Below are positions 1-64,000 of a DNA stretch of 64,000 nt, in pieces. Below the pieces are notes generated by a model that saw only the letters and a program-made list of their open reading frames with translations, made no database searches and was not told where the DNA came from. Both the position numbers and the translations under genes were made by a program. Source of the DNA: Candidatus Yanofskybacteria bacterium (GTDB taxonomy: Bacteria; Patescibacteriota; Minisyncoccia; 2-02-FULL-40-12; IGHO2-01-FULL-4-A); the NCBI GenBank assembly GCA_016181175.1, contig JACOZV010000003.1, positions 39,773-103,772 on the forward strand. The letters are read 5' to 3'. How positions within the stretch are numbered: position 1 is the stretch's first letter; each line of letters opens with the position of its first letter.

Positions 1-91
1 CCGATGAATAGTGGGTAGACCGGTCGGCTGCCCTTTTTTGTTATTTGTAGAACCTAGTTCTGCTAAAAATAGATAGAGCGCCGGAAATCTT

Positions 92-379
92 ATGCGTCTA
101 CCAAAGGTTTTATGGGTTTTTGTACTGGTCGTTTCTGTTGCCTATTTTGGCTACTCGGTTTATATGTTTTACTGGCGCATACTTTATTGTTCCAACTTGG
201 CAACAGAGGGCTCTAAAATACCACCCATAGAGATTTATGACACCATTGCTTACGAGAAAACCTTTAGGAAAGTTTGTGGCGGAGGGCCAGGATTTATACC
301 TATTGTGATTAGTGTTGTCGGAATGTACTATGGATTTCGTGGCTGGGTTCTAAATTCCGTAAAAGACCATAAAAAATAA
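92..379 (+). CDS. hypothetical small membrane protein (TM-soluble-TM architecture)
   Basis: 95-aa ORF with an N-terminal hydrophobic helix and a C-terminal hydrophobic segment. It is followed 2 nt later by a second 95-aa ORF of the same architecture. Confidence 0.4.
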   Translation: MRLPKVLWVFVLVVSVAYFGYSVYMFYWRILYCSNLATEGSKIPPIEIYDTIAYEKTFRKVCGGGPGFIPIVISVVGMYYGFRGWVLNSVKDHKK

Positions 380-381
380 AG

Positions 382-669
382 GTGAATAAAAATATAACCA
401 TGTTATCCAAAAAACATATTAGAATTTTTTCTCTTGTAATCGCTATTATTTTTGTCGTCCTTTCCGTGGGCAATATGGTTTTAAGAGTTGCTACATGTAT
501 TCAGCTAGAAAAACCGACCGCACCGCCGACAGATTATAGTTCAGATAGCGAAGTGGACGCATGGATTACTTATAAAAAGTTCTGCAGAAATCCCGTGCCT
601 TATATTATTCTTCTCTTAAGTGGTGGATATTTAATCTCTGCTATTCGGAAATTAAAGCGCAAGTACTAA
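382..669 (+). CDS. hypothetical small membrane protein
   Basis: 95 aa with two predicted TM segments, same strand as and directly upstream of the R-M genes. Confidence 0.4.
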   Translation: MNKNITMLSKKHIRIFSLVIAIIFVVLSVGNMVLRVATCIQLEKPTAPPTDYSSDSEVDAWITYKKFCRNPVPYIILLLSGGYLISAIRKLKRKY

Positions 670-701
670 AGGTATAGAAAATATAATAATTTAGTGCTAA
701 A

Positions 702-1502
702 TTGGATTTATCTAATAGTTTTGTATTACTCAAAGATGTAATGAAGAATCCTAAATTTCCAAAAGATTTTATAAATAAGATTGTCTGTGGTGATGTTTTA
801 GATATAATGAGACATATCCCGAATGACTCTGTTGATTTAGTAATTACTTCACCGCCATATAATCTCAAGAACTCAACTGGCAATGGTATGAAAGACGGCC
901 GAGGCGGTAAATGGGCAAATGCCGCTTTACAAAAAGGTTATACTCATCATGACGATTGTATGCCTCACGAAGAATATGTTAAGTGGCAGAAAAATTGTCT
1001 TACCGAAATGATGAGGATTATCCCTGAACATGGCGCTATTTTCTATAACCACAAGAGGCGAGTTCAAGACGGCATATTGCAGGACCGCCAAGATATAGTG
1101 GGCGGTTTCCCGGTGCGTCAAATTATAATCTGGCAGCGTAAGGGCGGTCTCAATTTTAATCCCGGTTATTTTCTTCCGACTCATGAGGTCATTTATCTTA
1201 TCGCAAAACCCAAATTTAAGCTTGCACCTAAAGCCAACGCTCATGGTGATGTTTGGGAATTTACTCAAGAAATGAAGAATAAACATCCGGCCGCTTTTCC
1301 GGTAGACCTTATTGACCGGATTGTTTCGTCTACTACGGCCCAAACCATTTTAGACCCTTTCATGGGTTCGGGCACTACGGCAATTTCTGCCCTTAATCAT
1401 AAAAGAAATTATATCGGGATTGAAATTTCTCCCGAATATTGTAAAATGGCACAACAAAGAATTAAAGACTATAAACCCCAAGACCCATTTTTATTACAAT
1501 GA
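702..1502 (+). CDS. beta-class DNA methyltransferase, probably N4-cytosine (SPPY motif IV; C-terminal FxGxG motif I)
   Basis: VITSPPYNL catalytic motif IV in the N-terminal half and DPFMGSGTTAISA AdoMet-binding motif I near the C-terminus (beta permutation). Its stop overlaps the next start (ATGA). Confidence 0.85.
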   Translation: MDLSNSFVLLKDVMKNPKFPKDFINKIVCGDVLDIMRHIPNDSVDLVITSPPYNLKNSTGNGMKDGRGGKWANAALQKGYTHHDDCMPHEEYVKWQKNCLTEMMRIIPEHGAIFYNHKRRVQDGILQDRQDIVGGFPVRQIIIWQRKGGLNFNPGYFLPTHEVIYLIAKPKFKLAPKANAHGDVWEFTQEMKNKHPAAFPVDLIDRIVSSTTAQTILDPFMGSGTTAISALNHKRNYIGIEISPEYCKMAQQRIKDYKPQDPFLLQ

Positions 1503-2296
1503 AAAAAGAACCGGTTATTTATACAAAGCAAGCGCTTATAGAAAAGCTCAAAGAAATTGCCGATATGGGTTGGATTAAGAACGCTCGCCATGGCAATCAG
1601 GGCGGTGTTGGGAATACTTTAGAAGATTTGCTTGGTATAGAGGAGAACAATCTGCCAATTCCTAATGCGGCCGAATGGGAGTTAAAGACACAAAGATTAA
1701 ATTCCGGCTCTTTGTGTACTCTTTTTCACATGGAGCCATCGCCCCGGGCCATTGGATTTGTTCCGAAAGTTCTTTTACCTAAATATGGCTGGCCTCATCA
1801 AGAGAGTGGTAAGAAATATACCAAAGGAGAAATGAGTTTTAGGCAAACCATTCAAGGACTTTCTAGGAGCGACCGCGGATTTATGGTTAAGATTGACCGG
1901 AAAGCAAAAAGGGTGCTGGTTTCTTTTGACACTAAAAGCGTAGATGCACGACACAAGAAATGGCTTAAGTCAGTTGAAAAACGCGTAGGTTTAGGCGAAT
2001 TAAATCCACAGCCCTATTGGGGCTTTGACGACTTGGAGCATAAGGCCGGGACCAAATTGCTAAACGCTTTCTATGTCCAAGCTAAAGTTAAAAAGATACG
2101 AGGCAAAGAGCATTACAAATATAGCAAGGTTATGATGTTGCAGAAGTTTAGTTTTGAAGGATTTTTGAAGGCGATTGAGGAGGCACAAATCTTTGTAGAT
2201 TTTGATGCCCGCACCGGTCATAATCACGGGACGAAATTTAGGGTAAGAGAGGACAGTTTACCGATGCTTTATGAAAAAGTAACGACCATTTTATGA
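1499..2296 (+). CDS. type II restriction endonuclease, MvaI/BcnI-like
   Basis: Translationally coupled to the MTase. The N-terminal region (GVGNTLEDLLGIEENNLPIPNAAEWELKT...SLCTLFHMEP) resembles, from memory, the BcnI/MvaI block ...GVVGQILERQFGVQENNITLGDLGEFELKG...NLTLFHKKP. That family pairs with m4C MTases. Confidence 0.55.
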   Translation: MKKEPVIYTKQALIEKLKEIADMGWIKNARHGNQGGVGNTLEDLLGIEENNLPIPNAAEWELKTQRLNSGSLCTLFHMEPSPRAIGFVPKVLLPKYGWPHQESGKKYTKGEMSFRQTIQGLSRSDRGFMVKIDRKAKRVLVSFDTKSVDARHKKWLKSVEKRVGLGELNPQPYWGFDDLEHKAGTKLLNAFYVQAKVKKIRGKEHYKYSKVMMLQKFSFEGFLKAIEEAQIFVDFDARTGHNHGTKFRVREDSLPMLYEKVTTIL

Positions 2297-3024
2297 AAGG
2301 TATAAAAGAATCCAAACCCTGGAAAATTGCTAGAAGGGCAAACGATTTCTTACTTCGCTGGTTTGGGTTTGATTTAATCATTGTCTTTCTTTTGGTTGTA
2401 GGAATCATCGTTATAATTAATTTCGGCGATCGGTCTGATTTTGACAAACTTGCTGTTTCTTTAATTCTTTGGGGAACTGCACTTTCTATTATTCAATATA
2501 CCAAAGAAACACACGGGCTTAGACTTTCAAATAAACGGCTTCTTGACAGTAGCGAGAGAGCAAACAATATAGCAGCAAGGCCGATACTTGCACCACGTTT
2601 TTTAGAAACAAACTACGGTACTGCTAATTACATCTCGGTTAATCTAAAGAATGTAGGAGGAGGGGTTGCAAAAAATATTCGGTGGAGCATCAAAGTAAAT
2701 AAAGATTCAGATAGCCTAGCTGATAAAAATTTATTCTGGCGGAGTTTAAACGAAGACACATTGCCTAAAATTTGGCCTAACTTTGGATATAGGGTAACAA
2801 TGTTTAAGAAAATGGATTACGATAACCTGTGGAAGACCGTTCTTATTGTTAAGTATGATTGGGAATTTAGAAACAATGAAACCGAGGTCTTTCCGTTGGA
2901 CCTAGATTATTACGCGTCCTCTGACTTATCCGGAAATCTCTTAGAAAAGTTGGACGATGTCTGGGTTCATGAAAAAATTAGAGAAATCGCGATTCGGCAC
3001 GTTAAATCACAGATAAATGAATAA
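2293..3024 (+). CDS. hypothetical membrane-anchored protein, third gene of the R-M operon
   Basis: Start overlaps the REase stop (ATGA). It has a predicted N-terminal TM helix and then a 200-aa soluble domain with no motif I recognise. Confidence 0.5.
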   Translation: MKGIKESKPWKIARRANDFLLRWFGFDLIIVFLLVVGIIVIINFGDRSDFDKLAVSLILWGTALSIIQYTKETHGLRLSNKRLLDSSERANNIAARPILAPRFLETNYGTANYISVNLKNVGGGVAKNIRWSIKVNKDSDSLADKNLFWRSLNEDTLPKIWPNFGYRVTMFKKMDYDNLWKTVLIVKYDWEFRNNETEVFPLDLDYYASSDLSGNLLEKLDDVWVHEKIREIAIRHVKSQINE

Positions 3025-3110
3025 GACGGGTTCAAATATCGTTTAATAGTCGGGGGGTAGTGTGATAAGATAGGTTCTAATATCATTCAATACCCTCCGC
3101 CAGTTAGGAA

Positions 3111-3626
3111 ATGAAGTCATTGGCTCGCCCGCTACGCGGGCTCGCCAGCCGTTTTGAATCTAAAATTATGAGAAAATTAATAATTTTTATCATCATCGCA
3201 GTTATTGTCGGCGCAGGCGTGTACTACGCTAGTTTTTATTTCAGAGAGACAAGGGTACAGGAAGAAATTCCTAAAGAAATGCTTACTAATATCAAGACGC
3301 TTCGCCGGGGCAACTTCGAAAAAATTGACATTATCCACGGCGGTTCTGGAAAGGCCCTGTTGCTGGAAGATGCCACTGGGCACAAACTGTTGAGGTTCGA
3401 GAATTTTGAAGTAACTAATGGCCCCGATCTTTACGTTTATCTTTCACGTAATCTCAAACCAACCGGAGACACCGAAAGTTTGGGTGATTTTATAAATCTT
3501 GGGCCTCTCAAGGGTAGCAAGGGTAACCAAAATTATGAGATAAATCAAAATATTGACGGCTACAACACGGCGGTGATCTGGTGCAAACAATTTGGGGTAC
3601 TATTTTCTTTCGCGGTTTTACAATAA
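3111..3626 (+). CDS. DM13 domain-containing secreted/membrane-anchored protein
   Basis: FEVTNGPDLYVYLS...NQNYEI...AVIWC matches the DM13 GPDLxVxL hallmark. A signal/TM segment (MRKLIIFIIIAVIVGAG) suggests the real start may be the internal ATG near 3168. Confidence 0.55.
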   Translation: MKSLARPLRGLASRFESKIMRKLIIFIIIAVIVGAGVYYASFYFRETRVQEEIPKEMLTNIKTLRRGNFEKIDIIHGGSGKALLLEDATGHKLLRFENFEVTNGPDLYVYLSRNLKPTGDTESLGDFINLGPLKGSKGNQNYEINQNIDGYNTAVIWCKQFGVLFSFAVLQ

Positions 3627-3690
3627 TTCGAATTGGTTTGGAGCTTCTCAAAACCACAATTTTGTGGTATTTTTATACTTGGAGGGTTCG

Positions 3691-3830
3691 CCTAATGGTT
3701 AAGGCACCACTCTTTAATCCAGCTCTTGGCGGTGAGGTGGCCGAGTGGGTTGAATGCGAAGCAAGCAGCATTCAACGGGCAACAAAAAGTTGCCCCGGAA
3801 ACATGAGGTCAACAGTTTTTTGATTGAGGC
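3691..3830 (+). repeat. degenerate tRNA-like fragments including an 18-nt exact copy of the tRNA-Ser 5' end (3731-3748), followed by two perfect hairpins and a T-run
   Basis: ggtgaggtggccgagtgg at 3731-3748 equals tRNA-Ser 3846-3863. Next come the hairpins gttgaatgc/gcattcaac (9 bp) and gggcaac/gttgccc (7 bp), and there is no T-arm. An upstream ggagggttcgcctaatggttaaggca resembles a tRNA acceptor plus D-arm. Confidence 0.5.
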
Positions 3831-3845
3831 TTTGTTGAAATTATT

Positions 3846-3935
3846 GGTGAGGTGGCCGAGTGGTTTAAGGCAACGGTCTTGAAAACCGTCATACGGGAAA
3901 CCGTATCGTGAGTTCGAATCTCACCCTCACCACCA
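3846..3935 (+). tRNA. tRNA-Ser (anticodon TGA), type II with long variable arm, CCA encoded
   Basis: Manual fold: acceptor ggtgagg/cctcacc, D-arm gcc-gagtggtttaa-ggc, anticodon stem acggt/accgt with loop cTTGAaa, variable stem atacgg/ccgtat, T-arm gtgag-ttcgaat-ctcac, discriminator A + CCA. Confidence 0.85.
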
Positions 3936-3961
3936 AGAGCTGGGCAAGTGCTATATAAAAA

Positions 3962-4504
3962 ATGGCTCACATAATTGATCTTAAAAATAGGCAGACGGTA
4001 TTGAAACCAGAAAATGGCGAAAGGTTGAATTTAGAGCAATCCTCAATCAGGGTTATTTCCTGGTCCGGCCGACTTTATCACCAGCCCAATAGGTTTGCGG
4101 CTACGGTTGCGGCAGTTATTTTTTTTGGAATCGCTGTTTTGATCCAAATTTTTCAAAAAAATCTCATCACAACCGTTTTTTTTGCTTTGATTGGTGCGGT
4201 AATTTTGCTCAACACAAGACATGAACCCACAAACAATAATTTTGAAATAAACCCGGGCGGCATATCAGTAAATGGCAAAATATACAACTACCGTGAAATC
4301 AAATCGTTTTGGATTGAATATGACCTAACGCTTGGCATAAAAGAATTGAGTCTGCAATTAAAAAAATGGCACACGCCTTATGTTAAAATACCCATAGCCG
4401 AGCAAAATCCTGTACAGCTGAGGTTGGCTCTGCTAGAGTTTTTACCTGAGGTTGAACACAAGGATACACTTGTTGAAATATTGGCGAGAAAATTAGGAAT
4501 TTAA
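3962..4504 (+). CDS. hypothetical membrane protein
   Basis: 180-aa ORF between two tRNAs with two central hydrophobic helices and no recognisable motif. Confidence 0.45.
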   Translation: MAHIIDLKNRQTVLKPENGERLNLEQSSIRVISWSGRLYHQPNRFAATVAAVIFFGIAVLIQIFQKNLITTVFFALIGAVILLNTRHEPTNNNFEINPGGISVNGKIYNYREIKSFWIEYDLTLGIKELSLQLKKWHTPYVKIPIAEQNPVQLRLALLEFLPEVEHKDTLVEILARKLGI

Positions 4505-4505
4505 A

Positions 4506-4577
4506 CCTCTCGTAGTTCAATGGACAGAACGCGAGATTGCGGATCTCGTAATCCAGGTTCGAATCCTGGCGGGAGGA
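4506..4577 (+). tRNA. tRNA-Arg (anticodon GCG)
   Basis: Manual fold: acceptor cctctcg/cgggagg (one G-U), D-stem gttc/gaac, anticodon stem cgaga/tctcg with loop ttGCGga, T-arm ccagg-ttcgaat-cctgg, discriminator A. Confidence 0.75.
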
Positions 4578-4589
4578 CAAAATTGAAAA

Positions 4590-4622
4590 GCCGCCACGTT
4601 CTTTGGGGTGTGGCGGCTTTTC
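4590..4622 (+). terminator. rho-independent terminator after tRNA-Arg
   Basis: gccgccac-gttctttgggg-gtggcggc stem followed by TTTTC. Confidence 0.7.
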
Positions 4623-4661
4623 AATTGGAGAGATTGGTGATATTAAAGTTATAATTAAACC

Positions 4662-6821
4662 ATGTTTGACTTGAACACTCCCATCGAAAAACTCACTCGT
4701 GTCGGACCGAAGTTTTTGGCACGTTTGAAAAAACTGGAAATAAAATCAATCAAAGATTTATTGTGGCACTTCCCGGCACGCTATGACGACTTCAGTAAGT
4801 TATTACTAATATCAGACATTAATAACGCGGGGGAAGTTGTAAGTATTGCCGGCGAAGTGACAGATATCGAAATGGCAAGGTCATGGCGGCGCAGAATGAT
4901 CATTGTTAACGCAACTGTTGAAGACCAAAGCGGTTCTATCCGCGCTGTCTGGTTCAACCAGCCTTATATCGCTGATGCCTTAAAAATCGGGACAAATGTC
5001 AGCTTATCCGGCAAAATTTCCATGGACAAAAATGGCTTATACTTTTCGTCACCATCTTATGAAAAAATTTTTCCGCTAGAAACCGGTTTAACACACACCG
5101 GCCGGCTGGTTCCTGTTTATCCGGAAACCGAAGGCATTACCTCCAAGTACTTGCGTTTTTTGATTAAACCAATCCTTTTAAAAATGAGAGGTGTGCCCGA
5201 TCCCCTACCGTCAGAGATTATTAAAAAATATAACCTGCCAAACTTAGTTAAAGCCATCAATCAAATACATTTTCCGAAAAATCTGGAACAAGCCGAATCG
5301 GCAAGAAAAAGATTTACACTTGAAGAGTTACTTTTATTCCAACTGAGAACGTTGCGCGATCACAGGCAACTCCGAATGTTAAAAGCACCCCGAATTAATT
5401 TTGACAAGAAAATAATATCAGACTTCGTGAAAAATCTGCCCTTTAAATTGACCGATGATCAGAGAGTAGCGGCATATGAAATTCTACAAGACTTGGAACG
5501 GCCTTTTCCCATGAACCGGCTCCTTAACGGCGACGTCGGTTCCGGAAAAACTGTTGTGGCATTAATATCAGCTTTTCAAACAGTTTCAGCCGGCTTTCAG
5601 ACAGTATTCATGGCCCCAACGGAAATACTGGCCAAACAACACTTTGACTCGCTTTGTTCAACCATACTCACTGCAAGTCGCTCGCTCAACGCGGACGCAA
5701 AAATCAAAATCGGATTGTTAACCGGGAGTGAAGCAAAGCAATTCCCGACAGACGAGGTTGTTGAAGAAAAAATCAGTAAGAAATTGCTGGCATTAAAAAT
5801 TGCCAAGGGGCAAATAGATATTGTAATCGGCACCCATGCAGTAATTCAAAAGGGTATAAAATTTGCGAAATTAGGCCTTGTAATAATAGACGAGCAACAC
5901 AGATTCGGAGTTAAACAACGAATGCAGCTAATTAAAAATCAAGAATTGGTGCCGCACCTCCTGTCCATGACCGCGACTCCGATCCCGCGCACACTAGCTC
6001 TGACCGTCTATGGAGACTTGGACGTTTCACTGATTAAAGAAAAACCCAAAGGTAGGCAGCAAATTATCACCAAAATTATTCCGCACAGTAAAAGAAGTGA
6101 CGCTCTTGAATTTGTAGAACAACAAATTCGGTCTGGACGCCAAGTTTTTGTCATATGTCCTCAAATTGAAACATCAAAAACAGAAGAACCGGCGCAAAAC
6201 AAACCAATTTCACAAACAAAATTAGTTTGGGCCGAAATTAAGGCCGTATCCGATGAGTACGAGAAACTCTCAAAAAAAGTTTTTTCCCACCGTAGGGTGG
6301 CAATGCTCCATGGAAAAATGAAACCAAAAGATAAGAATGAAATTATGAAAAAATTCAAAGATGGGCATTATGACATACTGGTATCCACTTCCGTTGTTGA
6401 AGTGGGCATGGACATACCCAACGCCGCCGTCATGATGATTGAGTCGGCCGAAAGATTCGGCTTGGCCCAATTGCATCAATTCCGGGGACGGGTCGGCCGC
6501 GGCAAACACCAATCATATTGCTTATTGTTTACAAGCAGTAACGACACACGGACAACCCGTAATTTAAAAGCACTTGAAAAAACCGACAGCGGTTTTGAGT
6601 TGGCAGAAGCTGATCTAAAAATACGCGGTCCCGGGGAATTTACGGGAACGCAACAGTCAGGCCTTCCTGATTTTGCAATGGCGTCACTTGCCGACATTGA
6701 TCTGATAAAAAAAACCAGGCTTGAAGCCAGGTTATTATTAAAAGATGATCCGGCGCTGAAACGCCATCCGCTCCTTGCCGCCAGATTGGCAGAAATGCAA
6801 AGATTGGTCCATTTTGAATAA
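4662..6821 (+). CDS. recG: ATP-dependent DNA helicase RecG
   Basis: N-terminal wedge/OB region, then Walker A DVGSGKTVVA, DEQHRFGV (DEQH box), TATPIPRTLA, and the RecG-typical C-terminus. Confidence 0.9.
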   Translation: MFDLNTPIEKLTRVGPKFLARLKKLEIKSIKDLLWHFPARYDDFSKLLLISDINNAGEVVSIAGEVTDIEMARSWRRRMIIVNATVEDQSGSIRAVWFNQPYIADALKIGTNVSLSGKISMDKNGLYFSSPSYEKIFPLETGLTHTGRLVPVYPETEGITSKYLRFLIKPILLKMRGVPDPLPSEIIKKYNLPNLVKAINQIHFPKNLEQAESARKRFTLEELLLFQLRTLRDHRQLRMLKAPRINFDKKIISDFVKNLPFKLTDDQRVAAYEILQDLERPFPMNRLLNGDVGSGKTVVALISAFQTVSAGFQTVFMAPTEILAKQHFDSLCSTILTASRSLNADAKIKIGLLTGSEAKQFPTDEVVEEKISKKLLALKIAKGQIDIVIGTHAVIQKGIKFAKLGLVIIDEQHRFGVKQRMQLIKNQELVPHLLSMTATPIPRTLALTVYGDLDVSLIKEKPKGRQQIITKIIPHSKRSDALEFVEQQIRSGRQVFVICPQIETSKTEEPAQNKPISQTKLVWAEIKAVSDEYEKLSKKVFSHRRVAMLHGKMKPKDKNEIMKKFKDGHYDILVSTSVVEVGMDIPNAAVMMIESAERFGLAQLHQFRGRVGRGKHQSYCLLFTSSNDTRTTRNLKALEKTDSGFELAEADLKIRGPGEFTGTQQSGLPDFAMASLADIDLIKKTRLEARLLLKDDPALKRHPLLAARLAEMQRLVHFE

Positions 6822-6822
6822 T

Positions 6823-7155
6823 TTAGCCGGTAATTCTTTGTTTCACAACCTCGGCTAACTTTTGAAATTCGTACACGTCAAATGATTTTTTGTATGCCTG
6901 AATCTTTAGAATTTCTTCTATCTGCCGGTCAATAAACTCACAAATGGGCAAAATGTCTAAAAAGTCTCTGGAGCTCACGGAAGGATCATTATCCATTTCC
7001 AGCAACTTTTGTTCTAAATCTTCATAATCATCCAAAATCCTATTGACCCTTTTTGCTCTTTTAATGTCGTAAAGAATTTTAAGGGTAAACGATATGACGG
7101 CGCCAGCCATCAAAAGGAATAAAAGCGTAGTGTTTGCTCTCACACCGACCCTCAT
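6823..7155 (-). CDS. hypothetical small membrane protein
   Basis: 110 aa with an N-terminal hydrophobic segment and no recognisable motif. Confidence 0.35.
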   Translation of the reverse strand: MRVGVRANTTLLFLLMAGAVISFTLKILYDIKRAKRVNRILDDYEDLEQKLLEMDNDPSVSSRDFLDILPICEFIDRQIEEILKIQAYKKSFDVYEFQKLAEVVKQRITG

Positions 7156-7216
7156 TAAAATATTAAGATTCTGTATTAAGAATATAAATAAATACTTTAC
7201 TTGTAAAGATCACCCC

Positions 7217-8791
7217 TTAGGTTTTTGGGTAACTCCGCGACTTTGGAGTTACCCAAAAACCCATATATTTACCGAGCATAAGACGGGTTTGAGCCTCAAG
7301 ACCCGGTAACGAACCAAGAAGAATAGTCGTTACCGGAAATAGAATCCACTGAAGTAACATCCAAACATGCTTAAATTTTCCATATCGCGGAGGCCTGGGT
7401 GGCAAAACAAAAATTGTAAATATGGCTGACGTCACCAATCCAATCATCGCAAAGGTCATAATTAAACGCGTAATAAACGGCAAGTTAAAAGACAAGACTG
7501 TTCTGTTAAACTGACTGCCTCCAACAATTACAGGCAACCAGCCAAGTAAAAATATTATAATCGCATTGGTGGCCCATGACCAAAATCTTTCCAACATTGT
7601 AAGGGCCAGGTAAATTTTCTTACCCAGACCGATTGCCTTATTTTTATAAAACCCAAAAATAAAATATGGCACATTTTCTACGCCATATCCCCAACGCCGC
7701 TGTTGCTTATAAACATTTACCATGGTTCGCCAAAACGTTTGGCCCACATTAGCATCCATTGAAACTGGGTAATATAAAGGTTCTACCTTGTATCGACTGT
7801 CATACCGCAAAAAACATTGCCAAAAAATGCGCGAATCCTCAGAAACCATGTTGGTCTGCCAAAAATCCACATCAACCAATGCGGCCAATGGCATTGAATG
7901 GCTAGAAAAAGTAGTGTCACTTTCCATGCGTTCCTGTTTTATCGTATGCCAGAATGTTGAAGAAAAAGCCACAACCCGCGCAAATGACGGTGCTTCCCAA
8001 ATGTTATTGGTATAAAACGGCACTGGCTGATAAGAAGAATGCAGTGGATCTTGCGAAGTAAGAAATGTATAAGTTAGGCGTAAAAAATATTGCGGAAAAA
8101 CGATAGTATCAATATCCAGAGCCGAAACTAAAACGCGATCATGTAAAATTCCCATATTATCTATTACTTCGCGTTTAGTAAATTTACCAGCCCAAGCAAT
8201 GTTAGATCCCTTGCCAGCCAACTCACCCTGTAGCGAAGCTGGGTGTTCAACAATTATCAATTTTAAAAAAACATTTTGGTATTTTGAAATTATTATTTTT
8301 GCTACCGAGGAATTAAAATCTTTCCCTGCCCGTTCTTCCTGAGCAACTACGACAATCATCCTGTTCTTTGGGTAATTTGAATTTGTTAATCCATCCAAGG
8401 TTGCATTTATCATTTCCGGATCTTCCTTGTAGGTAGGTAACAAAACTAAATGATAAATATCCTGCCAAGACTTAATGGCTGGCAACTGATAACTGGCGAC
8501 TGGCAACTGGTTTAAAGCCTTTGACCAGTCAATTTTCATATTCAAGCGCATTTGTTTAAACGCGACCCGCAAATGGAAAGACAAGTAAACCGTTTTAACA
8601 AACCAATAAACATCAAAAATAATTATAAAAATTGCGACAATAACAGGTTGAATAAATGATAAAACAACCGCAGCTATTAAAGTGGCCCAGGCCAGAAATC
8701 CAGGCAAAATCTCAAAAAACCGGTATAAAAACCGGTCCTTTTTATCAATTAAATCAGGGGCTCTACCTAATTTTAAATAACTATCAACCAC
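7217..8791 (-). CDS. membrane-embedded family-2 glycosyltransferase (processive, cellulose-synthase-like QxxRW type)
   Basis: Multiple TM helices flank a cytoplasmic GT domain with VVVAQEERAGK...GKGSNIAWAG and QQRRWGYG (the Q(Q/R)xRW motif). The last 14 codons are encoded by a perfect palindrome. Confidence 0.6.
   Translation of the reverse strand: MVDSYLKLGRAPDLIDKKDRFLYRFFEILPGFLAWATLIAAVVLSFIQPVIVAIFIIIFDVYWFVKTVYLSFHLRVAFKQMRLNMKIDWSKALNQLPVASYQLPAIKSWQDIYHLVLLPTYKEDPEMINATLDGLTNSNYPKNRMIVVVAQEERAGKDFNSSVAKIIISKYQNVFLKLIIVEHPASLQGELAGKGSNIAWAGKFTKREVIDNMGILHDRVLVSALDIDTIVFPQYFLRLTYTFLTSQDPLHSSYQPVPFYTNNIWEAPSFARVVAFSSTFWHTIKQERMESDTTFSSHSMPLAALVDVDFWQTNMVSEDSRIFWQCFLRYDSRYKVEPLYYPVSMDANVGQTFWRTMVNVYKQQRRWGYGVENVPYFIFGFYKNKAIGLGKKIYLALTMLERFWSWATNAIIIFLLGWLPVIVGGSQFNRTVLSFNLPFITRLIMTFAMIGLVTSAIFTIFVLPPRPPRYGKFKHVWMLLQWILFPVTTILLGSLPGLEAQTRLMLGKYMGFWVTPKSRSYPKT
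7221..7260. repeat. perfect 16-bp-arm palindrome (gtttttgggtaactcc-N8-ggagttacccaaaaac) inside the last codons of the GT2 gene
   Basis: Exact inverted repeat read directly from the sequence. It encodes GFWVTPKSRSYPKT on the minus strand and a similar GFWVTPRLWSYPKT on the plus strand. No U-tract follows on either strand. Confidence 0.6.
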
Positions 8792-8828
8792 AGACTCACA
8801 TTAGTTTAAAAATTAAAAGGGGGCAACA
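8792..8828 (-). terminator. rho-independent terminator after the 8837..9580 gene
   Basis: ggggc-aacat-gcccc hairpin followed by a T-run on the minus strand. Confidence 0.55.
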
Positions 8829-8836
8829 TGCCCCAG

Positions 8837-9580
8837 CTATTCGCTAATTGTGCCATTTTCCTCCGGCTCTAAGTTTATAGGACTTGCAGTGTCAATATCC
8901 GTAAATGAGTCGGTATATTGAGATACGACAACTTCTTGCTGTAATTTTTCCACAATAGACAAAAGGCGGTCAACAACTTTGTCGGTTTTGAGCATCTCTT
9001 CCTTGAACTCAAGACTAAAAAAAGTAGGAAAATTAACTAGTATGTGCCAAGGCAGAGAATAAATGATTTCTTTTTCCCTTCGTTGTACGTCGATTCCTGT
9101 TAACTGCCCGGCAATTAATTTACGAAGCTCCTGCTCTTCTTTGGGAATTTTCTCTTGCCATTTTTTCAAAAACAAACGTATAGACTCAACACACCCCCAT
9201 AAAATTGGCATTTGTGCGCCAGTCAATTCACCAATGGTAGAAATATCTTCCAGCTCTTTGATGCTTGCGATCAGCACCCCTTTATCACGCCAAATTTTAA
9301 TTGCTTCGGCCCTTGATTTTCCGCTTAAAAAATAAGCGTTATCCTTTTTTTCTAGTGAGCATACGGTTCCGACGAACCACAGTTTTGAGTCTAACTTACC
9401 CTCGGTTTCATTTTTTAACACTAGAAATCTTGCCTCGTCGAGTTGTTCTGGCAATTTAAAAGTTTTGATAAATCCAGTAACTTTCAAAAGTGTTGACGGA
9501 AAAATTATTGATTTTGACACGAATACTGGTAAAACAACGTCGTCACCCGCGCTCACAATTTGACCCGCAGATTTTGACAT
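8837..9580 (-). CDS. hypothetical protein, possibly with a Lon-N-terminal/PUA-like substrate-binding fold
   Basis: 247 aa. The N-terminal DVVLPVFVSKSIIFPSTLLKV weakly resembles the Lon N-domain LPLxPxxxxVxFP pattern. Low certainty. Confidence 0.35.
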   Translation of the reverse strand: MSKSAGQIVSAGDDVVLPVFVSKSIIFPSTLLKVTGFIKTFKLPEQLDEARFLVLKNETEGKLDSKLWFVGTVCSLEKKDNAYFLSGKSRAEAIKIWRDKGVLIASIKELEDISTIGELTGAQMPILWGCVESIRLFLKKWQEKIPKEEQELRKLIAGQLTGIDVQRREKEIIYSLPWHILVNFPTFFSLEFKEEMLKTDKVVDRLLSIVEKLQQEVVVSQYTDSFTDIDTASPINLEPEENGTISE

Positions 9581-9645
9581 AGCTAACTCCGTATAAATTT
9601 AAGGTGCTCATTTAATGCTAACAGATTAAACGCTCATTTAAAACC

Positions 9646-10641
9646 CTAAACGGTTGCGGAGAATACAAACCTAAAAAGGCTGTTCTCAATGTCTGATACG
9701 CCCGATTTTACTTCAATGTCCATTTGCGCTAGTGAAGCAAATAATCGCCTAAGCTCGTCAAGGTCATAGCCGTGGCACTGTTCGTATGTTTTTTTAACAA
9801 CAAATGGATTAAGGCCTGTTTTTTTTATAATCATTGGAAAGGGCACCGCATTTTTCATTAAGCTTTTGACTCGAAGTAAATTTCTGAATTGGTAAACAAT
9901 CATGGAAAAAATGTAGTGTGGATCATCGCCATTTTCTATGTGATTGTGAAGTAACACCATGGCTTTCAGTTTATTTTTACCGGCCACAGCATCTACAATC
10001 TTAAAAATATTTAAATTTTCCTTGGAATAGACAAGCAGGTCAACGTCGGCAACGGTAATTTTTTTGTCATCAAAACCAATTCTGTAGTTGGTAAGTTTTG
10101 CAATTTCTTGGCCAAGACGCCAACAGTCGTTATCCGCATAAGAAATTAGTTTTTTAATTGCAGCGGGTTCAATCTCTATTGATGCCAATCTGAGTTCTTT
10201 TGTAATCCAGGTTTCCAGTTTTTTTCCTTCTAAAAATTCAAAAGATTTAACAACATTCGGCTCCGCCGTTAATATGGCAAAAAAACTTTTATTTTTCCTT
10301 GCCAACTCCGCTCCATCTATTTCTTCAACAAAAATAAGAATCCTCTGCTTGTCACCTATTAAACTCCAGGTTTCTATAAGTTTACCGATTGTGTCGGACT
10401 CATTAAAAGATTTCTTCAACACAATCAGCCGTTTCTCATCAAAAAAAGAAACCGTTTTTACGATATCTTCCAACAGGGCCATCTGACCCGTTTCGTCAAA
10501 GTCTAAGACCGAGTAACCCAAACCACTATATTTTTTTTTATATTCATCAATAATCTTTTCCAAATTTTGTTTAAGCCGATACCCATCCCGGCCGTATAAA
10601 AAGATAATCACGTAATTTAGTTTGTGGTTATTTCTATCCAA
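9646..10641 (-). CDS. holA: DNA polymerase III delta subunit
   Basis: 331 aa. The N-terminal clamp-loader delta fold pattern (VIIFLYGRDGYRL...IIDEY...) and the C-terminal helical domain are typical of HolA. Confidence 0.6.
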   Translation of the reverse strand: MDRNNHKLNYVIIFLYGRDGYRLKQNLEKIIDEYKKKYSGLGYSVLDFDETGQMALLEDIVKTVSFFDEKRLIVLKKSFNESDTIGKLIETWSLIGDKQRILIFVEEIDGAELARKNKSFFAILTAEPNVVKSFEFLEGKKLETWITKELRLASIEIEPAAIKKLISYADNDCWRLGQEIAKLTNYRIGFDDKKITVADVDLLVYSKENLNIFKIVDAVAGKNKLKAMVLLHNHIENGDDPHYIFSMIVYQFRNLLRVKSLMKNAVPFPMIIKKTGLNPFVVKKTYEQCHGYDLDELRRLFASLAQMDIEVKSGVSDIENSLFRFVFSATV

Positions 10642-11603
10642 ACACTTCCCGGAACAAAAGGTATCTCTTTGTGGTTTTGATCATAAAAATATAGTTTGCT
10701 TTTGTCGATTTTCTTTTCCCAGGTACCAGAAACTACTTGGCCGTTTTTATAAAGCAATAAACCACCTGAACCAATAGTTTTAACCCGAATGTAATCTTTA
10801 CTGATCGGTGACCATGAAGTTTTCATAATAACAACATTTTTAGTTTCTACTTGTTTGTTGGTATTTTTATCTACTTCCGGCTTATCAGCACGAAAACGTA
10901 AATACGAATTTGTTTCCTTATTGTAACGCCATGCGACATCAAATCCATGATTAAAAACTGGCTCTGGTTGGACTTCGGCCTTGCTTTTATCATCTTCATC
11001 GTGGGGATACTTAACTTGATCGCCATCCAATTTGTAACCCAGTTTTGAAGAAATCTCGATCAAAAGATCAAAATTGGTAAAAGCATTATGCGGCATGGGG
11101 ATAGATTTCTTACGGTAATAAATTGTACCGTCGTACTTGAGACCGTCAATGTTATCTATAATCCCACTGTTTAATTCTTCGAGTGCTTGACGCTCTCCAC
11201 CGAAATGAGCATAAATTGCATTAAGACCGAGTGCTAGTGGCACAAAATCAAGCCGAGATGAACGAACAGAACCAAGTTCCTTGGGACGATTACACTGGTA
11301 AATTGCCATCATGCGCGTAAAACCATTCTCAACTACCGGCATCTCAAATACCATATCCGCCTCCCCCACCCCGGACAACGACCTCGCTTCTTTGTCTGAT
11401 GACAACATCACCGCATATGGCCGCGCATCATAATTAATGCATTGAATGCCGGCAATAAAGCTCGTGCCAAGTTTTTGACTTTTTACACTGCCACTATTGA
11501 AAATCTCAATATTTTTGTGGCCAAGTCTTACGAACCACAAAACCAGCAATAACGTTATTACCAAAATGGATATGATTATTTTTTTGTTTTTGTGCAATTT
11601 CAT
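10617..11603 (-). CDS. DUF3048 family secreted/lipoprotein (YerB-like)
   Basis: N-terminal TM/signal, then GVGEADMVFEMPVVENGFTRMMAIY and a C-terminal GTWEKK block typical of DUF3048 proteins. Confidence 0.55.
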   Translation of the reverse strand: MKLHKNKKIIISILVITLLLVLWFVRLGHKNIEIFNSGSVKSQKLGTSFIAGIQCINYDARPYAVMLSSDKEARSLSGVGEADMVFEMPVVENGFTRMMAIYQCNRPKELGSVRSSRLDFVPLALGLNAIYAHFGGERQALEELNSGIIDNIDGLKYDGTIYYRKKSIPMPHNAFTNFDLLIEISSKLGYKLDGDQVKYPHDEDDKSKAEVQPEPVFNHGFDVAWRYNKETNSYLRFRADKPEVDKNTNKQVETKNVVIMKTSWSPISKDYIRVKTIGSGGLLLYKNGQVVSGTWEKKIDKSKLYFYDQNHKEIPFVPGSVWIEITTN

Positions 11604-12475
11604 TTTTGATGCACCGAACAGAAATGAGCGGAGCGGCCACCCACAACAAGACGTTTGATGGTGCCGCCATCATGCTTCTGGCATTTTTCACCGGTCAACT
11701 GATAGGCTTTCTGCATATTTTGGTAATTGCCGAATTTTCCTTCAAGCGTGCGATAATCTTGCTGGCTATTACCCTTGGCGCCTATGGCTTTTTTCAAAAT
11801 AAATTTAATATATTTGTAAATCTCGGCAAGTTCTTTATCGGTTAATTTTTCTACCCGGCGCAGTGGCATAACGCCAGCGTACCAAAGTATTTCGTCAGAA
11901 TAAATATTGCCGATACCAGCAATCACAAACGGGTCCATCAGAACTTTTTTGACCACTCCCCTCTTGCGGCGCATGAGCTCTTTGAATTTTGCCAACGTAA
12001 ATTTCAAGTCCAGGGGTTCCGGTCCAAGACGGCCAATCTCGTTTATGTTTTCAACCTTGTCGGTATCACCTAAAAAAACCTTACCAAAACGCCGGACATC
12101 AGAAAGCCCCAGCATGTAACCGTTGCTTAAATATAAAATAAATCTGATAAAACGGTTAAAAGGATCAGACTTAATCGGCCCCGCCATTGCCGGCTTAACT
12201 TTCTTGCCGTCAACTTCCCACTTTCCATACAAGAGGTGACCGGAAATTTTTTGATGAATTATAAGCGTTTTACCACCAGACAGATCCAACATTATATATT
12301 TTGCCCGCCGATGAGCACGTAAAATTTTACGGCCATTTATTTCGCGTTTAAATTTATCAAGCGAGTGCGTCTTAATAGTTTTCGCCCAGTCGGTCCAGGC
12401 ACCCTTAATTTTAAGTCCAACCACTTTGTGATTAAGCCCGCGAACAATAGTTTCTACCTCCGGTAGCTCTGGCAT
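11600..12475 (-). CDS. mutM: formamidopyrimidine-DNA glycosylase (Fpg/MutM)
   Basis: Begins MPELPEVETIVRGL (catalytic Pro2/Glu3), with an H2TH domain and a C-terminal zinc finger. Confidence 0.9.
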   Translation of the reverse strand: MPELPEVETIVRGLNHKVVGLKIKGAWTDWAKTIKTHSLDKFKREINGRKILRAHRRAKYIMLDLSGGKTLIIHQKISGHLLYGKWEVDGKKVKPAMAGPIKSDPFNRFIRFILYLSNGYMLGLSDVRRFGKVFLGDTDKVENINEIGRLGPEPLDLKFTLAKFKELMRRKRGVVKKVLMDPFVIAGIGNIYSDEILWYAGVMPLRRVEKLTDKELAEIYKYIKFILKKAIGAKGNSQQDYRTLEGKFGNYQNMQKAYQLTGEKCQKHDGGTIKRLVVGGRSAHFCSVHQK

Positions 12476-12523
12476 AGGAGTATTTTAAATAAAAATGTGC
12501 GATTTGTCCATTTAAAAACCGGC

Positions 12524-13030
12524 TTATTGGGCCGGCAACGTTTTTTCAGATAGGGCAACAATTCTTTCGGAACTTTCGGTTAAGCCAAAATGAAGCAAAC
12601 CGTCTCTGACAACATTTTTATCTTTTAAAAGTTCCACCGCGAATCTATCCGCAACAAGCTCATCACTTGTTGCTTTTATTATATGACCCAGCTCGTGAGC
12701 TACGGCCACTTTTAAATACCTTGATTTCACTGCTTTGGGCGTTAGAAAAACTCTATTTCTTCTCACGCCATGAAAATCCGACATAGTAAAAGCATTACCA
12801 TTGGGGGTCCTTGGTAAATCATAAAAACCATAATAAACTGCGAACGATGTATCCTTGCGTTTTACAATCGGACTGGCCATTACTTCCTGGCAAACTACAA
12901 AAGCATGTCGGTCTATAATCGCTAAAGGCAAAGAGGAAATTTCCGGGTAAATAAATGAGACAAATATGTAAAAATTTATAAAAATAAATAAAAAAACAAC
13001 AGCGAAAAGAATCCAGAATAATTTGCGCAT
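12524..13030 (-). CDS. membrane-anchored putative zinc metallopeptidase (HExxH)
   Basis: N-terminal TM helix and AVAHELGHII (HExxH). Otherwise uncharacterised. Confidence 0.4.
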   Translation of the reverse strand: MRKLFWILFAVVFLFIFINFYIFVSFIYPEISSLPLAIIDRHAFVVCQEVMASPIVKRKDTSFAVYYGFYDLPRTPNGNAFTMSDFHGVRRNRVFLTPKAVKSRYLKVAVAHELGHIIKATSDELVADRFAVELLKDKNVVRDGLLHFGLTESSERIVALSEKTLPAQ

Positions 13031-13059
13031 TTGACTCCAATTCTCCTATTTTAAAATAA

Positions 13060-15606
13060 CTACGGTTTATTCATTTCCTGCCAATTCTGGCCACACTTTA
13101 CATCTACTATTAACGGTACGTCAAGGTGGTGGACCGATTCCATAATATGTTTAAATTCGGGAAAAAGTTTTTTAGTTAAGTCGGACTTGACCTCAAACAC
13201 AAGTTCATCGTGAACCTGAAGCAACAGCCTTGCCTGACTGTCATCCAAATTTTTATGTATAAAGTTAGAAATATTTATCATGGCCATTTTCATCAAGTCA
13301 GCCGCGGTTCCTTGCACCGGATGATTTATTGCCGCACGTTCTGCCTGGGACTGCATCTGGGGCATGGTTGAGTGAATGTCAGGAAGCTGACGACGACGGC
13401 CGAATATAGTCTCGACATAACCATCGCGGTGAGCCTTGGCTTTCATTTCTTCCATATATCTAGCAACACCGGAAAAATCGGCAAAATATTTGGTTATAAA
13501 CTCGCGGGCGCGCAAAGTACTGACTCCCGCAGCACGCGCGAAACCAAGCGGCCCCATGCCGTAAATTATTCCAAAATTTAATGTTTTTGCCTGTCGGCGC
13601 ATTTCTTTAGTTACCTGATCTGGTTTTACTTCAAAGATTTCCGCGGCCGTCGCGACGTGAATATCCTCACCACGACGAAAAACATCTATCATTTTTTGGT
13701 CTTTAGCAATATGGGCGACGATACGAAGTTCGAGCTGTGAATAGTCAAGCGAAATCAACTGATAACCATCTTGTGCAATAAATGCCTTGCGGAACTCCCG
13801 CCCCAGCTCGGTTTTAACGGGAATATTTTGAAGATTTGGGTTTTCAGAAGATAAGCGGCCGGTACCGGTACCGGTTTGATTATAAGTTGTGTGCAGTCGG
13901 CCATCTTTCGAATCAATTAGTTGCGGGAAAGGCTCGATATATGTTGTCTTTAATTTTTGGAGTTCTCTATATTGTAAAATCAAATCAATAATCTGGTGTT
14001 CACCGCGAATTTTCTCAAGCTCCGGAGCGGCTGTAGAAAGCGCCCCCTTACCGGTCTTACGCACCCTACCCTTTATGCCAAGCTTGGAAAATAAAATTTC
14101 GCCAAGCTGTTGCGGCGAGTTAATATTGAATTCTCCACCGGCCAATTTATATATTTTTTTCTCCAGTTGTGCCTGCACACCGGTTGCCGACTTGAGCAGT
14201 CTTGCGATGTTTTTTACATCTATCTTAATGCCCCACAATTCCATTTCAGCTAAAACAGGAATCAAGGGCATCTCAATGTCTTCAAAAACTTTAACCAAAT
14301 TAGCCGATTTTAATTTTTCCCAAAGCTGTTTTTTAAGTTTCCAAATAAGAGCCGGCTTTTGTGACACACTTTCACCTGGCATTTCATTAAATTCAGCGTA
14401 GTAAATCTTAGTAAAATCATAGTCTTTGGTATCGGGATTTAACAAATAGGCGGCGATCTCCGTATCAAAAACTCGATTTTTAATATGTTTGCCCTGCCCA
14501 ATGGCAAACTTAAAAAATCCCTTAAGATCGTGGCCAGTAAGAGTTGCTTCATTACTGGCAAATACTTTTTTAATTGTATTTCCGTCGTTAGAGTCAATGA
14601 CATATATATTGTTTTTGTCTGGGTCAAATTCTAATTTTGCGACATCTGATGCTCGCAAGACATCCAATGCTGTAATATTTTGTTCGGGCTCAAGATTAAC
14701 CTCCGGCAATCTTTTCAATAAACTTGAGAAACCCAAATCCCTGAAAGTTTTTTCAATTTTTTGCAAATCTAAATTCTTTCGCCAATCAGCTTTTTCAAAT
14801 GAAAAATCAACATCTAGGTCTGTTACCATTGTTGCAAGTTGTTTGGAAAAAAATGCCTGATCTTTATTGCTAAGCAATTTTTCTGTGAGTTTTTCGCTAA
14901 TTTCTGATTTTTCGGTTTCTGCTTTTTGGACTTTAGATTTTGGACTTTCAAGAAACTGATAAAGAGACCCCAAGTTGCCAAATCTTTTTGTCAGTTCCGA
15001 AGCAGTCTTCTCCCCCACTCCGGGTACCCCCGGTATATTGTCCGACGGATCACCCTTCAGGCCTTTGTAATCGTTAAGCTGATCCGGACGCAAACCGTAA
15101 CGCGCCGCGACTGCTTCTTCATCATAAACCACCGTGTCACTCACGCCCTTGCGCAAAGTAAAAACAACTACCTTTTTGTTATCCACCAGCTGAAGGGCGT
15201 CCAAATCACCGGTAGCTATAATGACTTGTAGGTCTTTTTCCACTTTTGCTTTAAAAACAAGCGAACCTATAAGATCATCGGCCTCATAACCCTCTTTTTC
15301 ATAAATCGGTATGCCAAAAGCTGATACCACTTCTTTAACCAAAGGAATCTGATTGTATAATTCCTGCGGAGCTTTTTCACGGTGTATTTTGTATTCTGCG
15401 AATTTTTCATGGCGAAAAGTCGGTCCTTTTAAGTCAAAAGTTGCCGCTATATAATCCGGCTTGATATCTTTAATTGTTTTTAAAAGTATGGAAGTAAAAC
15501 CAAAAACAGCATTGGTTACAATGCCCGTTGGCGAAGTCAGGGGCGGCAAAGCGTGGAAGGCGCGATGTACCAGCGCATTACCGTCAATTAGAATCAATTT
15601 TTTCAT
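13060..15606 (-). CDS. polA: DNA polymerase I
   Basis: 5'-3' exonuclease N-terminus (LILIDGNALVHRAFHALP), polymerase motifs DYSQLELRIVAHI and QVHDELVFEV. Confidence 0.95.
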   Translation of the reverse strand: MKKLILIDGNALVHRAFHALPPLTSPTGIVTNAVFGFTSILLKTIKDIKPDYIAATFDLKGPTFRHEKFAEYKIHREKAPQELYNQIPLVKEVVSAFGIPIYEKEGYEADDLIGSLVFKAKVEKDLQVIIATGDLDALQLVDNKKVVVFTLRKGVSDTVVYDEEAVAARYGLRPDQLNDYKGLKGDPSDNIPGVPGVGEKTASELTKRFGNLGSLYQFLESPKSKVQKAETEKSEISEKLTEKLLSNKDQAFFSKQLATMVTDLDVDFSFEKADWRKNLDLQKIEKTFRDLGFSSLLKRLPEVNLEPEQNITALDVLRASDVAKLEFDPDKNNIYVIDSNDGNTIKKVFASNEATLTGHDLKGFFKFAIGQGKHIKNRVFDTEIAAYLLNPDTKDYDFTKIYYAEFNEMPGESVSQKPALIWKLKKQLWEKLKSANLVKVFEDIEMPLIPVLAEMELWGIKIDVKNIARLLKSATGVQAQLEKKIYKLAGGEFNINSPQQLGEILFSKLGIKGRVRKTGKGALSTAAPELEKIRGEHQIIDLILQYRELQKLKTTYIEPFPQLIDSKDGRLHTTYNQTGTGTGRLSSENPNLQNIPVKTELGREFRKAFIAQDGYQLISLDYSQLELRIVAHIAKDQKMIDVFRRGEDIHVATAAEIFEVKPDQVTKEMRRQAKTLNFGIIYGMGPLGFARAAGVSTLRAREFITKYFADFSGVARYMEEMKAKAHRDGYVETIFGRRRQLPDIHSTMPQMQSQAERAAINHPVQGTAADLMKMAMINISNFIHKNLDDSQARLLLQVHDELVFEVKSDLTKKLFPEFKHIMESVHHLDVPLIVDVKCGQNWQEMNKP

Positions 15607-16052
15607 TGGAAATTTGAAATAGTAATTTTTCTTACGGTTTGGTTGATATGATCAATGTGAATTTTGATATATTTCTTGGGCAGTATCTTTTTAACCCGGT
15701 CAGACCATTCAATTAAAACGATATTTTTTGAATCGGATATAATTTCTTTTATACCAAGCGTTATAAAATCTTGATAATTTTTTAGTCTATATGCGTCTAT
15801 GTGAACCAACAATCTGTAACCTGCGACCGATAATCTATAATTACGAAGTATTACAAATGTCGGACTGGTTACTTGGGATTTAATGCCAAATGCCCCGACA
15901 AAACCTTTTACAAAAGTGGTTTTCCCAGCGCCAAGCTCACCCTCTAAAGCAACAACTTGCGCATGTTTTGACTGGCCGTTTTTTTTTATTTTTTTACCCA
16001 GTTCAAAAGCAATTTTTTGTGTCTGCCGCGGACTTTTGGATTTTAATACCAT
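15603..16052 (-). CDS. tsaE: tRNA threonylcarbamoyladenosine biosynthesis ATPase TsaE
   Basis: GELGAGKTTFVKG P-loop and YjeE-family length. The track ORF is extended N-terminally; the likely start is MVLKSKSPRQ at 16052, overlapping the polA start by 4 nt. Confidence 0.8.
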   Translation of the reverse strand: MVLKSKSPRQTQKIAFELGKKIKKNGQSKHAQVVALEGELGAGKTTFVKGFVGAFGIKSQVTSPTFVILRNYRLSVAGYRLLVHIDAYRLKNYQDFITLGIKEIISDSKNIVLIEWSDRVKKILPKKYIKIHIDHINQTVRKITISNFQ

Positions 16053-16144
16053 TATGTAAAGAATAGCTTTTTTAGTGCTTTTTTTCAATAAAAAATGCCC
16101 CACGCGATGCAGGGCATGACATGGGCCATTGCGGCCCAAACAAG

Positions 16145-16765
16145 TTACGGGAGTTGATTCCAGACTCGGCATCGCCGATATCTGGTAGGTTCCCGCGCCC
16201 AGTTGGCACAGGGATCGATTGAACGTTGCTCCCCAGACTCAGCTGCCGGCGTTAAAACCTTATCCGACTGTTTTAGATTCTCGGCAATTTTGCCAAGGCC
16301 CCTTTCAATCGGAGTCAGATCCACTGCTGCGGTAGTTGCCGACATAGCGGCAGATGCAGATGTAGTAGAAGCAGCATTTGTTTTAACTGCTCCAAGTCTA
16401 TCCGCCGCTGACTTGAGGTTTGCAGTAGCTTCTTTAAGTCCCGGTATTTCCACCGTAACTTTGGAGGCTACCGGCTGGGTTACTGCCGGTTGCGACGGAG
16501 TGGCGTTGTTTGTGGCCGCCGGTGCGATTGATTGCGACGGAACAGCAACGGCTACTGCTGGAATTGCTGACATGGGTGCCATCTCGGCCTCTGGTGTCGT
16601 CCAGCGACCAACCATGAACCCCATATATAGCAACCAGAACAAGAAAGCCACTCCACCGATTCTCAACGCCCACAAAAGAAAACGATTCCAATTGTGATCG
16701 ATGAGATCTTCATCTCGATTCACTGTAGTATTCAATCTTTGAGTTGTTGTTAGGCGGGCCATCAC
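16145..16765 (-). CDS. hypothetical single-pass membrane protein with Ala/Thr/Ser-rich low-complexity tail
   Basis: One TM helix (LLWALRIGGVAFLFWLLYMGFMV) and then an A/T/S/P-rich region. Its start overlaps the stop of the upstream Gly-rich gene (ATGA). Confidence 0.45.
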   Translation of the reverse strand: MMARLTTTQRLNTTVNRDEDLIDHNWNRFLLWALRIGGVAFLFWLLYMGFMVGRWTTPEAEMAPMSAIPAVAVAVPSQSIAPAATNNATPSQPAVTQPVASKVTVEIPGLKEATANLKSAADRLGAVKTNAASTTSASAAMSATTAAVDLTPIERGLGKIAENLKQSDKVLTPAAESGEQRSIDPCANWAREPTRYRRCRVWNQLP

Positions 16766-17397
16766 CTTCCTCCTTGAGCCGCTTCGGCCGGCTCTTCAAA
16801 CGCCCAACCATTCGTGGTCGGGATTGGATACAAACGGTCGGATGAAAGCCCGCCGTTGTAATTGGGAATCAGGGTATAGCCATAATAAGACTCGCCCGGT
16901 TTCGGCGCTTGGACTGCCCAAGTGTCGCCGGAACCCAACCGACCGAGAAACTTGTCCTTACCCTTTTGATTCCGGAAGTAAATATCCGCCGGATATCTCA
17001 TAAGGTTGGAAAGTTCAAAGTCTCCTCGGCCGCCACCAGCTGATGGGCCGGCAGCTGCTGAACCGCCTCGAGTCACAAGCATAGACGCTCCGAATCCAGC
17101 GCCGCCACCAATGATAGCGCCCCGACGGCCGCCCAAGGTACCACCCATGACAGCGCCAGCGATGATGCTACCGATAACAGTAGTTCGACGACTAACGCCG
17201 CCGATACCTACGCCGCCTCCATAGTAACCACCAGAGCCAGCTGCCCCAAGAATGCGGTCAATGGGCGCATAGGCTTGTCGAGCGATACGCTCAGCGCAAG
17301 GCCCGGGAATCAGTTCACAGGTCGTACCCTGGAACTGGGCATTTGCCAGCGACACAAGCGCCACCAGCATGAACAGAGCAAACATTATTCGCTTCAT
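16762..17397 (-). CDS. secreted glycine-rich (glycine-zipper) protein
   Basis: Signal peptide MKRIMFALFMLVALVSLANA followed by long GxxxG-rich tracts. The track ORF is extended upstream, and the likely start is at 17397. Confidence 0.5.
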   Translation of the reverse strand: MKRIMFALFMLVALVSLANAQFQGTTCELIPGPCAERIARQAYAPIDRILGAAGSGGYYGGGVGIGGVSRRTTVIGSIIAGAVMGGTLGGRRGAIIGGGAGFGASMLVTRGGSAAAGPSAGGGRGDFELSNLMRYPADIYFRNQKGKDKFLGRLGSGDTWAVQAPKPGESYYGYTLIPNYNGGLSSDRLYPIPTTNGWAFEEPAEAAQGGR

Positions 17398-17602
17398 TTC
17401 AATCTCCTTTTCTGGCCTGTTTCCAGGCCTTTCATTTTGCAAAATGGATGAGAATGTCCCATGCCACCTCAAATAACTTGCTCGCACTGAGCGAGCAAAA
17501 CGAATCGAAGTGTTAAAGAACAAACCTCATCTTGACTGACTTAATTATATCAAAAATAGACAATAAAGTCAACACAATAAAAAGCTAATAAAATAAGGGG
17601 TT

Positions 17603-18439
17603 TTAGCCCCTAATTTCTTTAAGTACCTCTAGGTCAAGCATTCTTTTTGAATCCTCGGTTTCCAATAGCCAGTCAATTTTCATAAACTCCGGCGTTTTCA
17701 AAATATTTGCTATTCCGATTTTGCCCACAAACCCGTCTCCGATATGCTCGTGCCGATCTCGCTTTCCGCCCAGATCTACTTTTGAGTCGTTCACGTGCGC
17801 CAGTTTCAGGTATTCAAGTCCAATTTTTTTATCAAATTCCTTAAGCATTTGCTGGACGGTTTCGGGAGTACGAAAATCATAACCCGAAGCAAAAGCATGA
17901 CAGGTGTCAAAACACACTCCACTTAAACCATTTATATTCTTTACGCTGTTTAAAATATTTCCGATTTCTTCAAATTTATCTCCGATTATATTGCCGGTCC
18001 CAGCGGCAATTTCAAGCAGTAATTGCGTAGAACCGAGATAACCATCCAAAATCTGGCCAACCGAGTCTGTCACTTTCTCTAACCCTTCTTCAACGCTCTG
18101 ACCCGTATGCGAACCGAGGTGTGTCATGACATAACGCGCGCCAAGCGCACTCCCCCGTTCCAACTCTTCCCTCACAACCCTGATTGATCCATGCCTAATG
18201 CGCAGATCAAGAGAGGCAAAGTTGATATAGTAAGGCGTGTGTATGTAAAATGTCTCAAACCCAAAGTTTGTCATTTGCGATTGGAAACTGGCAACTAGTG
18301 ATGGTGTAAGTTCCGGTGCCGGTCCGCCCTGCGGCGACCTGGTAAAACACTGGAATGTTTCACAACCCAAGTCCTTAGCACGATTAGGCGCCAAATGTAT
18401 TCCGCCAGATATTGAAATGTGTACTCCAATTTTTGCCAT
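17603..18439 (-). CDS. nfo: endonuclease IV (AP endonuclease family 2)
   Basis: MAKIGVHISISGG...ETFQCFT...HxxYxxNxA layout and the conserved metal-binding His/Glu pattern of Nfo. Confidence 0.85.
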   Translation of the reverse strand: MAKIGVHISISGGIHLAPNRAKDLGCETFQCFTRSPQGGPAPELTPSLVASFQSQMTNFGFETFYIHTPYYINFASLDLRIRHGSIRVVREELERGSALGARYVMTHLGSHTGQSVEEGLEKVTDSVGQILDGYLGSTQLLLEIAAGTGNIIGDKFEEIGNILNSVKNINGLSGVCFDTCHAFASGYDFRTPETVQQMLKEFDKKIGLEYLKLAHVNDSKVDLGGKRDRHEHIGDGFVGKIGIANILKTPEFMKIDWLLETEDSKRMLDLEVLKEIRG

Positions 18440-18488
18440 TATCTAATAATAGTAATTTCTAGAGCAAAATAAAACCCCGAAATGGGGT

Positions 18489-19511
18489 TTAATGGCTCTT
18501 TGTTACCAGATATCCTTCTCTGTGTAAAAGTTTGGCGGGTAACGGCTGCCACTTGCCATCTGAACTGACATTGCCTACGCGTACCCTGATTTTAACCTCA
18601 TCGCCGTCTTTATAATCTGGGCTTAATTCATAACTAAGATGGTATTGATTGCGAAGATCCTGCAACACTTGCCTGGCAATTTCCGGCAATTTGTTCTGCT
18701 CGGGCAGATCAAAAAACCTTCCACCAGTTAGTTGAGAAATCTGTTTAAGGTTGTTTTCATAACTATCAAGGAGAAAAGAATCAATATCGTGCTTGGCCGT
18801 ACCAATCGTGTAAATAGGCAGGTCAACTGCTTGAGCACGATAAGTAGATTCTTTCAAATCAGCAAGCGCCACGTTGTCCTGGCCATCTGCCACGATAATC
18901 AGAAAATTGGCAAAATTACCGCGGGCTTCTTTTTTGAATTTTTCTGCAGCGAATCTTACACTGCCGAAAAGTGGACTGGTACCAGCGGCTTTTTTTGTCT
19001 TTCTGACTATGGCTCTTACCAGAGCGCTGCTATCGTCAGACCAATCCTGTTTTAATGTAAATGCTCCTTGGCTCGGATTTAAGTCAAGCGATTCATAGTA
19101 AAATTCGGCAACAAAAAATTTGTCGCCGCGTTTTTTGTCGCCTACCGCTTTTATAATCCACTTTACCAGTTCTGAAGCCACATCCAGCTGATAACGGAAT
19201 TGCCTGGCTGTTGAACCGCTGGTATCTATGATTATGCCACCACGAAGCGGCAATTGTTCTGGCTGATCAAGCTTTATATTTCTTTCACGAAAGTTCTGCC
19301 CGCCAGCCAAACTCTCTTCTAACTTGAAATTCTGTTTCTCAAGCTGGGGTAATGGTTTACCGCCAGCGCTTAAGGCCACAACGGTTACATTAACCATATC
19401 TACTTCGGCGCTAAAAATCGGTTTATCGTAAGCCGGTTCGGCCGTTACTTGTGCCTTTGCCAACCAGGGCAAAATTGACACAAAAGTCAGAATAAAAATA
19501 AACACTTTCAT
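18489..19511 (-). CDS. secreted von Willebrand factor A (VWA) domain protein
   Basis: Signal peptide and MIDAS motif GGIIIDTSGST (DxSxS) with downstream T and D residues. Confidence 0.65.
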   Translation of the reverse strand: MKVFIFILTFVSILPWLAKAQVTAEPAYDKPIFSAEVDMVNVTVVALSAGGKPLPQLEKQNFKLEESLAGGQNFRERNIKLDQPEQLPLRGGIIIDTSGSTARQFRYQLDVASELVKWIIKAVGDKKRGDKFFVAEFYYESLDLNPSQGAFTLKQDWSDDSSALVRAIVRKTKKAAGTSPLFGSVRFAAEKFKKEARGNFANFLIIVADGQDNVALADLKESTYRAQAVDLPIYTIGTAKHDIDSFLLDSYENNLKQISQLTGGRFFDLPEQNKLPEIARQVLQDLRNQYHLSYELSPDYKDGDEVKIRVRVGNVSSDGKWQPLPAKLLHREGYLVTKSH

Positions 19512-19591
19512 TCTTTGCCTCTAATCTTTTTAACGAACATATGGCTTTTGTTCTATCACATTTTATAAAAAAAATAAACCCCCGAGGGGGT

Positions 19592-20149
19592 TTAGGGCAT
19601 ATTACCATTTATGTGATTCTTCTGAATTATTCTAACTTTGGTTCCTATGGGTAAAAGATTTATTACTGCCGGCTCCTTTAAGCTTTCGCTGTTAATATCG
19701 TAGATTATGGTTGGCGATTTTTGCGTTAAAAGATTGAAAAGAATCCGCCCCGTGGCACTAAAACCAGCGGCGGTGATACCAGCAATAGCAGCGTTTTTTA
19801 TCTTACTTTCTGATGGTTGAATGCTTTTTGGCGGATCAATTACGCCCACTCTGGCAATAATTCCGCCGCTCGCTCCGCCGATGATAGCGGTAGTTCCCAC
19901 TCCGTCAATTAGATCTTTCGAATCTCTGACTGCCAAGCTCTCAATATCGGCCAAACCCAATTCAATGCTTTGTGATTTCTTGATCTCAATAACTATGCTT
20001 TTTGAGGGTTCTACCCTAACAATTCGCCCTTCAATGGCCACGGAGAATTCGGTCGCCCAAACGCTATTTGCACAGGAAAAAATCGCTAAAATTGCAACTG
20101 AATATACTAATAGCTTTTTCATCGGGTTCCTCCTTGCTATTATGCTCAT
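19592..20149 (-). CDS. secreted glycine-zipper protein
   Basis: Signal peptide and GTTAIIGGASGGIIARVG...AAIAGITAAGFSATG. Its start overlaps the stop of the upstream gene. Confidence 0.45.
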   Translation of the reverse strand: MSIIARRNPMKKLLVYSVAILAIFSCANSVWATEFSVAIEGRIVRVEPSKSIVIEIKKSQSIELGLADIESLAVRDSKDLIDGVGTTAIIGGASGGIIARVGVIDPPKSIQPSESKIKNAAIAGITAAGFSATGRILFNLLTQKSPTIIYDINSESLKEPAVINLLPIGTKVRIIQKNHINGNMP

Positions 20150-21945
20150 TCTACTCTCAACCTTGCCAACAAGACGGTAAAGTTTACCTCGTAAATTATG
20201 GCTTTTTCCCTAACCTCGTCGGTAACCGTCAGCTTTAACTGGTAATAACCGGTGGGCAACGGATTGTCCGTCGGCCAACCGAGCATAAAACTAGTCAGCC
20301 TCTGATAGTCCTTACTTACATCAATATACTTATTGGCCTCATTTATCATGAATCTACGTTCACGGACCAACTGTGGCTGATCGTCATTTTTGCTTGTATA
20401 GTAAAATATTTTTGACTCTACCGATATTTGCGGAATATCCTTTTTAAAAAGTGTTCCGGCGCTTGCCTCTTCAACTTTGTAACCCACTCCTTGCAAAAGT
20501 AAGACCATAACCGGATTTTCGTCGTCATAGAATACCAATTCAACACCAGAGTTTTTCCTAAATCGCAACAATTCCCTTTGGATTTTGGCAAACTCATTTG
20601 CTAACTGCTTTAAATTTTCCTCAAATTCGTTGACCAGGGTTTCAATTTCTCGCCGACCACCGGCATTTGAGTTAATCAAATTTAGAAACTGTTTCTTGTC
20701 ATTTTTTTTAGGCGACAGGGTGTTTTGCCAAACCGCTATCTTGTCGAATGCTTTTTGACCTTTTTCAGAAGTAAGAAGATCGTCTTTTACTTTGTTGTAA
20801 ATCTTATTTAAGGCGTCGGCTTGAGCAAAACTCAGTCGGCTGATTTTTGTGTTAAAAACTATGCTTACCAGTTCAAGATTGGCAAGCGCGGCGCCGCCTT
20901 TGGCATTTTCAGCAATGGCACCCAGACCGAATTGGTCCGCAAACCTGAACCTACCGGATAGCAATTGCTCAAGGACCTCTTCCGGTGTTCCGGCCATCTT
21001 GCTCTTGTAAGCAGCTACAAGTTGGTAGTCCTCAAATCCGGTTCCTTGGCTTTGGCACAGATTAGCCAACGCCAAATCGCGCATTTGGGGTTGTAGATAT
21101 TGATTTGAAACAAACCAGTCTAAGTTGGGATTCCTTTCCGCAAAAACAAACTGATAAGTTCCCTCTTGCCCGGTGTGATATTCAATAATCATAATTTTGG
21201 GCGGCGCGCTCAACTGAAAAGTTCCGGAAATTCTTTGTTGTGAATCTGGTCTCGAAGACTGTTGATCACCCAAATCACCAGAATTACCGGTATACATGCC
21301 ACCAGTGGGTGCAAAACACGTAGACGCGCTTAAAAGCATTTCTGTCCCGTCATTAATTTGAAAACTAAACCTCCCCATGGGTCCGACCCTGACATTCCTG
21401 GGGTCTGGATGGCCCATTTTTTCAACAACTACGTCCCTGCCATCCTTAAATTCTTTAGGCTGAGATTTGGTTTTATCTCTGAATCGCGGCGCCCTTTTTA
21501 ATTCCTGCTTTATTTTTTCAAACGAATCATCAATGACTCGTAAAATACCTAATACGGGCTCGTAATCTTCAGTAAGATTGGCCTCAAGATAAAGCTTTTC
21601 GGCTTCTTCCAATAAACTTTTGGAATTGTCAAGTATTTTTTCGGCTTGGCTGGTATTGACACCCTCCGCCCTTTTGGTGGCAAGAGTTATCTCGTTTTCT
21701 TTGAGTTTCTCCCACAGAGAATCAATTTCTTCTGTTGTTTGGGCTTTAGTTTTTATTCTTTTTTTGTTTTCTTTGGCAATTTTTTCCACGTCTTCATTTT
21801 CTTCCAATGCTACCTTCACCGCCTCTGGTGTTTTGGGCAGGCTAGAAGGAATAGGCGCTGTAGAACGTGAGTGGACACTGCATCCAATACAAGAAAAAAT
21901 AAAAACAGAAACAGATAGAAATAAAACCAAAAATGACTTATTCAC
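20146..21945 (-). CDS. hypothetical secreted lipoprotein (599 aa)
   Basis: Signal peptide with a Cys-containing lipobox-like end (FIFSCIGCS). Large, mostly helical, no recognisable domain. Confidence 0.45.
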   Translation of the reverse strand: MNKSFLVLFLSVSVFIFSCIGCSVHSRSTAPIPSSLPKTPEAVKVALEENEDVEKIAKENKKRIKTKAQTTEEIDSLWEKLKENEITLATKRAEGVNTSQAEKILDNSKSLLEEAEKLYLEANLTEDYEPVLGILRVIDDSFEKIKQELKRAPRFRDKTKSQPKEFKDGRDVVVEKMGHPDPRNVRVGPMGRFSFQINDGTEMLLSASTCFAPTGGMYTGNSGDLGDQQSSRPDSQQRISGTFQLSAPPKIMIIEYHTGQEGTYQFVFAERNPNLDWFVSNQYLQPQMRDLALANLCQSQGTGFEDYQLVAAYKSKMAGTPEEVLEQLLSGRFRFADQFGLGAIAENAKGGAALANLELVSIVFNTKISRLSFAQADALNKIYNKVKDDLLTSEKGQKAFDKIAVWQNTLSPKKNDKKQFLNLINSNAGGRREIETLVNEFEENLKQLANEFAKIQRELLRFRKNSGVELVFYDDENPVMVLLLQGVGYKVEEASAGTLFKKDIPQISVESKIFYYTSKNDDQPQLVRERRFMINEANKYIDVSKDYQRLTSFMLGWPTDNPLPTGYYQLKLTVTDEVREKAIIYEVNFTVLLARLRVE

Positions 21946-22083
21946 TTACTACCTCGCTTTTTGTTGTTAATGTTCTTGTTTAATTTACGTTATTACTTTC
22001 TGGATACGGGGTCAACCCGTCCAAATTTTTGGGCTGGCATCAGAAACATAAAAGCCGAAGGCATGTTCAAAAACTTGGGCGGG

Positions 22084-22449
22084 CTAAACGTTTTTAAAAT
22101 GTTTGATTTTTGCTTTTTTATTAACTCTGTCAAAAACCACAGATATTACATCGATCTGCCATTCCAAATCCATGCCGCACAATTCATGCTCAAGATATAA
22201 CATAGCGGTACGTTTAATTTTTGCCATTTTTTTCCAATCAACCCTGACTTCAGGGTTAAAATCACCCTCAAATTCTTGGCTGTTTGACTTAACCTCAACA
22301 AAAATCACCACTTCATCTTTGCGGGCAATTATATCTATCTCTCCCCACGGCTTACGATAATTTTTATCAACCACTTCGTATCCCCCGACTTCAAGATATC
22401 TTGCCGCAATATTTTCTGCGAAAAATCCCAGTTCTTTGGAGTTAAGCAT
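22084..22449 (-). CDS. YraN-family (UPF0102) predicted endonuclease
   Basis: GFFAENIAARYLEVGGYEVVDKNYR...GEIDIIARKDEVVIFVEVK matches the YraN pattern. The likely start is MLNSKELG. Confidence 0.7.
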   Translation of the reverse strand: MLNSKELGFFAENIAARYLEVGGYEVVDKNYRKPWGEIDIIARKDEVVIFVEVKSNSQEFEGDFNPEVRVDWKKMAKIKRTAMLYLEHELCGMDLEWQIDVISVVFDRVNKKAKIKHFKNV

Positions 22450-22565
22450 GAACCTAGTATTGTGAATTATAAACCAATAATCAAGCCACTGAACCATGAC
22501 AACCTATTGACAAATTTAGTATATAGCTTTAAAATAGAATAGTGGTATTTTAAGGAGACAAATCT

Positions 22566-22943
22566 ATGTATCCAGAGTTTCAGTTAATACACCGAGAGTA
22601 TGGAAGGGTTGGTGGGGGTTCGGACAGCAAAGCAGAGTTTCCGTTAAGTTCATTGAAAATAGAAAAAGGTGGATGGTTTACATATGCCTCTTTGAAGTTA
22701 AGAGGGGTAAATGGCGAAGAGTTTGATGTTTCTTTTTATGAATGTTGCGCGCCAGAAAGGTTTAAATTTGAAGTGGATAATTCTAAAAAGCATATTACTG
22801 TTCTAATTTTTTTACGCGTTATTGTTGTTGCCCCTGAAGATGGCACTAGAAGTTTTGATATTAAATTTGTTGGTCCTGATGATAAAATAAGGAGCTTAAA
22901 AAGGAAAATATATGAAAGTCAAGGATTTGTTTTTGTTGATTAA
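22566..22943 (+). CDS. hypothetical protein
   Basis: 125-aa ORF with a good SD (aaggag, 8 nt upstream) and a terminator hairpin (gccgag-aaaacc-tcggc + T-run) at 22952-22975. Confidence 0.45.
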   Translation: MYPEFQLIHREYGRVGGGSDSKAEFPLSSLKIEKGGWFTYASLKLRGVNGEEFDVSFYECCAPERFKFEVDNSKKHITVLIFLRVIVVAPEDGTRSFDIKFVGPDDKIRSLKRKIYESQGFVFVD

Positions 22944-23197
22944 AAAATTATTGCCGAGAAAACCTCGGCTTTTGTATTAACTAATTATCAACTTATGCCT
23001 CTTGACTTACCTACTACACATTGCTACTCTTAACTCTAGATTCTCGCGAGAGAATCGTTATTGTTTTCAGCAATATTTCAACATTCTAGCTAGTAACCGC
23101 AAACCGATAGCTGGAAATTAACCTTATTAAAACACTTATAAATAATACTTTTTTTGGGCAATTTTTAAAAAACGAGAGAGTCGGATTTTTTGTTGTT

Positions 23198-24196
23198 ATG
23201 AGTCTAGCTATTATTGTATTGATTTTTAAAGGTTCGTCAGAGGGTCAGAGAAGTGTTCTTGGTAACCTACTAACAAGCTATGTAGAAGAAACCGCTGCTT
23301 CAGTAATCACTATCCCATCCCAAAACCAGCTTGCTGACATTAATAGCCTCGCTGCCTATGCCGGAACTGAACGCATGCCAAAGCCGTCCGTACTTAACAC
23401 AATTCAAGACAACTCTCTCGTTTCGCGAGGAACAATTTTGACAGATATTCTTGATGAATTTTTAGATAGAGGATCTCAAATAGCAATCTATACTGTACAA
23501 GAGGGCGATACCCTCTCTTTTATTGCTTCTGACTATGGCGTGAGCATTAACACTATAATTTGGGCAAATAATCTTAGCGATGCCGATGCAATTAGACCCG
23601 GTATGGATTTGAAAATACCGCCAGTTACAGGAGTCATACACAAGGTTAAAAAAGGCGATACCGTTGCTTCGTTGGCCAAAAAATATGGGGTAAAAGAAGA
23701 AGAAATAGTTAGTTTTAACGGTTTGCCGTTAAGCGGAGACCTGCAAACAGATGAAGAAATTATAATTCCTGGTGGAAAAATAAATACGCCCAAAGCTCCT
23801 CTCCAACAAAGCACAGCTCCAAGATTCGCCTATTTACCAACATTAGCGGGTTACTTCATCCAACCGGCTACAGGCTATAATTGGGGCAGGATCCACGGAA
23901 GGAACGGCGTAGATGTAGCTAATTCATGCGGTACGCCGATATACGCCGCCGCCAATGGCAGAGTAACTATATCTGATGCTGTGGGTTATAATGGCGGCTT
24001 TGGCAAATTTATTAAGGTAAATCACCCCAATGGCACCGAAACTCTTTATGCTCATGCCAGCCGATTATTGGCCAATGTCGGAGATTTTGTTGCACGCGGT
24101 CAGCAAATTGCAGTTATGGGTTCTACTGGCCGTTCCACTGGCTGCCACGTCCATTTTGAAGTACACGGAGCGAAGAATCCATTGGCAAAATATTAG
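23198..24196 (+). CDS. LysM-domain M23 family metallopeptidase
   Basis: Two LysM repeats (YTVQEGDTLSFIASDYGVS...; HKVKKGDTVASLAKKYGV...) and M23 catalytic motifs (GVDVA...GTPIYAAANGRV...HVHFEV). Confidence 0.85.
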   Translation: MSLAIIVLIFKGSSEGQRSVLGNLLTSYVEETAASVITIPSQNQLADINSLAAYAGTERMPKPSVLNTIQDNSLVSRGTILTDILDEFLDRGSQIAIYTVQEGDTLSFIASDYGVSINTIIWANNLSDADAIRPGMDLKIPPVTGVIHKVKKGDTVASLAKKYGVKEEEIVSFNGLPLSGDLQTDEEIIIPGGKINTPKAPLQQSTAPRFAYLPTLAGYFIQPATGYNWGRIHGRNGVDVANSCGTPIYAAANGRVTISDAVGYNGGFGKFIKVNHPNGTETLYAHASRLLANVGDFVARGQQIAVMGSTGRSTGCHVHFEVHGAKNPLAKY

Positions 24197-24275
24197 AGAT
24201 GGTTTCAAAATCCTATTTCTACTGCAATCTCTAAAGGTTTTGAAACCATCTCTAGAAGGGGAGGGACCTTTGAAA

Positions 24276-24608
24276 ATGATTGAAGAAAAAGACGGCTATC
24301 GTGAAAAATATCTGGGAAAACCCGCTATATTTTCAATACCCTCGTCAAAACTTGAAAAAGTAGAGTACGAAATACACGCTTTTCTGGAGAAAAGTTACGG
24401 CCACGCCTGGAGCCGAACAGAAAAAGTTAAGGGCTTCTGGATGGGAAAACCAGATGGCGAATACACAAAATTTGAGATTTCTTTTGTTGGTAAAGAAAGG
24501 ATTCCGAATCTTAAAAAATTTTTAGCCAAAATCGCCAAAAAGATAGGGGAGGAATGCATTTACTTACTCACTGGAGCTGATTCCTGGTACGTATATCCAC
24601 CTAAATAA
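24276..24608 (+). CDS. hypothetical protein
   Basis: The ATG is preceded by a strong SD (aggggaggg). The longer track ORF 24030..24608 overlaps the M23 gene and is presumably an artefactual extension. A terminator follows at 24609-24630 (agccagc-ttt-gctgg + T-run). Confidence 0.45.
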   Translation: MIEEKDGYREKYLGKPAIFSIPSSKLEKVEYEIHAFLEKSYGHAWSRTEKVKGFWMGKPDGEYTKFEISFVGKERIPNLKKFLAKIAKKIGEECIYLLTGADSWYVYPPK

Positions 24609-24957
24609 GCCAGCTTTGCTGGTTTTTTGTTTACCCTCACTTGTTTACAAAGGCGGGGTTTCCCATGAAACATTGATGGACGAATGAGCCGGTATTTAGC
24701 ATTTCGTCATTCATCCCGTTAGAGAGCCCGCTATTTAAAAGATGATTGTTATTCGATGGATTACCTAACTAATATAACACTCTCTAACGGGATTCATCTG
24801 CCGACTAATAAATTAACGGATTGAGCGTATGATTGTTACGCTAGAAATATGCGGGCCCCGGAGTCAGAAGACGAAGGGGGAATGGATAACCGCATATTTT
24901 TAGTAACAATAGCTCAAGGAGGAAAATTTATAAGAAGGCATGATGTTGAAAGAAATG

Positions 24958-26526
24958 TTAAATACCGGCAAATGAGTCGTTTTCTGGGCGAATACGGTAC
25001 GCTATAGCTTCGGCCACATGATTGGCCTGTATAATTTCACTATCAGCCAAATCGGCGATTGTGCGCGCAATTTTGAGAATTTTGTGGTAGCCACGTCCAG
25101 AAAGACTGTGAGATACAACTGCGTTTTTAACCAGTTCCTCGGCTTCCGCAGTAAGCTGGCAGAATTTTTTAATATCTTTAGGACCCATCTCGCTATTCGT
25201 ATGCAATTTGGCATCAATAAATCTGTCCTGCTGTATTTTTCTTGTTTTTGCCACGATTTGCCTAATTTCACAGCTAGTTTGGCCACTTTTTTCACTAGTC
25301 AAATTGGCATAAGTTTCACGAGGAACACTTATTTGAATATCGATACGATCAAGCATGGGACCAGAAATTTTTCGCTGATATTTATAAATCTCATGTGCCG
25401 AACACACGCAAGGCTTAACTTCATCACCATAATTACCGCAAGGGCATGGATTCATGGCGGCCACAAGCATAAACCTGGCAGGAAATCTTACGGAACTTGA
25501 AGCGCGTGAAACGACAACTTCGCCACCTTCCATTGGTTGGCGAAGCGCCTCAATAACATTTCGCGGAAATTCAGGAAATTCATCAAGAAATAACACGCCG
25601 CGATGAGCAAGAGAAATTTCACCTGGCTTTGGCCACGTGCCTCCGCCAACCACTGCAACGGCTGAAGTAGAATGGTGTGGATTGCGGAATGGACGCTCAA
25701 AAATTATCGCTTGGTTCTTTATGAGACCACAAATGCTGTATATTTTTGTCACTTCTAGCGCCTCATCTCTGCTCATTTCTGGCAAAATACTTGAAAGGGC
25801 TCTAGCCAAAAGCGTCTTGCCGGTACCAGGCGAGCCATGCATCAACAAATTGTGGCCACCGCTAGCAGCAATTATTAGGGCCCTCTTGGCACTTTCTTGT
25901 CCCTTCACGTGGGAAATATCAAAATCACCACAATCGTAGCTCTGCGAGCCATTTTTTACCAAATAATCATAATCTAAATGTTCTGCTGGAGAAATTACGG
26001 TCTTGCCTTCAAGATACCCGGTTAATTCCGTTAAATTATTTATACCAATTATATTAATTCCACCAACAACTGAAGCTTCAACGGTATTTTCTTTGGGTAA
26101 AATTATTTCCTTAAACCCTTTGGCCTGTGCCATCAGCGTTACCGATAAAACACCATTTATTTTACGCACAGAGCCGTCAAGCGACAATTCCCCAAGAAAA
26201 ATTCTGTTTTTATGTTCAAATTTTATTTGTTTAGTTGTAAGCAAATAACCCAACGCAATCGGTAAATCGTAAGCAGGTCCTTCTTTCTTGATATCCGCTG
26301 GCGCAAGATTGACGATTATTCTTTGGTTTTTCTTATTGGGCGCAATAAAACCGCTATTTTTGATAGCGGAGCCAATTCTATCTTTAGACTCCTCGACTGA
26401 TTTATCAGGGAGCCCAACAATATTTAGTGAATGAAGTCCAGGTGTAGAATCAACTTCAACCTCTACGGTAAGAGCGTCGAGGCCAGTAACAGCGGCCGAA
26501 AAAACTTTAACAGATGGCATTCCCAA
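24958..26526 (-). CDS. YifB/ComM family Mg-chelatase-like AAA+ ATPase
   Basis: N-terminal Lon-protease-like domain, Walker A GSPGTGKT, C-terminal Mg-chelatase region. The full-length layout is typical. Confidence 0.9.
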   Translation of the reverse strand: MGMPSVKVFSAAVTGLDALTVEVEVDSTPGLHSLNIVGLPDKSVEESKDRIGSAIKNSGFIAPNKKNQRIIVNLAPADIKKEGPAYDLPIALGYLLTTKQIKFEHKNRIFLGELSLDGSVRKINGVLSVTLMAQAKGFKEIILPKENTVEASVVGGINIIGINNLTELTGYLEGKTVISPAEHLDYDYLVKNGSQSYDCGDFDISHVKGQESAKRALIIAASGGHNLLMHGSPGTGKTLLARALSSILPEMSRDEALEVTKIYSICGLIKNQAIIFERPFRNPHHSTSAVAVVGGGTWPKPGEISLAHRGVLFLDEFPEFPRNVIEALRQPMEGGEVVVSRASSSVRFPARFMLVAAMNPCPCGNYGDEVKPCVCSAHEIYKYQRKISGPMLDRIDIQISVPRETYANLTSEKSGQTSCEIRQIVAKTRKIQQDRFIDAKLHTNSEMGPKDIKKFCQLTAEAEELVKNAVVSHSLSGRGYHKILKIARTIADLADSEIIQANHVAEAIAYRIRPENDSFAGI

Positions 26527-26618
26527 AGCAAATTAGCATTCCTCCTAATCAGCTAATCGATTACCTTTGATTTTCTTAATTGCACTTTTCCACTCACGTT
26601 TCTCTATCTAAAAAGAGT

Positions 26619-27023
26619 TTATAATAACTTTACTTTTTTGGCACAATCAACACAAAACTTAGCTACTGGTATAACTTTTAAGCGCCTTACATCAATAGGG
26701 GATGAGCAATTCTCACAAATACCATAAGATTCTTTGTCTATTTTCCCAAGAGTCTCGTTGATTTCACGTAAACGCAATTCAAGATTCTGTTCAACCGCCC
26801 TTTCTTGCTCAGAATCAGTTACGCTGTGAGCTTTTTCATCAGAAGTATCTGACTGATCAACAGCATGGAAGTGTGATTTATAGTCACCCCTAACAACTGG
26901 GTTTTCTGTAGTAAATTCGCCTAGTAATTTTTCAATATTTACCTTTTCGGTTAATAAATCTTCTTTTAATTTTTTTTGTTCTTCTTTGTCCACCCCGTTA
27001 GAAGTAGTAACAGCGGTATGCAA
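26619..27023 (-). CDS. DksA/TraR family C4-type zinc-finger protein
   Basis: A coiled-coil region followed by CENCSSPI...CVDCA (four Cys, DksA-like). The apparent start codon is TTG. Confidence 0.7.
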   Translation of the reverse strand: MHTAVTTSNGVDKEEQKKLKEDLLTEKVNIEKLLGEFTTENPVVRGDYKSHFHAVDQSDTSDEKAHSVTDSEQERAVEQNLELRLREINETLGKIDKESYGICENCSSPIDVRRLKVIPVAKFCVDCAKKVKLL

Positions 27024-27103
27024 GTTTTACTTACAGTCGCTGTTTAACTTTGATAAAATAATAATTTTGGCTCGCAAACCCGTTAGGGCTACTTCTAACG
27101 GGG
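26993..27103 (-). promoter_or_regulatory. candidate 5'-leader regulatory structure: 15-nt perfect complementarity between the leader and codons 6-10 of the DksA-family gene, competing with a local leader hairpin
   Basis: ccccgttagaagtag (26993-27007, in the CDS) is the exact reverse complement of ctacttctaacgggg (27089-27103, in the leader). The leader segment also forms a local hairpin, cccgttag/ctaacggg. Confidence 0.4.
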
Positions 27104-27477
27104 TCCATAGTGTTTTAGAATAAACTCAAAAAGAAATTGTAGCACGAGATATTATATGTAGGCAAGAAAAAAACGGGCATCGAGGCCCAGAAACAAAAGT
27201 TGCTTAGAGGCTGACACCCGTAGTGCCTGCCCAAGTTTCTAGAAACACCGTTACATCAACACTAACTTAGGTGCTAGTCTAAAAACTTGAGCAGGCTGCA
27301 AAACTGCCGGTCGTTCCATCACATCGGAACAACTAGCCAAAAAGAGAACTATACTTAGTATAAATGCCCCCAAGAATGATGACAAGTAAAATCTGTGGAT
27401 AAGTTGTCATCATTAATCACTAAATTACCCTTAAAAACAAGGATATCTTACAATGATGTCAATGATGTCAACACTTT

Positions 27478-27520
27478 AATAACAATGGTGTCGGGTAACC
27501 CGACACCATTGTTATTATTA
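27478..27520 (-). terminator. long perfect hairpin downstream of the 27543..28934 gene (likely bidirectional terminator)
   Basis: aataacaatggtgtcggg-taac-ccgacaccattgttatt, an 18-bp stem. Confidence 0.6.
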
Positions 27521-27542
27521 AGAAATATATTTTTAAGTACTG

Positions 27543-28934
27543 CTACTTAATCTTATCTATTACTCCAAATATGTGGTCCCTAGAATTAACCAAAACGAGA
27601 TAGGCATCGTTATTTTTTGCTAGAATTACCGAATAATCAATCGTTAAATTATGATCTGGAAAGTTAATATATCTAATTGCTGTCCCGTTGTAAGTATTAT
27701 CTAAGAATACCATGGATGATGCCTTGGATTGGTCAAATTGAAGCATGTTAACTAACGTTTGTTTCATTGTGTCTTCCCAATTTTTTAAGATTGTACGCAC
27801 TATTGGGGTCATATCTGTGCTTTGAATTTTTACAATAAAACCAGGGCTAATAGTACCATCTATTTTGGGCATAAAAGTCAACCAAAAGTTTTTATCATCA
27901 ATCAAGGTTTTCAATTCTAACGGTAAATTAGCTAACATACCATCCATAAATTCTTCAAATCCATACCGCTTAGTCCCATCTACATTATTAACCTTGTAAA
28001 TTCCAATCTCCCCGGATGAAATCAATGAATCAAGCTTTCCAGAACTGGAAAACTGGCTTACTAGGGTCGCAGGTGCAGTACCTCCAATTGAAAAATTTAC
28101 CGAATCCACCACCGAAAACAGGTTTTCAATAGAAATTGGCGTGACAGTTGGTGAAGTAGAAGGAGATGGACTAAATATTGGCGTAGGTATTGTTTGACTA
28201 CGATAAACAAAAAATTCAGTAATAGCAGCAATTAAAACTACCAGACCAATAATAATAAAAAGCGTCCTTTTTGAACCAGCTTTGTCAAATTTACTCCAAA
28301 AACTACCTGTGGACGGTATATTCAATGAAGGCTTCGTTAAGCTAATAGGGGGCATCGTCGGCTGCATCGTCGGCTGTGAAACTCTTGGCAAAACTGCTGG
28401 CGGAATAGCTGTGCCTGGCAATGGCTTGGCTTTTTCAAGCTTACCAAGCTCAACGTGAGATATTGGTGATAGTGGTATTTTTGTTGGAATAGGTTCAGGC
28501 ATTGTTTTAACTTCTTTTTCCGATTCTTTTTCTATTTTAAAACCGGCTGGTGTCTGGCCTTTTTTGATAGCTCCCAGATCGTCCAGCATTGTCCTAATTG
28601 AAGATTTAAAAACAGTAGATGGTTGACTCTGTTGAGTAACTGGCGGCAACGTAGGAACTGTGGGTCTGGAAAATCCTGGCGTTGAAGGTCGTGGTGGTAT
28701 TGGCATGGTAGGTATAGCCGGCCTAACAAAAGTGGAAGTTGGTGATTTCGTTTCACTAATCGGCAAATTAGGCGGAATTTTAATATCCGGGGTTAGAGGA
28801 CTTGCTTTGCCCTCCATAGCTACAGGCGAAGGAGGGTTCACGCTGGGTTTGGGCGGCGTTGTTACGCTTGGAAAAGAAGGGGGTGGCGGTAAACTAGTCG
28901 ACCTAGAAACTGGCGGTTTTATTTCATCGGCCAT
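27543..28934 (-). CDS. proline-rich single-pass membrane protein with C-terminal globular domain
   Basis: The N-terminus is P/S/T-rich (PPPSFPSVTTPPKPS...), followed by a TM helix (LFIIIGLVVLIAAITEFFV) and then a structured C-terminal domain. Confidence 0.5.
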   Translation of the reverse strand: MADEIKPPVSRSTSLPPPPSFPSVTTPPKPSVNPPSPVAMEGKASPLTPDIKIPPNLPISETKSPTSTFVRPAIPTMPIPPRPSTPGFSRPTVPTLPPVTQQSQPSTVFKSSIRTMLDDLGAIKKGQTPAGFKIEKESEKEVKTMPEPIPTKIPLSPISHVELGKLEKAKPLPGTAIPPAVLPRVSQPTMQPTMPPISLTKPSLNIPSTGSFWSKFDKAGSKRTLFIIIGLVVLIAAITEFFVYRSQTIPTPIFSPSPSTSPTVTPISIENLFSVVDSVNFSIGGTAPATLVSQFSSSGKLDSLISSGEIGIYKVNNVDGTKRYGFEEFMDGMLANLPLELKTLIDDKNFWLTFMPKIDGTISPGFIVKIQSTDMTPIVRTILKNWEDTMKQTLVNMLQFDQSKASSMVFLDNTYNGTAIRYINFPDHNLTIDYSVILAKNNDAYLVLVNSRDHIFGVIDKIK

Positions 28935-28941
28935 TTGCGGA

Positions 28942-29016
28942 AGGTTTTAGGTTTTAGGTTTTAGGTTTTAGTAAAATTTATAAATCTAAAAACTAACGCC
29001 TAACAGCTAACACCTA
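28942..29016. repeat. two heptad-periodic tandem repeats, (AGGTTTT)x4 and (CTAACNN)x3-4, 8 nt upstream of the start codon of the Pro-rich membrane protein gene
   Basis: aggttttaggttttaggttttaggttttag at 28942-28971, and ctaacgcctaacagctaacacctaa at about 28990-29014. Confidence 0.7.
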
Positions 29017-29553
29017 ATTTTTTACTAGACTAATTCTATCACACATACCCAAAATCTTATCTACAGCCTAGCGTTTTGGTTATTAATTTTTATGAAATTG
29101 ATTTTATTTGTAAAATATATTATTCTTTTGCCAGAACTTTAATATTCTACCAAATAAGAGGATTGGCTGATATGGAAAATATTCTCAAGTTTTTCTTTCT
29201 TGCCTTTTTTCAATTACTACTACCTGGCCTTGGCCATTGTCTTATGGGGAAAAAAGGATCGGTTTAATTTTTATTGCTATTTTTTCCTTATCTTTAGCTT
29301 GTTATGCGGTTTCTCTGAATCCATTTCTTCCAATTGTCTGGTGGCTTCTATAATTTTTATCCATTATTCATCTCACTAAATATTTTGTTTCTTACAAACC
29401 AGAGGAAAAACAAAATTAGTCTTGCGCCTAGCAGGACTTTTATTTTGAAAAAGATCCTCTTTTCAAAGACCTTCTTTAATCTAGCACCAGTACGACCGCC
29501 ACTACCGGCGGTTTTTGATTTAACCTAGCACTCCATCGTATTTTATGCTTTAA

Positions 29554-30681
29554 TTGTGGCTACAAATGGGCACAAAGAAAAACAAAATTAGGGTCGGGGT
29601 TATATTTGGAGGAAAATCGGTTGAGCACGAGGTTTCCTTGCAATCGGCCAAGAATATCATGGAAGCGATTGATAAAAATAAATATGAAATCGTACCGATT
29701 GGAATTGATAAGAATGGCAGATGGCTTCTCAATAGCTCCACAAGGTTTTTGTTAAATGCTAATGATCCCAAACTAATTAAACTTAACAATGAAGCCAATG
29801 TCGCGTTGGCATTATCACCGGGAGAACAAAATAGACAACTTCAAAGTTCGTCTGACAAAATTCAGGCAAAACAAATAGATGTCGCTTTCCCGGTTCTTCA
29901 CGGAACTTTCGGCGAAGATGGCACGATGCAGGGCTTACTAAAATTACTAAATATACCATTCGTCGGTGCGAGCGTATTGGGTTCGGCCGTGGGAATGGAT
30001 AAGGACATCCAGAAACGATTACTGACGGCTGCCGGTATACTAACTGTCAATTTCTTGGTATTTGAAAAGAGTTCAAAAATAAATTTTAAAAATACTGTAA
30101 AACAATTGGGGCTGCCATTTTTTGTAAAACCAGCCAACTCCGGTTCTTCCATCGGAATATCGAGAGTAGATAACCAAAAACAATTCAAAAGTGCCGTAGC
30201 CAAAGCGTTTAAATATGACAGGAAGATTTTAATTGAGGAGTTTATTAAGGGCAGAGAATTAGAGTGTTCGGTACTTGGAAATGATAAGCCAATTGCTTCA
30301 ATTCCTGGCGAGATTGTAGTAAACAATCACGATTTCTATTCTTATGAAGCAAAATATGTTGACGAGAAAGGAGCGATACTTGCGATTCCAGCAAAATTGC
30401 CAAAAAACATAATTAAAAAAATTCAAAACATTGCCGTAAAATCTTTTAAAACCCTCTGCTTAGAAGGTATGGCACGAGTAGATTTCTTTTTAAGAAACGA
30501 CAACGAAGTGATCGTGAATGAATTAAATACCATTCCTGGTTTTACTAAAATCAGCATGTATCCGAAGCTTTGGGAAGCCAGTGGGATATCTTATAAAGAA
30601 CTAATTGATAGGTTGATTATGCTAGCCATTAGACGATTTAACGAAGAAAAGAAACTAAAAACGTCAGTTGACTTGAGCTAA
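29554..30681 (+). CDS. ddl: D-alanine--D-alanine ligase
   Basis: [21 protein letters not shown]-terminal motif and the ATP-grasp region ([13 protein letters not shown]...). Full-length Ddl. Confidence 0.9.
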
Positions 30682-30921
30682 AGCGACGCCTTTATTGGAA
30701 CCGCGCAATGGTTAGTGCAAGTCCTTGCCAAAAATTATTCAAAGCGAACCATTATGTCTTATAGCACCGTTGAAAGGGTGGATTGCATGGTCGCCGAGTA
30801 GTAAAATATTCATCACTGCGAGACGAATCCACGCTTTCAACGGAACGTAGAATTCTCGCTGGGAATTCAAGTGGTGATAGAAAACATAATGGCGAGCGAT
30901 AATTTTTGACAAGGGCGAGCC

Positions 30922-33015
30922 TTACCGCATTGTAAGGTTTATGCGTCCCATCTCGTCTATTTGTTTCACGCGTACATGCACGGTTTGGCCAACCTTGAGG
31001 ACATCTGACGGACGGCGGATATGATCTTTTGATATTTCGGAAACATGAACCATTCCTTCCTGGCCGGGCATAAATTCAACAAAAGCACCGAAATCCATAA
31101 GTCGGGTTACCTTACCGTCAAACTCATCACCAGGTTTGGCTTCATAAGTTATCGTTTCAATCCATTTAATCGCTTTTTCCATGCCATCCGGACTATCAGA
31201 GGTTATAAATACCGAGCCGTCCTGCTCAATATCAATTTCAACACCGGTTTTTTCAATTATTTCGTTAATTACCTTGCCCTGTGGGCCGATAACCATTCGG
31301 ATTTTATCCGGATCAATTTTTATAGTTGTAACTCTGGGAGCATATTTAGATAATTCTTCACGCGGCTCTTTGATTGCTTTCGCCATGTGATCAAGTATTT
31401 CTAGTCTTGCTTTACGGGTTTGTTCCAACGCTTTTTCAAGTATTTTTTCGTCTATACCCTCTATTTTCACATCCATTTGCATGGCAGTAACACCGTCCCG
31501 CGTACCCGCCACCTTGAGATCCATGTCACCATGATGATCTTCCGGTCCTTGAATGTCTGTTAGGACCTTATACTTTTCGCCTTTTTCATCAAACATTAAG
31601 CCCATGGCAATACCGGCGGCTGGCGCCTTAATTGGAACCCCTCCGTCCATCATGGCCAGCGATGAACCACAGACAGATGCCATGGAAGAAGACCCATTGG
31701 AGGATAAAATTTCTGAAACTACTCGAATCGTATAGGGGAATTCGTCTTTGCTTGGTATCAACGGCTCAAGAGCGCGTTCAGCTAGGGCTCCGTGGCCTAT
31801 TTCTCGCCGGCCAGCCCCACCCATGCGTCCGGTTTCACCGACACTGAATGGCGGAAAAACATAATGATGCATAAACCTCTTCTTGGTAAGCTCAATCTCC
31901 ATCGTCTCTATCCATTGCTCCATTCCGGGAGCAGCCAAAGTCAAACTGGATAATGCTTGCGTTGTGCCACGATTAAACAAACCCGTGCCATGCGAGTGGG
32001 GGAGTATTCCAACTTCAGCGCTTATATCTCGCAATTCGTCAATCTTACGACCATCAGGACGCTTTTCACTTTCAAGAATATTTTTGTGCACAATCCTGTC
32101 AATTTCCTCTTCAAAAATTACATTGGCTTCTTTGAGTTTTTTACTTAAATCGGGATGATCGGTATATTGAGCGGCAATATACCCAGCCAGTTCGTCTTGG
32201 GCTTTGTGCAAACCCTCAACATACTCAAGTTTGTGGGGAGTGTACAAAACTTTCTCAAGCTTTGGACTGACAAAATCTCTGACCACTTTAGCTAACGCCT
32301 CGTCACGGCTAAAAACCGCCAGTTCCCGCTTTTTGGGAGCAATTTCTTCGGCAATTTTCCATTGCAACTTAATAAGCGCCTTCAGTTCTTTATGCGCCTT
32401 GGCCACCGCTTCTACAATGTCTTTTTCCGGCACTATTTTAGCACCGGTTTCAATCATGTTTATCTTGTTTTCAGTACCGGCAACCACGATATCAAAATCA
32501 CTTAGTTTGCGTTCTTCATAGCTGGGGTTAAATACCAATTTTCCATCCACTCTTCCGACACGAGCCGCAGCAACAGGCCCGTCAAAAGGAATATCGGAAA
32601 TCATTAGAGCCAGTGAAGCCCCGAAAAGCGCCGGAATATCAGGGTCGTTTATAGCGTCAAAAGACAGGATAGTAGCAATAACCTGGACTTCGTTTCTTAT
32701 ATTGTGGTCAAACCTTGGCCTTAGTGAACGATCAATTAAACGCGCCGACAAAATAGCCTCTTCCGAGGGTCGAGTCTCGCGTTTAATCCATTTTGAACCT
32801 TTAATTTTACCGGCAGCGTAATACTTCTCTTCGTAGTCTAGGGTCAGCGGAAAATAATCAACATCCTTGGTATGCGCTGACATAGTAGCGGTCACCAAAA
32901 TGGTTGTTTCACCATATTGAATACGACAAGAACCGTTGGCCTGCCCTGCCAATTTACCAATTTCAATCTGAAGAGGCTTTCCAGCAAACTCTTCTTTATA
33001 GGTTTTTACTGACAT
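30922..33015 (-). CDS. pnp: polyribonucleotide nucleotidyltransferase (PNPase)
   Basis: Two RNase PH domains plus KH (VIGPQGKVINEI) and S1 domains, 697 aa. Confidence 0.95.
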   Translation of the reverse strand: MSVKTYKEEFAGKPLQIEIGKLAGQANGSCRIQYGETTILVTATMSAHTKDVDYFPLTLDYEEKYYAAGKIKGSKWIKRETRPSEEAILSARLIDRSLRPRFDHNIRNEVQVIATILSFDAINDPDIPALFGASLALMISDIPFDGPVAAARVGRVDGKLVFNPSYEERKLSDFDIVVAGTENKINMIETGAKIVPEKDIVEAVAKAHKELKALIKLQWKIAEEIAPKKRELAVFSRDEALAKVVRDFVSPKLEKVLYTPHKLEYVEGLHKAQDELAGYIAAQYTDHPDLSKKLKEANVIFEEEIDRIVHKNILESEKRPDGRKIDELRDISAEVGILPHSHGTGLFNRGTTQALSSLTLAAPGMEQWIETMEIELTKKRFMHHYVFPPFSVGETGRMGGAGRREIGHGALAERALEPLIPSKDEFPYTIRVVSEILSSNGSSSMASVCGSSLAMMDGGVPIKAPAAGIAMGLMFDEKGEKYKVLTDIQGPEDHHGDMDLKVAGTRDGVTAMQMDVKIEGIDEKILEKALEQTRKARLEILDHMAKAIKEPREELSKYAPRVTTIKIDPDKIRMVIGPQGKVINEIIEKTGVEIDIEQDGSVFITSDSPDGMEKAIKWIETITYEAKPGDEFDGKVTRLMDFGAFVEFMPGQEGMVHVSEISKDHIRRPSDVLKVGQTVHVRVKQIDEMGRINLTMR

Positions 33016-33213
33016 CTAAAATCCGACAGAATAGAAGAGAAGAGAGTGACTTGGAGTCAGACCACAGCCATCGAATTGCCGATAACTTTGGCCTAAACCT
33101 AAGCCCTGCGCACCTTTTGTCCTTCTCTGCTTTTCTATTTAGTTGTAATTATTAAAATTTCAAATTTTAATCTAGCATATTTTAATCGGAAAAGCCAATC
33201 TTTAAAATTAGAA

Positions 33214-33753
33214 TCAGTAGATCAAAAACTTCTTTGGGTCGTCGCCCAAGTCGGTAAAAACATCGGCGACTTCTTTGAGTTTGGCCGAGGTACTACGGCC
33301 AAATGATATGACTTCCACTTTGAGACCTTGCGAAATGCGAAGATATTCAACTAGCGGGATAAAATCGCCATCACCGGTTACAAGCACCGCCACATCAATT
33401 TTGTCAGCCAGTATCACCGCATCCATGGCCAAACCGACATCCCAATCGGCCTTTTTCATACCGCCGGGAAATATCTGGAGATCTTTTTCTTTGATCTCGT
33501 AGCCGCCCTTTTCAAGCGCTTCAAAAAAGGCTTTCTCTTCACCAGATTCAGTCCTGATAACATAGATAAAGGCGCGTATTAAGCGCCGATTGCCAACGGC
33601 CGTTTCAAGGACTTTTTTAAAATTTAACTTGGCCTTGTAAAGATTCTTGGCCGAATGGTACATATTCTGCGCGTCAACAAAAACACCGACTCTCTGGTGT
33701 TCTGAAGTTACATCGTGAGACTTACTAGTATTTTTGTGTTTGCGCTCGGCCAA
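33214..33753 (-). CDS. NYN-domain (LabA-like, PIN-related) predicted RNase
   Basis: GVFVDAQNMYHSAK...VLVTGDGDFIPLV matches the NYN/LabA signature. It lies between rpsO and pnp. Confidence 0.7.
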   Translation of the reverse strand: MAERKHKNTSKSHDVTSEHQRVGVFVDAQNMYHSAKNLYKAKLNFKKVLETAVGNRRLIRAFIYVIRTESGEEKAFFEALEKGGYEIKEKDLQIFPGGMKKADWDVGLAMDAVILADKIDVAVLVTGDGDFIPLVEYLRISQGLKVEVISFGRSTSAKLKEVADVFTDLGDDPKKFLIY

Positions 33754-33755
33754 AA

Positions 33756-34022
33756 TTATTTCTTTAATCCTAAGTCTTTTACAATTTTTGCGTATCTTGT
33801 TGGCGACTCCTTTTTTAGGTAATCCAAAAGACGTTTGCGCTTGGCAACCATTTTCAAAAGGCCGGTGCGTGAACTGTTGTCCTTTGAATGTTTTTTGAGA
33901 TGCTTGGCTAAAGCCTCTATTTCCTCGGAAAATAAAGCAATCTGCACTTCTGCAGAACCGGTATCCCCCTCATGAATGGCATGTTTGCTGACTATCTTTA
34001 GTTTTGTCTTGGGGTTTAACAC
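33756..34022 (-). CDS. rpsO: 30S ribosomal protein S15
   Basis: 88 aa with HEGDTGSAEVQIALFSEEIEALAKHLKKHSKDNSSRTGLLKMVAKRKRLLDYL, the canonical S15. Confidence 0.9.
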   Translation of the reverse strand: MLNPKTKLKIVSKHAIHEGDTGSAEVQIALFSEEIEALAKHLKKHSKDNSSRTGLLKMVAKRKRLLDYLKKESPTRYAKIVKDLGLKK

Positions 34023-34263
34023 GTTAAGTCCTTATACGCTTTTCGCCACGAAGCCCATAAGATTTTGGGCTTATCGTGGCTCAAAGCCATAGGCGGTTTA
34101 GCCAATTTCTTCGTTAAGCACTCCGGTGCTCCCTCAACGTAGTTATACTACGTCTCGGTTTGCTCCTCGTGCTTGCCTTGAACTTGGCTAAACGCAAAAG
34201 TCCTAATAAATTTAATGATAACACATATTTAAAAAATAAAAAAGCCCCTTAGCGGTGGCTTTA

Positions 34264-35454
34264 TTAATAGCGGCTCTTTAACAAGTAATCGACCTTCTCA
34301 AGAAATATAATTGTTTCGTCTGTTTTGCCTAATTTACGAAGGGCAACACGCCAATCCTGACCCGTCTTTGTGCGTTTAATCGCTTTAATTACCCGCCCAA
34401 TACCACAATTGTGGGCGGCATATAAATAATGATCGAGTTTTTCATCATCCAATATTTTTTCACCAAATACTTTTTTTAGTTCGTTAAGATTATAGTCATA
34501 GAGCAGTATTGCGGCCATTATTGACTCTATGTGCTGCATTGCGCCAACATTAAACTCTGGCAACTTAGCTAAGGGATATTTCTTCTTGATAATATTCCAC
34601 GTCCCCCTTGTAAACTGCGTAAGACCTACAGCACCGGCATAATTGTAGGTAGAAAACGCCCCTTCGCCGTTACCTGCAAGCAAAATCTTAACTCTATCAA
34701 ACGGATTGAATTTTAAAGTTCCTGACTTAAAAGCATAAAATTCCTGTGGATCTGTTAATTCCACTAAAACAAGGTTTATGGGAAATAAGAAGCTCATCGT
34801 TTCACTTACCTTTTTATCCGAATTTGCCAAAGATATGACACCTAAAGAATGTAGCTCTGCAACGGCAGCGACAAAATGACCCTCAAGGTGAAAGTCGCCC
34901 ATCTTAATTAATTCATCTTGATGAAGACTAGTAGAGTAAGGAAAATAAATGCGTTCCGCTGGTTTACCGCTTACAAGGTCGATCCAGCCATTAGCAATCA
35001 CTATCCACCCATCGGGTGCAACAACGCGAAAGGCGGTATTCCTGCCATTCCAGGTTATGCCATTTACCCTCGGCTCAATTTCAACCGTAAATTCTTTATC
35101 TAGATTAAAAAGTTTTTGGCCTTCTTTCCTAATTTTAATAAGCTTTATTTCGCCCGTTTCTGTATTCATTAATACCAGGCCAGCTTCTTTCCAGGCATAA
35201 TCTGTCCTTTTTGTGGTTAAAATTTTGGATTTTTTCTTCTTGACTTGTGCTGGTAATTTTCTTGTTTCCTTATAAGTTACTATTTTGACGCTGTGCTTCA
35301 ATTCCACATTTTTAAGCATCTGTTTTGCTTCATCAATTTTATCAAGCCAGCTGTATTTTTTTTCTTGAGCTTCGGCTCTGGAACAATAATGCACAGATAA
35401 TGAAAAAACCACCAAAGTAGCAAATAACAAAATCCTCGCACGTAATTTGTTCAT
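34264..35454 (-). CDS. secreted protein with C-terminal lytic-transglycosylase (SLT/lysozyme-like) domain
   Basis: Signal peptide. The C-terminus has FSTYNYAGAVGLTQF, matching the SLT motif S..GA.GLMQ. Confidence 0.5.
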   Translation of the reverse strand: MNKLRARILLFATLVVFSLSVHYCSRAEAQEKKYSWLDKIDEAKQMLKNVELKHSVKIVTYKETRKLPAQVKKKKSKILTTKRTDYAWKEAGLVLMNTETGEIKLIKIRKEGQKLFNLDKEFTVEIEPRVNGITWNGRNTAFRVVAPDGWIVIANGWIDLVSGKPAERIYFPYSTSLHQDELIKMGDFHLEGHFVAAVAELHSLGVISLANSDKKVSETMSFLFPINLVLVELTDPQEFYAFKSGTLKFNPFDRVKILLAGNGEGAFSTYNYAGAVGLTQFTRGTWNIIKKKYPLAKLPEFNVGAMQHIESIMAAILLYDYNLNELKKVFGEKILDDEKLDHYLYAAHNCGIGRVIKAIKRTKTGQDWRVALRKLGKTDETIIFLEKVDYLLKSRY

Positions 35455-35556
35455 GTTTGCCTTGTTAATTTTTAAAAAACTATTTAGGAAATAGTAGCAA
35501 TTTTTGTGAATAAATCAAATTAATAATGTGCGACATATCTGTGCTATAATAGCTTC

Positions 35557-36468
35557 ATGACCATCAAAGACCTCAAAACACAATTTCTAGAATATCTGGA
35601 GATAGAAAAAAACCGTTCAGCAAAAACGGTTGAAAACTACAATCACTACCTAGTTAGGTTTATTAATTTCGCCAAAATGGGACGGCCGGAAGAAATTACC
35701 GAAGAACTTATCAGAAAATATCGGCTCTACTTAAACAGATTAAACGATGGCGGTGATAAACCGCTAAAGAAGGTCACCCAAAATTATCACATCATTGCCC
35801 TGCGGGCGTTTCTTAAATATCTGGCCAAACGTGATATCAAAACTGTTTCAGCGGAAAAAGTAGAGCTTGGCAAACAGGAAGAACGTCAGGTTACGTTTCT
35901 GGAACCGCAAGAATTGGAAAGATTTTTAAAAACGCCGGCGGGTACGGCTCTGGCTGACTTACGTGACCGTGCAATACTTGAAACACTTTTCTCCACCGGT
36001 CTTCGTGTCTCTGAACTATGCTCTTTAAATCGAACTGATATAGACGTAAAAAGAGGGGAGTTTGGAGTGCGTGGCAAAGGCAGTAAGATACGGGTAGTCT
36101 TCCTGTCCGATACTGCAAGGATGGCCCTTGTAACTTACCTGAATAAACGTCCGGATGCCGATGAAGCGTTATTCATTCGCATACCGCAGAATGAAAAACT
36201 GGAGAAATATGAAAAACTAAGACTTACTCCGCGCAGTATCCAACGTATTATCAAAAAATATGCCATTGTTGCTGGCATTGTTGGCAAGAGGGTTAGCCCT
36301 CACAGCTTGCGCCACTCGTTTGCCACCGACCTTTTGCGCAATGGCGCCGATATCCGCTCCGTCCAAGCTATGCTAGGCCACTCCTCTGTAACCACTACCC
36401 AAATTTATACCCATGTCACAGACAAACAGTTAAGAGAGGTACATGAGAAATTTCACGGAAAAAAATAG
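35557..36468 (+). CDS. tyrosine recombinase XerC/XerD family
   Basis: C-terminal catalytic region HSLRHSFATDLLRNGADIRSVQAMLGHSSVTTTQIYTHV (R..H..R..H..Y). Confidence 0.85.
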   Translation: MTIKDLKTQFLEYLEIEKNRSAKTVENYNHYLVRFINFAKMGRPEEITEELIRKYRLYLNRLNDGGDKPLKKVTQNYHIIALRAFLKYLAKRDIKTVSAEKVELGKQEERQVTFLEPQELERFLKTPAGTALADLRDRAILETLFSTGLRVSELCSLNRTDIDVKRGEFGVRGKGSKIRVVFLSDTARMALVTYLNKRPDADEALFIRIPQNEKLEKYEKLRLTPRSIQRIIKKYAIVAGIVGKRVSPHSLRHSFATDLLRNGADIRSVQAMLGHSSVTTTQIYTHVTDKQLREVHEKFHGKK

Positions 36469-36720
36469 CACTCGCCATATTACCTTTTGGGAACTTCAAA
36501 AATCCCAGCGAGATTTTTTCATCTTTTGTGATTGCCGCCATTTGTCAAGATGTTCCCCTTCGACAAGCTCAGGGTCAATCATTGACAAAACCATGCTGGC
36601 GGCAACCCCAGAAGTCCCAAAAGGCAATATGGCTCGCTTCTACGTAAAAAGGATTGCAAAGTTACTTTTTAGTTGTTACTATATTAAAACTTCTTTGAAA
36701 TATAAACGAGGTATGAAAAA

Positions 36721-37068
36721 ATGCCTACAAAAATAGGCGAGGAAAAAAATTATCTTTGTGCCATTTGCAGAAAAAATCAGATAAGCAAAAAACGTATATG
36801 TGAATTATTTGAAGGCGGAGGCGGCTTTGATGGGGATATATTTGGTTTTGATCCTATTTCTTATACCGACTACCGCATAGAAGGCGGCAAATTGTTTGCA
36901 GAAAGACCAGACCTATTTTGGGAATCTGATACTAAAAGAAAGCTAGACGAATTATTAAAAACCCCAAAAAAAGAACCGCCGATTGGCGGGATTTGTACCG
37001 AATGCTTAAAAAATCCGATAGTGCTCTCACTTATGGAACACATACAATTTGAAAACAAAAGCCGATAA
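36721..37068 (+). CDS. hypothetical Cys-rich (zinc-ribbon-like) protein
   Basis: CAIC...C and CTEC pairs. It is followed by a strong terminator (37057-37086, gccgata-att-tatcggc + T7). Confidence 0.35.
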   Translation: MPTKIGEEKNYLCAICRKNQISKKRICELFEGGGGFDGDIFGFDPISYTDYRIEGGKLFAERPDLFWESDTKRKLDELLKTPKKEPPIGGICTECLKNPIVLSLMEHIQFENKSR

Positions 37069-37086
37069 TTATCGGCTTTTTTTATT
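37057..37086 (+). terminator. rho-independent terminator
   Basis: gccgata/tatcggc stem plus TTTTTTT. Bidirectional, since the minus-strand S8 protease gene ends at 37097. Confidence 0.7.
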
Positions 37087-37096
37087 AATCAACGAT

Positions 37097-39082
37097 TCAT
37101 GGCGTAGCAGTTTTTACCCTGATAGTCGCAAAAGAACGCGCAGAACCACCAGGAGAAGTAACTGTGTAATAAAAAGTGTAAGTATATCCGGCCTGTCTTG
37201 GATCAATTATCGCGGGACCCAGCGATCCGCCACTGCCCGGACTAAAATAGGGAACTTGTCCGCTACAGTTACCAAGCGGATCGCAAGTTTGTCCGGACGG
37301 ACCCAGAACCGCGAGATCAAATCTGTAAAAAGTTCCCTCTACACTTGACCACTTGTAGGTTATTTGATCGCCCGCTTTTACCGTTATGTCAACGGAAGAA
37401 TTTGCTGAAAAATTGGCCGCTGGAGTCCTCGCGTAAACAGTGGTTTCAGCAAAAACAACGGGAATATCGCCTTCGGGGTAATAAATCAGAAGCACTCCAG
37501 TTGCATTACCGGCATTGACGGTTATCTTCTCCTCACCCTGGTAGTTCGTAAGTTCTCTTAATGTACCACCGTTAAAATTGTCATATAAGTAAACTTGCCA
37601 TCCCCTCGGCTCAACTGTGTAACCCACTGTAACTTCACAGCTTTGTTGGTCAACTACAATGCTGCAAGCAAAAGTTTCTTGACTAAAAAATCCGAAAACT
37701 GGCAACCGGTTATCAATACTTGCAAAAGACGTATAAGCGCGAACCATGCCCCAACCTGTTTCGTCATCGCGACCGCCAGGAGGAACATCATCAGCGGTTT
37801 TTGCGAGAATTTTCCTGATCTCTTCCGGATCTCGGATGCCAGCCGTCATCAATAAACCAGCTAACCCGCTAACAACGGCTGTGGCCGGCGATGTGCCGGT
37901 CATAATATACATTTTATAATAGGGAATACCCGTCAGGTCGTTTATTTCATTTATCCAACCCTCAACAACAATCCCATCGGAACGATTATTTTTATCCAGA
38001 TCTTCATCTAGATCGCCCACTGGAACCATAATTTCTGTTTCCGGGCCATAGTTGGAATATGGGGCTCTCTTTTTTTCGCGAGCTCTTGCATCCGGAAACG
38101 TTGTCGCGCCAACCGCAATAACTTCCGGAAACGCGGCCGGGAAAATGACCCTGTTTGTGCCATCATTACCGCTCGCGGCAACAAATGTTATTTTTTTTAC
38201 TGACGAACCGTATTCAACGTAATATTTGATAAGGGGGTCTTCCACTTTAGTGCCTAGCGCTAAATTCACTATCTCATTTCCCAGCCCCTCGCTTCTGTTT
38301 ACAATTTCTCCGATGGCGGCAGCGATAGCAAAAGTTGAACCGCTTCCATTTTTACCAAGCACACGCCAAATATGGAACTTGGCTCGCGGCACTATTCCTG
38401 CTCCACCATGACCATTATTAGTCTTTGCCGCAATGATACCCAACATAAATGTACCGTGCAGGCCCATACCGTATGGTGAAGAGCACGGGTTATCGTCAAA
38501 ATCAATATAATCTTTCTCCGGTATAATATTACCGGAATCGACGTCAGGGTGATCGCACCCGCCGCCGCTGTCTACGATGTGAATGTGGATGTCTTCTCCC
38601 CTTGTTTCATCTCGTCCCAGTTCAAAGCCGTATCTTTTATATACAGTATCCATACCGATAAAACGCAGGTGAACCTGTATAGGGTAGTACGGATCGTTGG
38701 GGGGAGCGATGTCGGACAACGCTTGGCCGGCAGACGGTTGCCCTTGTTCCACAATGTCAGTGCCAACCGCTTTATAGACAAAGTCTGGTTGGGCATATTC
38801 CACATCGGGCAAACCCTGAACATACTGAAGCATATCTTCCACCTGGATACGCTTATCAAAAGACAATGGGTACACGGAGGGAGAATCGTTACGTTTATAG
38901 ACAATCCTGCCAGATAAAAATTTATCCTCTTTTCCTTTTAAAGATTTACTGGCTATTAATGCCTCCGTATTCATTTTGTGCAAAGAAATTTCTTTTTGTT
39001 GAGCAAAACTAAAGCTTACAAACGATACAAAATATATTAGAAAACAAACACTACAAAAAAGTTTTTTAATTCGCGTTTTCAT
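37097..39082 (-). CDS. secreted subtilisin-like serine protease (S8 family)
   Basis: Signal peptide, with Asp/His/Ser triad contexts HIVDSGGGCDHPD, HGTFMLGIIAA and GTSPATAVVSGLAGLL. Confidence 0.85.
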   Translation of the reverse strand: MKTRIKKLFCSVCFLIYFVSFVSFSFAQQKEISLHKMNTEALIASKSLKGKEDKFLSGRIVYKRNDSPSVYPLSFDKRIQVEDMLQYVQGLPDVEYAQPDFVYKAVGTDIVEQGQPSAGQALSDIAPPNDPYYPIQVHLRFIGMDTVYKRYGFELGRDETRGEDIHIHIVDSGGGCDHPDVDSGNIIPEKDYIDFDDNPCSSPYGMGLHGTFMLGIIAAKTNNGHGGAGIVPRAKFHIWRVLGKNGSGSTFAIAAAIGEIVNRSEGLGNEIVNLALGTKVEDPLIKYYVEYGSSVKKITFVAASGNDGTNRVIFPAAFPEVIAVGATTFPDARAREKKRAPYSNYGPETEIMVPVGDLDEDLDKNNRSDGIVVEGWINEINDLTGIPYYKMYIMTGTSPATAVVSGLAGLLMTAGIRDPEEIRKILAKTADDVPPGGRDDETGWGMVRAYTSFASIDNRLPVFGFFSQETFACSIVVDQQSCEVTVGYTVEPRGWQVYLYDNFNGGTLRELTNYQGEEKITVNAGNATGVLLIYYPEGDIPVVFAETTVYARTPAANFSANSSVDITVKAGDQITYKWSSVEGTFYRFDLAVLGPSGQTCDPLGNCSGQVPYFSPGSGGSLGPAIIDPRQAGYTYTFYYTVTSPGGSARSFATIRVKTATP

Positions 39083-39130
39083 TACCTATCTGCTTTCCTG
39101 TTTTTAATGTACCGTCTTCTACATCACAAC

Positions 39131-39832
39131 TTACATGTTATTTAAATAAATGCCAAGTTCGTTTTTGAGAATACGGTTTACTTCCTCAACAGGATCTTTC
39201 GCGCTTAGTATCTGCCGCCCCATAACAATATAATCAGCACCCCTATTTATCGCGACTTTTGGGGTGGAAATACGTTTTTGGTCCCCTGGATCAGCACCAG
39301 ATGAACGTATTCCGGGCACAACAAGAGTAAACTTGGGGAATCTTCCGCGCAATTCACTTACTTCTTCGGACGAACACACTAATCCATCAGCGCCCGCATT
39401 TTTAGCAATTTGTGCCAATTCCATAACTTGCTCCGCCGGTTTTCTGTGATAGATCTCCTCGCAGGTTTTGGGGTCAATTGAAGAAAGAACCGTTACAACC
39501 AGCACCTTGGTTCCCACACTTTGCAATTCTTTACAGGCCACCTCAATCATCTCCTTGCCGCCAGAACCATGCACTGTAACTGCCCACGGGGGACAGGCAC
39601 GCAAATTGCGGCAAGTATTGGCAACTGTATTAGGAATATCATGGCATTTAAGGTCAGCCATAACGCGTCCGTAAACAGAAAGTTTTGGCAATAAATTTCT
39701 AAAACCTTCTCTGAAAAGTAGATCATTAACCTTCAAGATGCAGCCGGTGGTTCTAAGTTTATCAACGACAGGCAAAACTTGATCCCAGCTCATGCCATCC
39801 AAAGCTACAATTATAGGATTTTTTATTGACAT
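39131..39832 (-). CDS. pyrF: orotidine 5'-phosphate decarboxylase
   Basis: IVALD, LKVNDLLF, DLKCHDIPNT, VTVH, PGIR and GADYIVMGR, the full set of OMPdecase signatures. Confidence 0.85.
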   Translation of the reverse strand: MSIKNPIIVALDGMSWDQVLPVVDKLRTTGCILKVNDLLFREGFRNLLPKLSVYGRVMADLKCHDIPNTVANTCRNLRACPPWAVTVHGSGGKEMIEVACKELQSVGTKVLVVTVLSSIDPKTCEEIYHRKPAEQVMELAQIAKNAGADGLVCSSEEVSELRGRFPKFTLVVPGIRSSGADPGDQKRISTPKVAINRGADYIVMGRQILSAKDPVEEVNRILKNELGIYLNNM

Positions 39833-39887
39833 TTAAAGTATTATATCAAAATCTAAGCAAAAATACCTTTTGGGAACGTGGAATTTT

Positions 39888-39919
39888 AGTAAAAAAGAGG
39901 AGCAGGTATTTCCTGCTCC
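39888..39919 (-). terminator. rho-independent terminator after the PG-binding protein gene
   Basis: aggagcagg-tattt-cctgctcct hairpin followed by a T-run on the minus strand. Confidence 0.55.
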
Positions 39920-40035
39920 TATGAGCCGATAGATATCGACTCTTTTTAATTTCTGGAAAAAGATTGACCTTTCCCTTTTGGTTTGTGGTTTGTGCCGTTG
40001 GACTTCTTTGTCAATTGTGGCAAATCAGAATTTGG

Positions 40036-41826
40036 TTAGTCAGATATAAGAGCGCGTAAAGCTCGGCGAGTTATTTCGCCAAAGTAACCGGATACCGGTT
40101 TAACTCCGTATTTTGCTTGAAGTCTTTTCACTGCATCGTGGGTTATACGTCCAAAATATCCGGTAAGCAAATCTGCGGGATAGTTGACTTCGTTAACGAG
40201 AAGCGCCTGAAGTTCTTTTACGTCAATGCCGTTTGAACCAATGGCTAAATTTCTAGAAAAATTTGATTGAATTTTTGGTACCGTATTTAGGTTGCTAATC
40301 TGACTTGATCCCGGCTGGACTATTCCGCCACTCCCGGTTTGCCATACTCCATTCGTGAAATATTGCCCCCCGTAGCTATAATCAAATGGTGTCTGAATAT
40401 ATGTGGAATTTTCCGGATATCCGTTTGAGTAATACCGGCCGTTAAGAAGTTGGTTTGACGGCCAAGTGCGCCATTCACCATTCCGTCCGCAAACATCTAC
40501 GCTACAAACTGCTCCGCTTATAACTTTTCCCGTTGCATTATCAACTTCATTCCATGCAGTTCCACTAAGATTTTCTGGCATTAAACAAATTGGAAGTCCT
40601 GACACTCGGTCATCACCACCAACACAAGTAGATGTGGGTGAAATAGGAGCTGGTGTAGGGGTTGGGGTAGGTGTTGCTCCAAAAGTAGTGGTATTCGCAG
40701 AAATACTCAACTCTGAATTCAATGTTCCAACAGCAGTTACCCAATAAGTATAGGTAATATCGGCAGTAAGATTTGTGTCAGAATATGAATATGTATTTGA
40801 GTATGGAGATGCGCTTACATTTGTAACATAAGAACGGCCGACTTGTCCGCCATCTGGGCGATAATATAGCCTGAATACATCGTATCTATTGACTCCTGTT
40901 TCAGTGGCATTACTAGAAGCAGACCAACTAAGATCTATACGAGAAGAGGACTTGGCTACAGCAGAAAGATTGCTAGGTGGGTTGGGTCTTGAACTGGAAA
41001 CTGGTGTGGGAATGGGGGTGGCTGATGAAGAAGCGGTAACACTGGGTGTTGGTGAGGTAGTTAATGTCGGGGTCGGGGTAAGGCTGGATGGTTGAGTTGG
41101 AGTTGCCGGCGTTGCGGGAATAGCAGGAGTGGCTGATTGGGCATCTGAAGCGGGTATTGGCGTGGATGTTGGCGTTGGTGTGAACGACCCTGAAGCCGGA
41201 GTCGGAGTGGCTGTCGGAGAAACTAACGGTTGAGAAGGTGAAGCTGGAATGGCTGGTATGGCCGGTACTGCAGGAACAGCAGAAGTGGCTTGCGATGAAC
41301 CCGTAGAAACACCTCGGTGATATTGCGGCACTTCTTTGACTGATTTTAATTCCTCGCCTCTTTTATACCATTTAAATTCCCTGTCATTGATGCAAAATAC
41401 TTTTTTGAAAAAGTCAGGATCATCAACAACGGCTTCTTCTCCGGAAGTATTGACCCAGCGAATCTTTCCTTCATCTTCATCTTCCGATTCAAAACCATAT
41501 ACTTTGGGGTCGTTTTGTTCGCAATTTCTAAAAAGACCGACCGTTGAAAATGCATCTCTGACATCTGCGGTTACAAGTTTAACATTGGTAAAACCTCCTA
41601 AGTGGGCATAAAATTTGAAGATTTCTGGATTGAGAAATAATCTCTTAAAACCGTGCTCGTTAATGATATATACATCAGGATCATCAGAGAAGATAGCACT
41701 AATGAGATCGCCTTCTTTGAGACCAAAATCTGATGGCTTGGCGGCACTGGTTAGGGATATTTTGTAAAAAAATATTGAGACAACAACCAATACGGCAAAC
41801 AAAAAATAGGTCTTTTTCATATACAT
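40036..41826 (-). CDS. secreted protein with Pro/Thr-rich linker, FN3-like region and C-terminal peptidoglycan-binding domain (PG_binding_1)
   Basis: Signal/TM at the N-terminus and a long PT-rich low-complexity linker. The C-terminus (GIDVKELQALLVNEVNYPADLLTGYFGRITHDAVKRLQAKYGV...) matches the PG-binding domain. Confidence 0.55.
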   Translation of the reverse strand: MYMKKTYFLFAVLVVVSIFFYKISLTSAAKPSDFGLKEGDLISAIFSDDPDVYIINEHGFKRLFLNPEIFKFYAHLGGFTNVKLVTADVRDAFSTVGLFRNCEQNDPKVYGFESEDEDEGKIRWVNTSGEEAVVDDPDFFKKVFCINDREFKWYKRGEELKSVKEVPQYHRGVSTGSSQATSAVPAVPAIPAIPASPSQPLVSPTATPTPASGSFTPTPTSTPIPASDAQSATPAIPATPATPTQPSSLTPTPTLTTSPTPSVTASSSATPIPTPVSSSRPNPPSNLSAVAKSSSRIDLSWSASSNATETGVNRYDVFRLYYRPDGGQVGRSYVTNVSASPYSNTYSYSDTNLTADITYTYWVTAVGTLNSELSISANTTTFGATPTPTPTPAPISPTSTCVGGDDRVSGLPICLMPENLSGTAWNEVDNATGKVISGAVCSVDVCGRNGEWRTWPSNQLLNGRYYSNGYPENSTYIQTPFDYSYGGQYFTNGVWQTGSGGIVQPGSSQISNLNTVPKIQSNFSRNLAIGSNGIDVKELQALLVNEVNYPADLLTGYFGRITHDAVKRLQAKYGVKPVSGYFGEITRRALRALISD

Positions 41827-41888
41827 CTATTATCATCCATTTTTAATGCTGGGACTATTAAGTTATCAACATCAAAGCATTAGTATAT

Positions 41889-41930
41889 TCCACAAAATCA
41901 AAACGGCGTCATGCCGTTTTGATTTTGTGG
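41889..41930. repeat. perfect 18-bp-stem hairpin (ccacaaaatcaaaacggc-gtcat-gccgttttgattttgtgg) with no U-tract
   Basis: Exact inverted repeat in the intergenic region between the MazF-like gene and the PG-binding protein gene. Confidence 0.6.
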
Positions 41931-42103
41931 TGTTGGTAGAGAACAATGGAAAACTATTTTGATATTTTTGAAAAACAATCTATTCCAGCCGCTGGATTAC
42001 CTATGTTGATAATTCATTGACTTTGCATACACGGTTTGCTATATTTAAAGTCTAAATGGCTTCGGCCCGACCTCGCTGCAAAGCGAGGGTAAAAAAGACA
42101 TGA

Positions 42104-42493
42104 TCAAGGCAACAAAGCCTTGATTTTTTGTTTTAACTGGCCAAATTCAAACTTTCCAACCTCTCCAATTTTATGGGACAATCTGCGGGCATCAATTAAT
42201 CTAATTTGAGATAAAATAGCGACACTTTCTTTATTATGTAATTTAAAATGGAAGTAATAGAGTGACTTTTTATTAGTTCTGGTAAGCGGAATGGCCCAAA
42301 AAATTTCATTATTAAATTTGCGAATAATCAAGACTGGTCTTAGAAAATCTTCTCCTTTTCCATCCTGTTCAAAACCGATATTTAATCCTAAGTGGCAAAA
42401 CCATATTTCTCGTTCATGGAAGAACGGTCTTTTTGCTAGCTCGTCAACCACGGATTTTTTATCATGCCACTTCCTAAAATCTTTCATGTGCAT
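42104..42493 (-). CDS. PemK/MazF/Kid-family toxin (mRNA interferase) with 25-aa N-terminal extension
   Basis: EREIWFCHLGLNIGFEQDGKGEDFLRPVLIIRKFNNEIFWAIPLT follows the Kid/MazF pattern (EIW.V.LDP..G.EQ.G.RPVLIV...V.PVTS). The hairpin plus T-run terminator overlaps the stop codon. Confidence 0.7.
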   Translation of the reverse strand: MHMKDFRKWHDKKSVVDELAKRPFFHEREIWFCHLGLNIGFEQDGKGEDFLRPVLIIRKFNNEIFWAIPLTRTNKKSLYYFHFKLHNKESVAILSQIRLIDARRLSHKIGEVGKFEFGQLKQKIKALLP

Positions 42494-42604
42494 TATTAAA
42501 ACAAAGTCTGGTAAAAATTACCAGTACCGATGTTTTCTGCGTAATCAGATTTTGGTGGGGGATTAAAAACAAAAAGCAAGCCTAACGCTTGCTTACTAAA
42601 TTAA

Positions 42605-43231
42605 TTATCTATCTCCTTGGAATCCATAAGACCATCCCCATATTTCTGCTTTTTGATCGTCATTATCCTCATTTTCTTGGCTACCAACCCCGGCCTTAGC
42701 TACAACAACTAGAGATTCAGGATTGTTTTTGAAAACAAACATAAAAGAATCTCTGACAATAGTCTCGTCTTCTGGTCCCCATTCTCTTGTATTCTTTACT
42801 CTCTCTCTTTCTCGTCTTGCAAGACAGGTGGCCCACTGCCAATCGTGCCCCGGACACTCCGGTATACCAAACTGTTTTCTAAATTCATACAAACGGTATG
42901 CGGCTCTTTCAACCCAGCGCCGCTCTCCCATTCCTTCCTCATTGCTTGTTTTTGACCCTTGCCACACTTCCTCTTGTTTGTTTAAGATTAACTGCTCTCT
43001 TTTTTCCGGCGAGTTAACTTGTCTGGCCATTACAAAATCCCCACAATATTGCCAAGCCCAGAAGCCTCCACAATGTGAACAATGGATAAAGCTTTTAAAT
43101 CCCAATGTGCCCTCATCTATTTTTTGTAAGTGGGGATGACCAGAACATTTTGGACACCGAAAATCTAAAACCCACGATTCTTCCGAACGAAATAAGTCAA
43201 ATAACCACATATTCTCCTCCTTTTTATTCAA
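42605..43231 (-). CDS. hypothetical Cys/Trp-rich zinc-ribbon protein
   Basis: CPKCSGHP...CSHCGG (a CxxC...CxxC ribbon) and a later acidic tail. It sits 110 bp upstream of the MazF-like gene on the same strand. Confidence 0.4.
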   Translation of the reverse strand: MNKKEENMWLFDLFRSEESWVLDFRCPKCSGHPHLQKIDEGTLGFKSFIHCSHCGGFWAWQYCGDFVMARQVNSPEKREQLILNKQEEVWQGSKTSNEEGMGERRWVERAAYRLYEFRKQFGIPECPGHDWQWATCLARRERERVKNTREWGPEDETIVRDSFMFVFKNNPESLVVVAKAGVGSQENEDNDDQKAEIWGWSYGFQGDR

Positions 43232-43449
43232 TTAAAAGAACATGCCAGATGGGATTTTACACCCCCAGCATCATTAGCACACAGAACATATGCTGTCAAG
43301 TTTTTTCCTCGGAATATCTGGAAAACCCACAAAATCCTTGTTTTTAATGAAATTTAATAATTAGTATTTTTTAGACATTTTTTAAGAAAACCGTTAATTA
43401 ATAACCCCTGCCTAACAAAGAACACCTTATTTGAGGTGTTCTTTGAATT

Positions 43450-43468
43450 GTGGATCTGGGGAGAGTTG
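43450..43468. repeat. 19-bp exact duplicate of the tmRNA 3' terminus (att-like direct repeat), about 180 bp beyond the tmRNA gene
   Basis: gtggatctggggagagttg occurs at 43450-43468 and at 43646-43664. The latter is the T-arm/acceptor 3' strand of ssrA. Confidence 0.65.
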
Positions 43469-43602
43469 GCTTTGGCTAAAATTTTCTTCCGAAAATTTTG
43501 CCTAGCCACCTGCTCGCGTGATTTTCTGCCAACTGCAGAAAATCACATGCTCCGCCGTTCATCTCTCCACGCGAGACAAGCAGTTGTCTCGTTTCCAGAT
43601 CT

Positions 43603-43636
43603 AGGACAAAACTAAACCCGCCACAAGGGCGGGCTC
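43603..43636 (-). terminator. rho-independent terminator of ssrA
   Basis: cccgcc-cttgt-ggcggg hairpin followed by TTTAGTTTTGT on the minus strand. Confidence 0.6.
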
Positions 43637-43646
43637 GTTTTGTCCG

Positions 43647-43998
43647 TGGATCTGGGGAGAGTTGAACTCCCGTCTAGAAGTTGATTTAAAATTGCACTAC
43701 AAGTTTAGCCGGACTGTTTAGTCCTCGGTTAAAAGCCCGACAGAATAACCGAAAACCTGTTTTGTATTTTTCGAATCGTAACGCCGAAACATTTAAAAAA
43801 CGCTACAATCTTATCCTGCTAATGACACCCTGATTCGGCTAGCAGAAATCACCGAGAGGATGCGCCTTAAGCGTAAGCTAAAGCGTAATTGCTATTGTAG
43901 TTGGCAATTATAATTTTGGGTAGGTACTTAAAGTGGTGACTACCCATCCACTACTTGCGCAAATTTTAAAAGAAATTCTATCGAAGCCGGTCAGACCC
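43647..43998 (-). ncRNA. ssrA: tmRNA (ssrA), one-piece, 352 nt; tag ORF 43868-43905 encoding (A)ANYNSNYALAYA
   Basis: Lies immediately 3' of smpB on the same strand. The 5' GGGUCUG pairs with the 3' CAGAUCC, giving G3:U70 and discriminator A. T-arm gggag-uucaacu-cuccc. The 5' region resembles the E. coli GGGGCUGAUUCUGGAUUCGAC. Tag frame gcc aac tac aat agc aat tac gct tta gct tac gct TAA (compare E. coli ...AAC UAC GCU UUA GCA GCU UAA). CCA is not encoded. Confidence 0.85.
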
Positions 43999-44000
43999 GC

Positions 44001-44474
44001 CTAAATTTTTTGTTTGATTGCTCTTTCTATCTTCCTTTGGACTTCGCGTTTGGTTATTTTTTCTCTCTTGTCTGATTTTTTCTTACCCCGACCAATGCCT
44101 ATTTCCAACTTAATCAAACCGTTCTTATTATACAATTTAATTGGCACCAAAGTCAACCCATGCTCTTGCGATTTACCAATGAGATACTTGAGTTCCGAAC
44201 GCTTTAACAGCAATTTACGAGAGTTTTGCGGATCATAACCGGCTGGTGCGTTACCTGCTTGATACGGCGGGATAGTTGCTCCCAAAAGCCACGCTTCGGT
44301 ACTCCGTCCTGAGCCTATCGAAGGACCAAGCACTTTTACATAAGCTCCCTTAATTGACGCGCTTCCGCGTCTGATTGATTTAACTTCCTGCCCGGTCAAA
44401 ACAATACCCGCCTCAAGCGTTTCCAATATCTCATAATCAAACCTTGCTTTTTCATTTGTGGCATAGATTTGCAT
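44001..44474 (-). CDS. smpB: SsrA-binding protein SmpB
   Basis: MQIYATNEKARFDYEILETLEAGIVLTGQEVKSIR...LVPIKLY...KKSDKREKI, the canonical SmpB. Confidence 0.9.
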   Translation of the reverse strand: MQIYATNEKARFDYEILETLEAGIVLTGQEVKSIRRGSASIKGAYVKVLGPSIGSGRSTEAWLLGATIPPYQAGNAPAGYDPQNSRKLLLKRSELKYLIGKSQEHGLTLVPIKLYNKNGLIKLEIGIGRGKKKSDKREKITKREVQRKIERAIKQKI

Positions 44475-44553
44475 AAATTAACTATATCACTAACAGACCT
44501 CGCCATTAATGGCGAGGTCTGTGTGAATTATAAATATTTAATTTTTCGGACAT

Positions 44554-45687
44554 CTATTTCCTCTCTTCAAGCACGGTCTTAATCTTTGTTGTCTTGTCTT
44601 TTCTCATCACTGTCATTTCAATTTCCTCGCCAACCTTGGCGACTTGAACCAAATCTGCAAGCTCTTTCTTTTCGGTAAGCTTTTCCCCGTTTATTTCCAG
44701 TACTATATCGTTTTCTCGAATACCGGCCTTGTCGGCTGGAGAACCCTTGACTACCGCCTCCGTACCAGGAACGTGATCCTTGATGACTAGAGCGCCGTAA
44801 TCCACGGGCAAATCGTACCTGTCTTGTAATGACCTATTCAACATTACGTAACGCAATCCAATAAATGGTCTGACAATACGACCAAATTTAATTATGTCTT
44901 CAAGGTCAGCCTTGGCCCAATTAATGGGAAGGGAAAAACCAATGTTCTGCGCTCCGAAAATTATCGCGGTATTTATGCCCACAACTTCCCCATCCAAGTT
45001 AATAAGCGGCCCGCCAGAATTGCCCTGATTAATTGCGACATCGGTTTGTATTACATTTCTAAGATGTTCCATCTCTCCGCCCTGACCCATTGAAGCTGAA
45101 ATCTTGCGCCCTAAACCGGAAACTATGCCCTTAGATACGGTATTGGTGAAAAGTCCCAAAGCATTACCTATAGCGACAACTGTCTGGCCAAGGTCAATTT
45201 TGTCAGAGTTCCCGAGTCTGACAGCTGGCAGTCCTTTTGCGTCAATTTTTAGTACCGCCACATCATTGATAGGATCGCGTGAAATAACTCTACCTTTATA
45301 TTCTTTTTCGTCGTTGGTTATAACCGTATACTCGGCATCAGTATCAAACACTACGTGTTTGTTTGTTAAAATCAAACCATCGGGATGGACAATTGAGCCG
45401 GATCCGCCACCGATTTTTACTTTTTCTCCTTCAACACCATGAACCTTGTGATGGGGGTGGGGGATAAGCTGATCATCATTGTCAAAATCCTCACCGCCGT
45501 CAGGCATACCAGGAATTTCTTGGCCGGGCAGACCCTGGCCTGGCAAACCGAATGGCATAAATGGCCCAAAAAATGGCATCATCGGCATACGTTTAATCTT
45601 GGGCAAGTGCTTTGAAATAACGATGCTGACCACCGCTGGCAGTACTTTTTTGACCGCTTCTATTGTTTGTCGTTCTATATTTTCCAT
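44554..45687 (-). CDS. htrA: HtrA/DegP-family serine protease with PDZ domain
   Basis: Catalytic triad contexts (HPDGLILTNKHVV; D...; GNSGGPLINLDGEVVGINTAI) and a C-terminal PDZ domain. The likely start is MENIERQT. Confidence 0.85.
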   Translation of the reverse strand: MENIERQTIEAVKKVLPAVVSIVISKHLPKIKRMPMMPFFGPFMPFGLPGQGLPGQEIPGMPDGGEDFDNDDQLIPHPHHKVHGVEGEKVKIGGGSGSIVHPDGLILTNKHVVFDTDAEYTVITNDEKEYKGRVISRDPINDVAVLKIDAKGLPAVRLGNSDKIDLGQTVVAIGNALGLFTNTVSKGIVSGLGRKISASMGQGGEMEHLRNVIQTDVAINQGNSGGPLINLDGEVVGINTAIIFGAQNIGFSLPINWAKADLEDIIKFGRIVRPFIGLRYVMLNRSLQDRYDLPVDYGALVIKDHVPGTEAVVKGSPADKAGIRENDIVLEINGEKLTEKKELADLVQVAKVGEEIEMTVMRKDKTTKIKTVLEERK

Positions 45688-45702
45688 GATAAAGATTATA
45701 AC

Positions 45703-46230
45703 ATGGCGTGCAAAAAACTTACAAGAGAATTTTTCAATAGGCCCACCCTGAGCGTAGCCAAAGAATTGCTTGGCAAGTTTTTGGTTAGAAAAACTGGTAG
45801 AAAAGTTGTGGCGGCGATGATTACCGAAACCGAGGCCTATTGCGGGCCACGAGATCTTGCCTCCCACGCATCGCGAGGCAAAACAAAACGGACGGAAGTA
45901 ATGTTTGGCCCGCCCGGTTATGCTTATGTTTATTTAATCTACGGCATGTATCACTGTTTTAATATCGTCACCGAACGTGATGGTTATCCCGCAGCAGTTT
46001 TGATTAGGGCCATTGATGTCTCGAGCATCAACGGCCCTGGCAAGCTGTGCCGCTATTTTCAAATAGATAGAACTCTCAACAACAATGACCTGTCAAAAAA
46101 TAACAAACTTTGGATTGAAGACCGTGGCACCAAAATCAGACAAAACCAAATCACACGTTCGCCCAGAATAGGAGTGGATTACGCCGGCAAGTACAAAGAC
46201 AAGTTGTGGAGGTTCTGTGTTAAAAATTGA
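45703..46230 (+). CDS. mpg: DNA-3-methyladenine glycosylase (Mpg/AAG family)
   Basis: ETEAYCGPRDLASHASRGKTKRTEVMFGPPGYAYVYLIYGMYHCFNIV matches the MPG signature. The likely start is MACKKL. Confidence 0.8.
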   Translation: MACKKLTREFFNRPTLSVAKELLGKFLVRKTGRKVVAAMITETEAYCGPRDLASHASRGKTKRTEVMFGPPGYAYVYLIYGMYHCFNIVTERDGYPAAVLIRAIDVSSINGPGKLCRYFQIDRTLNNNDLSKNNKLWIEDRGTKIRQNQITRSPRIGVDYAGKYKDKLWRFCVKN

Positions 46231-46298
46231 CTTTTTGTAATTTTATTGATAAATTTACAACCAAAAGTTGCTTTGAAAATTTAGAAAAGGGACCGAGC

Positions 46299-47570
46299 AT
46301 GCGCAACGAAATTAAAGTTGGCATTCTTCCAAATGGTGTGCGTTTTTATTCTCAATATGACTGGTCCGGCAGCAGCAATCTGGCCGGCATAGGCATAAAA
46401 GCTGGCGCGATCCATGCGCCACCAGGCTATACCGGACTGCCACACTTAGTAGAGCACCTGCTTGCTAGAGAATCCTTGAAATACACACTCGGTGAGGTAG
46501 ACCTTGCTTTTGAAAAATTTTTGGGTGGCCCCGACGATGACATCAATATAAGAATAGACCGGGTTAGCACTCACTTCGGCTTTGGTAATTTATTAAGAAG
46601 AAAGGATATGTTTTTTTGCTTGGATGTTATGGCTTACTTTTTACGTGACAAGATTGTAACCACTGAAGGGATTGATGTGGAAAAGGCAGCTGTCCTTAAT
46701 GAATATTGCTTGCGCGGCACTGACGTAATGCCGGTCTTGCTGGACGATTTATTGCACCAAACAGCCTATGCAACCAATCCTGCAAGGCTTAGGATAGATT
46801 GTGAAAAAGAACATTTAGAAAAAATGCAACGTAGTAAAATAACAAATTTTATTAAAAAACATTATGTTACTGACAATATATTTCTAATAGTCTTCGGCCC
46901 AAAATTTGAAGAAGTGAAGGAATTGGCCAAAATGTATTTCGGCGATTGGTCTCAAAAATCTCGGCCCCAGTTGGATTACGATCACTCCGATGATTTTCCC
47001 ACCATAACCTCTGTCAAATCATGCGAGGTGGAAAGAAAAATTAGTCAATGTCACCTTGCTTTGGGTTTTTACACTGAAAATTATATGGGTAAAAATACCG
47101 AAATACTCACAGTTTTAGCAAGAATATTGGCTTTTCGCTTACGGCACCGGCTTCGCGACGGCAACCGCAATTTTAATGAGGGCGTATACCGAGTTAATGT
47201 TGACGTTTCCAAGTCGTTTGTTCACGGTTTATTCTGTATTACATTTGCTTCAACAAGCGAAGAGTTTGTGAAAAAAGGAGAAGATATTGTTTTGGAAGAA
47301 TTGCGCAAACTAAAAGAAGTACCCGTTGATAATCGCCAATTAGATGCCGCACTCTACCGCACAGATACGGTTTACCTTGAAGCGTTTCGCAAAAATCCCG
47401 ATATCCTAGCTGAAATGGTTATAGAAGCAGCATGCAACGGCGACGAGGATTTAACACATCTTCATTCCTTTAGAGAAAGGCTGGGTAAAATTACAAGGAA
47501 AAAACTGCTAAGTGTCGCCAATAAATATTTCACTCCCAATTATATCAAAGTCATCATTAGACCCGCCTAG
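46299..47570 (+). CDS. M16-family (pitrilysin-like) zinc peptidase
   Basis: HLVEHLL inverted zinc-binding motif (HxxEH) near the N-terminus, 420-aa M16 layout. Confidence 0.6.
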   Translation: MRNEIKVGILPNGVRFYSQYDWSGSSNLAGIGIKAGAIHAPPGYTGLPHLVEHLLARESLKYTLGEVDLAFEKFLGGPDDDINIRIDRVSTHFGFGNLLRRKDMFFCLDVMAYFLRDKIVTTEGIDVEKAAVLNEYCLRGTDVMPVLLDDLLHQTAYATNPARLRIDCEKEHLEKMQRSKITNFIKKHYVTDNIFLIVFGPKFEEVKELAKMYFGDWSQKSRPQLDYDHSDDFPTITSVKSCEVERKISQCHLALGFYTENYMGKNTEILTVLARILAFRLRHRLRDGNRNFNEGVYRVNVDVSKSFVHGLFCITFASTSEEFVKKGEDIVLEELRKLKEVPVDNRQLDAALYRTDTVYLEAFRKNPDILAEMVIEAACNGDEDLTHLHSFRERLGKITRKKLLSVANKYFTPNYIKVIIRPA

Positions 47571-47647
47571 CGGGTTTTTGTTTGCATTAATTTTCCCTTA
47601 AGAGTAACTTAAATCTTAAAATTGATCATTAAAATCAGGAGGCCGAA

Positions 47648-48232
47648 ATGGCCAACATTCCCGACGCGGAAATAAGTGGAGACGAAAATCACATAATTTT
47701 CAACATTGAAAAACGTCGAATTTATATTTTCCGTGTAATAGACAGAGACGCCACCTTGGAAATGCAGTCGCTTTTGGATGAATTCAAAGAAAATGGCGAT
47801 GCTACTAAAAAAGATTCGGTACCAATTACGATAGTCATCAACTCTCCCGGCGGTTCCGCATTTCAGGGTTTGGCAATTTATGACCTGCTCAAATCAAGTG
47901 GATTTAAATTAATAACAATTATATTGGGGGAGGTAGCCTCGGCCGGAGTGGCCATATCTCTTGTCGGCGACCAAAGATGGATGCACAAAAATGCTGTAAT
48001 TCACTTTCATGCTGCCGCTTTCCAATTTGAAAACCCCAAAGAAAGGTTAGAACGATTTGAAAGAGATATAATGCAAAAAGAGGTAAGAGTTGTAGAAACC
48101 CTTTATGAAAACATCTACCTGGCCAATTCTAAACTTACTAGAAAAAAGCTGAGGGAATTAGAGTTGCACGAGGATTGCCTTACTTCTGACCAGGCATTAA
48201 AATTTGGACTTGTACACAAAATTATTAGCTAG
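47648..48232 (+). CDS. ClpP-family serine peptidase (S14)
   Basis: ITIVINSPGGSAFQGLAIYD, GEVASAGVAI (the catalytic Ser context, compare GxASMG) and VIHFH (His). No clpX is adjacent. Confidence 0.65.
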   Translation: MANIPDAEISGDENHIIFNIEKRRIYIFRVIDRDATLEMQSLLDEFKENGDATKKDSVPITIVINSPGGSAFQGLAIYDLLKSSGFKLITIILGEVASAGVAISLVGDQRWMHKNAVIHFHAAAFQFENPKERLERFERDIMQKEVRVVETLYENIYLANSKLTRKKLRELELHEDCLTSDQALKFGLVHKIIS

Positions 48233-48301
48233 GGATAGGATAGATAGATAGACGCTTACCGCGTCTTTTTAATTTGTCATTGGGCATGTTAGGATTTATG
48301 T

Positions 48302-50080
48302 ATGATTAAGGATTTACTTAAAAATTTAGTCATCAAAACTTTGAAAAGCCAAAAAAATTGGCCGAGTTTTGATGTCTATGAAATTACAATAGAGAAACCG
48401 GCCAACCAACAGTTCGGGGACTATGCCACAAACATCGCATTCAGATTAGCCAAACAACTTGGCAAACCGCCGCAAGAAATAGCACAATTTTTAGCTGATG
48501 AAATTTCTAAAATCAAACCAGCCGAAATTGTCAAAGTTGAAGCTAACGACGGGTACGTTAACTTTTTCTTAAGCAGTGAGTTGCTCCGCCAATCACTGGC
48601 TGATATTTATAAAACTCGGGGATCTTTCGGCAAACTAAACATCGGCCGAAAACAGAAAATAATAGTTGAGTATTCCCAGCCCAATATCGCCAAGCAGATG
48701 CACATCGGCCACTTGCGGACAACTGTGCTCGGCGATGCCTTGGCTAACATTTATGAGATGCTGGGTTATAAGGTAATACGCTGGAACTACCTCGGCGACT
48801 GGGGCACACAATTCGGTAAACTAATCACTGCTTACAAACTCTGGAGTGTCCAACTTAGAGGCTCAGCCTCTAAGTACTTAGAGGCTGAGCCTCTAAGTAA
48901 TAAAAAACAGCTAACAATCAGGGTTTTGACAGAGCTTTACGTCAAATTTCACAAAGAATTAAAAGAGCATCCTGAGTTGGAACGCCAGGGACAGGAAGAA
49001 TTTGCAAAACTGGAAGCCAGTGATAAAGAAAACCACAAGCTGTGGGAATGGTTTCGCAAACTATCTATCAAAGAATTTGAGAATATTTATAAAACACTGG
49101 GAGTTAATTTTGATATTTGGCTCGGGGAAAGCAATTTTGAAAAAGACCTCAAGCCATTGGTTAACGATCTCCGCAAGCGGGAGATTGCCGAAATTGGCGA
49201 AGAAGGAGCAATTATTATAAAACTAGACCGATTTAACCTACCACCGGCGTTGATACAAAAAGCTGATGGGGCAAGTTTGTATCTCACACGTGACATCGCG
49301 ACTCTCAAGTACCGCTTAGCTAAATATAAACCGGCAAAACTTCTTTATGTCGTCGGCAATGAGCAATCTCTGCATTTTGAACAGCTTTTTATGATTGCAA
49401 AAGTCTTAGATTTAAACACATCCCAACTCCTTCATATAAAATTTGGCTTGGTACTCGGGGAGGACAAGAAAAAAATGTCCACGCGAGAAGGCGAGGCAAT
49501 CCCGCTTGAAGAAGTAGTTGAAAAAGCCATTAGCTTGGCCCGAGATATTGTAGAAAAAAAGAGTCCGAACATTGCCGAAAAAGAAAAATATCATATCGCT
49601 CAAACCGTTGCTCTTGGCGCACTTAAATACGAAATGCTCAAGGAGCACCGCAATAGCGATATCGTTTTCAGTTGGGACAAAATGCTAGATTTCAGCGGTA
49701 ACAGTGCACCATATTTGCAATACACTTATGCGCGATTATCAAGTATACTGCAAAAAGCCGGCTGGACTTGGAGGTTGAGCCTCCAAGGGAGGCTCAACCT
49801 CTCAAAACTCGGTGAAAAAACAGAGTTGGCCATCATGAAACATCTTTTGGATTTCCCCGAAGTCATCACCGATTCTGCTCGCACTAATCTGACCAATAAT
49901 CTTGCTCTCTATGTTTATGAACTTGCCAACTTGTCCAACCAATTTTATGAAACCTCACCAATTCTCAAAGACGACAATACCTCCCGCCGGAACGCCCGTC
50001 TCGTACTCATACAAACCACGGCCTCTGTTCTCAAATCCGGCCTTAATCTGTTGGGTATAGAAGTCCTAAATAAAATATAA
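48302..50080 (+). CDS. argS: arginine--tRNA ligase
   Basis: HIGHLRTTVLGDA (HIGH), KMSTREG (KMSK) and a C-terminal DALR anticodon-binding domain. It contains two in-frame palindromic repeat elements. Confidence 0.9.
   Translation: MIKDLLKNLVIKTLKSQKNWPSFDVYEITIEKPANQQFGDYATNIAFRLAKQLGKPPQEIAQFLADEISKIKPAEIVKVEANDGYVNFFLSSELLRQSLADIYKTRGSFGKLNIGRKQKIIVEYSQPNIAKQMHIGHLRTTVLGDALANIYEMLGYKVIRWNYLGDWGTQFGKLITAYKLWSVQLRGSASKYLEAEPLSNKKQLTIRVLTELYVKFHKELKEHPELERQGQEEFAKLEASDKENHKLWEWFRKLSIKEFENIYKTLGVNFDIWLGESNFEKDLKPLVNDLRKREIAEIGEEGAIIIKLDRFNLPPALIQKADGASLYLTRDIATLKYRLAKYKPAKLLYVVGNEQSLHFEQLFMIAKVLDLNTSQLLHIKFGLVLGEDKKKMSTREGEAIPLEEVVEKAISLARDIVEKKSPNIAEKEKYHIAQTVALGALKYEMLKEHRNSDIVFSWDKMLDFSGNSAPYLQYTYARLSSILQKAGWTWRLSLQGRLNLSKLGEKTELAIMKHLLDFPEVITDSARTNLTNNLALYVYELANLSNQFYETSPILKDDNTSRRNARLVLIQTTASVLKSGLNLLGIEVLNKI
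48854..48899. repeat. 46-bp tandem duplication of a 23-nt self-palindromic unit (cttagaggctSagcctctaagta x2) inside argS, translated in two different frames
   Basis: Read directly from the sequence. The unit cttagaggctcagcctctaag is its own reverse complement apart from the central base. It encodes LRGSASKYLEAEPLSN. Confidence 0.75.
49771..49801. repeat. 14-bp-arm inverted repeat (gaggttgagcctcc-aag-ggaggctcaacctc) inside argS
   Basis: Exact inverted repeat encoding WRLSLQGRLNLS. It shares a gagcctc core with the 48854 element. Confidence 0.7.
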
Positions 50081-50117
50081 TTGAATAAATATCGATTTTT
50101 CGCTATAATTTTTACTA

Positions 50118-53100
50118 ATGGCCGATTTTGATTTCCCCAAAGTAGAGGAAAAAATCCTCCATTTTTGGAAAGATCGGAAAATTTTTGAGAGATCTCTTGA
50201 AAACCGCGAACACGCGCGGCGGTTTGTTTTTTTTGAAGGGCCGCCGACAGCCAACGGCAAACCGGGCATACACCATTTCCTCGGCCGCATATTGAAAGAT
50301 CTTTTTGTCCGCTACAAAACTATGCGGGGTTACCTGGTTGCACGCAAAGCTGGCTGGGATACACACGGCTTACCGGTTGAAATTGAGGTAGAAAAAGAAC
50401 TTGAATTAAAAGATAAAAAAGAAATAGAAAAATACGGCATAGCCAAATTCAACGCAAAAGCCAAACAAAGTGTCTGGAAATATAAAGATGAATGGGAAAG
50501 ATTTACTCACCGCATTGGTTTCTGGTTAAACATGGGCGAGCCTTATATAACTTATGATTGGAAATACATGGAATCGCTTTGGTGGATCATCTCACAAATA
50601 GACAAACGTAAACTTCTCTATCAAGGTCACAAGATCCTTCCATGGTGTCCTCGCTGTGGTACTGCATTATCAAGCCATGAAGTCGCGCAGGGCTATGAAG
50701 ACGTAACCGAAACCTCGGTCTATGTTAAATTCAAACTCAAAAACCCGGAAAAAATTTTACCAGTTACCAGTGACCGGTTACCGGTTACCTACTTATTAGC
50801 TTGGACAACAACCCCATGGACACTTCCGGGTAATGTTGCCTTAGCCGTAGGAGAAAAAATCAAATATGCAATCGTACGAAAAGACAACGACTATTTATTG
50901 CTTGCCAAGGATTTAATTGAAAAAGTTGTACCCGATTCACAAATAATTCAAGAAATAAAAGGCAAAGATCTTGTTGGACTAGAATACAAACCGATTTTTA
51001 ATATTCCCGTCCTTCGACAAGGCTTCGGAGGACAAGCCTCATATAAAATTTATCCGGCCGATTTTGTCACCACAAAGGAAGGCACAGGCATTGTCCATAC
51101 AGCCGTAATGTACGGCGAGGATGACTATGAGTTGGGTAAAAAAATAGGCTTACCCAAACACCACACCGTTGATGAACAGGGTAAATTTACCAAAGAGGTA
51201 AAAGAATTCGCCGGTCAATACGTAAAAGATGCTGAAAAAGGAATAATAGAATATCTTGGTTCCCACGGACTACTTTTCAAAACGGAACAATTTACACACT
51301 CTTATCCGCATTGTTGGCGTTGCAACAATCCGCTTCTTTATTACGCAAAAGACTCCTGGTTTGTGGCAATGTCTAAACTCCGCAAACAACTTCTTAAAAA
51401 TAACAAAAAAATAAACTGGGTGCCTAACTATCTCAAGAACGGCCGTTTTGGCGAATTCTTAAAAGAAGCGAAAGACTGGGCTTTTTCACGCGAACGTTAT
51501 TGGGGAACGCCGTTGCCAATCTGGCAATGCCAAAATTGTAAAGAACAAAAAGTAATAGGCTCACTGGATGAATTAGAAAAACATAGATACCACGGCAAAA
51601 ATACATTTTTTGTTTTGCGTCATGGATTCAGCACTAAAAATGGCGCCCACGGACAAGACGCGATTACCGCCTCAAAACTTGAACATGACAAGTATGAACT
51701 AACGGACGATGGAATAGAACAGGTGCAAAAAACAGCTGATGAGCTTCTCGCAAGCGGGGGAGTAGATGTTATTTTCTCATCCCCGTTCTTAAGAACACGG
51801 CAATCAGCTGAACTCGTTGCCAAAAAGCTAGGCATGAAAGTAACGATAGATGCCAGGCTAAAAGAACTGGATCACGGCACTGTTTGTGAGGGTCAAACAC
51901 ACATGGTTTGCGTTTCACCCGATACTATTTTGACATTTGACACCAAATACGGAGACGGCGAAAGCTGGCGAGATGTCAAAATCAGAATGGCCGAGATTAT
52001 CCGTGAACTTGACCAAAAATATGAAAATAAAAAAATCCTGCTCGTAAGCCACGGCGACCCGATTTGGATACTAGAAGGGTTTACCAAAAACTGGAACGAT
52101 GAAGAAATGCTAAACGGACGAGGCGGCATCTATCTTCGAGAGGGTCATATGAAAAAAATTGAGTTGAAAAATCTTCCATATAACAATCGGGCCGAACTTG
52201 ATATGCACCGGCCGTATGTTGACGAGATATCGCTTAAGTGTGAAAAATGCGGAAATAAAATGTCCCGGATTAAAGATATCGCCGATGTTTGGTTTGACTC
52301 CGGCTCAATGCCGTACGCGCAGTGGCATTATCCATTTGAAAACAAAAAACGTTTTGATGAAAATTTCCCTGCTGATTTCGTTGCCGAAGGTATAGATCAG
52401 ACTCGCGGCTGGTTCTACACATTGCTTGCCGTATCTACTTTGCTTGGCCTGGAAACTCCATATAAAAACGTTATTTCTTACAGCCACGTTCTGGATGAGA
52501 AAGGCAAAAAAATGTCTAAATCTACCGGCAATGTGGTGGATCCGCGGATTATTATAGAAAAATTCGGAGTAGATGCCGCGAGGTGGTATTTTTATACAGT
52601 AAACAATCCTGCTGATTCTAAATTGTTTTCCATAAATGACGTTGGCAAAAAACTTAACGGTTTCATTATGACGCTGATGAACTCTTTGAGGTTTTTTGAG
52701 TTATATGGCAAACCCAGCAACAAAAAACCCAAAGCAGTTCCAACGAACCAATTGGATTCTTGGATACTTTCTCGACTAAATACTACTGCGGGGATTGTCG
52801 CCAAGTCCATGGACGGTTACGATCCCACAACTGCCACCCGCGAAATGGAAAAGTTTGTAGTGGAAGACTTATCAAATTGGTGGATCCGTCGCTCGCGCCA
52901 GCGTTTTCAGAAACCAGAAAATAAAGAAGAGCTTAGCCATGCGGTAGAACTTTTGCGGCACCTTCTGGTGGAATTAAGCAAAATGCTGGCACCGTTTACA
53001 CCATTTCTTGCTGATCATATTTATAAAAAACTTGATAACCGCAAAGAATCAGTCCATTTGGAAGATTGGCCGAAAATAAAAAAGAAGCTCATCAATCATG

Positions 53101-53618
53101 AGCTTGAAACACAAATGGCCGAATTGCGCGAAACCGCAACGCAAGGCCTTGCCCAAAGAAAAGAACGGGGGATAAAAGTGCGCCAGCCGCTTGCCGGCAT
53201 CACGCTCAAGAAAGCCAATAAATTTGACCCCGGCTTGGAACAACTACTTTTAGATGAATTGAATGTTAAAAATGTACTCTACGAGACCGGCCAACAAGAT
53301 ACTATAAGTATAGACCACAAACTTACGCCCGATCTGTTAATGGAGGGCTATGCCCGAGAAATAATGCGTCAGATTCAGGATATGCGAAAAGAAGCCAAAT
53401 ATAAATTATATGAAAAAGTACATGCGGCTTGGGAAAGTCAAAATCAGGAAGTTATTGAAGCCTTAAAAAAACACGAAAAGGAAATAGCTGAAGACACACT
53501 GCTTTCGGAATTTAGTCGCGGACACGATCCAAAAAAAATTTTTGACGTTGAAAAAGAGTTTGAACTAGGACCACAAGCTAAAATTTGGTTAGGAGTCCAC
53601 GCTAAAAATAGGTTATGA
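50118..53618 (+). CDS. ileS: isoleucine--tRNA ligase (type 2-like) carrying an inserted histidine-phosphatase (PGAM-like) domain
   Basis: PPTANGKPGIHHFLGR (HIGH), editing-domain WTTTPWTLPGN and TGIVHTAVMYGEDD, KKMSKSTGN (KMSKS). Between the WQCQNCK zinc knuckle and DMHRPYVDEI lies about 200 aa with LRHGFSTKNG (RHGxxxxN), LTDDGIEQVQKTA, VIFSSPFLRTRQSA and LLVSHGDPI, the complete histidine-phosphatase motif set. Confidence 0.9.
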   Translation: MADFDFPKVEEKILHFWKDRKIFERSLENREHARRFVFFEGPPTANGKPGIHHFLGRILKDLFVRYKTMRGYLVARKAGWDTHGLPVEIEVEKELELKDKKEIEKYGIAKFNAKAKQSVWKYKDEWERFTHRIGFWLNMGEPYITYDWKYMESLWWIISQIDKRKLLYQGHKILPWCPRCGTALSSHEVAQGYEDVTETSVYVKFKLKNPEKILPVTSDRLPVTYLLAWTTTPWTLPGNVALAVGEKIKYAIVRKDNDYLLLAKDLIEKVVPDSQIIQEIKGKDLVGLEYKPIFNIPVLRQGFGGQASYKIYPADFVTTKEGTGIVHTAVMYGEDDYELGKKIGLPKHHTVDEQGKFTKEVKEFAGQYVKDAEKGIIEYLGSHGLLFKTEQFTHSYPHCWRCNNPLLYYAKDSWFVAMSKLRKQLLKNNKKINWVPNYLKNGRFGEFLKEAKDWAFSRERYWGTPLPIWQCQNCKEQKVIGSLDELEKHRYHGKNTFFVLRHGFSTKNGAHGQDAITASKLEHDKYELTDDGIEQVQKTADELLASGGVDVIFSSPFLRTRQSAELVAKKLGMKVTIDARLKELDHGTVCEGQTHMVCVSPDTILTFDTKYGDGESWRDVKIRMAEIIRELDQKYENKKILLVSHGDPIWILEGFTKNWNDEEMLNGRGGIYLREGHMKKIELKNLPYNNRAELDMHRPYVDEISLKCEKCGNKMSRIKDIADVWFDSGSMPYAQWHYPFENKKRFDENFPADFVAEGIDQTRGWFYTLLAVSTLLGLETPYKNVISYSHVLDEKGKKMSKSTGNVVDPRIIIEKFGVDAARWYFYTVNNPADSKLFSINDVGKKLNGFIMTLMNSLRFFELYGKPSNKKPKAVPTNQLDSWILSRLNTTAGIVAKSMDGYDPTTATREMEKFVVEDLSNWWIRRSRQRFQKPENKEELSHAVELLRHLLVELSKMLAPFTPFLADHIYKKLDNRKESVHLEDWPKIKKKLINHELETQMAELRETATQGLAQRKERGIKVRQPLAGITLKKANKFDPGLEQLLLDELNVKNVLYETGQQDTISIDHKLTPDLLMEGYAREIMRQIQDMRKEAKYKLYEKVHAAWESQNQEVIEALKKHEKEIAEDTLLSEFSRGHDPKKIFDVEKEFELGPQAKIWLGVHAKNRL

Positions 53619-54112
53619 TTATATCCGATTTTGTTTTTCATAATTTAACTACTGACAGGAAATACAACGGCGGTTTTTTTGAGAAGATCGTAGAATTTGC
53701 CGCAAAAGAGTTGGATTTGGAATCCAAAAAATTTGAACTGTCCTTAAGTCTGGTGGGTGAGGGCAGGATTAAGGCGCTGAACAAAAAATATCGCGGCAAA
53801 AACAAGACAACCGATGTTTTATCATTCCCGTTGATGGAACGTGGCCCCATCAGAAGTCGCGCCGGCCAAGAGCTGATTACTTCTAACGGAGTAAATGATA
53901 TAATAAGCTTGGGTGACATATTTATTTGTTTGCCAGTAGCAAAGAAAAATGCCGCTCGTGAAAAAGTGAGTTTGGATTATATCATGTCTTTTTTAACAAT
54001 TCACGGATTTATGCATTTGCTCGGATATGACCACGAAAAATCAGCCATAGAAAAAGACAAAATGTTTACATTGCAAGATAAAATACTAAAGCGACTAGCA
54101 ACTAGCGACTAG
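53615..54112 (+). CDS. ybeY: endoribonuclease YbeY (rRNA maturation factor)
   Basis: HGFMHLLGYDH zinc-binding motif (H3xH5xH). Confidence 0.85.
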   Translation: MIISDFVFHNLTTDRKYNGGFFEKIVEFAAKELDLESKKFELSLSLVGEGRIKALNKKYRGKNKTTDVLSFPLMERGPIRSRAGQELITSNGVNDIISLGDIFICLPVAKKNAAREKVSLDYIMSFLTIHGFMHLLGYDHEKSAIEKDKMFTLQDKILKRLATSD

Positions 54113-54164
54113 ATGAAGAATAAGATAATTTTTCACTAGCCACTAACCACTAGCCACTAGTTAT

Positions 54165-55403
54165 TTGCGTCAACAAATAATCACCGGCATAGACATAGGC
54201 AATCACACCATTAAAACGGTAATCGCGGAATTGGATCGCGAAACTTTGCATCCCCAAATAATCGGCGTTGGCAACACTCCTTCTAGCGGCCTGCGCAAGG
54301 GAATGGTTTTTGACATGGAGGAGACCATAAATAATATAAGGGAATCTGTGGGCGTGGCTCAAACAATGGCTGGTGTGAAAGTTGGCAGGGCTTACGTTTC
54401 TGCTAACGGTCTTCATATCCACACCCAGCCTTCGCGCGGAGTAATAGTGGTTTCGCGAGCCGACAATGAAATAACCCAGAATGATATTGATCGCGTTATT
54501 GATGCTGCTTCTACAATAAATCTCCCCCCTAATAGGGAAATAATCCATACTATCCCCAAGAATTTTACAATAGATGCCCAAGAACATGTTAAAAATCCTT
54601 TGGGCATGAAAGGTGTACGCCTAGAAGCAGATGTCTTGTTGGTAGAGGGCCTGTCGCCATATATTCGCAACCTCGCCAAATGTGTAAACGCTAACGATAT
54701 AGAAGTAACGGAGTTTGTTTTTGCACCACTGGCAGCTTCAAAAGCAGTACTTGATAAGCACCAACGCGAACATGGAGTATTAAGCATAGACTTTGGCGGG
54801 GGAGTTTCTTCAGTCACACTTTTTCATGAAGGAGATTTGATTCATACGGCAATATTGCCTATTGGTTCAAGACATATCACCAACGATTTGGCTGTCGCCT
54901 TTCGTACCTCTATGGACAAGGCGGAGGAAATCAAGTGCCAGCACGGTCTTATCGGCACAGAACAAAATAGTAAAAAAGATAAAATTGATTTATCAGAACT
55001 TTTAGGGGAAACTGATTTCATAGTTCCGCGCACCCAAATAGCAAAAATAATTGATTCGCGAGTGGCTGAACTTTTTGATTTAATATCTGACGAAATGAAA
55101 AAACTACAGCGGGGCTATCTTTTACCGGCTGGCGTAGTTTTGGCTGGCGGTGGAGCTAATCTAACTGGTCTGCCTGATTTTACTAAAAATCGCCTCAAAT
55201 TAGCCGTACGAGTAAGCGATAACTACTTACTAGAAGGACTCACTGATCAGGTGGCTGATCCGGCTTTTGCGGTTGCGACAGGCTTGGTGCTTTGGGGTCT
55301 TGAAAAAGAATTTTCAGGCGGCAAGCTGACATTATCCAGCAGATTTTCTTATACCGATACTGTTTCAAAAATAACCAGATGGTTTAAAAATTTTCTACCT
55401 TAG
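54165..55403 (+). CDS. ftsA: cell division protein FtsA
   Basis: Actin-like ATPase motifs (ITGIDIGNHTIKTVIAE, GVVLAGGGANL) and ftsA-ftsZ synteny. The probable start codon is TTG. Confidence 0.9.
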   Translation: MRQQIITGIDIGNHTIKTVIAELDRETLHPQIIGVGNTPSSGLRKGMVFDMEETINNIRESVGVAQTMAGVKVGRAYVSANGLHIHTQPSRGVIVVSRADNEITQNDIDRVIDAASTINLPPNREIIHTIPKNFTIDAQEHVKNPLGMKGVRLEADVLLVEGLSPYIRNLAKCVNANDIEVTEFVFAPLAASKAVLDKHQREHGVLSIDFGGGVSSVTLFHEGDLIHTAILPIGSRHITNDLAVAFRTSMDKAEEIKCQHGLIGTEQNSKKDKIDLSELLGETDFIVPRTQIAKIIDSRVAELFDLISDEMKKLQRGYLLPAGVVLAGGGANLTGLPDFTKNRLKLAVRVSDNYLLEGLTDQVADPAFAVATGLVLWGLEKEFSGGKLTLSSRFSYTDTVSKITRWFKNFLP

Positions 55404-55581
55404 TTATTTGGGTTTTTATTGTATAGTAAGTTATCCACAGACTAGAAACAGGTGTGTATATTGCACACCTTTTACTTTTATGCTAAACCCAACCTAGTAG
55501 TTACGCGATTATTTTACGTTAATTAGCTTTGTGTTTTTGGCTTTTTTAAGATGTCAGCTAAAAGTTATTTAGATACTAATT

Positions 55582-56721
55582 ATGGCACAACTCAAACCTC
55601 CATTTGAAACATTCGCCCGCATTAAAGTAGTTGGAGTCGGTGGCGGAGGAAATAAGGCAATACAAAGGATGATGATGACAAAAATACACGGCGTAGAATT
55701 TGTTGCCGTGAATTTGGATGCCCAAGATCTTAATATCGCAAATGCTCCAACAAAAATTTTAATAGGTAAAAATCTTACACGCGGATTGGGAGCCGGTATG
55801 AATCCGGAAATTGGCAGACAAGCAGCTAGCGAAAGCAAGGATGAGATACAGGATGCGCTCAAGGGTTCTGATATGGTATTTATCTGCGGCGGCCTCGGTG
55901 GGGGAACCTGCTCCGGAGCTTCACCAGTGATCGCCGAAATAGCCAGAGATGTTGGCGCTCTTACTGTCGGCGTTGTAACTAAGCCGTTTTCTTTTGAGGG
56001 AGCCGCCAGGTCACGCATTGCAGAAGACGCTTGGAATCTTTTAAGAGAAAATGTTGATGCTTTGATAACCATACCTAATGACCGGTTGCTTTCTATAATT
56101 GACCGCAAAACCCCCCTACTTGAAGCTTTTGCAAAAGTAGATGACGTTTTAAGACAAGGTGTCCAGGGAATATCTGACTTAATTACTATTCCCGGCTTGA
56201 TAAATGTAGACTTCGCCGATGTTAAGGCGGTAATGGCAAATTCAGGTTCCGCCTTGATGGGTATAGGCTACGCCAGCGGAGAAGACCGGGCCATAGACGC
56301 CGCCAAAACCGCCATAAGCTCACCCCTACTAGAAGTTTCCATAGACGGGGCTCGTGGAGTACTTTTCAACATATCTGGCGGCACTGACTTGGCAATGGCA
56401 GAAATTAACGAAGCGGCTAAAATCATAACCGATAAAATTGACACTGATGCAAAGGTGATATTTGGAGCAGTACAAGACGATAAATTGAAAAAGGGCGAGA
56501 TAAAAATCACCGTTATAGCGACTGGTTTTAATAATGGTATGCCCAAGCCCGCCCCTAGACTACAAGCTAGCCCAACACTTTTTGAAGAAGCAACGGGTAA
56601 TGGGCAGGTAAAAAATGGCGGCATTTCACAATCAAACGGACAAATTAAAGAAGTTATAGATGCAACGCTAGATGACACGGAATTCGATATCCCGGCATTT
56701 ATTAGGAGAAAAATGAAGTAG
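55582..56721 (+). CDS. ftsZ: cell division GTPase FtsZ
   Basis: GVGGGGNKAI and the tubulin signature GGLGGGTCSGASPVIAEIA. Followed by a terminator (aaaaacccg-ccgacaaga-cgggttttt). Confidence 0.95.
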   Translation: MAQLKPPFETFARIKVVGVGGGGNKAIQRMMMTKIHGVEFVAVNLDAQDLNIANAPTKILIGKNLTRGLGAGMNPEIGRQAASESKDEIQDALKGSDMVFICGGLGGGTCSGASPVIAEIARDVGALTVGVVTKPFSFEGAARSRIAEDAWNLLRENVDALITIPNDRLLSIIDRKTPLLEAFAKVDDVLRQGVQGISDLITIPGLINVDFADVKAVMANSGSALMGIGYASGEDRAIDAAKTAISSPLLEVSIDGARGVLFNISGGTDLAMAEINEAAKIITDKIDTDAKVIFGAVQDDKLKKGEIKITVIATGFNNGMPKPAPRLQASPTLFEEATGNGQVKNGGISQSNGQIKEVIDATLDDTEFDIPAFIRRKMK

Positions 56722-56846
56722 CATTCTAAATTTTTGTGACCGTGAAAATAAAAACCCGCCGACAAGACGGGTTTTTATTTGACAAAAAAGTCACCTCGGA
56801 AGATTATATTATGATAGTAACGCAAGTTCATTAAAAAGGCACAGAT

Positions 56847-57461
56847 ATGCTCGAAAAGGAAGTAAGAGATATTTTGGCAGAAGAATTAATGGACAAAACA
56901 ACGCCAGAAGCGCTTATCATGTCTCAGGTTAGAATTGCATGGGAAATTATAAAAAAAATAACAAAATCAGCAATATCTGCCGAAACAGAAGAACTATTTA
57001 AAAATATTATATTAACCAAGAATCGTCTCGGTACATTTCTTGGCATCAAATCCAACTCCATAGTGAAAATGGAAAATGCCGTGCTCAAGGAGGTCCTCTC
57101 TTTCTACGAATTTTGGCTAAAAGTTTTAACTTTTCTATATGACAACTACGACGATATTAAATCTGAAGAATTCCGGAAAGGTTGGGACAAAGAATCAACC
57201 TTAGATAGCAAAAATGCACTGTCAAAAAAATACGAGGACTTACAGCATCAATTTACAACCCCCAAAACCCTACGCATTCACAGCCAAGATCTTTCTTTAA
57301 TAAACGCGACTCTTACCTGGGCATTGATAGCAATGTTTGGTTACGACTCATATACACAACTAACAAAAGAATTCAATGAAACCGAAGTTTTTTTAAAAAA
57401 ATACAGGGACGAGCTTATCCCAGCATATATCGAAAAGGGGGATAGTAATGAGACTGTTTAA
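56847..57461 (+). CDS. hypothetical protein (204 aa, soluble, helical)
   Basis: ORF with no recognisable motif. It overlaps the next ORF by 14 nt. Confidence 0.4.
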   Translation: MLEKEVRDILAEELMDKTTPEALIMSQVRIAWEIIKKITKSAISAETEELFKNIILTKNRLGTFLGIKSNSIVKMENAVLKEVLSFYEFWLKVLTFLYDNYDDIKSEEFRKGWDKESTLDSKNALSKKYEDLQHQFTTPKTLRIHSQDLSLINATLTWALIAMFGYDSYTQLTKEFNETEVFLKKYRDELIPAYIEKGDSNETV

Positions 57462-57810
57462 AAAAACGTCTAAATTAACAGATTTTGTAGAAGGTACTAT
57501 TTCCTTTGACCAGCTTGCTTGTTGTGCTCTTGCTAATGGATTTGCAAAAAATCCTATCGCGGCCGGACAGTTGAAAAAACTGGTACCAGAAAATCAGCTT
57601 AGATTATTTGAAAACATCTTACTCGATACAAAAGAAATGAAATTTATGCCATCAGAAGAAATGAAAATAGTGTATAATCAGATTGCTAGCATAGAGTTGG
57701 GACGTCTGGACAATTTATTTCAATCCGATTTACATTGTGAACATTCAATTGTTGAACACAAAAAAGCTCTCGAAGACGTAATTGAAAAAACTGCCACGCC
57801 TATTCAATAA
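57448..57810 (+). CDS. hypothetical protein (120 aa)
   Basis: ORF overlapping the preceding gene, with no recognisable motif. Confidence 0.4.
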   Translation: MRLFKKTSKLTDFVEGTISFDQLACCALANGFAKNPIAAGQLKKLVPENQLRLFENILLDTKEMKFMPSEEMKIVYNQIASIELGRLDNLFQSDLHCEHSIVEHKKALEDVIEKTATPIQ

Positions 57811-57862
57811 ACATAGGATTCTTATTACACAAAAAACACCAAGGCGGTGCTTTTATACTTTG

Positions 57863-57936
57863 TTGCGGGGGAGGGATTTGAACCCCCGATCTTCGGGTTA
57901 TGAGCCCGACGAGATAGACCACTTCTCCACCCCGCG
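57863..57936 (-). tRNA. initiator tRNA-fMet (anticodon CAT)
   Basis: The reverse complement reads cgcggggtggagaagtggtctatctcgtcgggctcataacccgaagatcgggggttcaaatccctcccccgca. C1 pairs opposite A72 (unpaired), and three consecutive G-C pairs sit in the anticodon stem (tcggg/cccga). It is near-identical in layout to E. coli tRNA-fMet. Confidence 0.85.
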
Positions 57937-58038
57937 ATATTATTTGGCCGTATTCGCAATTTAACACACGATAACGCTTTTTACAACTTTTTTTGCAACT
58001 AAATTTGCATGAATTTATTTTTTGCTTATAATAAGTTC

Positions 58039-58581
58039 ATGCTTCCAACAAAAATTTTTTTTACTAAGGGCGTCGGGATGCATAAAGAATATCTGGCTTC
58101 ATTTGAGTTGGCTCTGCGTTCGGCCGGAATCGCGCCATATAATCTTGTTACCGTCTCCAGTATCTATCCGCCAAATGTCAAAAAGGTCAGCAAGGACGAG
58201 GGATTAAAATTATTGCCGCCCGGATCCGTCGTTCATGCGGTCATGGCCCGAAATGCCACAAACGAACCCAATCGTTTGGTTTCAGCGTCTATCGGTGTCG
58301 CTATTCCACAGGATCCCAATCAATACGGTTATCTGTCCGAACATCATCCTTTTGGCGAGACTGATGAAAAAGCAGGGGATTACGCCGAAGACTTGGCCGC
58401 CACGATGCTAGCCACAACACTGGGCATTGAGTTCAATCCCAATACTTCGTGGAATGAAAGAGAGCAAGTATTTAAGGCGTCAGGGCAGATCATAAGAACT
58501 TCGAATATTACTCAATCGGCCATCGGCAACAAAGACGGCCTTTGGACTACGGTAATCGCAACGGCTATTTTGATAGAATAG
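58039..58581 (+). CDS. pdaD: pyruvoyl-dependent arginine decarboxylase (PdaD/AaxB family)
   Basis: [45 protein letters not shown] matches the PdaD N-terminus, including the VSS self-cleavage site. Confidence 0.7.
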
Positions 58582-58624
58582 TAATTGAAAAAATTAACTA
58601 CTTCGGTTATTCTGGTGATATAAA

Positions 58625-58696
58625 GCCGGCGTAGTTCAACGGTCAGAACAAGGGACTCATAAGCCCTGGACGAAAGTTCGACTCTTTCCGCCGGCA
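58625..58696 (+). tRNA. tRNA-Met (anticodon CAT; elongator Met or lysidine-dependent Ile2)
   Basis: Manual fold: acceptor gccggcg/cgccggc, anticodon loop ctCATaa, T-arm gaaag-ttcgact-ctttc, discriminator A. Confidence 0.8.
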
Positions 58697-58698
58697 CA

Positions 58699-59079
58699 AT
58701 GGAACCTTACTCTTGGGAACAATTTGATGAAGATGCTGAAAAAATAGCAAACTGGGCGCAAAACAAAAATTTCAAAAGCGTCTACGGCATACCACGCGGT
58801 GGACTAATACTGGCTGTAAAATTTTCCCATCTGCTAGATATTCCACTGATACGAAACGAAAATGATATAACAAAAGATACTCTGATCGTGGATGACATTG
58901 TAGATACCGGCGGAACCGTTGAGCGTCTTCTGGCATCTCTAGGGCCGGGATATAGAATCGCGACCATATTTTGCAATGAAGAAGCCAAGAAGCCCGATTT
59001 TTACATACGAAAAAAAACTGAATGGATCCTCTTTCCCTGGGAAACAAAAGAAACATCACGCTATGATGGGACAATTTAA
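58699..59079 (+). CDS. purine phosphoribosyltransferase (XGPRT/Gpt-like type I PRTase)
   Basis: PRPP-binding motif LIVDDIVDTGGTV, an upstream GIPRGGL loop, and 126 aa in a Gpt-like arrangement. Confidence 0.65.
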   Translation: MEPYSWEQFDEDAEKIANWAQNKNFKSVYGIPRGGLILAVKFSHLLDIPLIRNENDITKDTLIVDDIVDTGGTVERLLASLGPGYRIATIFCNEEAKKPDFYIRKKTEWILFPWETKETSRYDGTI

Positions 59080-59192
59080 TTTCTGACATACTCAACCATG
59101 CCCTTTCTATAGAAAGGGCATGGTTTTGATTTTGAAACAAATCTACACTATACTAACCAAGTTATTGAAACAGCACATTAAAAAGGAGTTGG

Positions 59193-60707
59193 ATGCACCC
59201 GCAAGAAATTTTGACTCAACTGGCACGTTTTCGCGGTATAACTTATCGCGATGTATCCTTGCCGCCGCTTGGCAAAAATTTAGCAATATCAAGAGATGCG
59301 GTCACGCTTAACACGCACTTTTCAACCAACGTTCCGTTAAAGCAGCCTCTGGTTTCAGCAAATATGCTTGACGTTACAGAATCTAAAATGGCAATCGCCC
59401 AATCACTGGAAGGCGGAATCGGTATAATACATAGGTTTTGCCCGCCGGATCGCCAAGCCCAAGAAGCTGGCACAACAAAAAGAGCTCATAATTTCTTGGT
59501 TGAGGACCCATATTCATTACAAGGTTCTTCCACGATTGGCGAAGCCAGAAATATGATGGCTCTATATAAAATTGGGAGCTTATTGGTAAAAAATCCGGAC
59601 GGCAAACTAGCAGGTCTTCTGACACAAAGGGACGTAAGATTCGTGGATGACAGAGAGCTCGTAAAAACTCATATGACACCGCGAAGACCTGGCAAAGAGA
59701 AAAGGGGAGATTTGGTTGTCGTTACTCGTGAAGAAACATTATCTATTAATCAAATAGTAGAGAAACTAAAACAACACAAAATTAAAAAATTACCGGTGGT
59801 TGATTCCGATAACTTTATTGTCGGGCTTATTTCTGCTAAAGACATTGAGCGCCTCAAGCAATATCCCTTGGCAAATCTTGACCAAAGGGGCAATCTCGTA
59901 GTTGGAGCGACGATTGGCGCAATCGGCGATTTTATAGAACGCGCACAAGAACTAAAGAAAAAAAATGTTGATGTAATTGTCATGGACGTAACCTCGGCCA
60001 ATTCCGTCTCTGTTGAAAATGCAATTCATGAATTTAGGCAAAAGTTGGGGGATTACGAACTAGTAGTTGGAAATATTGGCACCGCGGAACAAGCTCATGC
60101 CTTAATGCAAGAAAGTGTACAGGGACTAAAAATTGGAATTGGTCCAGGGGGACCATGCACCACGCGCCTTAGCACAGGGATCGGGGTGCCCCAACTTTAT
60201 GCAATTTTGGAAATTTACTGGAAACTAATTTTTAAATATCACTACAAGCCAGAGCAAATTCCACCGCTCTGCGCTGACGGCAACATAGGAGCCGGCTGTG
60301 ATATCGTTCATGCACTTCTTGCTGGAGCTTCATCTATAATGATCGGCACACTTTTTGCCGGCACCGAAGAAACACCAGGAGAAAGTTACGAAAAACCGGA
60401 TGGCCGCTACAAACGCTATGCCGGCATGGCTTCAATTGAGGCTGCCATAGAACGTTTTACGGCCATGGGTTTTGACGATCCGATTGTCGAAGCATTAAAA
60501 AAAGCTCCAGAGGGAATTCCTCGCGAAGTAAAAGTCGGGGGGTCAGTTAAAACCACGATTAGAACCTTGCTTGGTGGTGTCAGGTCGGGTATTAGTCACC
60601 GTGGAATACTAAGTTTGAATGATTTTAAGAAGCAAAATCCATTTGATCCAGAAACCGGTTTCCATATTTTGTCCGCCGCTTCCAGAGACGAGTCTTATAA
60701 AAGATAG
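59193..60707 (+). CDS. guaB: IMP dehydrogenase (GuaB; IMPDH/GMPR family with CBS pair)
   Basis: Catalytic loop GIGPGGPCTTR (Cys), two CBS modules in the N-terminal third, followed by a terminator (catgcgc-taaaac-gcgcatg + T-run). Confidence 0.8.
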   Translation: MHPQEILTQLARFRGITYRDVSLPPLGKNLAISRDAVTLNTHFSTNVPLKQPLVSANMLDVTESKMAIAQSLEGGIGIIHRFCPPDRQAQEAGTTKRAHNFLVEDPYSLQGSSTIGEARNMMALYKIGSLLVKNPDGKLAGLLTQRDVRFVDDRELVKTHMTPRRPGKEKRGDLVVVTREETLSINQIVEKLKQHKIKKLPVVDSDNFIVGLISAKDIERLKQYPLANLDQRGNLVVGATIGAIGDFIERAQELKKKNVDVIVMDVTSANSVSVENAIHEFRQKLGDYELVVGNIGTAEQAHALMQESVQGLKIGIGPGGPCTTRLSTGIGVPQLYAILEIYWKLIFKYHYKPEQIPPLCADGNIGAGCDIVHALLAGASSIMIGTLFAGTEETPGESYEKPDGRYKRYAGMASIEAAIERFTAMGFDDPIVEALKKAPEGIPREVKVGGSVKTTIRTLLGGVRSGISHRGILSLNDFKKQNPFDPETGFHILSAASRDESYKR

Positions 60708-60845
60708 ATGGCATAACTGTTATTAAGTATTTTACATGCGCTAAAACGCGCATTTTTTATTTGCTATTTCCGCAAAAATTAATTATAATTTGAAGTCTGT
60801 GACGTTAAGCGGGCCTGCCCGCCGAAGCTCACAGAGTGAGCGTAG

Positions 60846-60919
60846 GCGGGCGTAGCTTAGTTGGATAAAGCGCCTCCCTGTCACGGAGGAGATCGAGGGT
60901 TCGAGTCCCTTCGCCCGCG
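60846..60919 (+). tRNA. tRNA-Asp (anticodon GTC)
   Basis: Manual fold: acceptor gcgggcg/cgcccgc, D-stem gctt/aagc, anticodon stem cctcc/ggagg with loop ctGTCac, T-arm gaggg-ttcgagt-ccctt, discriminator G. A terminator hairpin follows at 60931-60960 (aaacatgcc-ttga-ggcatgttt). Confidence 0.9.
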
Positions 60920-60972
60920 CAGTATAAAAATGAAACATGCCTTGAGGCATGTTTTGCGTTTAGATAGCTAAT

Positions 60973-61101
60973 GGCGAAGGGACTCGAACGCCGGAACGAT
61001 ATTTCGTCAGTAGACTAAATCGTGAGGCGGTGGCTAGACAAAATTTTGCGACGGCAAAATTTTAGTCAAAGCCGAGTCTCTTCGCCCGCGCAATATAAAA
61101 A
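60973..61101. repeat. att-like partial copies of the tRNA-Asp 3' end: an inverted 16-nt copy (60973-60988) and a direct 23-nt copy (61077-61101, 22/23 identical)
   Basis: ggcgaagggactcgaa is the reverse complement of tRNA-Asp ttcgagtcccttcgcc. tcttcgcccgcgcaatataaaaa matches ccttcgcccgcgcagtataaaaa at the tRNA 3' end and flank. Confidence 0.65.
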
Positions 61102-61127
61102 CCATCGTGTTTGATCTGGTGGTTTTT

Positions 61128-61985
61128 TTATTTTGGGTAGGTTATGTTGCTTTCAACTTGCGGGAATATAACATCGGATTTGGCGCGAAATCTCCGGTAA
61201 TTCTTCCACATTCCCGAAGCAAAATACCACTTTCTGTCACGATTAAATTGCGCAGCCATTTCTATACTCACCGGCAATCTTAAAAGCTCTTGATTTTCAC
61301 CGAGACCAACAAATTCATAATTTACACTTATAAAAAGAGTTGACGATAACAGGCCTTCTGGCAAGTACAATTCTTGAAAAATCTGCAGAACATTAAACTG
61401 TTCGTCAACAACAACTCGACCCGAACACCCAACAGCCCCGTCCCAGTTACTAAAAAAACTGTTGCGTTCAGTATAGTGACAAACCTTATCTTGCGAAAAT
61501 GCTTTGTAACTAAAAACTTGCACAATTTTTCCTTTGTAACTACTAACGCCCTGATAGCTGACGGGGGTAGTAACCAAATGCTTAAACAGATCATGCCATT
61601 CTTGCCCTGGCCTAACGCCTATTCCCGGAATTGGGAGCGCAAATCTCTCTTTGCCGAATTTGCCACCAGGTTCTATCTTGCGAAACACCTGACGGTTGTT
61701 ATAAATTGCAACTTCATATCGCCAAGTTTCTCTGGATTTAGTTTCACCCCACAACCGCAATTCTTGTTCTGCCAACAGATCAGTCATCAACGCCAGGTTT
61801 TTACTCACCTTGTTTTTCATGACAAAAATTAAGTTAGCTGAATCCGTTTCCTTGTCTAACATGAGCGGTTTGTCTAGCTTTAACTTCAAATCCGGCAAAT
61901 AAGTAGTGCTTTCATTTTTTTGTTCAGCGAATAAAGCCGGAAAAAAAATAAAAACTGACAAAATGCAATAAAAAGGCACCCTCAT
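61128..61985 (-). CDS. hypothetical secreted protein
   Basis: Signal peptide (MRVPFYCILSVFIFFPALFA) and no recognisable motif. Confidence 0.4.
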   Translation of the reverse strand: MRVPFYCILSVFIFFPALFAEQKNESTTYLPDLKLKLDKPLMLDKETDSANLIFVMKNKVSKNLALMTDLLAEQELRLWGETKSRETWRYEVAIYNNRQVFRKIEPGGKFGKERFALPIPGIGVRPGQEWHDLFKHLVTTPVSYQGVSSYKGKIVQVFSYKAFSQDKVCHYTERNSFFSNWDGAVGCSGRVVVDEQFNVLQIFQELYLPEGLLSSTLFISVNYEFVGLGENQELLRLPVSIEMAAQFNRDRKWYFASGMWKNYRRFRAKSDVIFPQVESNITYPK

Positions 61986-62111
61986 TTGAATCCCTTCTTG
62001 TTTTGTTAAGAATCTATTTACTAATTATGGACACCGATTTAAATTCTGTCAAAATAAAAATACTTCGCTTAAGTCTTTGATCATTACTTATATTTCTGCT
62101 AAAATTATAAA

Positions 62112-62420
62112 ATGAGATGGCAGATTTATGGCGTTTGGACGGCATTTGCCGTTTCGTTTGTCAGCCTGGATTTTATCATATGGAAAATCGGACCAGATAC
62201 CTCTTCGTTTAAGATAAAGGTTCTGTTTTTCATTGCTTTGTTTATTTTGGTGTGGAGCATAGCAACCTTAGTAATTTTTGAAATCAAAAATAGATTTCTC
62301 AAGTCACGACTTCTTGGACAAAATGCCTACGAATCGGCTTTTTTATTATCATCATTGCAGAGTTTAATTTTTTCTGCTGTTATTATAATCATCATTTTAA
62401 TTAGAAAATTTGTTCTATGA
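62112..62420 (+). CDS. hypothetical small membrane protein
   Basis: 102 aa with three hydrophobic helices. Its stop overlaps the pheS start. Confidence 0.35.
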   Translation: MRWQIYGVWTAFAVSFVSLDFIIWKIGPDTSSFKIKVLFFIALFILVWSIATLVIFEIKNRFLKSRLLGQNAYESAFLLSSLQSLIFSAVIIIIILIRKFVL

Positions 62421-63559
62421 GAGAAATAATCGCGGCAAAAGCGCCTGAAGCGGACATACTGCAAAAAGCGCTAGAATCTAAAAACGACCCGGAAAGCTTG
62501 CGTCTAAAGAGGTTTTTAAGCATGCCTGATTTGTCGCGCACTTCCGGCAGTCCGATCTGTGAACTGGCACAACGCATTATAAACCTGCCAGATTTTAAGG
62601 ACTTCGATATTGTGGAGGCACCGGAAATTGTCCCGGCCGATATCAGTTTTGACTTATTTGATTTTCCACCGGATCATCCGGCACGCTCCAAGTCAGACAC
62701 ATATTACGTAGATGATAAAAACATACTGCGCACTCACACCACTATTATGTGGTACTACTACCTAATGAATGAGGGTATAAAAAGCCGTATTAAAAACATG
62801 GAAGCCGTCGGTTCTCTTTCTTATGGAAAGGTTTACCGCAGGGACGAGATAGACCGCCACCACATGAATGTATTCCACCAAATGGATGGTTGGTATCTGT
62901 GTTTAAAAGAGCAAAAAATAATCACTACCGAAGACCTGCAGAACGTCTTGATAAAAATCGCACAAGCGGTTTTCGGTAATGACGTGAAATACCGCTTCAA
63001 TGAAGATAAATTCCCATACACCAATCCGAGTCTTGAGATGGAAATTGAAAGGGGTAACAGATGGGTGGAAATACTGGGAAGCGGCGTGGTAAGCGGCGTG
63101 GTCCTGGAAAAACTAGGCGTTGATTCTTCCAAATACAATGGCTGGGCGTTTGGTTTCGGTTTGGAACGCCTCGCAATCGCCAGCATGGAACTACCAGATA
63201 TTAGACTGCTTTGGTCAAACGACGAACGGGTCAAAAAACAGCTTGTGCTAGATAATAAGTTCAAAGAAGTTTCCAAATTCCCGCCGATTACCAGAGACAT
63301 TTCTTTTATTGTGAACAAAAAGTTTGTGCCCAATGATTATTTTGACCTTATACGCGACTTAGGTGGGGACTTAGTAGAAGAAGTCAAACTTTTGGACCAC
63401 TACGATGACACTGAAAAATTCGGTTCGGACCAAACCAGCTATACTTATCGGATCACATATCGCAGTAACGAACGCACTCTTCAAACCAACGAGATAGACC
63501 CAATTCAAGAAAAAATCACCCAAGAAACAATTAAACAATTTAACTCTCAAATTCGCTAA
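62417..63559 (+). CDS. pheS: monomeric phenylalanine--tRNA ligase: PheS-type class II catalytic core fused to a C-terminal FDX anticodon-binding domain (mitochondrial-type architecture)
   Basis: PheS motifs HPARSKSDTYY, LRTHTT and GWAFGFGLERLAIASMELPDIRLLWSNDER. The C-terminal 100 aa (FPPITRDISFIV...LLDHYDD...SYTYRITYRSNERTLQTNEID) match the ferredoxin-fold anticodon-binding domain that is normally the C-terminus of PheT. gyrB follows, with no pheT. Confidence 0.75.
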   Translation: MREIIAAKAPEADILQKALESKNDPESLRLKRFLSMPDLSRTSGSPICELAQRIINLPDFKDFDIVEAPEIVPADISFDLFDFPPDHPARSKSDTYYVDDKNILRTHTTIMWYYYLMNEGIKSRIKNMEAVGSLSYGKVYRRDEIDRHHMNVFHQMDGWYLCLKEQKIITTEDLQNVLIKIAQAVFGNDVKYRFNEDKFPYTNPSLEMEIERGNRWVEILGSGVVSGVVLEKLGVDSSKYNGWAFGFGLERLAIASMELPDIRLLWSNDERVKKQLVLDNKFKEVSKFPPITRDISFIVNKKFVPNDYFDLIRDLGGDLVEEVKLLDHYDDTEKFGSDQTSYTYRITYRSNERTLQTNEIDPIQEKITQETIKQFNSQIR

Positions 63560-63698
63560 AAACCTTGGCGGTTTTTCAAGATTAAACCACTTTTGACATC
63601 CTTGTTTGACTTCTCAAAATTTGTTATAATTAAAGTACAAAACATGAACAGAGACTACCTAAAACGACATCATCGCGGGTAGTCTATTTAATTAGGAA

Positions 63699-64000
63699 AT
63701 GGCCAAAAAAGAAGACCAAAAAAATCAAAATTCTTATACTGCTAAAGACATATATGTTTTAGAGGGTCTTGAACCGGTTAGAAAAAGACCAGGAATGTAT
63801 ATCGGCTCAACCGGCGTGGACGGATTACACCATTTGATATGGGAGGTTTTTGATAACTCACTTGATGAAGCCATGGCCGGCTATGCTAAAAATATTGAGG
63901 TTACACTGCTAACCAACAATCGCGTAAAGGTAAAGGACGACGGACGCGGCATACCGGTAGAAAAGCACAAACAAACCGGGGTCTCGGCGCTTGAAACGGT
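63699..64000 (+). CDS. gyrB: DNA gyrase subunit B (N-terminal fragment, continues beyond the window)
   Basis: [49 protein letters not shown], the GHKL ATPase N-terminus of GyrB. Confidence 0.85.

Follow-up and report, generated by a model that had tools for sequence, protein, structure and literature searches.

A histidine phosphatase nested in the zinc-binding CP3 loop of type-2 isoleucyl-tRNA synthetase from Parcubacteria

The isoleucyl-tRNA synthetase (IleRS) encoded in the analysed stretch of 64,000 nucleotides (the window) from Candidatus Yanofskybacteria contains a complete nested histidine phosphatase, and the same holds for at least about 200 sequenced relatives of this CPR/Parcubacteria bacterium. 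The gene, ileS (50118..53618, plus strand), is an open reading frame of 1166 aa that was assigned to MBI2063199.1 by exact look-up. The architecture and its origin, the capture of a neighbouring gene, can be regarded as almost certain. The best overall explanation, to which we give a probability of roughly 0.55, is that the captured phosphatase is active and serves as a functional partner of IleRS.

A complete type-2 IleRS hosts the insert

The window ileS encodes a full type-2 enzyme (IleRS2) in which the GxHH/KMSKS synthetic site, the CP1 editing site and the anticodon-binding and C-terminal domains are intact. Pfam assigns tRNA-synt_1 in two parts, Anticodon_1, DUF5915 and His_Phos_1 to the protein, and TIGR00392 (ileS) is matched with 913.9 bits (cutoff 621.4) in two stretches around the insert. 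Affiliation with IleRS2 is indicated by the presence of DUF5915 and by Foldseek, in which P. megaterium IleRS2 and T. thermophilus IleRS outrank IleRS1, IleRS2 8C8V being the top structural match (E = 7e-97, target-normalised TM 0.84). The AF2 model of the full protein reached a pLDDT of 91.3 and a pTM of 0.85. MupA and MupB (NF000257 and NF000258) were rejected as assignments, since the scores of 822 and 839 bits, respectively, lie below the cutoff of 1900.

The equivalent of the HIGH motif reads G-I-H-H (aa 50-53; 50265..50276, plus strand), and of the 77 sequences extending over this site 66 have GxHH, a variant of HIGH already known from IleRS2 and linked to mupirocin hyper-resistance (PMC10485003). 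In the KMSKS loop (aa 798-802; 52509..52523, plus strand) K798 and S800 are found in 81/81 homologues, K801 in 80/81, S802 in 79/81 and M799 in 78/81, while the editing-site residues (WTTTPWT, H327 and D336) are present in all 81.

Upstream of ileS, on the same strand, lies an open reading frame for arginyl-tRNA synthetase (argS, 592 aa; 48302..50080, plus strand) that is homologous to the ArgRS genes of related loci and ends 37 nt before ileS. Downstream follows ybeY (53615..54112, plus strand; Pfam YbeY, E = 9e-35), the start of which overlaps the ileS stop by 4 nt. Most insert-bearing IleRS are labelled by NCBI only as 'class I tRNA ligase family protein'; with such a generic name, IleRS can look absent from these genomes.

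Position and fold of the nested domain

The nested domain spans aa 489-694 (51582..52199, plus strand). A complete histidine-phosphatase domain inside IleRS had been proposed in the sequence-only reading, and the Pfam search bears this out: His_Phos_1 is matched at aa 499-652 of the full protein (E = 7.5e-27, 94.7 bits, cutoff 21.7), and the excised insert alone, a check suggested in that reading, scores even better (E = 3.8e-28, 98.9 bits, same cutoff). The interval given there, 51600-52200, differs from the true boundaries by no more than about 20 nt. Its estimate of roughly 200 extra aa holds as well, since insert-less relatives measure 938-972 aa where the gene is complete (the 883-aa enzyme in L091 is a contig-edge partial).

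In the solved IleRS2 8C8U, chain residues 409-480 and 486-553 align to the flanks of the insert, so about 200 aa (aa ~493-693, nt ~51594-52196) replace five residues. In the insert-less enzyme of L094 the linker at this place measures about 11 residues. The insert sits between the CxxC pairs C471/C474 and C708/C711 of the zinc-binding CP3 subdomain. The proposed location between WQCQNCK and the DMHRPYVDEI/KMSKS region thus holds, but the domain does not merely follow a zinc knuckle; it separates the two CxxC halves of CP3. The cysteines of the first pair (51528..51539, plus strand) are widely kept (C471 in 79/81, C474 in 78/81). The synthetase resumes with DMHRPYVDEI and the second pair (52200..52250, plus strand), a segment that aligns to 8C8U from residue 486 onward and in which H697, P699, D702, C708 and C711 each occur in 81/81 homologues. 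CP3 of T. thermophilus-type IleRS binds zinc (PMC7191050). The N- and C-termini of the nested domain are held together by the flanking CxxC pairs. Insert length is 197-213 aa in 80 of the 81 homologues. Modelled alone, the insert yields a pLDDT of 94.3 and a pTM of 0.91, and independent folding, which the sequence-only reading had named as a point to be checked, is predicted with high confidence.

As far as the model goes, the fold resembles that of small-molecule phosphatases such as PspA, CobC and PhoE, not that of phosphoglycerate mutases. Foldseek places the insert model next to PspA, CobC, Rv2419c and PhoE (probability 1.00, TM 0.70-0.76), and target-normalised TM values are 0.54-0.63 for structures of cofactor-dependent phosphoglycerate mutase (dPGM) versus 0.68-0.77 for the compact phosphatases. 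Several of the near structural neighbours (CobC, HFP) act on ribose- or ribityl-phosphate substrates. With PspA (4IJ5), CobC (6E4B/6NRU), Rv2419c (4PZ9) and PhoE (1H2E) the insert shares fold, size and the set of RHG, second Arg, Glu and second His. In contrast to these free-standing proteins it is nested, only 20-24% identical, and features a clade-specific SHGDP as well as a longer segment between RHGxxxxN and LTxxG.

The insert stays below the cutoff of every curated NCBIfam phosphatase subfamily. The best phosphatase-type match, dPGM_arch NF038349, reaches 79.3 bits (cutoff 225), and CobC TIGR03162 (53.3 vs. 162.9 bits), PspA NF045917 (52.7 vs. 350) and SixA TIGR00249 (21.7 vs. 74.5) were likewise rejected. 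The second-best match, with 76.4 bits against a cutoff of 326, is the RNase H/acid phosphatase NF005567 (PRK07238, Rv2228c-type), in which a CobC-like phosphatase is also fused to a nucleic-acid enzyme; that fusion is end-to-end and involves a different partner, whereas the window protein carries a nested insertion.

Catalytic residues and selection

All catalytic motifs claimed from sequence alone (RHGxxxxN, LTxxGxxQ, SSPxxRxxQS/T and a second SHG) were found in their places. From the N-terminal side, WQCQNCK (aa 469-475) is followed by LRHG (500-503), N508, LTDDG (528-532), SSPFLRTRQS (554-563), E583 within KELDHG, and SHGD (644-647), before the synthetase continues with DMHRPYVDEI (695-704) and KMSKS. 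RHG, second Arg, second His and an acidic donor are all present, which places the domain in branch 1 of the histidine phosphatase superfamily (PF00300).

R501-H502-G503 (51618..51626, plus strand) provides the phosphate-binding arginine and the predicted nucleophilic histidine. R501 and H502 are invariant in two sets of homologues (81/81 and 111/111), as are the second catalytic arginine of the SSPFLR motif, R559 (51792..51794, plus strand), and the second catalytic histidine in SHGDP, H645 (52050..52052, plus strand), at a mean insert identity of only 36%. The catalytic Arg and His residues thus survive careful alignment, a point on which the original proposal could have failed. G503 is kept in 74/81 and S555 in all 81 homologues. 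The predicted general acid, E583 (51864..51866, plus strand), is Glu in 76 and Asp in 5 of the 81, and Glu throughout the larger set. Insert and synthetase core show practically the same dN/dS (0.078 vs. 0.077), and their distances correlate (Mantel r = 0.60, reached in 0 of 999 permutations).

The invariant catalytic set, together with purifying selection equal to that on the core, points to an active phosphomonoesterase, and judged by its sequence the nested domain is very probably catalytically competent. Such an enzyme would operate via a phospho-His502 intermediate, with R501, R559, H645 and the acid E583 completing the active site. The isoelectric points of the embedded copies vary widely (median 9.2, range 5.0-10.1) and hence offer no consistent nucleic-acid-binding signature.

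Distribution of the architecture

The nested architecture was present in 80/80 retrieved species-representative genomes, and PF00300 is carried by 120/120 of the closest database proteins. Among the best 150 phosphatase representatives at 50% identity, 82 are embedded in IleRS. The embedded homologues were recovered by exhaustive HMMER and full-length searches; a word-index search with the insert alone gave just 12 matches and failed to pick up the embedded homologues. The insert is therefore widespread and not a one-off, which answers the survey of related genomes that had been suggested.

An assembly chimera, a recent mobile-element insertion or an intein has next to no chance of being the right explanation. 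The same junctions recur in the 80 independent genomes and the 120 database proteins, which stem from many samples, and a noisy, independently assembled contig carries the same fusion. There is no break in GC or GC3 at the insert (GC 0.434 vs. 0.413), no meaningful repeats were found at its boundaries, and insert and core diverge together. Pfam gives only His_Phos_1 within the insert, without Hint or endonuclease domains. The chimera that the sequence-only reading had feared is accordingly contradicted both by recurrence and by composition. Matches of 650-700 aa with an N-terminal phosphatase were considered as split-IleRS intermediates and rejected: they are contig-edge fragments, collinear with the window IleRS, and most of them lack a start Met. 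PADLOC defence-system profiles matched neither the insert nor the full protein.

Free-standing homologues, further fusions and origin

In sister lineages within the Parcubacteria, a phosphatase of the same subfamily is encoded by a free-standing gene for about 190 aa directly upstream of an insert-less ileS, in the gene order argS-hp-ileS-recO. The free-standing phosphatases P0002, P0021, P0022, P0028, P0036 and P0045 either end 1-8 nt before the insert-less ileS or overlap it, and P0001, likewise free-standing, resides between argS and recO. Of the 62 insert-bearing loci with 1.5 kb or more of sequence before ileS, 45 have argS upstream in the same orientation. None of the loci examined combines an insert-bearing ileS with a free-standing copy beside it. 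Embedded and adjacent states are mutually exclusive at every locus examined, and the neighbouring gene has therefore apparently been captured into the CP3 loop. Two of the free-standing relatives show no linkage to a gene for an aminoacyl-tRNA synthetase (aaRS).

Capture into the CP3 loop probably happened more than once. Monophyly of the insert-bearing enzymes was considered; in neighbor-joining trees, which carry no support values, they form one large clade, but insert-less enzymes interleave at its base.

Some relatives contain additional domains. The IleRS of P0047 and P0139 feature a second phosphatase copy after KMSKS, with catalytic residues intact, that of P0054 has a tandem phosphatase copy, and that of P0064 has acquired a NUDIX pyrophosphohydrolase domain. 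C-terminal fusions of the phosphatase to ArgRS occur in 3 of the 120 closest ArgRS; such rare cases are what occasional loss of a stop codon between adjacent genes would give. A Sua5/TsaC-phosphatase fusion was encountered on a single 3.7-kb contig. The idea that the phosphatase is a general partner of aaRS is weakened by the rarity of the former and the restriction of the latter to one contig.

Possible functions of the phosphatase

As a functional partner of IleRS, the phosphatase would act on a small phosphomonoester, probably of the ribose or nucleotide type, that is tied to tRNA charging; a phosphorylated tRNA 3' end and a nucleotide by-product are candidate substrates. The sequence-only reading had likewise named tRNA ends and a nucleotide or adenylate by-product as possible targets. 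Whether the phosphatase is mechanistically coupled to IleRS appears to us an evenly balanced matter. A more far-reaching proposal, which we consider rather unlikely, is that the IleRS of this clade of Parcubacteria is a three-activity enzyme combining synthesis, editing and a CP3 phosphatase whose substrate would be the tRNA acceptor end or some phosphorylated by-product of charging. A 3'-phosphate or a pyrophosphate block, for example, could then be cleared before aminoacylation.

It is possible, although we doubt it, that the domain is an independent housekeeping phosphatase with an unrelated essential job in small-metabolite conversion that happened to be encoded beside ileS and ended up in a surface loop tolerant of insertions, the fusion persisting solely because neither activity is dispensable and a nested arrangement is hard to undo. 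The nearest structural relatives are indeed metabolic small-molecule phosphatases, the surrounding gene cluster (smpB, infC-rpmI-rplT, argS, ileS, recO) is of a generic housekeeping type, and the two relatives unlinked to aaRS genes fit this picture. Proximity by itself would make ileS a favoured target of local rearrangements and could account for repeated insertions, and conserved adjacency followed by irreversible fusion of essential functions could explain conservation without any coupling. Had an upstream gene been fused by accident, however, the expected product would be an N-terminal fusion and not an in-frame internal nesting fixed in at least 80 species-level lineages. Moreover, some IleRS have gained a domain of the same family at a second internal site, and the hp-ileS adjacency is kept in divergent lineages, often with overlapping stop and start codons. 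Relegating the domain to a non-catalytic module with a structural, dimerising or tRNA-binding role is very hard to reconcile with catalytic residues that are invariant in about 190 sequences at about 36% identity, as pseudo-enzymes normally lose them, and with the intact catalytic set in the extra copies of two-domain variants; still, aaRS commonly acquire extra domains for binding, and since free histidine phosphatases generally form dimers, the insert might mediate oligomerisation. Just as improbable, if not slightly more so, is a glycolytic role as the cofactor-dependent phosphoglycerate mutase of these reduced genomes. Bacteria of this kind are fermenters that need such a mutase, and the archaeal dPGM family is the best phosphatase-type NCBIfam match, but its score falls far short of the cutoff, dPGM structures rank below the compact phosphatases, the insert of about 200 aa is devoid of mutase-type extensions, and by eye the substrate-binding residues of the mutases are not evident at the aligned positions.

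Two more specific proposals concern the charging reaction itself. The domain may remove 3'- or 2'-phosphates, or in variants with NUDIX a pyrophosphate, from the CCA end and so render damaged or toxin-blocked tRNA chargeable. We judge this unlikely. RelA/SpoT-homologue toxins do pyrophosphorylate tRNA CCA ends, the domain is carried by an enzyme that itself binds the acceptor end, members of its subfamily occur together with two tRNA synthetases and, in one case, with Sua5/TsaC, a NUDIX domain co-occurs in one IleRS, and embedded copies are basic on average. On the other hand, that charge is not consistent, the defence profiles gave no match, such a need for repair would not be specific to tRNA(Ile), and we know of no member of the histidine-phosphatase superfamily that acts on RNA ends. 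Similarly improbable in our opinion is product removal, i.e. hydrolysis of PPi or AMP by which isoleucine activation would be pulled forward locally. IleRS, ArgRS and Sua5/TsaC turn ATP into an adenylate and PPi and later release AMP, so that all fusion partners seen are adenylate-forming, and some close structural neighbours (CobC) act on nucleotide-like 5'-phosphates. Yet PPi is an untypical substrate for branch-1 histidine phosphatases, hydrolysis of AMP would be wasteful in an organism that relies on nucleotide salvage, and the TsaC and ArgRS fusions are confined to one short contig and a few proteins, respectively. A pyrophosphatase (PPase) signature is lacking from the 64-kb window, an extent that is uninformative for the whole genome.

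Comparison with known synthetases and implications

P. megaterium IleRS2 (8C8U/8C8V) and T. thermophilus IleRS (1ILE) have the same fold as the window enzyme and share with it a CP3 with two zinc-binding CxxC pairs, DUF5915, an intact editing site and KMSKS. They differ in that about five residues link the CP3 halves in the solved structures, where the window IleRS contains an enzymatic domain of about 200 aa, and no solved IleRS, nor any described in the literature searched, has a phosphatase. The CP1 editing domain of IleRS, ValRS and LeuRS is an earlier example of a hydrolytic domain housed in a connective peptide of the Rossmann fold. CP1, however, is universal in these class Ia enzymes and hydrolyses mis-acylated tRNA, while the insert described here resides in CP3, belongs to an unrelated superfamily with phosphoryl-transfer chemistry and is limited to one clade. 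That IleRS tolerates the gain of enzymatic domains is also evident from NF040702 ('ileS_w_GNAT'), which, going by its NCBIfam name, comprises IleRS with an extra N-acetyltransferase. That domain is of another family, and the window IleRS is not a member (357 bits, cutoff 1999).

Our searches of the accessible literature, which covered a 2026 survey of 96,219 IleRS, turned up no description of a phosphatase-bearing IleRS, and recent papers on IleRS evolution do not mention one. The architecture seems not to have been described previously, consistent with what the sequence-only reading had assumed.

The finding extends IleRS, which ranks among the most thoroughly studied of the essential translation enzymes, by a conserved and apparently active catalytic domain in a very large radiation of uncultivated bacteria. 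In metabolic reconstructions of CPR bacteria, the embedded domain may be miscounted as phosphoglycerate mutase. The insert may also prove useful for marking lineages within the Parcubacteria. The case represents an unusually clear natural nesting of a neighbouring gene in an internal loop, with the states 'before' and 'after' both extant and the event apparently repeated. As embedded and gene-adjacent states both occur naturally, the role of the phosphatase for IleRS is directly testable by comparison. Should the three-activity proposal be true, these bacteria would possess a synthetase that repairs or detoxifies tRNA ends itself, and the repeated acquisitions, in CP3, after KMSKS, by co-insertion of NUDIX and by fusion to ArgRS, would reflect selection for the partnership.

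Domain structure of the synthetase and nesting within CP3

The ileS reading frame (50118..53618, + strand, 1166 aa) spans the whole region in which the sequence-only reading had placed a complete histidine phosphatase domain inside isoleucyl-tRNA synthetase. An exact look-up identified the product as MBI2063199.1, encoded in a MAG of Candidatus Yanofskybacteria (CPR/Parcubacteria) and given only the database name 'class I tRNA ligase family protein'. Pfam recognizes tRNA-synt_1 (in two stretches), Anticodon_1, DUF5915 and His_Phos_1, and the NCBIfam ileS equivalog is hit with 913.9 bits (cutoff 621.4). His_Phos_1 covers aa 499-652 (E=7.5e-27, 94.7 bits versus a cutoff of 21.7) and is retrieved with E=3.8e-28 when the insert (aa 489-694) is searched by itself; the proposed domain is thereby confirmed, and every motif listed for it stands where it had been read. 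The protein belongs to the type 2 IleRS and to the branch-1 histidine phosphatases. Residues 409-480 and 486-553 of 8C8U, the solved type 2 IleRS from P. megaterium, align to the two flanks of the insert, so that ~200 residues stand in place of a 5-residue linker. On either side of the insert stands a CxxC pair (C471/C474 and C708/C711), both conserved among homologues. By the description in PMC7191050, the segment corresponds to CP3, a subdomain that connects CP2 with the latter half of the Rossmann fold and binds zinc in IleRS of the T. thermophilus type. The phosphatase is thus nested within the CP3 zinc module.

Distribution of the architecture

When the full protein was compared with one genome per GTDB species, 199 relatives were confirmed and 80 loci were kept. 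In all 80 the phosphatase lies within ileS, with the RHG motif ~32 residues past the first CxxC, and the insert comprises 197-213 aa (median 206) with a single shorter exception. The latter is the 1091-aa IleRS at locus L010 (JBBTSB010000005.1), where the embedded phosphatase has 164 aa versus 197-213 in the other 80 sequences, perhaps because part of it was deleted or because the assembly has a gap. Insert-bearing relatives are found among Yanofsky-, Wolfe-, Jorgensen-, Lipton-, Brenner-, Azam-, Vogel- and Magasanikbacteria and others. In a 5.8-billion-sequence collection, each of the 120 closest proteins, down to 53% identity, combines PF00300 with IleRS domains. When the insert was used for an exhaustive HMMER search, the best 150 representatives (50% identity level) fell into 82 IleRS-embedded and 62 free-standing phosphatases (<=260 aa), one ArgRS fusion and five other architectures. 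The identical fusion is present in a noisy contig of an independent assembly. Neither a GC or GC3 break at the insert nor meaningful repeats at its boundaries were found, and there is no second copy in the 64-kb window. The insert is neither an artefact nor rare.

Full-text literature searches yielded no description of an IleRS-phosphatase architecture. It is mentioned neither in a 2023 paper on IleRS2 phylogeny and structure (PMC10485003) nor in a 2026 preprint on the domain architectures of 96,219 IleRS, although the annotation there relied on IleRS-specific HMMs. The architecture is undescribed rather than undiscoverable, because precomputed Pfam annotations of public proteins show it. Precedents for an extra enzymatic domain in IleRS are the CP1 editing domain and NCBIfam 'ileS_w_GNAT', the latter known here by its family name.

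Predicted catalytic competence and fold

Over 81 species, mean identity to the window protein is 36% for the insert versus 57% for the IleRS core. The catalytic constellation of the phosphatase is intact: R501, H502, S555, R559 and H645 are invariant across these species, position 583 is E in 76 and D in five, and the same catalytic residues are invariant in a 111-sequence database alignment. The host IleRS is likewise intact: KMSKS is kept, and at the editing site WTTTPWT, H327 and D336 occur in 81/81 homologues. Its class I HIGH motif reads G-I-H-H (50265-50276, aa 50-53). GxHH (or AxHH) is present in 69 of the 77 homologues covering this motif, canonical HxGH in just seven. GxHH is a known IleRS2 variant linked to mupirocin hyper-resistance (PMC10485003), and such hyper-resistance would be predicted for all of this CPR clade.

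The insert is under purifying selection, with dN/dS of 0.078 versus 0.077 for the core in the least saturated pair of loci (L002 and L003; approximate values, dS about 1.2-1.4). Insert and core distances covary (Mantel r=0.60, reached by 0/999 permutations). AlphaFold2 predicts a confident fold for the whole protein (pLDDT 91.3, pTM 0.85) and for the insert alone (pLDDT 94.3, pTM 0.91). The insert model matches PspA, CobC, Rv2419c, PhoE and a riboflavin-pathway HFP with TM 0.70-0.76 at 20-24% identity; compact small-molecule phosphatases are thus nearest, whereas larger cofactor-dependent mutases rank lower. Curated cutoffs are missed for dPGM_arch (79.3 vs 225), CobC (53.3 vs 162.9), PspA (52.7 vs 350) and SixA (21.7 vs 74.5), and by such scores the insert is a member of no curated phosphatase or mutase subfamily.

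Free-standing relatives and gene neighborhoods

The nearest free-standing homologues of the insert are encoded by ~190-aa genes. Six of the ten examined (P0002, P0021, P0022, P0028, P0036 and P0045) reside directly upstream of ileS, separated by 1-8 nt or overlapping it, usually in an argS-hp-ileS-recO arrangement (hp being the phosphatase gene). P0001 sits between argS and recO, and two are not linked to any aaRS gene. The four complete ileS genes downstream of hp encode 938-972 aa, with only a short linker (about 9-16 residues) where the insert would be; ileS at locus L091 stops at 883 aa with the contig, the short linker being present, and at L095 comprises the first 85 residues only. In 45 of 62 insert-bearing loci with enough flank, argS precedes ileS on the same strand; it is never found elsewhere. 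The phosphatase is linked to ileS in the genome, fused and unfused alike. Flanks of insert-bearing loci contain no free-standing copy, so embedded and adjacent states are complementary in every locus seen, a pattern that capture of the upstream neighbor into the CP3 loop would produce. In NJ trees, which are unsupported, most insert-bearing IleRS form one clade with some insert-less enzymes interleaved at its base, and linked free-standing and embedded phosphatases share a common subfamily.

In most related loci ileS is followed by recO, and a downstream YbeY match was found in 1/80. In the window, the stop of ileS and the start of ybeY (53615-54112) share 4 nt, an overlap that points to translational coupling; next come ftsA (54165-55403) and ftsZ (55582-56721). 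A tmRNA gene (43644-43998, - strand; tag peptide ANYNSNYALAYA) is also present in the window. Two tRNA-Met(CAT) genes lie ~700 nt apart on opposite strands (57862-57936, -; 58625-58697, +), and one of them could be a tRNA-Ile2 precursor or an initiator tRNA.

Repeated acquisitions and other fusions

Some IleRS have clearly acquired the domain again. P0047 (1419 aa; its cluster has six members, the longest contig measuring 1.06 Mb) has phosphatase domains at 576-723 and 889-1029 with KMSK at 812, and P0139 (1379 aa) also has two; in both, one copy resides in CP3 and the second after the KMSKS loop, ahead of the anticodon-binding domain. P0054 features two tandem copies before KMSKS. Catalytic residues are intact in every copy of these three proteins. 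P0064 (MCX6807234.1, 1382 aa) combines the CP3 phosphatase (aa 642-819) with a NUDIX domain (aa 226-343) where the CP1 editing domain begins.

Members of the insert's subfamily also occur C-terminally in P0043, a 689-aa ArgRS (L086/L087, 8001-10070, recO next), whose make-up suggests read-through from argS into a neighboring hp, the arrangement found in L082, and in P0048 (387 aa), a Sua5/YciO/YrdC (threonylcarbamoyl-AMP synthase) fusion resting on one 3.7-kb Logan contig. P0287 and P0288 are further ArgRS-phosphatase fusions of this kind, which are rare (3/120 closest ArgRS). Free-standing P0128 (421 aa) and P0131 (430 aa) consist of two tandem His_Phos_1 domains, each with complete catalytic residues.

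Possible function

From established superfamily chemistry, the domain would hydrolyze a phosphomonoester via a phospho-His502 intermediate; R501, R559 and H645 would hold the phosphate and E583 would serve as the acid. Our preferred, tentative reading makes the phosphatase a partner in IleRS function whose substrate would be either a phosphorylated 3' end of tRNA or a small phosphomonoester, of ribose or nucleotide type, connected with charging. The main rival, an unrelated essential phosphatase trapped through irreversible fusion with its neighbor, has about one chance in three. Isoelectric points of the embedded domains have a median of 9.2 but are spread over 5.0-10.1, and so give no uniform sign of nucleic-acid binding. 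PADLOC profiles gave no defence-system signature for the insert or the full IleRS.

Most relatives of MBI2063199.1, like this protein itself, carry the NCBI name 'class I tRNA ligase family protein' despite scores above the threshold of the ileS equivalog, so that IleRS can seem missing from such genomes; metabolic reconstructions could also wrongly count the embedded domain as a phosphoglycerate mutase.

What the first reader, a model, noticed from the sequence alone, without database searches (positions are those of the whole stretch)
62417..63559. Monomeric mitochondrial-type PheRS (PheS core + FDX anticodon-binding domain) with no adjacent pheT
Bacterial PheRS is normally an (alpha-beta)2 enzyme encoded by adjacent pheS-pheT. 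Here a 380-aa protein has the PheS catalytic motifs followed by a C-terminal domain that looks like the ferredoxin-fold anticodon-binding domain normally found at the C-terminus of PheT. That is the architecture of monomeric mitochondrial PheRS. gyrB follows immediately, so no pheT is nearby. If the genome has no pheT at all, this organism relies on a minimal PheRS lacking the beta-subunit editing site.
Basis: partly seen in the sequence, partly recalled or inferred. Interest (0 to 1): 0.6.

Follow-up and report, generated by a model that had tools for sequence, protein, structure and literature searches.

The report
Single-chain mitochondrial-type PheRS in a bacterium
This ultra-small groundwater bacterium (Candidatus Yanofskybacteria) encodes a one-chain phenylalanyl-tRNA synthetase of the kind known from mitochondria, apparently in place of the usual two-subunit bacterial enzyme, so it probably makes all its proteins without the Phe/Tyr proofreading site.

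Summary
ORF 62417..63559 (+) encodes a 380-aa protein with a PheS class-II core (residues 45-275) and a C-terminal FDX-ACB anticodon-binding domain (286-380). gyrB follows 139 nt downstream, and the window holds no pheT or second pheS.

The closest solved structure, by sequence and by predicted fold, is human mitochondrial PheRS. The Phe-pocket, class-II motif and anticodon-contact residues are all kept. NCBI's look-alike "mystery ligase" SrmL has lost them, and this protein scores below SrmL's cut-off.

The gene is vertically inherited across Parcubacteria. It is found in thousands of sequences, 46-88% identical in the relatives compared, in a conserved PheRS-gyrB-secE-nusG-rplK neighbourhood. 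It forms a bacterial clade sister to the mitochondrial (plus huge-phage) clade and is not nested inside it.

Whole-genome absence of pheT could not be tested for this MAG. A published marker matrix of CPR genomes supports it indirectly: 17 of 96 well-covered genomes have FDX-ACB without the PheT B5 domain, and 16 of those 17 also lack the canonical PheS N-terminal domain. One Parcubacterium with canonical pheST lacks the single-chain gene.

Verdict: a real bacterial member of the monomeric PheRS kind, and probably the sole PheRS. I found no paper describing it.

The parts
62417..63559 (+). Complete CDS of the single-chain (PheRS-M type) phenylalanyl-tRNA synthetase, 380 aa plus a TAA stop
   Evidence: ORF list. 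Pfam PF01409 plus PF03147. TIGR00469 pheS_mito scores 243.6 bits. Best PDB hits are human mtPheRS. The AF2 model has pLDDT 91.
62417..62548 (+). N-terminal region (residues 1-44), short and mostly helical. It replaces the long coiled-coil N-domain (PF02912) of canonical PheS, which is absent here.
   Evidence: No PF02912 hit. DSSP on the model shows helices 10-20 and 25-35. R29, R32 and P37-R41 are invariant in 44 homologues.
62549..63241 (+). Class II catalytic core (residues 45-275). It has motif 2 (R141, FHQMDG 153-158), the Phe pocket (F199, Y201, T202, A244, F245) and motif 3 (GLER, R251).
   Evidence: PF01409 E 7e-54. Residue-by-residue comparison with E. coli PheS, mitochondrial PheRS and SrmL.
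63272..63556 (+). FDX-ACB ferredoxin-fold anticodon-binding domain (residues 286-380), homologous to domain B8 of PheT. It keeps D327, Y329, S341 and the C-terminal R380.
   Evidence: PF03147 E 1e-22 over the full profile. TIGR00472 positions 697-798. Column comparison with 8 PheT C-termini.
62112..62420 (+). Small membrane-protein ORF (102 aa, no Pfam family). Its stop overlaps the PheRS start by 4 nt (ATGA), so it is probably co-transcribed and translationally coupled. It is conserved upstream of the PheRS in relatives.
   Evidence: No Pfam hit. 51% identical ORF at the same place in L005. 90-101-aa ORFs directly upstream in L005 and L006.
63699..64000 (+). 5' part of gyrB, the conserved downstream neighbour. 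It begins a gyrB-secE-nusG-rplK-tmk housekeeping block.
   Evidence: Sequence. The Logan contig of the same genome carries gyrB, secE, nusG, rplK and tmk after the PheRS. The order is the same. gyrB lies within 1.5 kb downstream in 47 of 74 GTDB species loci.

Best explanation
The gene encodes a functional single-chain PheRS of the mitochondrial (PheRS-M) type, and it is most likely the only PheRS of this Yanofskybacterium. Inferred mechanism, by analogy with human mtPheRS: the class II core activates Phe with ATP. The C-terminal FDX-ACB domain reads the GAA anticodon of tRNAPhe after swinging from a closed to an open position. Phe is then transferred to A76. The enzyme would work as a monomer without a beta subunit, and therefore without the B3/B4 post-transfer editing site, so Phe/Tyr accuracy would rest on the synthetic active site alone. 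The gene was inherited vertically from an ancestor of a large part of Parcubacteria, in which it replaced pheS-pheT. Shown here: the architecture, fold, conserved residues, synteny, distribution and phylogenetic position. Inferred: the oligomeric state, the activity, the lack of editing, and that it is the sole PheRS in this genome.
For: (1) Domains: PF01409 plus PF03147. The TIGR00469 score of 243.6 is just under the cut-off of 258.35, while close family members pass it: P0121 264.3, P0357 265.6, P0346 261.3.
(2) Best solved relatives are human mtPheRS (E 4e-57). The AF2 model (pLDDT 91, pTM 0.86) superposes on the closed form 3cmq/5mgv with TM 0.77 over about 386 columns.
(3) The equivalents of E. 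coli PheS H149, R152, D156, R195, F206-H207-Q208, E210 (here Asp), G211, F248, F250 (here Tyr), T251, P253, S254, G271, A294, F295 and R301 are all kept in the Parcubacterial proteins. SrmL has changed 9 of them.
(4) The FDX-ACB positions that are invariant in PheT and, from my memory of the T. thermophilus complex, contact the anticodon (D327, Y329, S341, R380) are kept. SrmL has lost them.
(5) More than 6000 homologues have E<=1e-10, and the top 120 are 71-88% identical. Conservation is about equal to GyrB, NusG and L11 from the same genomes.
(6) The housekeeping synteny is conserved in Yanofsky-, Sung-, Staskawicz- and Nealsonbacteria and in 47 of 74 GTDB species loci.
(7) Genome-wide marker matrix of public CPR genomes (supplement of PMC8672522): among 96 genomes at least 85% complete, 17 have FDX-ACB but no B5. 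Of those 17, 16 also lack Phe_tRNA-synt_N, against 39 of 53 B5+/FDX-ACB+ genomes that have it (Fisher p=7.5e-7). Completeness is equal at 0.96. B5 and FDX-ACB lie on one polypeptide in PheT, so incompleteness cannot produce this class. The class is also enriched for PNPase, which this window encodes.
(8) Conversely, the fully annotated Parcubacterium PMX_810_sub has canonical pheS and pheT and no third PheRS gene.
(9) No PheT is found in the window, in 187 kb of related loci or in 1.19 Mb of loci from 80 species.
Against: The rest of this MAG could not be read, so a pheST pair elsewhere in the genome is not excluded. The window protein itself falls below both curated NCBIfam cut-offs, and NCBI calls it 'hypothetical protein'. 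The marker matrix is anonymous (no taxonomy, binary values) and cannot reveal genomes that carry both enzyme types. The loci searched for PheT are all the same syntenic region, so they say little about the rest of each genome. Two active-site positions differ conservatively from canonical PheS (Glu to Asp157, Phe to Tyr201). There is no biochemical evidence. The anticodon-contact residue mapping rests on my memory of the T. thermophilus structure.
Confidence: 0.78

Rival explanations
1. It is an accessory PheS-like paralogue, either an SrmL-like 'mystery ligase' or a second specialised PheRS, that coexists with a canonical pheS-pheT pair elsewhere in the genome.
For: NCBIfam scores SrmL (NF051887) almost as high as pheS_mito: 241.6 against 243.6 bits. 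SrmL has the same two-domain architecture and occurs in Actinomycetota with large genomes and in a few Patescibacteria. Relatives nested in the Parcubacterial clade (the P0125 'Oligoflexia' group) sit in non-housekeeping neighbourhoods. Canonical pheST exists in some Parcubacteria. The whole genome was not checked.
Against: The score is below the SrmL cut-off of 300, while true SrmL proteins score 359-415 and form a separate long-branched clade with 100% bootstrap. SrmL has altered Phe-pocket and anticodon residues, which this protein keeps. The housekeeping synteny and ribosomal-protein-like conservation do not fit an accessory gene. The marker matrix shows genomes with FDX-ACB but no B5 or PheS-N. 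Redundant aaRS genes would be unexpected in genomes as small as the 0.7-0.9 Mb contigs that carry this gene (my inference; contig sizes).
Confidence: 0.13
2. It is a recent horizontal acquisition, or a binning contaminant, from a eukaryote (a nuclear gene for mitochondrial PheRS).
For: The best PDB and TIGRFAM matches are eukaryotic mitochondrial enzymes. The nearest non-Parcubacterial representatives include many eukaryote-looking precursors with N-terminal extensions.
Against: The gene lies between bacterial genes with a 4-nt overlap upstream and gyrB downstream. The same arrangement recurs across many Parcubacterial lineages. In the tree the Parcubacterial sequences form their own clade (98% bootstrap), separated from the mitochondrial/phage clade by a 97% split, and are not nested inside it. 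The protein has no presequence and lacks the roughly 30-aa insertion seen in human mtPheRS.
Confidence: 0.03
3. It is a phage-derived gene. Huge phages carry compact monomeric PheRS genes, and one was captured by Parcubacteria. It may act as a mobile auxiliary gene, not a core gene.
For: Short (about 350 aa) homologues that pass TIGR00469 lie on 160-kb and 340-kb contigs with phage-like gene content.
Against: Those phage-like sequences fall in the other (mitochondrial) clade. The Parcubacterial gene keeps a fixed chromosomal position among core genes and tracks host divergence as GyrB and L11 do. An ancient capture followed by fixation as the sole PheRS would be compatible with the best explanation.
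Confidence: 0.06

Closest known systems
Mitochondrial monomeric PheRS (human FARS2, yeast MSF1; TIGR00469; 'PheRS-M' in AARS Online, PMC11580382)
   Same: It is a single chain made of a PheS-type class II core and a C-terminal FDX-ACB domain. It has no coiled-coil N-domain, no beta subunit and no B3/B4 editing domain. The Phe pocket and anticodon-binding residues are conserved. The predicted fold matches the closed form of 3cmq (TM 0.77). It groups with these enzymes and away from canonical PheS (99% bootstrap).
   Different: It is encoded in a bacterial chromosome among housekeeping genes. It has no presequence, is shorter (380 aa against about 415 aa mature) and lacks the roughly 30-aa insertion after motif 2. 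It belongs to a separate bacterial sister clade and is only about 30-45% identical. It would serve a whole cellular proteome, whereas mtPheRS serves a handful of organellar proteins. Its score is slightly under the TIGR00469 cut-off.
Replacement of the plastid alpha-beta PheRS by monomer-type PheRS in diatoms and cryptophytes (PMC4494062)
   Same: The evolutionary event is the same: a monomer-type PheRS takes over and the beta-subunit gene (syfB/pheT) is lost.
   Different: There it happened in organelles, by retargeting a nuclear gene. Here it happened in a cellular bacterial lineage and was inherited vertically.
PheS-related mystery ligase SrmL (NCBIfam NF051887)
   Same: It has the same two-domain architecture and sits in the same bacterial branch of the PheRS-M superclade. 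The HMM score against this protein is 241.6 bits.
   Different: The score is below the cut-off of 300. True SrmL proteins have replaced H149, D156, G211, F248, P253, S254, G271, F293 and F295 (E. coli numbering) and the anticodon-contact residues. They occur mainly in Actinomycetota with large genomes. Their function is unknown.
Canonical bacterial (alpha-beta)2 PheRS (pheS TIGR00468 / pheT TIGR00472)
   Same: The catalytic core is homologous to PheS (30% identical to E. coli). The C-terminal domain is homologous to PheT domain B8.
   Different: There is no PF02912 N-domain. There is no separate beta subunit with its B1-B7 domains, so no B3/B4 editing site. No pheT is adjacent. The TIGR00468 score of 152.7 is below the cut-off of 237.45.

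Membership tests
Monomeric (mitochondrial-type) PheRS, PheRS-M / TIGR00469 | One polypeptide joining a PheS class II core to a C-terminal FDX-ACB anticodon-binding domain, without the PheS coiled-coil N-domain | tested here: met
   PF01409 at residues 45-275 plus PF03147 at 286-380; no PF02912.
Monomeric (mitochondrial-type) PheRS, PheRS-M / TIGR00469 | Score at or above the curated TIGR00469 cut-off (258.35 bits) | tested here: inconclusive
   The window protein scores 243.6, below the cut-off. Family members straddle it: P0121 264.3, P0357 265.6, P0346 261.3 and P0365 255.3. The model was built from eukaryotic sequences.
Monomeric (mitochondrial-type) PheRS, PheRS-M / TIGR00469 | Class II motifs 2 and 3 and the Phe-binding pocket residues are intact | tested here: met
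   R141, F153-H154-Q155, D157, G158, F199, Y201, T202, P204, S205, G221, A244, F245 and R251 are conserved as in canonical and mitochondrial PheRS.
Monomeric (mitochondrial-type) PheRS, PheRS-M / TIGR00469 | Anticodon-recognition residues of the FDX-ACB domain are conserved | tested here: met
   D327, Y329, S341 and R380 align with positions that are invariant or near-invariant in 8 PheT sequences and in the mitochondrial clade. Their role in contacting G34-A36 is recalled from the T. thermophilus complex and was not tested here.
Monomeric (mitochondrial-type) PheRS, PheRS-M / TIGR00469 | Three-dimensional similarity to solved mtPheRS over both domains | tested here: met
   Foldseek top hits are 5mgv, 3cmq and 5mgh with TM 0.77-0.79 and rmsd 3.3-3.6 over 386-406 columns. 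Canonical PheS chains cover the core only.
Monomeric (mitochondrial-type) PheRS, PheRS-M / TIGR00469 | Groups phylogenetically with mitochondrial PheRS and away from canonical PheS | tested here: met
   All two-domain proteins form a clade against 6 canonical PheS sequences (99% of 200 NJ bootstraps). The Parcubacterial clade is sister to the mitochondrial/phage clade, not inside it. The method was NJ only; no ML tool was available.
Monomeric (mitochondrial-type) PheRS, PheRS-M / TIGR00469 | Works as a monomer and charges tRNAPhe with Phe; has no editing activity | not testable with these tools
   This needs protein biochemistry. Only the absence of a B3/B4 domain in the protein and its surroundings is shown.
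Sole cellular PheRS (replacement of pheST) | No pheS or pheT elsewhere in the same genome | not testable with these tools
   Only 64 kb plus flanks of up to 10 kb are readable. Indirect support comes from the marker matrix, from the reciprocal case PMX_810_sub and from the absence of PheT in 1.4 Mb of related loci.
Canonical bacterial PheS (TIGR00468) | Score at or above 237.45 bits, an N-terminal PF02912 domain and an adjacent pheT partner | tested here: not met
   The score is 152.7 bits. There is no PF02912. No pheT is found in the window.
SrmL, PheS-related mystery ligase (NF051887) | Score at or above 300 bits | tested here: not met
   The score is 241.6 bits. True members score 359-415.
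SrmL, PheS-related mystery ligase (NF051887) | The residue pattern seen here in 5 true SrmL members (altered pocket: N/S at H149, Y at D156, H at F248, G at S254, E at G271) | tested here: not met
   The window protein has the PheRS residues at all these positions. It lies in a different clade, with SrmL at 100% bootstrap and the Parcubacterial group at 98%.

The most novel reading that the evidence does not exclude
The single-chain PheRS architecture (PheS core fused to the PheT B8 domain) was not invented in early eukaryotes for mitochondria. On this reading it is an old bacterial (and phage-borne) lineage. Parcubacteria are its main living cellular carriers and use it as their only PheRS. 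Mitochondrial FARS2/MSF1 would then descend from such a bacterial or phage donor and not from an alphaproteobacterial pheS. The tree found here does not exclude this: a bacterial clade and a mitochondrial-plus-phage clade are reciprocally separated, with the canonical-PheS root falling between them at weak support (57-64%).
Probability: 0.3. Interest if true: 0.75.

Novelty: new member of a known kind. Interest (0 to 1): 0.6.

Why it matters
In standard accounts (my knowledge of the field; PMC3275996 describes three forms: bacterial, archaeal/eukaryotic cytosolic and mitochondrial), bacterial PheRS is an (alpha-beta)2 heterotetramer with a beta-subunit editing site, and the monomeric form belongs to organelles. 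If a major branch of Parcubacteria runs its whole proteome on the monomeric, editing-less enzyme, four things follow.

1. The minimal PheRS is sufficient for cellular life, not only for organelles that make very few proteins.
2. These organisms either tolerate Tyr or m-Tyr misincorporation or rely on active-site discrimination alone, which can be tested.
3. Marker sets that use pheS, pheT, B5 or Phe_tRNA-synt_N would under-score the completeness of such genomes. NCBI currently calls the protein 'hypothetical'.
4. The origin of mitochondrial PheRS becomes testable, because a large bacterial sister clade and phage-borne copies are now available.

A compact, naturally orthogonal-looking PheRS may also interest genetic-code engineers.

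Tried and rejected
1. I tried to obtain a Parcubacterial PheT sequence, to test co-occurrence through contig-length fingerprints, and failed. I collected diverse PheT sequences from mislabelled chromosomes in PLSDB. The 8-sequence alignment was too diverse for the locus finder. A 5-sequence alignment worked on viral contigs, but hits are ranked by similarity to the first sequence, so a scan of the genome collection would have returned only Clostridia. None of the 21 viral-contig PheT loci looked Parcubacterial. I therefore spent the single genome-contig scan on the PheRS itself.

2. A PheT motif DNA pattern scan of viral contigs gave 6 uninformative loci.

3. Literature: nine full-text searches found no paper linking a monomeric PheRS to CPR/Patescibacteria. 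'SrmL' matches only unrelated acronyms. Supplements of three other papers had nothing useful.

4. Representatives P0242, P0200 and P0245 looked like possible canonical PheS sequences close to the family. They show only PF01409 and remain unplaced.

5. The idea that the P0125 'Oligoflexia' protein defines a separate non-CPR family is rejected. It nests inside the Parcubacterial clade.

6. Eukaryotic contamination or recent transfer from a eukaryote is rejected on synteny and phylogeny.

7. No T-box or other Rfam element lies upstream of the gene.
Full report
**What is there.** ORF 62417..63559 on the + strand encodes 380 aa. Pfam finds the PheRS class II core (PF01409, residues 45-275, E 7e-54) and a full-length FDX-ACB domain (PF03147, residues 286-380, E 1e-22). 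The PheS N-terminal coiled-coil domain (PF02912) is absent. A 102-aa membrane-protein ORF (62112..62420) overlaps the start codon by 4 nt. gyrB starts at 63699. tblastn with E. coli PheS and PheT, and a PheT HMM, find nothing else related to PheRS in the 64-kb window. Rfam finds no leader or T-box upstream.

**Source organism.** The exact protein is 'hypothetical protein HYT61_03175 [Candidatus Yanofskybacteria bacterium]' on a 126-kb contig. This is a Parcubacterium of the Patescibacteria/CPR. A Logan contig from the same genome continues gyrB-secE-nusG-rplK-(ORF)-tmk.

**Family assignment.**
- NCBIfam gives two near-equal hits, both below their cut-offs: TIGR00469 pheS_mito (243.6 against 258.35) and NF051887 'PheS-related mystery ligase SrmL' (241.6 against 300). 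Canonical pheS scores 152.7 against 237.45.
- The best solved relatives are human mitochondrial PheRS (E 4e-57). Canonical PheS chains match only the core, and PheT chains match only the last 100 residues.
- An AlphaFold2 model (pLDDT 91, pTM 0.86) superposes over both domains on the closed form of human mtPheRS (3cmq, 5mgv; TM 0.77-0.79). It fits the tRNA-bound open form 3tup less well (TM 0.58), as expected if the anticodon-binding domain swings on tRNA binding.

**Is it a real PheRS or an SrmL-like ligase?** I aligned 135 sequences: Parcubacterial proteins, their nearest representatives among 1.8 billion cluster representatives, true SrmL proteins and six canonical PheS sequences.
- The Parcubacterial proteins keep every signature position of the PheRS active site. 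These are motif 2 R141, FHQ(M)DG, the F199-P-Y201-T202 ring-stacking segment, A244 (E. coli A294), F245 and motif 3 R251. There are two conservative changes, Glu to Asp157 and Phe to Tyr201.
- Five proteins that pass the SrmL cut-off (359-415 bits) have replaced nine of these positions.
- In the FDX-ACB domain, D327, Y329, S341 and the C-terminal R380 align with positions invariant in PheT and in the mitochondrial clade. From memory of the T. thermophilus PheRS-tRNA complex, these are the anticodon contacts. SrmL has lost them.
- SrmL proteins named by NCBI come from Actinomycetota with large genomes (Kocuria, Arthrobacter, Microbacterium, Kibdelosporangium) and from a few Patescibacteria.
- The window protein is therefore not SrmL, and it has what a Phe-specific, tRNAPhe-reading enzyme needs.

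**Distribution and inheritance.**
- More than 6000 database proteins match at E<=1e-10. The best 120 are 71-88% identical, 378-381 aa long, and carry Parcubacterial names.
- A more distant Parcubacterial set (Wolfe-, Staskawicz-, Nealson- and Portnoybacteria) is about 50% identical.
- A strict-pattern scan of one genome per GTDB species found 159 species. The best 80 span Yanofsky-, Giovannoni-, Zambryski-, Nomura-, Colwell-, Lipton-, Wildermuth-, Azam- and Niyogibacteria, Spechtbacterales and Minisyncoccia. They include a complete 899-kb chromosome, OY970175.1.
- The neighbourhood PheRS-gyrB-(secE)-nusG-rplK...tmk...gatB-miaA is conserved in five lineages. gyrB lies within 1.5 kb downstream in 47 of 74 species loci.
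- Identity to relatives is 72-73% within the close clade and 46-48% to the distant one. That is comparable to GyrB (66-76% and 62%) and L11 (72-79% and 60%) from the same genomes.
- This is the behaviour of a vertically inherited core gene.

**Phylogeny.** These are neighbour-joining trees with Kimura distances and 200 bootstraps. No maximum-likelihood program was available.
- All two-domain proteins separate from canonical PheS at 99%.
- The Parcubacterial group, including the nested 'Oligoflexia' P0125 group, has 98% support.
- SrmL is a long-branched relative with 100% support.
- The split between the bacterial clade and the clade of proteins that pass TIGR00469 has 97% support in the ingroup-only analysis.
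- The canonical-PheS root falls between the two clades with only 57-64% support.
- The gene is therefore not a recent import from a eukaryote. The direction of any ancient transfer is open.
- Some short members of the 'mitochondrial' clade lie on 160-340-kb contigs with phage-like gene content.

**Is it the only PheRS?** This could not be tested directly, because the tools give at most 10 kb on each side of a gene. The indirect evidence is as follows.
- A supplement of PMC8672522 reproduces anvi'o's single-copy-gene matrix for public CPR genomes, and I parsed 178 of them. Among 96 genomes with at least 85% of 24 near-universal markers, 17 have FDX-ACB but no B5 domain. Of those 17, 16 also lack the PheS N-terminal domain. 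Among 53 genomes with both B5 and FDX-ACB, 39 have it (Fisher p=7.5e-7). Completeness is the same in both classes (0.96).
- In PheT, B5 and FDX-ACB lie on one polypeptide, so assembly gaps cannot create this class. The class is also coherent in other markers: enolase is rare and PNPase is common. This window encodes PNPase.
- The annotation table of the Paceibacterales MAG PMX_810_sub (not flagged as truncated in the copy held) lists one canonical pheS (with PF02912) and one pheT (B3/4, B5, CLM, FDX-ACB) and no third PheRS gene. So canonical pheST exists in some Parcubacteria, and at least this genome lacks the single-chain form.
- A PheT HMM finds only the single-chain genes in 187 kb plus 1.19 Mb of loci from genomes that carry them. 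This is weak evidence, because all these loci are the same region.
- Taken together, I put the probability that this genome has no pheST at about 0.8.

**Mechanism.** This is inferred from human mtPheRS. The core makes Phe-AMP. The FDX-ACB domain rotates from the closed position to bind the GAA anticodon. Phe is then transferred to tRNAPhe. With no beta subunit there is no B3/B4 editing site, so Tyr and m-Tyr rejection depends on the pocket, where A244 and T202 are retained. None of this was measured.

**What is known.** I found no paper in the library that describes a monomeric PheRS in bacteria (nine searches). AARS Online lists PheRS-M with human FARS2 as its example. Diatom and cryptophyte plastids have repeatedly replaced the alpha-beta enzyme with the monomer type and lost syfB (PMC4494062), which is the same event in an organelle. 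Databases already annotate the Parcubacterial proteins loosely: JGI as 'PheRS alpha chain', UniRef as 'phenylalanine--tRNA ligase' and NCBI as 'hypothetical'. I rate it a new (bacterial) member of a known kind, with interest 0.6.

Noticed in passing
window 50118..53618 (+): A 1166-aa isoleucyl-tRNA synthetase (TIGR00392, 914 bits) carries a histidine-phosphatase-superfamily domain (PF00300, E 7.5e-27) inserted at about residues 495-655, which splits the synthetase into two matched stretches. ArgRS lies directly upstream (48302..50080). This is an unusual domain insertion in an aaRS.
   Followed up: partly
L044 8001-9047 (340-kb contig) and L045 8001-9065 (160-kb contig): Short (348-354 aa) single-chain PheRS homologues that pass the TIGR00469 cut-off lie on very large contigs. 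These contigs hold tightly packed, mostly hypothetical genes plus phage-like ones (PhageMetallopep, PcfJ, SNF2 helicase, dNMP kinase, dCMP deaminase, an IF1-like gene). They are probably huge phages carrying a monomeric PheRS.
   Followed up: partly
window 62112..62420 (+): A 102-aa predicted membrane protein with no Pfam family has a stop codon that overlaps the PheRS start (ATGA). A 51%-identical ORF occupies the same position in L005, and 90-101-aa ORFs lie directly upstream in L005 and L006. Why a PheRS should be coupled to a small membrane protein is unexplained.
   Followed up: partly
L007 10001-11245 (Oligoflexia MAG contig JAIBBV010000034.1): A 414-aa relative (P0125) and its group of 394-447-aa proteins nest inside the Parcubacterial clade. 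P0125 itself sits among non-housekeeping genes (M20 peptidase, GCS2 ligase, two MR_MLE epimerases, a beta-lactamase). This may be a transfer out of Parcubacteria into bacteria that presumably also have pheST.
   Followed up: partly
proteins P0443 and P0418 (no locus fetched): True SrmL-type proteins, with changed Phe pocket and anticodon residues, occur not only in Actinomycetota but also in some Patescibacteria, for example 'Phenylalanyl-tRNA synthetase domain protein [Candidatus Giovannonibacteria]'. Giovannonibacteria also appear among carriers of the bona fide single-chain PheRS. Whether one genome holds both was not checked.
   Followed up: no
window 43644..43998 (-): A tmRNA gene (Rfam 145 bits) with tag peptide ANYNSNYALAYA.
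   Followed up: no
L003 12174-15515 (CP066690.1): In the complete Sungiibacteriota genome, the gyrB downstream of the PheRS is 1113 aa and contains an intein (PF14890). A 23S rRNA intervening-sequence protein gene lies between nusG and rplK.
   Followed up: no
window 20146..21945 (-), 7217..8791 (-), 27543..28934 (-), 34264..35454 (-), 61128..61985 (-): Five sizeable ORFs (285-599 aa) have no Pfam family at E<=1e-5. The last one (285 aa, hydrophobic N-terminus) lies between tRNA-Asp and the PheRS operon.
   Followed up: no
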